A stretch of 34,102 nucleotides of DNA from Fistulifera solaris. Lineage: Eukaryota. Where the stretch lies: assembly GCA_030295235.1 (NCBI GenBank), contig AP026135.1, positions 1,240,001 to 1,274,102 of the forward strand, given 5' to 3'. Shown here piece after piece: positions 1-34,102 of this stretch. The notes under the pieces are model-generated. The model was not told the DNA's origin. It ran no database searches and saw only the letters and a program-made list of their open reading frames with translations. Each line of letters opens with the position of its first letter. The stretch's first letter is position 1. Position numbers and translations under genes: made by a program.

Positions 1-943
1 CATGACAATGTATGACAGATATGACCGCTCCGCTCTAATCTAGACCGAAGGAGAAAGAAAAAGTGAGCCTAAATCGCGTCCCTAACCAAATTGTAAACAG
101 AGGACAGAAGCGCAGCCGATTGAAAAATAAAACAACTAGTCGTGCTTTGTCGTAAACGTTCCGGAAAGAGAAAAGACCTCCGTACGATAGGCGACTGCCT
201 TAGCGAGAGAATGATCTTCTGGTCGCCTCGCTCACCACCTAACGCCTCTAATCTGATTTCCAAATGAACACACCTGTTGTTTCTAAACGCGGTAAAGCCT
301 TTCTCTTCGTTGATATTTTATCAAATCCAAAATCCAGCCGTTGAAGACAATGGGCTTGGCTGGGTTGGGTGAGTGAAAAAAGAACGAGGAGAGAGAAAAA
401 CGAATAGTCCGTTCCCTACTCAAACACGACACACAAACAGGCCGCTGGCTTCAACTCCGCGTCCAAGACCAGAATAGTCAATAGAGTTCTATCCTTTTAC
501 GATGCATGGAAAAGTAAATCAAGCATCTGTCTGTCGGTCTGACAGATGGAACAAAATTTTTCAACATCGACTAAAGTATACTTCAGTCCCGCATCCTGTT
601 TTGAGATTTGATTTGTGATTGCTATGCGCCATTTTGGTCCTGTTCGCCTAAAGGTAGGCGTGAAAGACCGTAAACAATACTCCTTTTTCATCTAAAAGGA
701 GTCAGGAAAGAGGAAGCACTCCGGCTTTTTTTCATCGATGACTAGCTAGCTAGAAAAAGGATGCAAAGCTAAATGCAACGCTGTGCTATAAATGGAAATA
801 AGGGCGCAACCTCAGCTTCTTCCAGAAAAAGAAACGCCAAAAGCAAAGTATCACAAAGATTTGACATAAAGTTACGGTGACTATACTTATTGAAAAAAAC
901 TATTATATTTCCGATGTGAATATGTTCAAAAATGTGAACTATT

Positions 944-2515
944 CTAGCTATCCGAGCCGGACTCGACATCCTCTGTTTTGTCATACTTGCCAGAAGTAGC
1001 GCCATTCATTAATCGCAAACGCTGGTTCTCCAACTGCCGAATGCGTTCTTCGATCTCCTCCTTGTGCTCTTTGAGCTCAGCTTGAAGCGTATTAATTTCA
1101 TCCAAAGTAAATCGATATTCCGTTGTAGGGGGCATAACGGGAACTCCAGGGTACATGTGACCGGGCTTGACATTGTAGTCACCGTCCGTGTGCTTATTGG
1201 CAGCACGTTCCTCAGCCGTTCCAACATAGACTTCGTCGAACTTGAAGTGAGCGAAACTTTTGTGAATCTTCGCAATGACCCACGATCCGGCACACAATCC
1301 AGTCGCCTCAAGAAAGAGACAGACGCGAAGCAAAACGTAAGTGATGGGAGTCGACAAGAACGCAAGAGGGAATGCAGACGCGGCCAACTGCCACGTGATG
1401 GAGCCGACGATGGTCGTGATGATTGCCCCGAGCAAGCCTGTGTTGAAGAACTCTTGCAACTGGTTCGAGACACCAAAGATGTTCGTTTCTCCGTCCTCTA
1501 ACTTGACAGTGGTGACACGGGCAATGATGAAGAAGCAAAGGGTCACACACATCTGACGTCCCACCATGAACCCGGGCAAGTTGCGACCCGATCCGCCAAA
1601 CAACAAGTCACATGTACGCTTGGCCCAGGGACGAGTAGCGCGTTCCTCTGGAGTCATCTTGGCAACCGCAAAGAACGCAATCTGCATACCCTCGAGCATA
1701 CCGACAATGCTCATGAATACAAAGAAAAGGATGACAGCAGCAAAACCAGGGACACTCTCCCACATGGTTGTCTTTCCCTGGAACAAAGCCGACAGAGTCA
1801 CGGCAAAGGCGAAGGCAAGAATCGCAACAGACATGGCTACACGGGCCCAGTGCAACACAAGAGTCATTCCAGTGCGGGGAGGTTCAAACGACTCGGTAGG
1901 ACTGCCAAGCAAACCGAGAATACTCTGAATCAAGTAGGAAGCATGCAACAAACCAGAGGCCTCGATGGCGTTGGCCACGTAGAGAGTGAAGGTCATGAAG
2001 TGGGTGTTGATGTAATCAAGCATGCAGCGCGAGGCGTTTACTTGAGCCGCGAGCTGACCGATCATGGCCGCCATGAAGAACATAGCCATACCGGAGTCGA
2101 GGAAGATCTTGTTGACGATCGTGGGAAGACCTAGCACGTCAGCATTTTCAAGAGGAGCACCGCACATGTTTGTAGTGAAGACTAACGCCAATACCATGAA
2201 CTGACGGCCCATGAGATAACGGTTCAAGTTGTCTCCCTTGTGTGCGATTTCACAAATCTGGTGAGTGATAGGATGAGACTCCTTGTAGAGATCACGATCA
2301 ATCGGAGGAAGACCGACAAGAGAAGCCTGTCCTCCCTCGACCATCGAGAGCCAGATCAAGGCAACCCAAATCAAGACGAAAGCAAAGGCAGGGTGAACAT
2401 CAGCAGCAACTTTTGTGTTCTCACTGAAGATGAGCGCCATGACGATGACGGAAGAGAAAATCAACAGGCATGTCGAGTAGACATACTGAATCTTGTGCCA
2501 GACGTTTTCTCCCAT
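944..2515 (-). CDS. SIT: Diatom silicon (silicic acid) transporter
   Basis: Intact 523-aa ORF with about 10 hydrophobic segments, four GXQ motifs (EGGQ, MGRQ, EGMQ, VGRQ), the CMLD motif and a C-terminal coiled coil (INTLQAELKEHKEEIEERIRQLENQ). Confidence 0.97.
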   Translation of the reverse strand: MGENVWHKIQYVYSTCLLIFSSVIVMALIFSENTKVAADVHPAFAFVLIWVALIWLSMVEGGQASLVGLPPIDRDLYKESHPITHQICEIAHKGDNLNRYLMGRQFMVLALVFTTNMCGAPLENADVLGLPTIVNKIFLDSGMAMFFMAAMIGQLAAQVNASRCMLDYINTHFMTFTLYVANAIEASGLLHASYLIQSILGLLGSPTESFEPPRTGMTLVLHWARVAMSVAILAFAFAVTLSALFQGKTTMWESVPGFAAVILFFVFMSIVGMLEGMQIAFFAVAKMTPEERATRPWAKRTCDLLFGGSGRNLPGFMVGRQMCVTLCFFIIARVTTVKLEDGETNIFGVSNQLQEFFNTGLLGAIITTIVGSITWQLAASAFPLAFLSTPITYVLLRVCLFLEATGLCAGSWVIAKIHKSFAHFKFDEVYVGTAEERAANKHTDGDYNVKPGHMYPGVPVMPPTTEYRFTLDEINTLQAELKEHKEEIEERIRQLENQRLRLMNGATSGKYDKTEDVESGSDS

Positions 2516-3215
2516 TATGAAGTTGTATTGTAAATAACAAGCAGTTACTTCGTCGTTGTTTGACTGGTGAGATGAACGATTTGTGAGAGGATCGAAATGC
2601 CATGATATTTTGTACCTCTTTTCGTCGACGAGGTGAACGAGGAAGTAGTCGCTGAAATTTTCGGAGAGAAATGAGGTGCAAGATTGACGGGCGATCCTTT
2701 TTGTATCATTGAGGCGTTATAGCATTTATTTTGATAAGTAAGATACGGTATGGAAGTTATATTTGCCGTTAACGAATGAGGACGGTGAAAAAAGTGGTTG
2801 CGGTTGAATAACGTTTATCGGAAAAACAAGACTTTCAACAGACCTATCTTCAGTACCGACAATTGCCGTTGAGGAAGTTCAATGGACAGATGAATGCGTC
2901 TCTACGGTTTTGATAACGTTATTTATTTAGCGATTACGTAGTAGGATTAATCGCAGAACTTCAACTTTTGCGCCACGCACTTGTCCCATGTTGCCACGTG
3001 GTGCGTGTTGTACGGGTATGTCGTGGAGTTTCGTGTTTCGCGGATCTCGTCTCTTATCTAAGCTTAGAACGACCTAGCTAGAATAGACGACTTCTTTTTC
3101 TTCGTCGCTCCTTAATAAGATGTTCAACTAATCAAACAAAATTTAGCTTACAGCAAGAAGAAGACCATTGCGCCGCTTGGAGGAGAGAAACTAAATATAA
3201 AACCGACTACAGTCT

Positions 3216-4283
3216 CTATTCAGCAGAATCAAGGAGAGTCAAAAGAAGCTTTTCGTATTTTCCACCTGTTTCCCCTTTGATTCGTTCTTTCATATCTGTC
3301 GAATATTCTTCTGCATGTGCAATCATTACCTCTTTCAAAATACCGGAGTATCGAATTAAAGTCGCTGTCAGCAGTAGTTCGTTGCTCCCTAACCCTTACA
3401 CGCCCGGTTAACCAAATCAGAGACCTGTTTGATAGGGTTCAGTTTCATTCCTAACATGAATGTGGCGGCATCACGAACATGGCCACCCAGTTCTTTTTCA
3501 AGAGCCTTGGTTAAACTATAGCCATGTTTTTCGGCATATGCTTGGTTTAACTTTTTAACATATTCGGGCGGAGACGCACATAGAATCTTGAACAGACCTT
3601 TCTCGTTTGTGCCCCAGCTTCCGATCCCAAATTCATGCAATGCGTCAATGTCTTCCTTAACTTTCTCGTCGTTGTGAAAGTCTTCATCATAGTCTTGCTG
3701 GGAGGCCTGCATCACATTGATCACCAACGCCTCCAAATTTCCACCGAGCTCTCTGTCCAGGACTCTTCCAAGATCCTTTGTTACCAAGTCGAAGAACTTT
3801 TTCTTGAGAAGTTCCATCTCCCTGTTTGTTCGTCCACAAATAATCGTAAATAGCAAAAGCTCGTTCGTTCCAGCGCCGTCGCATGCTTTCTCAACAAGCA
3901 TGCAATCTGCAGCCAATGGGTCTACTGCAAGCAGCTGCAAAGCAAAACCAAAGTCACGATTTCCGCACTCCGATTTCATGACAGCTCTAAGTTCTTTGCC
4001 GAACAATTCTTTGTATCGAATAGGAACCTTGCACCGCGTCGACGGAGACATGCTTCCCATGACTTTCAACAGACGACTAAACGGTAAAGTAGTAGCAATT
4101 CGATTAAAAGGAAGGCGAATAAAGTTATGCAGATCTTATCTCCTTCGAAACTTACTCTTCAGCCGTGCCGAATCCTTTGCAGGCCGCGTGAATCTCTTGG
4201 CAGATGTCATCGACTTCAGCACCGAATGCGTCCGGTGATAAATCCCCTTCGAGAATAATCTCCGGATAGAATTCAATACTCAT
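3216..4283 (-). CDS. Annexin (2 exons; intron 4077-4155; apparent 1-bp frameshift near 3390)
   Basis: Four annexin repeats with GxGT-type loops: KGFGTAED, DGAGTNE, GSWGTNE, KG(L)GSNE. GTAAG..TTTAG intron joins MSIEFYPE..GFGTAE to DRLLKVMG. Restoring one base near 3390 extends the frame through GSNELLLTATLIRY..GETGGKYEKLLLTLLDSAE* (stop 3216-3218). Confidence 0.9.
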
Positions 4284-4952
4284 TTTCTTGCTCTCAAAAG
4301 GCGAATGGGTTGATGGCACAGTCGACAAGAAAAGCAACAAGAAAAAAAACAAGTTACCTGGTACTCAGTCAATACAACAAGAAGTCGTCAAGCAAAAGAT
4401 CTTCTGCTGGATGCGCATGCGAAGCACTTTGCGTCGTGTGTCGTGTGCGGGTCACAGAAAATCGACCGTTTTCCACATGACAATAGACATATGCTCTTAC
4501 CGGTACTAAGTCAAGCACAAAACACGACTGGCGTTCGTTCCAAATTTACAGCAAAACATCAACTCCGAACTCCGAACTCCGTCACGGAAGTCGCGCGTCG
4601 CGCATTACAGGCTTAAAGACTATAGGAATAAATAGTGAAATTCCGACAACGAGGATATCGTCCATGCTCATCATGCTTTTGGATGGAAATTTTGTTGCAA
4701 CAACAATGAGAGACAATTATCAAGTAAAAAGGATCTCGGAATCGCCTAGAGAAAGCTTCTGATCATTTTGATCAAGTTTCTTACATTATTTATTACGCGC
4801 TTGAGTGAACGAAAGTCGATTGTAAGTGACAGAGCTGTTTTTTGCCTGGAACTCTTTTTGCGATTGACGAGGACTCGCGCGACCAATCTCCCCACTTTCT
4901 TGCTCGAAATACTCACCGCAGTTACCCTGATTATTTTTCATTGGATAGTATC

Positions 4953-5804
4953 ATGAAAATCAATGCCAACGCGGTGCAGTTTGCTTCACTTGACATGTCG
5001 ATGACCACCGACCATGATGATGTCCGATCTACACGAAAGCTCGTCTTCAAAAGTCATTATGGATCGAGTTTAGGAAAGGTCCCGTTGCGCACGGTCGATC
5101 GCGTTCGCTGTCGTCACCATGACGTCACTCCTTGGTTGACAGGCTCGGATGACGGACAGAATTTGCACCTCGGTCCTTTCCTCTCCACCACACAAAGCAG
5201 ATGGCCAGTTGTCACGGATCACTATACGACTTATGATTCCTCCAGCGACCTTCGAGCGAAAGCATTCGAATCTTCTACTCTCTTGACGACTCCAATTCCA
5301 AGCGACTTAGTCCCACAAAATAGCCCACTCAGAGGACTCTTCACAGGAGATTCTCGTTGTGCTCGCAAACCTCAAAAACTGCTTCACAGTCATTCCCCAC
5401 CATCACTTTTTTTTCAATCAAAAGCAAACATGGCCATGATGAGTCCTTCATCGTCAACACCAAGAAGTCGTTCCATCAAAATAGCAAGGACCAAGCGATC
5501 TGAACCAGACTTCGAGGCCGATGTGATAGACAGAAATAAGTCTTTGTATGACTCGGCCACTTGGAGGATGTACAACCGAATTACTGAATATCGACGGCAA
5601 CATCCTATCAATTATGATGACATGGATGCAGGCTCTACAGGAATCGACAGCATTCAGAGCAAGTCACCGATGTTTCTTCCTCGCAAAGAGTCATCGACTC
5701 TTTACGGCCCACGGGCACTGAACCGAGTTCTGATGTCAGTTGGTCCGGTGACTCCACGAGAGCAACACAAGCTGGACGGGGAAGTTTTTGATATGGATCT
5801 TTGA
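4953..5804 (+). CDS. Hypothetical protein, diatom-type (YDxxTWRMYxRI motif; alternative start at 5430)
   Basis: Long open frame. The C-terminal part has LYDSATWRMYNRITEYR and ends EVFDMDL*, a pattern I recognise from uncharacterised diatom proteins. ATG 5430 has an A-rich start context. Confidence 0.6.
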   Translation: MKINANAVQFASLDMSMTTDHDDVRSTRKLVFKSHYGSSLGKVPLRTVDRVRCRHHDVTPWLTGSDDGQNLHLGPFLSTTQSRWPVVTDHYTTYDSSSDLRAKAFESSTLLTTPIPSDLVPQNSPLRGLFTGDSRCARKPQKLLHSHSPPSLFFQSKANMAMMSPSSSTPRSRSIKIARTKRSEPDFEADVIDRNKSLYDSATWRMYNRITEYRRQHPINYDDMDAGSTGIDSIQSKSPMFLPRKESSTLYGPRALNRVLMSVGPVTPREQHKLDGEVFDMDL

Positions 5805-8627
5805 TTCGTCTAGAAAAACAGAGATTACAAGCTATTGTTTGCTGATGTATGGCAAACAAACCAATGCATCGCGCGCTTCATTTACATCATTCCTCGTTTA
5901 GCAACACACTTCGCGCTTTGGCGTTTTTACGTTCTCATTGCATGAACGCACTCAAGCTATTACGTTAGACTAAATTCATAAAACAGCATAGATGATAGGC
6001 AATGTTTAATGTAGAAAGCTTCTTTTCTTAGAAATCATGAGCTTACTTCCTTGACGTTAGTGTGGAGTATTCGGATGATTCGCGCGAAGCAACGAAAATG
6101 ATCAATCTTTGGCAAGATTCGCATACATTTCACTGTTAGTGAAATGTTATTGCAAGGCCATTTACATTGAAAGATGCGCTCCTCTCTAGCTCCTAGCCAT
6201 TTGGGAGTTGGCTTCCTTTCGAATCTTCGACCTTGGATCGTGGCTTGTGCCTCTAGGGCGCCTAGCGCCTAGCGCAGGCGAGTTTGGAAGAGAATCAACG
6301 GTTACTGTTTTTCGTAGCTACTTATCGGCGGATGACCGTTTGCCGTATGCCCTCCGCCAACCAATTTCTTCCACATTACGAAAACGAGAACCGTGGCAAT
6401 CTACAATGTACAAGGTACACTCTACACTCACCTCCCCAACTCGGCCGACAGCCACTCATTTCCACATCACGCACGAGCTAAGAAATCCGACCCTTGAAGT
6501 TTTTCAGCTGCCTTTGCTTCATGACTACTTGATTTAGTCGGAGTCGAAGTGTCAGTTGACTAACGTAGAGCAACTTTTGGAATAAGCCGTTTTGGGTGCT
6601 CCGAAATTTTTCGAATTCTACAAAGTCTGAAATATGACGGAGTATTTACGTCGGAGTTTTACAGTTCACACTTCACACCTACACTGTTCATTGTTCATTG
6701 TTTACTACAGTAGATGATATTTATTAGGAGGAAAATTAGACCTTATGATGATGATTTTCACATTATTTATCTTATTTAGCTGCATTAGTTTGACTCTATA
6801 AGGGTCGCATGTTTCTCAGCATCGTGACCTACTGGTATAACGCTAACGCTTCATGTTTCAAACCAAATATTGATGAGATGTTCTATCAATCTGGTTGTCA
6901 TTTCATAGAATAAAAAAGTAGTATCTTTGGGCAATTTGCACTTGAAAGCTCTCAAATAAAGAGGTGGAAACATAGGTTAAGCTAGTTTTAATTTTTACAT
7001 CTGCCCGGCGAGCCTCTGGACCATGATCATTCCAACATGCTCGACTTTCCGCCAGAATTGTCACTCATCATATCCGATCATACTTGCTATTTTCTAATCT
7101 ATAAATATGGCAAAGGAAGCTTTGACTGTTACGTTTGGCACTTATTCGGGTGAAGATACGGTGAATTCTGTGGACAAGCAAGTAACTTCACTGTTTTGTA
7201 CCACCGTGTACATATTTTGGAGTTCCGTGTGTAGGTTTGAGATTTGGTAAGCCACGGCAAATATATTGATAGAAAGGTGGAACATAAGCGGGAACAATTT
7301 GTGGACTCTTCGTTGAGTTTTTGCTGTTCTATTACAAGTGAAACGGAACCACAATGAATAAGTTCTTGCAGCACTTCTCAGCTTTAACTGGGCTGTCAGG
7401 TATCTGTATCATAAAGTCAGTTTATAAATAGTTCTTCTTGTAAGGAGTGGACGGGTATCGAGTTCAAAATAATCCATCAACCCATAGCAAGCACGCAAGT
7501 AGACGTGTGGCCAGCACTAATTTGAGAGGCAGTGGTCCACTTTTTGTCTTGTTTGACCAACCATTTGGTGCAAACTCTGTCGATCCCGGCGTCTCATAAA
7601 AGACCGCATTCTTGCAGCGTCCATTGCAACACGGTCACGTTGATAATAATCAATACCGGCAACAACGAAATGGGATCTACAGATGTATACATACATATCA
7701 CATGTAAAAAGTCGATCAAAGGGTTTCACTTCGCAACGAAAGCACAATTTTCTGCTCTGCTACGCCTCCGTATTGTGGCATAAGATGTTGCCGAAGGTAA
7801 ACGTATTTCGCGCGCGAGAATGCCTGAATGCATTGTATATTGTTCAGCATATGGACCATTGCCTCTTCATATCGATGGGCTGCTCCAATAGTTTGAGAAT
7901 CTAATGGAATCCAACGATTGCTAGAAAGGAAAGACATTTGAAAAAAGTGAGCTGCGTGCGTTGAACTGAAAACCAGAAACGTTCATAATTTTTAATTGTG
8001 GAGCGTCTTCTACGATCGGAGCGGTACTCCAAAAGTACGGCGTATACACTCGCCTATTAGATTCTCGAAAAGAGTGAGAATCCAACTTCTTCTTGAGCTC
8101 CTAACCTTAGCTCCCTAAGTCTATGGTCTAAACGCTGTTTTGATTCCATCAAAACTTTAAACATATCCAAAGGAATGTCGACTATCAGACCATCGATTGG
8201 AAACACTGCATTTACACTCATTTTTATCATACCTACAACCCGCCCGTGGAAATCGAACCCCAGTCGAAACCCGAATTTTTGATGGATGCCGAAGAGCTTT
8301 TAATGAAAAACTTTTGTAACTGTTTTCCATCAAGCGTGTAAGTCATATGAAGATAGCTGCAAACTCCGACATTGCACATTGCTCTCAGCAGGAATTCCAC
8401 AAATGATGTAATATATCCAGCGATCCGAGACTTCAGACTTTCTCCTGATTTGTCGAAATGAAGGGACTTACTCTAGCAGGCTTTTTGATTGATCGTTTCT
8501 GTGCCCCGTCAGTTTCCTTCACAAGGTACAAAATGAAAGCACAGGCAAAGCTGCGATCATAACTCCACTTCGATGAAGACGACTTCTTTGATTGGAAGTT
8601 CTATGCTCTATAGACACTTCGTTCATT

Positions 8628-8732
8628 AATCTTCACAATTCGGCCCAGTTCGCCACACTGAGGAAGCTTTCGTTCATCGAATCTTCACAATTCGGCCCAG
8701 TTCGCCGCACTGAGGAAGCTTTCGTTCATCGA
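8628..8732. repeat. 52-bp tandem duplication (2 copies)
   Basis: AATCTTCACAATTCGGCCCAGTTCGCC(A/G)CACTGAGGAAGCTTTCGTTCATCG at 8628 and 8680, one mismatch. Confidence 0.95.
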
Positions 8733-9416
8733 AGAGTTACTCAAACGCAACTCCGCTAGGAGGTTGCCAAAATCCAGACTATTGCAGGATGAAGATCGTC
8801 TACGTGCTTTCGTTCCTCCTGGTAGCTTGTGATACGGTTCCATGACTTCAATATCATCCACTGTGTGTGCGGCATAGTCTGCAACCACTTGTGCTGCCCT
8901 TTGCGCCTTTTATACGACATCCGCTGACACGCTCTTGTAAAAATCCGCAAGCAGAATCGAGTTGAGCTTTCCCAGCTGTTGCTGTAAATCTTGTTCATTC
9001 AACACGACGTCCCAAGCCGCTAACCGGCTAATGGCTCTTAGCTTCTTTTCTTCTGCATCAAGATGCGTGATACCAAGGGTTGTGTGCAATGCATCGCTCG
9101 CTCTACGGCCTTGCTCCAGTTGCCTTACGGACTGTCGAACATCTCGTTTATATTTGAAATAATCGGCTTTCTGAGACGTGGAGGTTGCATTTCGCAAACG
9201 GAGACAAGTATCCGCGGAAAAAGGACCAGAATAAGAAACGTCAACAATGAACAACTCTTTTGATACAGCAGAGAGACTCGCTCACCTCACTCCAAGTTGC
9301 CTTTTTTCATCGACTGCGTACATACTGCGACGGGGAACGACTCTGTAAACTTCAGCAAATTCGTGGAATGAAATGCCTTTCTTGTTTCCTTTCGCAGCGT
9401 GTTCATTCCATTTCAT
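8685..9416 (-). pseudogene. Diatom-type hypothetical gene, disrupted (frameshift near 9305, in-frame TAA at 8910-8912; intron about 9172-9286)
   Basis: Reconstructs as MKWNEH..KKGISFHEFAEVYRV..EKKATWSE|KADYFKYKRDVRQSVRQLE..AWDVVLNEQDLQQQ..LLADFYKSVS..*KAQRAAQVVADY..AEL*. This matches the common diatom pattern V.F..V / W / VL.EQ..Q / LA..Y. Confidence 0.55.
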
Positions 9417-9838
9417 GGCGCGGAAACTCTTTTACGAAACAACTCGATGGCAAAAGGGCTCTAACGCTTAAAAAGAAGACTATCTATTCAAAAGCAGACG
9501 TTATAAGGTCAAAACAGTCGGCCGCGACGAGAATGGCATGGTCAACTTCGAAAAGAAGGGATGCGAATGCGATGGCGCTTCTTTTCCGTAAGATTTTTCT
9601 GAGCAGCGAGCACGCACGAACCTAGAAAAATGAAGGGATACAACATTGCTCACATTCAGGAACCGCTACGACTGTCTCTTGAATAGACGCAAAATGCAAA
9701 GTGTTCACTCTACAGTCCGTGACTGAAGCACAGTCATGGAATAGTGTTCTCAGGAAAAATTAGGATGTTAATAGCATCGCTCATGCTCTCTGAGGTTGGA
9801 ATGGAACCTTTCTATTTACTGCAGCAGTTATACAATAC

Positions 9839-10952
9839 CTACCAATTCAACCACGGAGTTTGTTCGTCGGCTACTGGGTATCCCCAATACTCCAATGCTA
9901 CCTTCATTTGCTCGCAAGGAGCATCCCGAAGCGGATCTTCTGATACAAACTTTCCTGTAATATCCAACGTGTTGTAAAAGTAGACACGCAAATCTTCGTA
10001 GAGGCCGGCTTGTGCGGAAGGCAAATTCTCAGCAAATTGAATGGCGTGCTGACGGTCAAGAGCATTAAAAAGAATCAGATCTCCAACAGGCAAACTACTC
10101 GGGTCGTTCTTGAACTCGGTAGGCAAAAACAAAGATCCTGCAGCGATGACGCGCTCACTTTCGATAAGATATTTCAAAACATCCTGTTCGGTTTCAGATC
10201 GTGCCGCGGCTCCTTCTGCATCTAATCCAAGGCACAAACATGGATAACCGAATCTGCCGTCATCTCGTCGCAATGTGTAATCACGAATTTGTCGCCAACG
10301 ATAGAACTGCAATTTTTGTGGGTCGTCAACTAACATTTTATGGAGCGGTTCGTTCGCCAAAAAGTCATGAATATGCGATACCGCGGTCGATTCCATGCAG
10401 ATAGCGTGTCCAACAAGTCGCTTCAAGTCAACCGAGAGACTTAGCAGTGAAGAAAGGAAAATTGATGAGAACTAGATCCGATCGAACAATGCCAGTATTT
10501 CAGGCAACTTACATAGGTAAACTCCAAATGACGTCCACCATACTTTCCGTGTTAAAGGTCTCATTGTACAGGTTGGCTTTTCGACAATACATCACATGTT
10601 CTTCTGTCAAGGCCACTCTCTTCTCGTGCAAGTCCCATACATCCTTTGTTTTTGGATGTAAAGTTTGATCCCAGTAAATCGCGACAAAACGATTGCCGCT
10701 ATTTTTCGACATGGGAACAGGAGTCAATTCCTGTGTAGGCGTTTCGTCTTCGTCTGAGTTGTAACGGCCGCCTATATTTATACTTTCCATCTCATCGTCA
10801 TCGTTGTTGTTTTCATTGTTTGATGAATACTCAGAGCCATCTGCCGCGAATGAAGAATACAGTCTGGTCTGTGTCATTTTCGTTATTGCCGGTGTGAATG
10901 CATGCACAGTCAAGGCAAAACTCAGTAGTTGAAGAATGCACAGGAGTTTCAT
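9839..10952 (-). CDS. Putative plastid-targeted YCII (YciI)-like domain protein (intron 10440-10512)
   Basis: Signal peptide with ASAFAP-like cleavage (MKLLCILQLLSFALTVHA-FTP). GTAAGT..CTAAG intron joins the two ORFs in frame. C-terminal GDLILFNALDRQHAIQFAENLPSAQAGLY resembles a YCII domain. Confidence 0.7.
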
Positions 10953-11502
10953 TCTCTTTGATTTGCTTGCAGTGTCGCAAGATAGATTATTATGCGTAAA
11001 TTGCTTGCTTTTCCTGAGCTTAGGTGCCAAATCAACCTTGCGAGTGTCTATGTCTTATTTTTGGGATTGCTTAAACAAGTGATATCTGATGCATGTGGCA
11101 GTGTAGACATCAACATCAAAATCCATCACAACAATTTTGCCGTCTTTTCCTTATTTTTTTGTCCGGGCGGCGGTGTTCTTTGGATGGCCCATTACTTCTT
11201 CGACGGTCGACTGTAGGACGAAAGCCGGAAGGAGCGGAACAGATTCTTCAAATAATAAAAAGATATCTTACCACAGTCAGTCAACTTAAGGAAACGGTAC
11301 TACTTATCAGATTATGTGATTCTGCAAAACAACTTCGGATAGTCGCCATATCTGACATGGCCGAACCATCGACACGCCAAAAAGAGATGATTTATATTTT
11401 TGGTGATGATCCCAAAAGACAATGAAAGCCTTCACTGCTTTCATCCTATTATTTCATTAAACAATACTGCATTCGATCTCCCTGTCGACCTTTAAAAGAA
11501 AG

Positions 11503-12197
11503 ATGAGCACTACAACAGCCAAGAAAATCGAGAATCCGCTTCTTTCACGTTACCCGAGTCAACCGGCTCATCCTGCTTCTCAGCCATTGCGTCAAAGCAT
11601 CAAACCTCTGGAACCAGCTACGCATCACAACATGCTTACAACGTCCAGCAATCCTCCTCCTCCGCGAAGAAGTTACGATGATGGCCTCATTTTCCCTTTA
11701 TCAGCAGACTTAGAGCCAGCCATAGCCAGCAACGATGCAGCGATGGATACCACTCCCTTCTATGATACAAGCGGCTGTTGGGTGCGCGTAATAGGTATAG
11801 CGACAAACGAGCAGCTGAATGATGCGATGAAACATTTAAGCACGTACGGCTTGATCAAACATCGTTATGGAAACGTTTCAGCGACAAGTAATATCATTGT
11901 CGTGCAATATTCATCACAGTTCGAAGCTATGGCAGCCTCCGCTTCGACCTTCATTCAAGTGACTCCCTACTTTTATCTGGCCGTGCAGCGACTGGACGAC
12001 GCCGATCCTGTTTTGCAGCGATTGATAGCAAATTCATCGGATTCTATTTTCGGTGTCGCGCGACAAGCGGATGAAGAGAAGAAACAGAATGTTATCAATG
12101 AGACAGATATTTTCTTGTGTGCTCCTCCTAAAAGGAGATCCCTGAGCGGGGGTTGATTGAGAGGTTCCTTTGTTGGTTTCTCTCGATTAAGGATTGA
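11503..12197 (+). CDS. NUP35: Nucleoporin Nup35/Nup53-like RRM protein (apparent frameshift in G-run near 12150)
   Basis: Pro-rich N-terminus, then WVRVIG..LSTYGLI..SNIIVVQYSSQFEAMAA, resembling the Nup35-type RRM. A frame shift in the G-run gives an amphipathic C-terminal helix GLIERFLCWFLSIKD*. Confidence 0.55.
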
Positions 12198-12387
12198 AGA
12201 GTGGTCAAGCTAGTTGTGATTCGCTTGGAGCGACCTTCATGCAATTTAGAAGCTCTTTGACCTTGAAGACTTAAGCTAAAGATAAATAATGATAATGACA
12301 TTCACCCTATGAATTTTACTACGGTTTGCAGATAGAGTCATTTCAGGAACATGATGAACAGCATCTAGATGAACACGTCAAACTCAA

Positions 12388-15300
12388 CTAGGCGTGGATA
12401 CGAGAATGACGCGGACGGCGGACACCATTGGAGGAATTTTCGTCGTTCACCTCGACATCGAAAGCAGATGTGGCCGATCGCTTGCGCTGAGATCGCACTC
12501 GACTCAAATACTCCATTAGATCGCCATCTGTAGGGTTCTGAAAATTATAAGCACCGTTGAAAACCGTATGAATATCAATGCCATCTTCTTCCATACCCTC
12601 AAGGTCGTGAAGGAGTTTGGGTGTGATGAGGAAGTATTGTCCTGGGTGGTCGTTCGGATCATTGTTGCGAAAAGAAGTAGAATTTGCCACGATGCGCTTG
12701 AAAACGAGACGTTCATTTCGCTCGTCCAATCCCTGATTGATCTCGTCGACACAGCGGAATGGTGCCGCCATACTATCTTGAAGTGCCATCAAGTACAAAA
12801 TGGTAGCGACCGATCGCTCACCACCGGAATGCCGATGCTTCGACAGCACTTGTGCGTCTGCACCTTCTCGAAAGCTGACCAGAATTTCAATACCCCAATC
12901 CTTGAAATTGTTGAACTCATTCACATTGGCCCTTTTCAACTTGATGGATCCTGAGCATGACATTTCCTTCATGTATTCACCAAACTTCCTGTCCAGTTCA
13001 GCCACGTTGTCCGACACTTTCCTTTCCCATAAGCTCTTTTTCTTGTTGATATCGGCAAGCAACGAATCCTTATTGACCGTGAGATCATCAAACCTGACTT
13101 TAGCCTCGGCGTACCTGGCTTGTAGTGCTTCGAGCTGTCGAAAAATACCATTGTTTTCGTGGATCGAGTTCACAACGGCTTCCGCCTCCTCCAACGCTGC
13201 TTCAGTTTCTTCGAAAGTAATAACTTCTAGTGCTTCTAACTGATCTTTGAGAGGCAGCGCATTGCCATTCTCGTCCTGAAGTGGGGCGAACCTTTCCGCA
13301 TACGCCTTCTTCTCTTTGGCTTGCTGTCTCAATCTGTTGTATTTTTCTTGCAAACTAATCGCCGCGTCTTCAAGCGCTTGGAATTGTTCTTCCTTCTCCT
13401 TCAGCTCGGCACTTTCAAAAATTATATTTGATTTAGATGACAAACGATAAAGAACTAACGGTGACCTCAAAACAATACAATACTCACCTAGCAATTTGCT
13501 GGGCTGCCATGGATGTGCGGCGGTCCAGTGTAGCACACGCCTGTAACACCATGCAGTCCATCAACTGCCGTCGAATCTGTGCATGCGATTCTAGAGCTTT
13601 GATGCTGTTTGTCTGGCGGTTCGTAAGCGTCTTGAGCAACTTCTCCTTCTCTGGCTCATCCTCGGTATTCAACGCGCTTTCTGCATCCTCTAGTTTCAGT
13701 TCCGCTCGATGGACTTTCAGTTCCAACTTCTGCAAAGCTTCAACCTTGCTCCTTGCATGTGTCCAAGCTACCTTTGCCTCCTGTGAAGCGTCTCTCAACA
13801 GGACCTCCTGGGCTTGAGCCTCTTGCAGAGCTGGACGACGTTCTTCCATTTCGCGATGCGCTTCCTCCAACCGATCCTGTAAATCTTTCTCGGCTTGAGG
13901 GTTGGCACCCGTAGATAGCATGTTTGCTCGTTTTGTAATATCATCTTGTCTCATGTTAGTAAAGCCACCGCGGGAAGTATTGACAGTGTACCGAAACGCT
14001 CGATCTTGTCCACGAGTAAACAGACAGAACCTATTGGGTTTTCCACCAGGTTGCTCAGGCGCGCGCAGGTTGTCCAGCAATTTATGCCTGTCTACGTTCG
14101 CTTGTGCTTTTTCAGTTCCAACGATTGCCTGATGCACCAAGGCATATGAGCGAAGCGCTTGTAGCACCGAATCCGGACAGGTAAAGGTTTCATCCAAGTA
14201 GCCAGCGATACCGTGGTCGCGATACAAGGCCTGCATCTTCTGTTCCGAGTAGATACGATTAATGGGTTCAAGTCTCCCATCTTTAACATGAATGGTCGTC
14301 ACTGCCGGGACTTTGAGCACTTTGGTGGTGATATCGTAGAGACGTTTCTGGTCTTCCTTCGTCTCGACAACGAACGCTTTCAATACATTATTGGGTGTGT
14401 GAAATTCAAGATATTCCGCAAAACTCTGGTCTTTCATAGTAATCTCAGCCGCAATCGGCCCATACACAGGCCTGCAAAATTCATTGCGGTGCTGCTCAAT
14501 GTAGTTCGCAATTTTGGCAACGTTTGGATCAGCACGCAACACGGCCTGTCGGCGCTGAGACTCATGGTCGCGGACTCTGGCGAGCTTCTCTTGCAAGGTC
14601 ACAGCGCTTTGCCTGGCCTCTTCGAACTGCTCCGTGAGCGCGGTGATGGTGCGGCGGACGTTATCGTATTCTCTGCGGGTGTTCTTGGCCACCAGAGCCG
14701 CCTCGTCAAAGGCTTGCTGCAACTCCCCCTTGGATTCCGCTTGCGCGACACTCTCCTGCAACGCCTTCAATTGCTCCAGGCACTTTTTATACTCGTCTTT
14801 GCGCTTTTGACGGAGCTGTGAGAGACTCATGATATCGTTCATGATCGTTTCGATCTCATCATCGTGTTTGGTGAACTTATCAATCTGTTTCTTCATGTCC
14901 GCAGTGTGACGCTGAATTGTAGCATCCATATTGCGCATGACCCCTTCTGCCGTCTTGACATGCGTTCCAAGGCGTTCCACTTCATCTCGCAGAGGCTGAA
15001 AGTCCTTTTGGGCTGCTTGCATTTCTGCTTTTGCCCTGACTTTGTCCTCTTTCGCCTGAACAGCTCTGTCACGGGTGTGTTCAAAGTCCAACCATACTAG
15101 CTTTTGTTTGAGAAGTTTAGCTTGTTCTTCGGCCCGTTTTCGATCTTCCATGCGTTCCTTTTCGCGTTCCATGGGTTCGAGTTGTTGTTGCAAGCTCTCG
15201 ACTTCTTTCTTGACTGTATCGACCTGTCCTGCGGAGTGAACGATCTTTTCTTCCGCCTCGATGAGTTCTTGATGCGTCTGGTAGCAAAGCTGTCCTGCCC

Positions 15301-15823
15301 AAGTTTTCTGCGTTTCAATTAGTCGCTGCTGATCCGTGAGACCGGAGAAATCTCCAACTCTATCCTGCGGAAGGAAGGTACAGAGATTATCGATCGAAAT
15401 GTTGTATCCTTCCTTCACCAACTTTTGGAGTTCCTTAAGCTTCGCTTGGCGTCCATTGATGTAGCAAATGCCTTTCTTATTTGCTTCATCCGATGTAAAG
15501 ACTCTCTTCAATACGTGCGTTTCTTTTCCTTTGTGCGGCGCTAAAGTGATTTGGATCCATCCACTCTCGCAATTGTGTCTTACAAACGAATGCAATTGAT
15601 CCGCTCGACCGAGAAGCTTGGGATCTCCTCCTAATCCCAAGCAAATAGCGTTCAATACAGTCGATTTACCGGTTCCGTTAGCCCCAACGACGATGTTGAG
15701 TCGTGGTTTCGGCTGAATGACAGCATTAGCGTGCGTCATGAAGTTATGCATGACAACTTCGACGATCGAGCCGGGTTTGTATTCGACTTGGGTTTCGTCG
15801 TCATCATCGCGTCGATCGTTCAT
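12388..15823 (-). CDS. SMC5: Structural maintenance of chromosomes protein 5 (intron 13412-13487)
   Basis: Walker A GANGTGKS, SMC5-type DNLCTFLPQDRVGDF, coiled coils and hinge, signature HSGGERSVATILYLMALQ, Walker B FRCVDEINQGLD. GTGAGT..GAAAG intron joins the two ORFs in frame. Confidence 0.96.
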
Positions 15824-16102
15824 TTTTCACAGCGACAAATGTGAGATATAAAGACAAGACTTCATCGATTGTTTTTCAGTTCGTCAAGGAAACGAAGAAG
15901 CAACTCGTCACGGTTGCAAGTTGCAAGAATGTCATTGCATGAGGATAACGGGAGGGAGATTTTTGTTGCGAAACGAAGCGCGAGCGATGTGAGGATGGTG
16001 AGGCGGGAGATTTTTGAAGTGCGCTCTTGTCGAGTAGGTATGGCTCATGGCTCGCGTGCGCGTCGGCCCGGCCGGCGGATTGCCGCGAAGACGACCTCCC
16101 AG

Positions 16103-16515
16103 ACGGTTGTTATTCATACAGAAATTCTGAAGTGGGTTGCTGGTCATACAGAAAATCTGATAATAGTCCCGAAATTCTGGACAAGGCTCGTCCAGAAATT
16201 CAGGAAAGAGTGTTTTGGGTCGGTCAAGAGATTTAGGATTCAGGAGACGGTTGTTGGTCATAAAGAAATTCTGTGACTGGTCCAGCAATTCTGCAAGTTG
16301 TTGGTCATGGAGAAATTCTATGAGCTGGGGTCACTAGTCCAGAAATTCAGGAATGCGTGTTGTGGGTCGCATTTAGAAATTCCTTTGACTGGTCACTGGT
16401 CCAGAATTCAGGAGACGGAAATTCTGTGACTGGCCCAGAAATTCTGGACTCGATTGGTTGCTAGCAGTACAGAAATTCTGATATCGGTCCAGATACGGAG
16501 TATTCTGTATTCTGG
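16103..16515. repeat. Degenerate array of about 14 copies of the palindrome CAGAA-A-TTCTG
   Basis: Exact copies at 16119, 16436, 16470; variants near 16149, 16169, 16193, 16263, 16283, 16310, 16340, 16374, 16402, 16416. Often preceded by GGTTGTTGGTCAT or GGTC. Confidence 0.8.
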
Positions 16516-16674
16516 ACTGACTGGCATGTCGCATCGTTATCCTCCTTCCTAGTCTGTCCGTCAGCTCCGCCGAAGCTCCTCCGCGCTTCATTTTCCTTTT
16601 TATCGACATCGAACGCAACGATTACTCATTCGAGTTGTTCTTTACCTCGAGTGCGTGTATTCAATACACTTGGA

Positions 16675-18156
16675 ATGTTCATGCCGGTTTCCTTTTATTA
16701 TTTGTATAGCCTGCTTTGCTTGTCAGTTGACGTTGTGGACGGATTTTCGACGATGGGGCAAATAATCGGCGCGCCGCTCAAAGAAGACGAAGCCGTTTCA
16801 CAATCATCCTTAAAAAAGAAAGGAAAGAAAAGACAAAACGAAAAATGGAGCATTATCAAAGACCATTTTCAGAACTTACTACTCGATGAATCGTTTTTGC
16901 AATTGCCTGTACGCTCGACTACAGTTAACGCGGCAATGCAGTATACAACCGAAGCGGATACACCACATCTCATGCCCGGAACGCATAAACACTTGGGAGG
17001 CGCCTATGATCCGGAAACAGGCTCCATTTTCGGAGTTCCAGCCAACTCTAAATGTATTCTCTGTCTTCAACCAGTATGGCAGTATGGTAGCGTCACACAC
17101 TACCAGCCTTCGGTCATTTCTTTGCCCCCAGAAATCGCAGATCAGAAAATGAAGTGGTTGCGAGGTATTGTACACAATGGATATCTATGGGCGATTCCTT
17201 CGTGGGCGTCGGCAGTGCTTTGCGTTAACTTGGCTACGCATCAAGTGGAACTACTTCCATTGCCCGAAGAAGTTCACGAACAGCAGAATCCGTGGCAATG
17301 GCACGGAGGGGGTATGAATCCGACAAAGACGGCCATTTATTGCATTCCTTCGAATGCGAACCACGTACTTAAGGTTGATATTATCACCAAAATGACATCG
17401 CTTGTTGATATTGACACTACGGCGTATCCCGAGATGGATCTGTCCATCCCTAATAAGTGGTATGGAGGAATTGCGGGAAAAGACGGTTGTATTTACGGTA
17501 TTCCGTACCGAGCGGGCGCTATACTGCAGATTGACGATCACGGCGCTCGATGCGTGGGACCGTTTTATGGTCATAATCGATACAACTGGCATGGTGGCAT
17601 ATGTGTGGATGGATCCATCTACGCTCATCCTAGTCACGCGAACACGGTTCTCGTCATCGATACGAACGTGTCACCCCCGCACATCAAAGAACTTCCCATT
17701 CAAGTGCACGATGATAGTATCGATATCACATCTCAAACCTACAAGTGGCTTGGTGGTGCTGTGGGGGTAGACGGCAATATCTATCACCCTGCTTGTGACG
17801 CTTCGGTTGTTTTGAAAATTGACGTCAAAAAGCAAACATGCTCCACCTTTGGGTTTGCCGGTGAAACTAGGAACAAGTGGCAAGGTGGACTACTTGCGCG
17901 CGATGGCTGTATCTATTGTATTCCAGCGAATGGGCAACACGTTTTAAGGATTCACACTGCACAAGGACGTAACGAAGTGCAATTGCTAGGAGACCTACCT
18001 GCTCACAAAGACAAATGGCAAGGAGGAAGTGTGGGAAAGGACGGTTGCCTTTATTTCATACCCGAAAACGGATACCGCGTGCTAAAGATCACTCCTCCCG
18101 AATCTATGGCTTTGACCCCATTACGAGAAGACGACGTTCGAATCGAATTTGTTTAA
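16675..18156 (+). CDS. Beta-propeller repeat protein, 8 repeats of KWxGG..DGxIYxIPxxAxxVLKID
   Basis: Intact ORF with eight roughly 45-aa repeats (HKHLGG, MKWLRG, WQWHGG, NKWYGG, YNWHGG, YKWLGG, NKWQGG, DKWQGG). Hydrophobic N-terminus ending VDG-FS. Confidence 0.8.
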   Translation: MFMPVSFYYLYSLLCLSVDVVDGFSTMGQIIGAPLKEDEAVSQSSLKKKGKKRQNEKWSIIKDHFQNLLLDESFLQLPVRSTTVNAAMQYTTEADTPHLMPGTHKHLGGAYDPETGSIFGVPANSKCILCLQPVWQYGSVTHYQPSVISLPPEIADQKMKWLRGIVHNGYLWAIPSWASAVLCVNLATHQVELLPLPEEVHEQQNPWQWHGGGMNPTKTAIYCIPSNANHVLKVDIITKMTSLVDIDTTAYPEMDLSIPNKWYGGIAGKDGCIYGIPYRAGAILQIDDHGARCVGPFYGHNRYNWHGGICVDGSIYAHPSHANTVLVIDTNVSPPHIKELPIQVHDDSIDITSQTYKWLGGAVGVDGNIYHPACDASVVLKIDVKKQTCSTFGFAGETRNKWQGGLLARDGCIYCIPANGQHVLRIHTAQGRNEVQLLGDLPAHKDKWQGGSVGKDGCLYFIPENGYRVLKITPPESMALTPLREDDVRIEFV

Positions 18157-18792
18157 AGTTGAATTGAAAAATGTGTCAAGGTGACCGGGATACGAATTGT
18201 TGCACATGGTTGGATCGAGTAGTTTTCGTCGTTCCACTTCCAAGCAGAGAGAGGCGTTCGAGCAACTCGTTGCACAAAAGACATCGATCATGAATGCTCA
18301 GGATTCTGTGCCGTTCGACAGACAAAACTCTACCGTATCAAAACATACGAGCGCTCTTTAATGACGTGCGCACGTAAAGTAGTAATTCATTCTATTTCAC
18401 ACTAAGGCTCGACCATCGCGCATGCTCGTAGTAGCTCGTAGACTCAAAGCACACAGATCATCCATGCGAGGCTAAGCGCAAACATCCACCGAAAACCAAT
18501 ATCTATTTCCTTCTTCACAACGGCTTATAAGTACTTGTAGGTCCATGAATAAATTCGAGACATGTAGATGAATGTTGTGTAACGTAAATTAAGCAGCCTT
18601 ACTTGAAACGCATAACGAATGTTCGCGTCCAAATAAAGAGTCCGGATCAAGAAGTCATGGGCCTTAACTTTACCATGACTGGATTCATTCATGAAGAATC
18701 ATGAGTCATCTCATGATCAACCCATTCTCGTCCGCAGCATTTATTTTTTTATTGCTGCATGTGAATTCATTTCGGAAATCGCGCTATTCAGC

Positions 18793-21122
18793 ATGAACAA
18801 ATCTCCTGGAGTGATTCAATTACTCCCCCAGGAAGTCATTGAAAGAATCAAAGCGGGAGAAGTCGTTCAAAAGCCCTCCGCAGCTGTCAAAGAGCTCGTC
18901 GAAAATGCCCTCGATGCGGGCTCCACGGAAATCATAGTGCAAGTTTCGACGGATTGCTTGCGGGAAATTTCCGTTCAGGATAATGGATGCGGTATCTCGG
19001 ATCTGAGTCTCGCTGTGCAGCGGCATACGACATCAAAATTACAAAAAGTCGACGATTTATTTGCATTGCAAAGTTTTGGTTTCAGAGGTGAGGCTTTAGC
19101 CAGTATCGTGCAAGCAACAGGACGAGTTCACATTGTCAGTCGAACGATAGATCGCCCTGTTGCGTTTCAACAGAGTTTTTCCCCCGCATCGAAGCAAGCA
19201 TCTAAGGCAACACCATGTGCCCGCACACCTGGAACGACCGTAACTTTGCACGATTTGTTTGCGACGATGAAGCAACGACAAAAAATGACGAATGATTATC
19301 CTTCGATTTTACAGCTTCTACAAAGCTATGCCGTACTTTATGCGCCACGAGGTATCTCATTTGTTTGTCAGAAGCTGAAGAAGGCACAACCGGATCTCAA
19401 CACTGGGTCTATTGTCAAACAAACTCAACAACACTCCGATTATTTAACAGAGACACACGGGCTTTTATCAGTATCGCAGCAAGAGGTTACCAAAAAGTAC
19501 TAGCTCAGATATATGGATCGCAGCTCTTGGAAAGTCTTGCTTACTGCGAATCAAAACTTTTGGGTAGAGAATACCAACGCAAATCAAACAACAACAAGAC
19601 TACAGCTAAATCAGACGATGTGAATCTTTCGTTGCTTTCGGACATGGCAGGCATCCCAACGCATGTTGCTAATGTTGAAGATGCTGCTCGTGTCGTCAAG
19701 GTAGACGACGAAATCTGCTTCTGTCAATTCTGGTGTCTCTTCACCAAGCCAACCTCGAAACACCTGCAACAGCGTACATCGTTGAATTTGATTCTATTCA
19801 TCAGCAATCGACTTGTTGAATGCGCTCCGTTGAAAAAACGCTTGGAAGAACTCTACTCGAATGGCAAGCATTTGATCTTTCTTGCCATTGAGGTCCCCCC
19901 GCAACAGGTCGATGTAAACATACATCCTACGAAAAAGCTTGTGGCTTTGCTGTTTCAAGAGGAAATCATCGAACACATATCCACCACGCTGAGCACTACG
20001 ATGAAAAATCTCGACCGCGGCTTTAATGCTTCCCAGGTACTTGTGGCATCGTCACCATCTGTATCGAACAGAAATCGTGTGCGACCTCAAATTTCGGAGG
20101 CTAAAAACGATCCGAGCACTTGCGAAGAAAACGAGAACACGAATGCACCAGCCACTAATCTCAACCCGTACAAAAAGAAGCCTCTCTCGTCAAAACGCGT
20201 GAGAACTGATTACAACGACCCACGGGGCGCCATGGAGCCATTTCTTTCTCAAGAGTCTCCTCACGAGGCAAACTGTCCACTCGTATGCCCATCTTCCGAA
20301 GTTGATTTGACTCAACCCGGTGCTTTTGCGGATGTAGCCAAACAGTGCACATGTCGGCAAACCATCCGTTTACCACACCACGTATTTTGTCGCCCAAAGC
20401 GAATACCGCCCACTGAGTGCACGTATAAATCAATTGCACAGTTGCGCCGACCGCTTTTCGAGCCCCATCCGTATACTTTAAAACTGCGCACGGGGTACCA
20501 TATTGGAACGGTTTCTGCATACCGGAGTTTGATACAATGCGGCAAAGAGTTGGTTTTAATGAATCATTATCGCGCTGCAGTTGAGTTGTTTTACCAGATT
20601 GCGCTACTACGCTTTAACGGTGGGGCCGCGGTAGCCTCCATAGCCTTCGCTGTGGATATCGCATCCGCCGTGACGGCCGCACTTCAATTAGAGACAAATG
20701 AAAGCAATATTATGGCCAAAGAAGCTGCTATATGCCTTTGGGAGCATGCGGAGATGTTGCAAGAGTACTTCAGTATCATACTGGCGTTAGATCCAGACGG
20801 CACAGTCGTTCTGAAGGGCTTACCGATTTTGCTGGACGGGTGGGAGCCGATGCCGCATGGTTTGCCGCTATTTCTCCTTCGTCTGGCTACGAAAGTGAAC
20901 TGGTCAGAAGAAAAACCCTGCTTTGATGACATTTGTCGTGAGCTAGGTTGGTTCTACGCGGAGCTACCTTTCAAGGAACACGAAATTTCCAGTTTTGTTC
21001 GGCACACCCTCTTTCCGGCACTTTCGACTTTGATGGTGGTCCCTCGGTCTTTCGTTGACGAAGGAGGGATGGTTACGTTGACTTGTTTGGATAACCTGTA
21101 TCGAGTATTCGAAAGGTGTTAG
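18793..21122 (+). CDS. MLH1: DNA mismatch repair protein MLH1 (apparent 1-bp frameshift in A-run at 19492-19496)
   Basis: GHKL ATPase motifs ELVENALDAG, DNGCGI, HTTSKL, GFRGEAL, GTTV; VDVNIHPTK; the MLH1-specific C-terminus FERC*. Confidence 0.95.
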
Positions 21123-22276
21123 AATAGCGATCCCCATTGCGGATGGCGACATCATAATGCTTGTCCAGGTTTGATCAACGAATATACCATAGTAACGAAT
21201 GGAAAAATCATGGCTTAAATTTTTTTAGAGTGGCGATTTAAAGGCCGTGTTAAGTTTCATTCTCGTTTGCAATCCGTGCCTCGATTCGGTACGTCGAAAG
21301 TAAATTGTTTAGTGCGGGGTACGGTAGGGTTTAATCGATAAATATCATCTAATCTGTCATTTATCAGAGAGACACGGGAACGCATCTCTGCTTGGTACAT
21401 TTCTCTACGGGGGCCTACGTGAATGTACACTTTTTCCCGCACCTTCCTGTGCACGGCCGAATTGAGGTGCTTAAGGGATTGTCGTTTCTTGAATTAGTTG
21501 AAGTGTAGGCGGAACCTGCAGAACCTTTCAGACATGGACAAACATGTTGTAAAGCCCACCGCGATCAACCTCCAATCGTTGTGCCCTCTTGGTTTGATAA
21601 ACTTGTCACTTTCAAAAATTATTTACCATCAGTATCGTTTGAACTTCACTGGCTATAATTCTTTGTCAATAGTTCTAGCGGATCATCCGTGCAAAGTGTA
21701 AGCGAAACTTTCCACGACTACATTATTTCAGTCATGACCTCAGGAAAGATATTATCTATTTCAAAAGCAAGGCACGGCCGCTACCTTAGCTCCATTTGTT
21801 CTGTTAGCTCAGAAAGGTAGCTTGTCGCTATTATGATACAGTCCTCCAGCATCAATAACATCACACGCCAATCCAGGGCAAGTGTTGTAGTGCGAACGTA
21901 TCATCTGTTCAAGTGTTGGCGACCTTTCTTCACGACTGCATGTGTTTTAGTCATGATTCTTCATGGCGTACCGGTACCGGTACGTAATAACCTTACAGCT
22001 TACAAAGTACAACGTACAGATTTCCGGGTACTTTTTAAGCACTTTTCGAACGATAGAACGTGCCATCGACCAGCTCAGGACCTGTTCCGAGAACGTTCAC
22101 CATCCAACGAAGAAGGTCCGCCCCATCAAATCTTTTCCGCCGTTCGCTTCCATCGCGATCATTCGGCATTCATCGGCTCTTCTGTTTTTGTTTGGAATGC
22201 AAACCGTTCCTCAAACGACGATCCCATTATTTCATTTTCTGCCTCTTTCGTGAGACGTAATACACGGTGCCTCAGA

Positions 22277-23811
22277 ATGGCGACATTTAAAGAAACCGTA
22301 AGTAACAAGACGAAACGAGAGGCAATCTTCTTTCGTTGAGCATTCCTATTCTGGCTTTTTCTCATTATAAAATCATTTATTTTTATTTTCTTTGTTTTTT
22401 AGCCTTTTAACGGCTTGAAGAGCCTCGAGGAACACGATCCGGAACTTTTCGATCTCATCGAACAGGAGAAATCTCGTCAATGGCGTTCTCTTGAGTTGAT
22501 TGCATCGGAAAACTTCACCAGCAAAGCGGTCATGGATTGCTTGGGTAGTGCTTTGACGAACAAGTACTCGGAAGGCTTGCCGCATGCTCGATATTACGGT
22601 GGCAATGAAGTAGTTGATCAGGTGGAAATTCTTTGTCAGACGCGTGCTTTGGAGGCGTACGGACTCGACCCTACAGAATGGGGCGTCAATGTGCAACCAT
22701 ACTCCGGTAGTCCAGCGAACTTTGCTGTGTACACGGCACTTCTTCGTCCGCACGATCGTATTATGGGCTTGGACTTGCCCAGTGGTGGTCACTTGACCCA
22801 CGGATTTTACACTTATTCCAAGAAGGAAAACACCCGCAAGGCAGTGAGCGCCACATCGGTCTACTTCGAGTCGCTTCCTTATCGCGTTCACCCGGAAACC
22901 GGATATATCGATTATGATCAGTTGGAGCGCGATGCTGGCCTGTTCAAGCCCGCTCTTATCATTGCTGGTGGTTCGGCCTACCCTCGCGAGTACGATTATC
23001 CTCGCTTCCGTCAAATTGCCGATGCCAATGGCTGCCTCCTTATGATGGATATGGCGCACATTAGTGGACTAGTCGCAACTGGCGAAGCAGCTTCTCCATT
23101 CAAATACTGCGATGTCGTCACTACCACGACCCACAAGTCTCTTCGTGGTCCTCGTGCCGGGTTGATCTTCTTCCGTAGGGATTCGCGTGACTTTGAAACT
23201 AGAATCAATCAGGCTGTTTTCCCCGCTTTGCAGGGTGGTCCTCACGAACATCAAATTGCGGGTGTTGCTACTCAGCTTAAGGAAGTAGCTACTGATGATT
23301 TCAAGCTCTACGCCAAGCAAGTCAAGGCGAATGCAGTTGCTATCGCCAACAAACTGAGCAGCATGGGATACAAGATCGCGACAGGAGGCACTGAAAATCA
23401 TCTTATTTTGTGGGATTTAAAGCCTTGCAATATCACTGGAAGCAAATTTGAAAAGGTTTGCGATGCCGTCAGCATCACATTGAACAAAAATTGCGTCCCT
23501 GGAGATCATTCGGCAATTACACCTGGTGGTGTTCGTATTGGTACTCCGGCCTTAACGACTCGCCGTTTTGGGAAGCCGACTTCGAACAAGTTGCCATGTT
23601 CTTGCACGAGACTTTACAAATTGCTCTTAAACTGCAGGATCAAAGTGGACCAAAGTTGAAAGATTTCCTGCCTTTGTTGGAGTCGTCGCCTGAAATCAAA
23701 GAGTTGCGCAAGAGAGTGCATTCTTTTGCAACGACCTTTCCCATGCCGGGTTTTGACCCCGCCACCATGAAATACAAGAACGCCGATGGTCCGGAGCACT
23801 TAATTGACTAA
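22277..23811 (+). CDS. SHMT: Serine hydroxymethyltransferase, probably cytosolic (intron 22298-22402; apparent frameshift near 23570)
   Basis: [38 protein letters not shown]-lysine motif [23 protein letters not shown] 7-codon first exon MATFKET and no organelle presequence. Confidence 0.96.
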
Positions 23812-24324
23812 TTGATGATATTGTAGCCCCTAAGTAATATACAAAATCTTTGTTGATCGCTTATTTGTAACGTGCTAGAGTTTTGAAATCGATAGTGAGT
23901 ATACTTGAAAGCTCAGTCGCGCTTGAATGAGAAGTCGAACACCAACCACCAATTAGGCGAAAAATAATCGGACACAACAATTTTGCGTGGTACGTGGTAC
24001 AAAGGACACATTTTTAGGGGTCGAAATTGCTAGAGTCCGTCCTTTTAAAAAACACGTAATGTCGTTCAGCTTCCTAATCCTTTTAAGAATGAAATAATAA
24101 CATTGTAGATGATACAAAGCGAAATCAAACGATACGTCGGACGTTTCGAACGCCCAAAAATTGAGCAAAACACGACCATTACAAGAATCACAACAAAAAG
24201 TGGAGGATAATGGCATGCGACATAACTCTTTTAAAAGCTGCTGCATTTATAAACTATTACAAGTAATTAGCCCTCAGGTTACCTATAGAAAGGATAAATG
24301 ACGGTTGATTGTCGCTTTCACCGC

Positions 24325-24422
24325 GGTTAGGGTTAGGAATTTGGGAATTGGGATATGGAACATGGAACTTGGAACAAGGAAAGCGTGAGAAGTAGGAAGT
24401 AGGAATTAGAGAAAGCGGTAAC
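24325..24422 (+). repeat. Purine-rich spacer, copy 1 left part (continues about 26388-26530 after the Harbinger insertion)
   Basis: GGGTTAGGAATTTGGGAATTGGGATATGGAAC..GGAACTTGGAA..AGGAAGTAGGAAT is homologous to 27447-27482 joined to 33212-33265. Confidence 0.8.
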
Positions 24423-24645
24423 TTAGAGCAGTCACTACATCCGGAAATGGCAACAACTGAATCTGTCTGCCAGTTGCCAATTTTTTTGTACTCATAACCA
24501 GTCTTGCTACCAATGTAGTAGTGAATGCCGTGTGGCAGATAATTCCGATTCAGTCTTGTTCGATCGAGTCCCCTCGACATTTTCGTTTTGCGTAATTTCT
24601 CGTTCAACTCAAATCACATTCCTGTTCATCATTTCATCCTTTATC

Positions 24646-25313
24646 ATGGAGGCTTCAGCTGCCGAAGCTGAAATACTGCAGCGCATCACTACGCAGCAAG
24701 CAGCGGCAAAAGGCTGCTGCTGCTGCGCTATTTTCTGGAAGCATCGTCAAAAATTTTATCCGATGAAATGGAGGACACTTTGCCCGAAACCGACCCTGTC
24801 GCCCGCAAGCATCGTCACAAGAAACACCCAAGGCCCAAGCGCAACTCTTACAATCACGCTGCTGCTTTGCAGCGCATCCTTACTGATTACTTTGGTCCCC
24901 AGCCAAGGTTCAACGACAAACAGTTTTATAACATGTTCCGCATTTCTCCGGCCCGATTCCAACGCATAATGGAAGACTTTATGAATTCTGGAGTCGTTTA
25001 GGTGAAAGGCATAAAGGAACCGACAAGCGATTTAGAAAAACGATACACCTCTTGACAGGAAGGCGTAAAGACATTGAGGCCGGCGTTCGGTGTTCTTCAG
25101 CGCAGCTTTCAATTCATTAAAAACCAATTGAGCTTCATAACCTGGATGCAATTGGTGCAAGATGCGCAATTGAATGCAGCAGAAGATCCCGTCGTAGGTT
25201 TGGAATCTGAAGCTTCTCTACCAGCAATTAGTGGGAGATGGCATGAGTTGGTAAATCTTGAAGAGCATATGCGCCTATACAGAGCAATTATGTCAAAGTT
25301 CAAAAGTAGATGA
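24646..25313 (+). pseudogene. Harbinger (plant-transposon-protein type) DDE transposase remnant
   Basis: N-terminal ILTDYFGPQPRFNDKQFYNMFRISPARFQRI is fused near 25000 to the C-terminal KGIKEP..QE..RKDIE(R)AFGVLQRSF. Most of the catalytic core is deleted; stops and frameshifts present. Confidence 0.8.
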
Positions 25314-25374
25314 TAACATGAAATATTAATAATTAAAACCTACTAAATTTATCCTAAAATCTAAGTGTAATGCG

Positions 25375-25880
25375 ACCTAATGCTGGAGCCTCTTCACTCA
25401 TTACTCTTGTCGGTGTCGTTGTTGTCGTTTTTGTTGTTGTTGTCGTTGGTGCGTCCTACGACTTGAGAAGATCGAAGTCAGTTCATCGCAGGTAATGGAT
25501 TTCTCGCAGGAGCGGCGAATCTCAATGTTCTGTGGGACTGCGTCTTTCTCGGTCGCATTAGGAGAATTCGTTGTCGGACGACACCAAGGGAACAGACATG
25601 TCGGTACCAGGAACTCCATTTGCAAGAGCGACAGCCTTCTTAAGAAAAGCCTGAGCCTGGCTTTTCTCACCGCGTTAACTCGAAAACAGCAGCCAGGTTG
25701 GTAAATGTCTCGCTCTGAAATGCAAAGGCAAGAATACGACCAGAATCAGCAAGACTCTCAAGAACTTTGAGCTTCTTTGCTGCCATTGCCTCGGCTTTCA
25801 TGCTTTCCTCCTTTTCTCGCTTAGCAACCTTTGATCCCATAGGGCTAGAAGAGTTTTAACCGACGAATAAACCCTTCCAT
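25375..25880 (-). pseudogene. Remnant of Harbinger accessory ORF (NAM-associated/Myb-SANT protein C-terminus)
   Basis: SPMGSKVAKREKEE resembles the RPxGxKxAK motif followed by a coiled coil. It is convergent with the transposase inside the TIRs. Confidence 0.5.
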
Positions 25881-26752
25881 TTACCAACGAATGATCAATA
25901 TCACTCTGTACTTCGGGGCGAAGCGAACTGAGGCAACTGTTGAGAATATCCAAACAATTCGAGAAGGCAACAGAAGTCACGAGAAATAAGAATAGTAAAA
26001 CATCACAAAGCGAGAAAAGTATTTCAAACAGATGTGTTTAGGAAACTCGGAAGGAGGGAAGCACAATGTTTACGAGGTGAAATTCTTTCAACGGAGAGTT
26101 TTGATAGTTTTGATTTTCAAAGCGTTGGAGGGAAACTGAATCAGTACAAAAACGACGTAGAAATTGCGTAGAGCAAGTGAGTCGGGCGTTTGTTTCCTAA
26201 ATCCGAAAGCGGGTAACAACTCTATTTTTTTGGGAGGTAGGCGCGAGTCTTGCTGCCATTTTCCAAAAAGCAAAAGTTCTTACCACCCCTATCTGCCAAA
26301 TCCGAATATAGTGACGGCATTTTGAGTACCGGTGGGGTAAGTACTTCATTCACGAGTTCTTCTTTCTACTTATAGTGAATGCTCTTAGAAGTAGAAAGTA
26401 GGAATTTGAGTAGTGGTAGCACATGGAAGTAGGAATCAAAGCAGGAGGAATTGAGGAAGAAGTGAAGCTAGGAAAAAAGGGGGAATAAGGGGAAGAATAA
26501 GAAGGAAAGGGAGGCAAGAGGGGATAGGGAATTTAGAGGAATGAGGAACAATGAGCACTTGCAAAAACTGTTGTATCTATCAATGTTTTGCTCCTGTAAA
26601 AATATATTTGCACATTTGGACCCTCTTGTTTACGTGATTTTTGCTCGGATTGGGTAATGAAAACTGTTTGTGAAAATGTTGTGTTAGTACCTCTCTTATC
26701 TACTTGGCACAATATAAACATTGTAAAACTGTTGTTTTATTATCTCTCTTAT

Positions 26753-27422
26753 CTACTTGGCACAATGAAAACATTTGCAGTCACAATCCTTCACGTTTGG
26801 GTCAATATCCACAACCTTAATAAGAGTTGTGCCATCATAGTTGACACCATCCCTATAAGTTGTCTGTGTGTGGTCATATAGCTTTGTCGTTGCAATGTTT
26901 ACAATGCATGAGTCATTCTTGTATGCAATCCCCTGCAAGGCATCCAAAACCAGTTTCACACAGTTGTCGATGTCAGGAGCATTTGTGACAAATTTGGGAG
27001 CTGTTGGTTTCAACAGCCATTCTTGTGATGCTGGTCCAAGTAAGAAATGGGTCTTGGGTCTTGGAAAGTAGAACTTTCACGGTGATTGAGCATGGATTGC
27101 CATTGCATCGGAAGAGTCCCTTTGGTGCATGATTCAATGCTTGTCTGAATGCATCACGAAAGGATTTCTGGTTCCCTGTACTTGGACTGTACAACTTGAC
27201 TCCGCCCTTTGCTTTTGTTGTTGTTGCATAGCTGCGATACTGGGGTCTTGGTCTTCCAGAAATCTTGCAGGCAAGGGAGGCGTATGTGGTTGGTGAATTC
27301 ATACTTGATTTGGGGGCCAGAGAATAGCTGTAACAACCAGGTGCTTTCCCCCCCTTCTGATTGGCATTGTCGAAGTCCACTATGGTTTGTGAGTCAACTG
27401 CTTTTCTAGGTTCAAAAGACAT
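26753..27422 (-). CDS. rusA: RusA-family Holliday junction resolvase, copy 1 (one frameshift near 27076)
   Basis: Joining the two ORFs gives [71 protein letters not shown]. This retains the RusA DxDNxxKxxxD motif and the downstream Asp. Confidence 0.85.
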
Positions 27423-27482
27423 TTTCTAGCAATCTCTGTGAGGCAAGGGTTAGGAATTTGGAAATTGGGATATGCAACTTGG

Positions 27483-27653
27483 TATTGATTATGCCTGTAG
27501 CCACTGCGACACCCATAAGTGACAGCGCCTCAGGCAATCCCAGATATCCCTCGAATCCAGGACTTCACTTCCTTCCTTCGCAATCGAGTAACATTATGCT
27601 CATTAATTCGTAGAACACTTTTGTTGCTGACTTTGATTTTATAGATATCAACA
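27483..27653 (+). repeat. 5' LTR (171 bp)
   Basis: TATTGATT..ATATCAACA, directly repeated at 33040-33211 with about 5 differences. Confidence 0.95.
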
Positions 27654-27665
27654 GTTCTACGAATT
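27654..27665 (+). other. Putative self-priming primer-binding site
   Basis: GTTCTACGAATT immediately after the LTR is the exact reverse complement of AATTCGTAGAAC at 27605-27616 inside the LTR. No TGG-starting tRNA PBS is present. Confidence 0.75.
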
Positions 27666-27778
27666 CCCGTTCTTATCATCACGTTCAGTGTATTCTCTCG
27701 GTTAGCCAGCGTCGCTATCACCCGGTGCCATCGTCGCATTCTCTTATCCCGCACAAGCGTGCTCTCCGTGTCATCACC

Positions 27779-30700
27779 ATGACTGACTTTTCATCTGCCT
27801 CCATTCGAGTGCCACACGAGCATCTCACTCCCATCAAGGGCAAACCATCCCTCGCCACCGTCGATCGCTTATACAGCGAGGTCATCGCCAACGCTTTGTC
27901 CGTCCCGTCTACGCATTGGGGGGCGGCACTCATGGCCATGTCGGTCTTCTCCTTTCTGGTGAGGAGTTTCGCGAACTCACCGGGCATGATTTTCAACCTC
28001 TCACCCATCCGGGCACCCTTGTCCCCTACCCTGCCAATGCCACAAGTGCACAGCGTGCAGATGCTAATCAGCGCCCACGACACGGCGATTGAAGATTACT
28101 TATGCGCCAGAATGCGTCCATCAGCTGCTCCGCCAACAAATCATCGCCGCCGTCGATCCCATTTACATGATGTCTCTTCGTGGCACCGAGATTGGATTGG
28201 GCCGTGTCAATTTGGAAACAGGGCGGGTGTCGGCCTACGCGATGGTAGTCTATTTGAAAGATAAGTTTACCAAGATCACTGCAGCCGAGATTGAAGCCAA
28301 TCGACTCAGTCTCGCCTCCGCTTGGACACCGGATCAGCCTATTCAGGCATTGTGGAATCGTCATGTCGAGATCCGGGATTTCGCCATTGCTGCGGAGGAG
28401 CCTTTGTCTGATCGTCTCGTGATGGATCAAACCCTTCTTCTCTTTCAAACTGCAGGTCACGGCACTCTTCAGTCCGCTTGCGACGCTTGGCGTCCGCCGC
28501 CCCCTCGCGGAGAAGACATATGACAACTTCATGAACTACTTTACTGAGGAACATGAGGCCCTCCAGGAACATCTTACCACCTCCGTCGGCGGGGTATCAT
28601 CATGCCAATTCGGCCGGTAGTGTGATCCCTCCTGGGGTCTCACCGGCACCTGCGGTTGTTCCCCAGTTAGCCGCTGCCAGTGCCACGGTTCCCGCACCCT
28701 CTGAATCCGTACGAAGTGGTCGCTGAAGGCCAGTTCGCATGTATTATTGTTGGACGCATGGCCTTGGCATGAACGCCGAACATACCAGCAAGACATGCAA
28801 CCACCCTGCGGACGGACACATTCACTCTGCCACACTCAAGTCCGCCAAGCATACCAAGGGCAGCAACAAAATCAACATCGGTGGCCGTCGGGCTTCTCCC
28901 CACGCCCGGTTGCTCCTACTGCTCAAGCATGAGGATGGGGGAAGCCTACGGTACACATTACAAAAGAACGATAAAGATACTAAACCATCTGAGTCTGCCT
29001 TTAATGTTTCTACTGTAGGTCCTCCCGCCCTCGTTTCCCCTGTTACTGATGGCATTGCCGATTCCGGGTGCACCAGTCACTTTTGCCCATTGACACACCT
29101 GTCGAATCATGCTTGCCAACAGCCAACCCCATCACCATTGCCAATCCCAATGGTACGCTCATGCATTCCACTCATGATGCAATCCTTTCGTTACCAGGTT
29201 TGCCACTCTCTGCTCGGCGGGCCCACATTGTCCCCGATCTGCACACGAAACCACTATTGTCTATTGGGCAGTTATGCGATGCCGGCTGTCATGTCGAATT
29301 CACTGCGCAGGCTATTCATGTCTATTACAACAATGCAGTTATCTTGTCTGGCTTGCGCTCGCCCATCACTAAATTGTGGACGTTGCCTCTTTCCTCCCCC
29401 TTCCCGGCGTCTGAGGGTGCGCCGTGCACCGCCGTTGCCCTTAACACCCTGGCGGTGTCTGTGGGGGACCCATCCCCGTCTCCGCTGACCGATGCTTTGG
29501 CGGTGTCGGTGGATGTGCCGTGCTCCTCTGCTCTGTCCCCTGTGGCGGTGTCTGAGGGTGTGTCGCACCCTACGCCATGTGATGGTCGCCCGTTTCTGTC
29601 TGTGTGTGAGCGGTGTCCCAACGTTTCATCTGCCCCCATGTCTGAGGGTGCCTCGTCACCGTCCCTATCTTTGGCGGTGTCTGAGGGTGCTGACACGTCA
29701 CCCGTGACTCCAGTTCCGGTTGACTCGGCCGGCTTTCCGAGTCGGCTAACGCCAGCGTTTCCATCACCACTCCCGCCTCTTTGGTGGCGTTTGCACATGC
29801 GGCACTCTTTTCTCCGGCATTATCCACTTTGGATGTTGCTCTCCAACGCGATTTATTGCCTCATTTCCCTGGTCTTTCGCGCGGCGCTTCGTGGCATCCG
29901 CCCATCTCTGTTGCCACAGCTAAGGGACATATGGACCAAATTCGCCAAAAACCTTCGCTCCACTAAAGCGCCTGGTATTTTGTCCGCCCCTGCAGATAAT
30001 GAGGCAGCCGTGCTCGATGACGCTTTTCCCCCTCCGGAACCGGACGCGGAGCGCTCTCACCATTGTTATGCCGGCATAATCCAGCCCACTGGCCAGACAT
30101 ATAGCGACCAAACCGGACGTTTTCCGGCCCTCTCCAGCACCGGTAACAACTATCTGTTCGTCATGTATGATTATGACAGCAACTGCATCTTCGCTGAGCC
30201 CATCGCCAGTCGCAAAGCTTCGGATATCTTAACAGCTTTCAAAACCGTCCACGCTACCTTATGCCGTGCCGGTCTTAAGCCCGTTTACATCGCTTGGACA
30301 ACGAATGTGACCTTTCATTGAAAGAGTTCATGGCGGACGCTGGCATTGATTTTCAACCACGCGCCTCATGTGCATCGCCGCAACGCCGCCGAACGTGCCA
30401 TCCGCACTTTTCAAAATCATTTCATTGCGGGATTGTGCAGCACAGACCGCAACTTCCCATTCATCTTTGGGATCGGTTATTGCCCCAGGCGCTACTTACC
30501 CTCAACCTTCTTCGCACTTCTCGAATCAATCATAAACTTTCAGCTTATGCCCAAGTCTATGGTGCATTCAATTTCGATCGAACCCCAATTGGGCCCCCAG
30601 GCACCAAGGTATTGGTTCACGAAAAGCCAGGACAACGTACCACTTGAAACCACATGCTGTCGAGGGCTGGTATCTTGGGCCTGCACTCGAGTCATATCGG

Positions 30701-33026
30701 TGTTTTCGCGTCTGGATATGGGATACCAAAATGGAACGCATTACCGACACCTTGGAATGGTTCCCGGAACACGTCACCATGCCCACCGCTTCGGCTTCCG
30801 ATCTTCTTTTGGCCGGCCTCCGCGATGTCACTCAGGCGTTGCGCACTACATCCATCACTTCCCCTCTTCCAGTTACCACCGATAGCCCGTTGCGAATTAA
30901 AAACTCTGGTCGACGCCTTATCGGGCGCCCCCTCTGTGGTCCCTGTTTCGCCCGTCTCCGCCGTGCTCACCACCCAGCATGCCTCCACCAGCACCCGTCG
31001 CAAATCCGTTACTTTCGCCCCGGATGTCCCAGTTGACCCTGCCGCATCGCCCCAACACTTCCGGTCGGTTGACACTCCCTTCAAAACGGTAACCCGTCGT
31101 CGCCCACGCCACAAGGCGAAGACCAAACCTCACTCGCAATCACCGTCAAGCCCCAACATCATCACGGCACTCGAGCCAATAAGACCGTTGAACTTGCAGC
31201 TTCTGCCACTCTCCTTGGCCCACCCGATGTTGATTCATCTTTTCTTCATCACGCTTTACATGGCAATGCGCTCAACCCGGACACTGGCAAGGTCGCTGAG
31301 TTTCCTGAGCTAAGTCGGTCGTCTGATGGTCCCCAATGGGTCAACGGCTTAGCGACGAAGAGGTTCACCGTTTAGCCCAAGGCTTCCGCCATATTCCGGG
31401 GTCCAACACTATTCATTTTATCTCCATCAAGGATATCCCCAAAGGTATGCGTGCAGCGTACGTTAGGTGTGGTGTGTGCTTACCGTCCGGAAAAAGAAAA
31501 ATCCTTTCAGCGTCCGTTGGTGTATTGGTGGCGATCAAATATATTTTGCCGGAGACAAATCTACCAAAACCGCCGCACTGGAAACCGCCAAGTTGTTTTT
31601 CAATAGTGTCTTGTCCACACCCGGGGCTAAAATGATGACTTTGGACCTCAAAGACTATTATTTGGGAACCATCTTGGGCAATTTGGAATACATTCGCATT
31701 CCCGTTAGCATTTTGTCCCAGCACATCATCGATCACTACAATCTGGAACCACTGATACACAATGGATTCGTGTATGCTGCAGTCAGCAAAGGCATGTATG
31801 GACTTCCCCAAGCCGGCAAATTGGCTAACGATCAACTTATTGCCCGCTTAGCTCCTCATGGGTATCATCCAGTCCCACATACTCATGGCTTGTGGCGTGA
31901 TTCCCGTTCGGATCTAACCTTCACCTTAGTTGTGGATGACTTTGCCGTCAAATACCGCGGATGATCGCGATGTCCATCGGCTCCTTCAAACTCTTAGCGA
32001 CACTGGTTATCGGTTATCCGAAGATTGGTCTGGTTCTCGATGCGTCGGCTTGAATCTTGATTGGGATTACAACAACCGCACTGTCGACTTGTCCATGCCT
32101 GGGTACATCGAGCGAGCCTTGACTCGTTTTCAACACCACGCCAACGGCGCCCGAGGATTCGCCCCACCCGTGGCAGCAGCCTACGTCACGGGGCCAAAAC
32201 GCAGTATGCAGAAGCCCCTGACAACACGCCTTACTTGGATGCCAAGAACATTAATTTGTTGCAACAAATCCTTGGCGTTCTATTATATTATGCTCGGGCC
32301 ATCGACTGCACAATGTTACCGGCGTTGGGTTCCATTGCAGCGTGTCAAGCCCAGCCTACAATGAAGACCATGGAGGCGTTAACGCAGTTACTAAATTATT
32401 GTGCATCTCACCCATCTGGCGTTGTTAAGCTGTCGGGGCAAGTGACATGGTATTGTGGATGCGACAGCGATGCTTCTTATCTCAGTGTGTCCGAAGCGAG
32501 GTCCCGTGCGGCTGGTTATTATTTTTGAGTTCCGATCCCACCAAACTTCCTGATCCGACTTCTCCTCCCATCAATGGCGCCATCACCGTTTATTGTCAAA
32601 TCATGAAACATGTGGTATCAAGTGCAGCCCGAAGCCGAACTTGGTGCGTTATTTCTCAATCGCCAAAATGCATGTCCTTTACGTGTCGCTTTGGAGGAAA
32701 TGGGCCATCCCCAACCTGCCACTCCAATCCAAACTGACAACAGCACTGCTGCGGGCATCGTCAATGACAAAGTCAAACAAAAAGCGCTCCAAGGCTATGG
32801 ATATCGCGATTCTATTGGATTCGCGACCGTGTTACGTAAGGTCAATTTCATGTGTACTGGAAGGCTGGCGCTGGAAACAAAGCGGATTACTTCACTAAGC
32901 ATCATGCTACTTCCCATCATCGCACAATGCGTCCAATGTATCTTCAAGACAATTCATCTACGTCTTATTACGAAGCCATCTCTCCTCATCAGGATGTTGC
33001 TATATCCGTTCCCGACTCTCGCGATT
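27779..33026 (+). pseudogene. gag-pol polyprotein (many frameshifts)
   Basis: gag YCWTHG..HTSKTC..GH; protease IADSGCTSHF; integrase YSDQTGRFP, DNE, RNAAERAIRTF; RT LDLKDYY, KGMYGLPQAG, LVVDDF; RNase H SDASY, EAELGALF, IQTDN. Confidence 0.92.
29405..29692 (+). repeat. Degenerate internal repeats GGCGGTGTCTGAGGGTG within pol
   Basis: CTGAGGGTG at 29411, 29552, 29642, 29681; degenerate copies near 29451 and 29499. They read AVSEG in the long frame. Confidence 0.8.
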
Positions 33027-33039
33027 GAGGGTGAGGGTG

Positions 33040-33211
33040 TATTGATTATGCCTGTAGCCACTGCGACACCCATAAGTGACGCGCCTCAGGCAATCCCAGA
33101 TATCCCTCGAATCCAGGACTTCACTTCGCTTCCTTAGCAATCGAGTAACATTATGCTCATTAATTAGGTAGAACACTTTTGTTGCTGACTTTGATTTTAT
33201 AGATATCAACA
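33040..33211 (+). repeat. 3' LTR (172 bp)
   Basis: Follows the PPT, matches the 5' LTR and is followed by the TSD CTTGG. Confidence 0.95.
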
Positions 33212-33357
33212 CTTGGAACTTGGAAAAGGAACTTAGAACTAGGTAAATAGGAAGTAGGAATCAGTAACAAGGGAGTAAGGAAGATGGAATAGAAGGAAAT
33301 GTTGGAAATAAGGAAAAGAAGAAGATTTCATTGGAAATGCAAATCAAAGTATCAAAA

Positions 33358-33640
33358 TTATTTTGTGCAACAAAGACATTTGCAGTTCTGAGTTCGTGCA
33401 TTTGGATCCATTTCACAGACTTTGATCAATGTTGTATCAAGGGTTAGACTTTGATCAATGTTGTACCAATGTGAATGGTGTCCTCTTTGTAGAATTGCTG
33501 GGTATGATCATAGAGCTTTGTTGTAGTGAGGTGGACAACTGATTCATCATTAATCATTATGGAAGGCGATTCCTTGCAGTGCATCCAAAACATGCTTGAC
33601 GCCAATTGTCAACGTCGGGGGCATGTGTGCAATAGTCGGA
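33358..33640 (-). pseudogene. rusA: RusA-family resolvase, copy 2 (3' part only, disrupted)
   Basis: [78 protein letters not shown] aligns with copy 1. Interrupted by small duplications near 33417-33470 and 33546-33559. Confidence 0.85.
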
Positions 33641-33899
33641 AGTGTGCAATAGTGGGAAGTGTGCAATAGTGGGAAGTGTGCAATAGTCGGGAAGTGTGCA
33701 ATAGTCGGAGGTGTGCAATAGTGGGAAGTGTGCAATAGTGGGAAGTGTGCAATAGTCGGGAAGTGTGCAATAGTCGGAAGTGTGCAATAGTGGGAAGTGT
33801 GCAATGGTCGGAGGTGTGCAATAGTGGGAAGTGTGCAATAGTCGGAAGTGTGCAATAGTGGGAAGTGTGCAATAGTGGGAAGTGTGCAATAGTCGGGAA
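33625..33899. repeat. 17/18-bp minisatellite, 16 copies, GTGTGCAATAGT(C/G)GG(G)AA
   Basis: Direct count of units; no spacers between units. Confidence 0.97.
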
Positions 33900-34102
33900 G
33901 AGAAGTGAGATGTGAAAAGTGAGATGTGAGAAGTGAGAAGTAAGATGTGAGAAGTGAGAAGTGAGATGTGAGAAGTGAGAAGTGAGATGTGAGAAGTGAG
34001 ATGTGAGAAGTGAGAAGTGAGAAGTGAGATGTGAGATGTGTGAAGTGAGAAGTGAAAAGTGAGAAGTGAGATGTGAGAGTGAGAGTGAGATGTGAAGTGA
34101 AG
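33900..34102. repeat. 7-bp tandem repeat GTGAGA(A/T), runs off the window end
   Basis: Mixed GTGAGAA and GTGAGAT units with a few variants. Confidence 0.95.

Follow-up and report, generated by a model that had tools for sequence, protein, structure and literature searches.

A decayed diatom Ty1/Copia retrotransposon with a reverse-transcription initiation site apparently built for Tf1-like self-priming

Introduction

Minus-strand priming without a tRNA is, to our knowledge, experimentally known only from the Tf1 retrotransposon, and beyond this there are predictions for a few Gypsy groups and one plant Copia lineage. The Tf1 transcript pairs its first 11 bases with the primer-binding site (PBS) and is then cut by RNase H between bases 11 and 12 (PMC7175516). 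The predictions concern the Tf1/sushi and Tcn1 Gypsy elements and the plant Copia lineage TAR, including Houba and Osr-1, and call for a match of at least 10 bp that starts 0–5 bp after the 5′ LTR (PMC6317226). The sequence-only reading of the locus described here had taken Copia elements to be normally primed by tRNAs or half-tRNAs, a generalization that the TAR prediction qualifies. For the fungal GalEa Copia elements, the relevant part of PMC5445492 states that no complement occurs in the LTR or U5 and that the Tf1 model does not fit. For the diatom Copia-like elements, the main text of the CoDi paper (Maumus et al. 2009; PMC2806351), supplements aside, mentions neither primer binding nor tRNA nor self-priming, and the abbreviation PBS is used in it once, for the wash buffer. 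No paper was found that bears out the earlier suspicion that self-priming might already have been proposed for CoDi elements, subscription journals and unreadable supplements aside.

Here, we describe a site that we consider likely to be the reverse-transcription initiation site of a decayed diatom Ty1/Copia element, built for self-priming in the manner of Tf1.

Results

Element structure

The element lies in the window, by which we mean the whole 34,102-base stretch of DNA that was analysed, and consists of the following features.

27478–27482, + strand: 5′ copy of the TSD CTTGG, with the same letters as 33212–33216
27483–27653, + strand: 5′ LTR, 171 bp, TATTGAT...ATCAACA, aligned to the 3′ LTR
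27600–27604, + strand: initiator-like TCATT within GCTCATTAA, a conserved motif, with the predicted transcript start at 27602 or 27603
27605–27616, + strand: putative self-primer arm AATTCGTAGAAC, a perfect complement of the PBS, with homologous arms that covary in relatives
27617–27653, + strand: hairpin loop, 37 nt, placed by the hairpin geometry, its role predicted
27654–27665, + strand: PBS GTTCTACGAATT, from the first base past the LTR, complementary to the arm and matched by the covariance model
27779–29000, + strand: gag region, with the ATG at 27779 and a zinc-knuckle-like CWTHG...H...C near 28740, frameshifted; from ORF translations and tblastn against the gag of relatives
29000–33000, + strand: pol, in Copia order, in at least nine reading-frame pieces; from the ORF list and translations and a weak RVT_2 match
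near 29060–29085, + strand: protease motif DSGCTSHF, from an ORF translation
about 30150–30500, + strand: integrase-like DDE core (YDYDSN, LDNE, NAAERAIRTF), from an ORF translation
about 31400–32400, + strand: RT (LVVDDF), from an ORF translation and a weak RVT_2 match
about 32400–33000, + strand: RNase H, from an ORF translation
33027–33039, + strand: PPT GAGGGTGAGGGTG, directly 5′ of the 3′ LTR
33040–33211, + strand: 3′ LTR, 172 bp, from the LTR alignment, with the PPT before it and CTTGG after it
33162–33174, + strand: arm as present in the 3′ LTR, AATTAGGTAGAAC, which has lost its complementarity to the PBS, from the LTR alignment
33212–33216, + strand: 3′ copy of the TSD CTTGG, directly after the 3′ LTR

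The limits of the 5′ LTR are fixed at 27483–27653 by the PPT, the CTTGG on both sides and the 3′ LTR. They were thus set without recourse to the repeat formed by arm and PBS, and the PBS begins at the first base past the 5′ LTR. The LTR termini in the window fit the ends found in the family, T(G/A)TTGA...TCAA(C/T)A, and the GGTGAGGGTG present in the window PPT also precedes the 3′ LTRs of two relatives, L006 and L063, in which the same layout of LTR, TSD and PPT is found.

Judging from the RVT_2 reverse transcriptase and the order PR-IN-RT-RH, the element is of the Ty1/Copia type, and it has the short terminal inverted repeats of the LTR, the 5-bp TSD and the PPT before the 3′ LTR that go with this assignment. 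The domains are faint in the window itself, where a Pfam search of 12 ORF pieces returned a single match, to RVT_2 on 31467–31964, which is weak (E 0.0018) and with 18.4 bits lies under the Pfam cut-off of 31.6. A protein search found 38 relatives that are 63% to 30% identical, the sole named one being from the diatom Fragilaria crotonensis. All of the 29 relatives that were aligned, with nine short or most distant ones left out, contain RVT_2 (best E 8e-10), and SH3_retrovirus is present in 18, Pol_BBD in six and rve, weakly, in three of them; Pol_BBD and SH3_retrovirus are placed upstream of the RT. Pfam searches with three related proteins and two gag ORFs gave only sub-threshold RVT_2, and the profile of the polyprotein alignment gave no match at E ≤ 1 among the PDB sequences. 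Membership in the Tf1/sushi clade of Ty3/Gypsy was also considered and rejected, as the RT is that of Copia and the integrase-like core lies upstream of it, instead of the Gypsy order PR-RT-RH-IN. Between protease and integrase, imperfect direct repeats of 45–48 nt occur at 29395–29690 and encode a low-complexity stretch rich in proline, serine and valine.

Compared with the 5′ LTR, the 3′ LTR has two one-base indels, one substitution and a C-to-AG change within the arm, which reads AATT-C-GTAGAAC in the 5′ and AATT-AG-GTAGAAC in the 3′ copy. This arm variant had already been noticed in the sequence-only reading and was found again at 33162–33174. Since the 5′ arm is still a perfect complement of the PBS, the 3′ arm is the changed copy, and since both new LTRs would take their arm from the parental 3′ LTR under the self-priming scheme, the difference would have arisen after insertion. 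Decay is its simplest explanation because the copy in the window is a frameshifted relic. With its reading frames broken and its 3′ LTR arm mutated, this copy is dead.

That the frameshifts are wholly assembly errors was considered and found unlikely, the host genes in the window being long intact ORFs; with such intact neighbours, the element's broken frames probably reflect genuine decay. Relative to the window, the short-read run X1 has about 1% of substitutions and about as many indels, in the non-coding flanks too. Some contigs of this run lack the element and pass straight from 27482 to 33224, a form that resembles an empty site and belongs to paralogous repeats.

The remainder of the window contains several host genes and, next to the element, repetitive DNA. 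The silicon transporter among these genes points to a host that is a diatom or some other silicifier.

944–2716, − strand: silicon transporter, intact, 590 aa (Pfam Silic_transp, E 4.7e-221)
12388–15826, − strand: SMC/Rad50-like gene
18679–21122, + strand: Mlh1-like gene
22403–23659, + strand: SHMT gene, 418 aa
33603–34092: two adjoining satellites, one with a 17-nt unit (about 15–17 copies), the other with 7/14/21-nt GAGAAGT/GAGATGT units

The summed contig depth in run X1 is 2423 over 33499–33700, compared with about 45–70 over the element and the left flank, and the immediate flanks of the element are also repeated (X1 depth 181–375).

Primer-binding site

The arm at 27605–27616 and the PBS at 27654–27665 are reverse complements over 12 of 12 nt and stand 37 nt apart, so that the claim first made from the letters, namely that the 12 nt after the 5′ LTR are the perfect complement of a segment within it, is borne out in full. 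With up to one mismatch allowed, the 12-mer occurs only twice in the window, as the arm and as the PBS, whereas the expected count is 0.14 and none of 100 shuffles contains two matches. The RNA of 27602–27670 is predicted to fold with −16 kcal/mol (z = −3.94), a value equalled by none of 200 shuffles. With 12 bp at offset 0, the site also falls within the published in-silico definition of self-priming. In the sequence as read, no TGG occurs within about 70 nt 3′ of the 5′ LTR, which agrees with the earlier statement that a PBS of the TGG type is missing.

Related elements

A metagenome scan with the polyprotein alignment gave 602 stretches, 507 of which encode relatives, and the best 80 were kept, corresponding to 78 loci. 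A blind scan of these loci for perfect inverted repeats found one of 10–16 nt, with a loop of 23–61 nt and letters that differ by locus, in most of the loci that reach the region upstream of gag. The 3′ arm of the repeat always stands directly after a conserved LTR terminus (TCAACA, TCAATA, TCATCA, TCATTA and others) and is followed by the gag ORF. It starts at the first base past the LTR in each of the 46 hairpins, among which 37 distinct PBS 12-mers are found. The position also holds where the LTR limits are independently defined, the PBS beginning at LTR end +1 in L002, L006 and L063. The last of these is an independent full genomic insertion with the TSD CATCC, a PPT and an LTR at 292–436, and its 13-nt PBS from 437 pairs with 395–407. 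The first base of the PBS is G in 45 of the 46 hairpins, and none of the 46 has TGG at the PBS start.

In a test anchored on position, the first 12 nt past the LTR were compared with their best ungapped complement 15–90 nt upstream. This covered 48 LTR-to-gag junctions, namely that of the window, one in each of 45 loci and two in L050, the 32 remaining loci of the 78 having no 5′ junction in reach. Complementarity was 12/12 in 33 junctions, 11/12 in nine, 10/12 in five and 6/12 in one. The match thus amounts to at least 10/12 in 47 of 48 junctions, with the complements 23–61 nt upstream, and the pairing on whose conservation in relatives the sequence-only reading had staked its proposal is retained. 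As a control, 15,337 random positions in these loci were examined, of which 45 (0.3%) reach at least 10/12 and six reach 12/12. The sole junction that lacks complementarity, that of L038 (L038:1-110), is preceded by little sequence, with gag beginning after 106 nt; this stretch contains TTTACCTAGCTC, which resembles an arm, and TTATTAATA, which resembles an LTR end, and the 13 nt that follow do not match. L038 may be a recombinant or rearranged copy.

Thirty of the 46 hairpins were aligned with MAFFT, the 16 omitted being two exact duplicates, near-duplicates and those with the longest loops. In the alignment, 96.1% of 356 cells are paired, and when the partner is slid by 1–3 columns the pairing is only 25–37%; the pairing percentages are biased upward because the hairpins were first chosen as inverted repeats, a bias that is addressed by the junction test with its random controls and by the search with held-out hairpins given below. 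Cells in which both partners have changed number 103, as opposed to 25.0 ± 4.2 in shuffles, of which none out of 500 reaches 103. Covariation of the two 12-mers, which had been named beforehand as a check, was examined across relatives, with compensatory change at 11 of the 12 pairs. At the junction itself, the terminal C of the arm and the first G of the PBS are invariant in all 30 aligned hairpins. RNAalifold independently arrived at the same 12-pair helix, and on the hairpins of the relatives it found no inner or second conserved helix, the loop alignment being poor.

A covariance model was built from the 30 aligned hairpins, with the other 16 held out. It recovers all 16, together with the imperfect hairpin of L053 and five 3′ LTR copies, and its 53 matches at E ≤ 1 all lie on the sense strand, with none antisense. 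The window is matched at 27593–27670 with 47 bits and E 1.3e-7, and at the 3′ LTR copy of the arm in the window the model gives no match at E ≤ 1.

An inner stem of TGTTG at 27622–27626 and CAACA at 27649–27653, which had been described as extending the fold, is present in the window copy and fares less well in the family. Complementarity to the LTR-terminal pentamer inside the loop is found in one of the 46 hairpins only, that of the window, and as CAACA is merely the conserved LTR terminus, the stem is probably a chance feature of this copy.

A block of A-(C/T)-C-(G/T)-T-T-T follows the arm in most family members (columns 28–34 of alignment A3; 27617–27623 in the window). It stands directly past the predicted RNase H cut and could be a cleavage or strand-transfer signal.

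Scans for tRNA genes, which covered the window and 60 of the 78 loci, gave none. Two further observations concern the loci as a whole. In L008, L014, L051, L005, L012 and other loci, the contigs are circularly permuted with terminal redundancy; in L014, for example, positions 1–3941 equal 5314–9254, with a period of 5313 nt. This is as expected of LTR-collapsed assembly, tandem copies or one-LTR circles. In addition, gag and pol are in the same frame with one stop codon between them in 33 of the 37 loci that have a readable gag end. The stop is mostly TGA and sometimes TAG, and usually six bases and then GGG follow (L002, L006 and L014; e.g. L006:1269-1271). Stop-codon readthrough is unusual for Copia elements, and the arrangement looks like a programmed readthrough of this kind.

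Transcript start

The LTR has a single conserved block, (TAG)CTCATAA or CTCATTAA, which stands immediately 5′ of the arm and whose CA is invariant in all 30 aligned relatives. The pattern CA[CT][AT] occurs within −15 to +5 of the arm start in 45 of the 46 hairpins, and 3–5 nt upstream of it in 39. In the window as in the family, the motif agrees with TCAH(+1)W, the Inr-like consensus proposed for diatoms (PMC4686930), and the family motif resembles the oomycete initiator YCAYTYY (PMC3599244). A start near 27605, as originally proposed, is thereby favoured indirectly, through the conserved initiator-like TCATT at 27600–27604, and we infer that the transcript begins at about 27602–27603. A start at the A or T of the motif would leave 2–4 unpaired bases before the arm in the family and 2–3 in the window. 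No contig of the loci has the poly(A) or poly(T) end that would point to an RNA origin. Run X1 contains 62% of the sampled words and looks like genomic DNA, as the flanks and the element are at similar depth (26800–33700); two other runs, X2 and X3, gave no coverage of this stretch.

Discussion

The initiation site described here combines a PBS that is complementary to its own LTR, an exact position at the LTR end, conservation and covariation throughout the family, and an initiator-like motif just upstream of the arm. The proposal that the PBS pairs with its own LTR and that no tRNA is used has gained strong support from the relatives, with 47 of 48 junctions matched, 37 PBS variants and the covariation between the paired segments. 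Transcription would begin at the initiator-like TCATT in the 5′ LTR, at about 27602–27603, and RNA bases +3/+4 to +15 (27605–27616) would then fold over the 37-nt loop onto 27654–27665. By analogy with Tf1, the RNase H of the element would cut the RNA after C27616, a step at which the invariant C:G of the junction may hint, and the freed 3′ OH, paired to G27654, would prime minus-strand DNA. The new DNA would be extended across the loop (U5 and R) as far as the cut, after which it would transfer to the R of the RNA 3′ end. The primer would in turn be copied into the plus-strand PBS, like the tRNA primer of a retrovirus, and a change in the arm would reach the PBS in one cycle. Such copying would explain why there are many different and yet matched pairs of arm and PBS.

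The way in which LTRs are formed requires the 3′ end of the primer to pair at the base that follows U5. This bears on the possibility that the hairpin between LTR and PBS is a conserved RNA or single-stranded DNA structure that serves another purpose, for example in packaging, dimerisation, the control of translation or strand transfer, while another primer acts at or near the same site. We regard this as improbable. Covariation proves pairing and not priming, and the conserved A-Y-C-K-T-T-T block past the arm counts in favour of such a role; nevertheless, a structure of other function would have to begin in all 46 hairpins at precisely the base where the primer 3′ end must pair, to keep the terminal C:G at the priming junction invariant in 30 of 30, and to bury the only candidate PBS, as no alternative TGG... 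PBS follows.

Considerably less probable still is a host tRNA, or a fragment from within one, as the partner of the PBS, in the manner of the half-tRNA priming of copia, Osser and Bianca, with the copy in the LTR being incidental or a mimic. The arm endings ...TAGCTC and ...GTAGAAC are loosely like the start of a tRNA D-arm, a resemblance that may count in favour of this explanation. It is opposed by the 37 PBS 12-mers within one family, variable at 11 of 12 positions and each matched by its own LTR, and by the fact that none of the 46 PBSs begins with TGG. The tRNAs are conserved and would hardly serve the PBSs of this family, as these vary at 11 of the 12 positions. Lineages that are primed by tRNAs keep one PBS, according to parts of PMC6317226 and PMC5445492, and this also argues against a tRNA primer here. 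Finally, the complementarity in the window might be an inverted repeat that arose by chance, or an error of assembly. The degraded state of the copy might speak for this, as might the short-read run, which differs from it by about 1% each in substitutions and indels. The explanation has a negligible probability and is refuted in practice by the shuffles (0.14 expected with one mismatch, two matches in none of 100), by the held-out model search and by the junction test, in which 47 of 48 junctions, taken from assemblies that are unrelated, have the same feature at the homologous position.

Tf1-like self-priming in a diatom-wide Copia family with heavy covariation would widen the known range of this mechanism to the stramenopiles. 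The family also provides a natural mutational series of 37 matched primer and PBS pairs, with an invariant terminal C:G and a conserved block past the cut site, which could be used to dissect the recognition by RNase H and RT. Diatoms such as Phaeodactylum are transformable. Stress-activated Copia elements have been described in such diatoms, as reported in part of PMC2806351. Annotation pipelines that retain LTR candidates only if these have a PBS of the tRNA type, as with the LTRdigest filtering used in PMC7466962, may discard elements of the present kind; if so, the Copia content of diatoms is under-counted. A host defence in which 3′ tRNA fragments target the PBS and silence tRNA-primed elements is discussed in PMC7472051, and self-priming, if true, would escape it. 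A further reading, which we put forward as doubtful, is that self-priming is the rule in a large, old diatom Copia lineage and, together with TAR, maybe the ancestral mode of the Pseudoviridae and not two late inventions. Under an ancestral mode, the copying of primer to PBS would allow both segments to change in step, and the 37 variants would be explained in this way.

The proposed diatom self-primer resembles those of Tf1 and Tf2 from Schizosaccharomyces pombe, of Tf1/sushi and of Tcn1 in that the PBS abuts the 5′ LTR and is complementary to 11–12 nt of the element's own RNA, which in the diatom element are predicted to lie near the 5′ end. As in the Tf1 group, the PBS does not seem to be of the tRNA type and the 3′ end of the putative primer faces the first PBS base. 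The Tf1 group, however, consists of Ty3/Gypsy chromoviruses, while the element in the window is a Copia element with RVT_2 and with an integrase-like core and SH3_retrovirus upstream of the RT. In Tf1, it is the very first RNA bases that pair, whereas the diatom arm seems to begin 3–5 nt past the predicted start, and Tf1 has a second stem of the U5-IR kind, whereas none is conserved in the diatom family, the inner stem occurring in one of 46 hairpins and the loop alignment being poor. Self-priming of Tf1 is established by experiment, and that of the diatom element is predicted from sequence.

Among Copia elements, the fungal GalEa is without a tRNA PBS, as the diatom family also seems to be, and has a conserved hairpin at the PBS position; in GalEa the hairpin is formed past the LTR by a local palindrome (PMC5445492), whereas the diatom complement lies inside the LTR, as in Tf1. 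The CoDi elements share with the present family a diatom host, a 5-bp TSD and a gag and pol that are split by one stop, and the LTRs of about 145–172 bp in the window family compare with 163 bp in CoDi Blackbeard (PMC2806351), a likeness of host, LTR length, TSD and stop. The plant TAR elements Houba and Osr-1 belong to the Copia superfamily as well and have a self-primer in silico. They are likened to the diatom family by the priming criterion, their host being a plant and not a stramenopile, and where the TAR prediction is made from matches in single elements, the diatom family shows covariation throughout. Self-priming as such has precedents, and it appears not to have been described before from a Copia family of diatoms.
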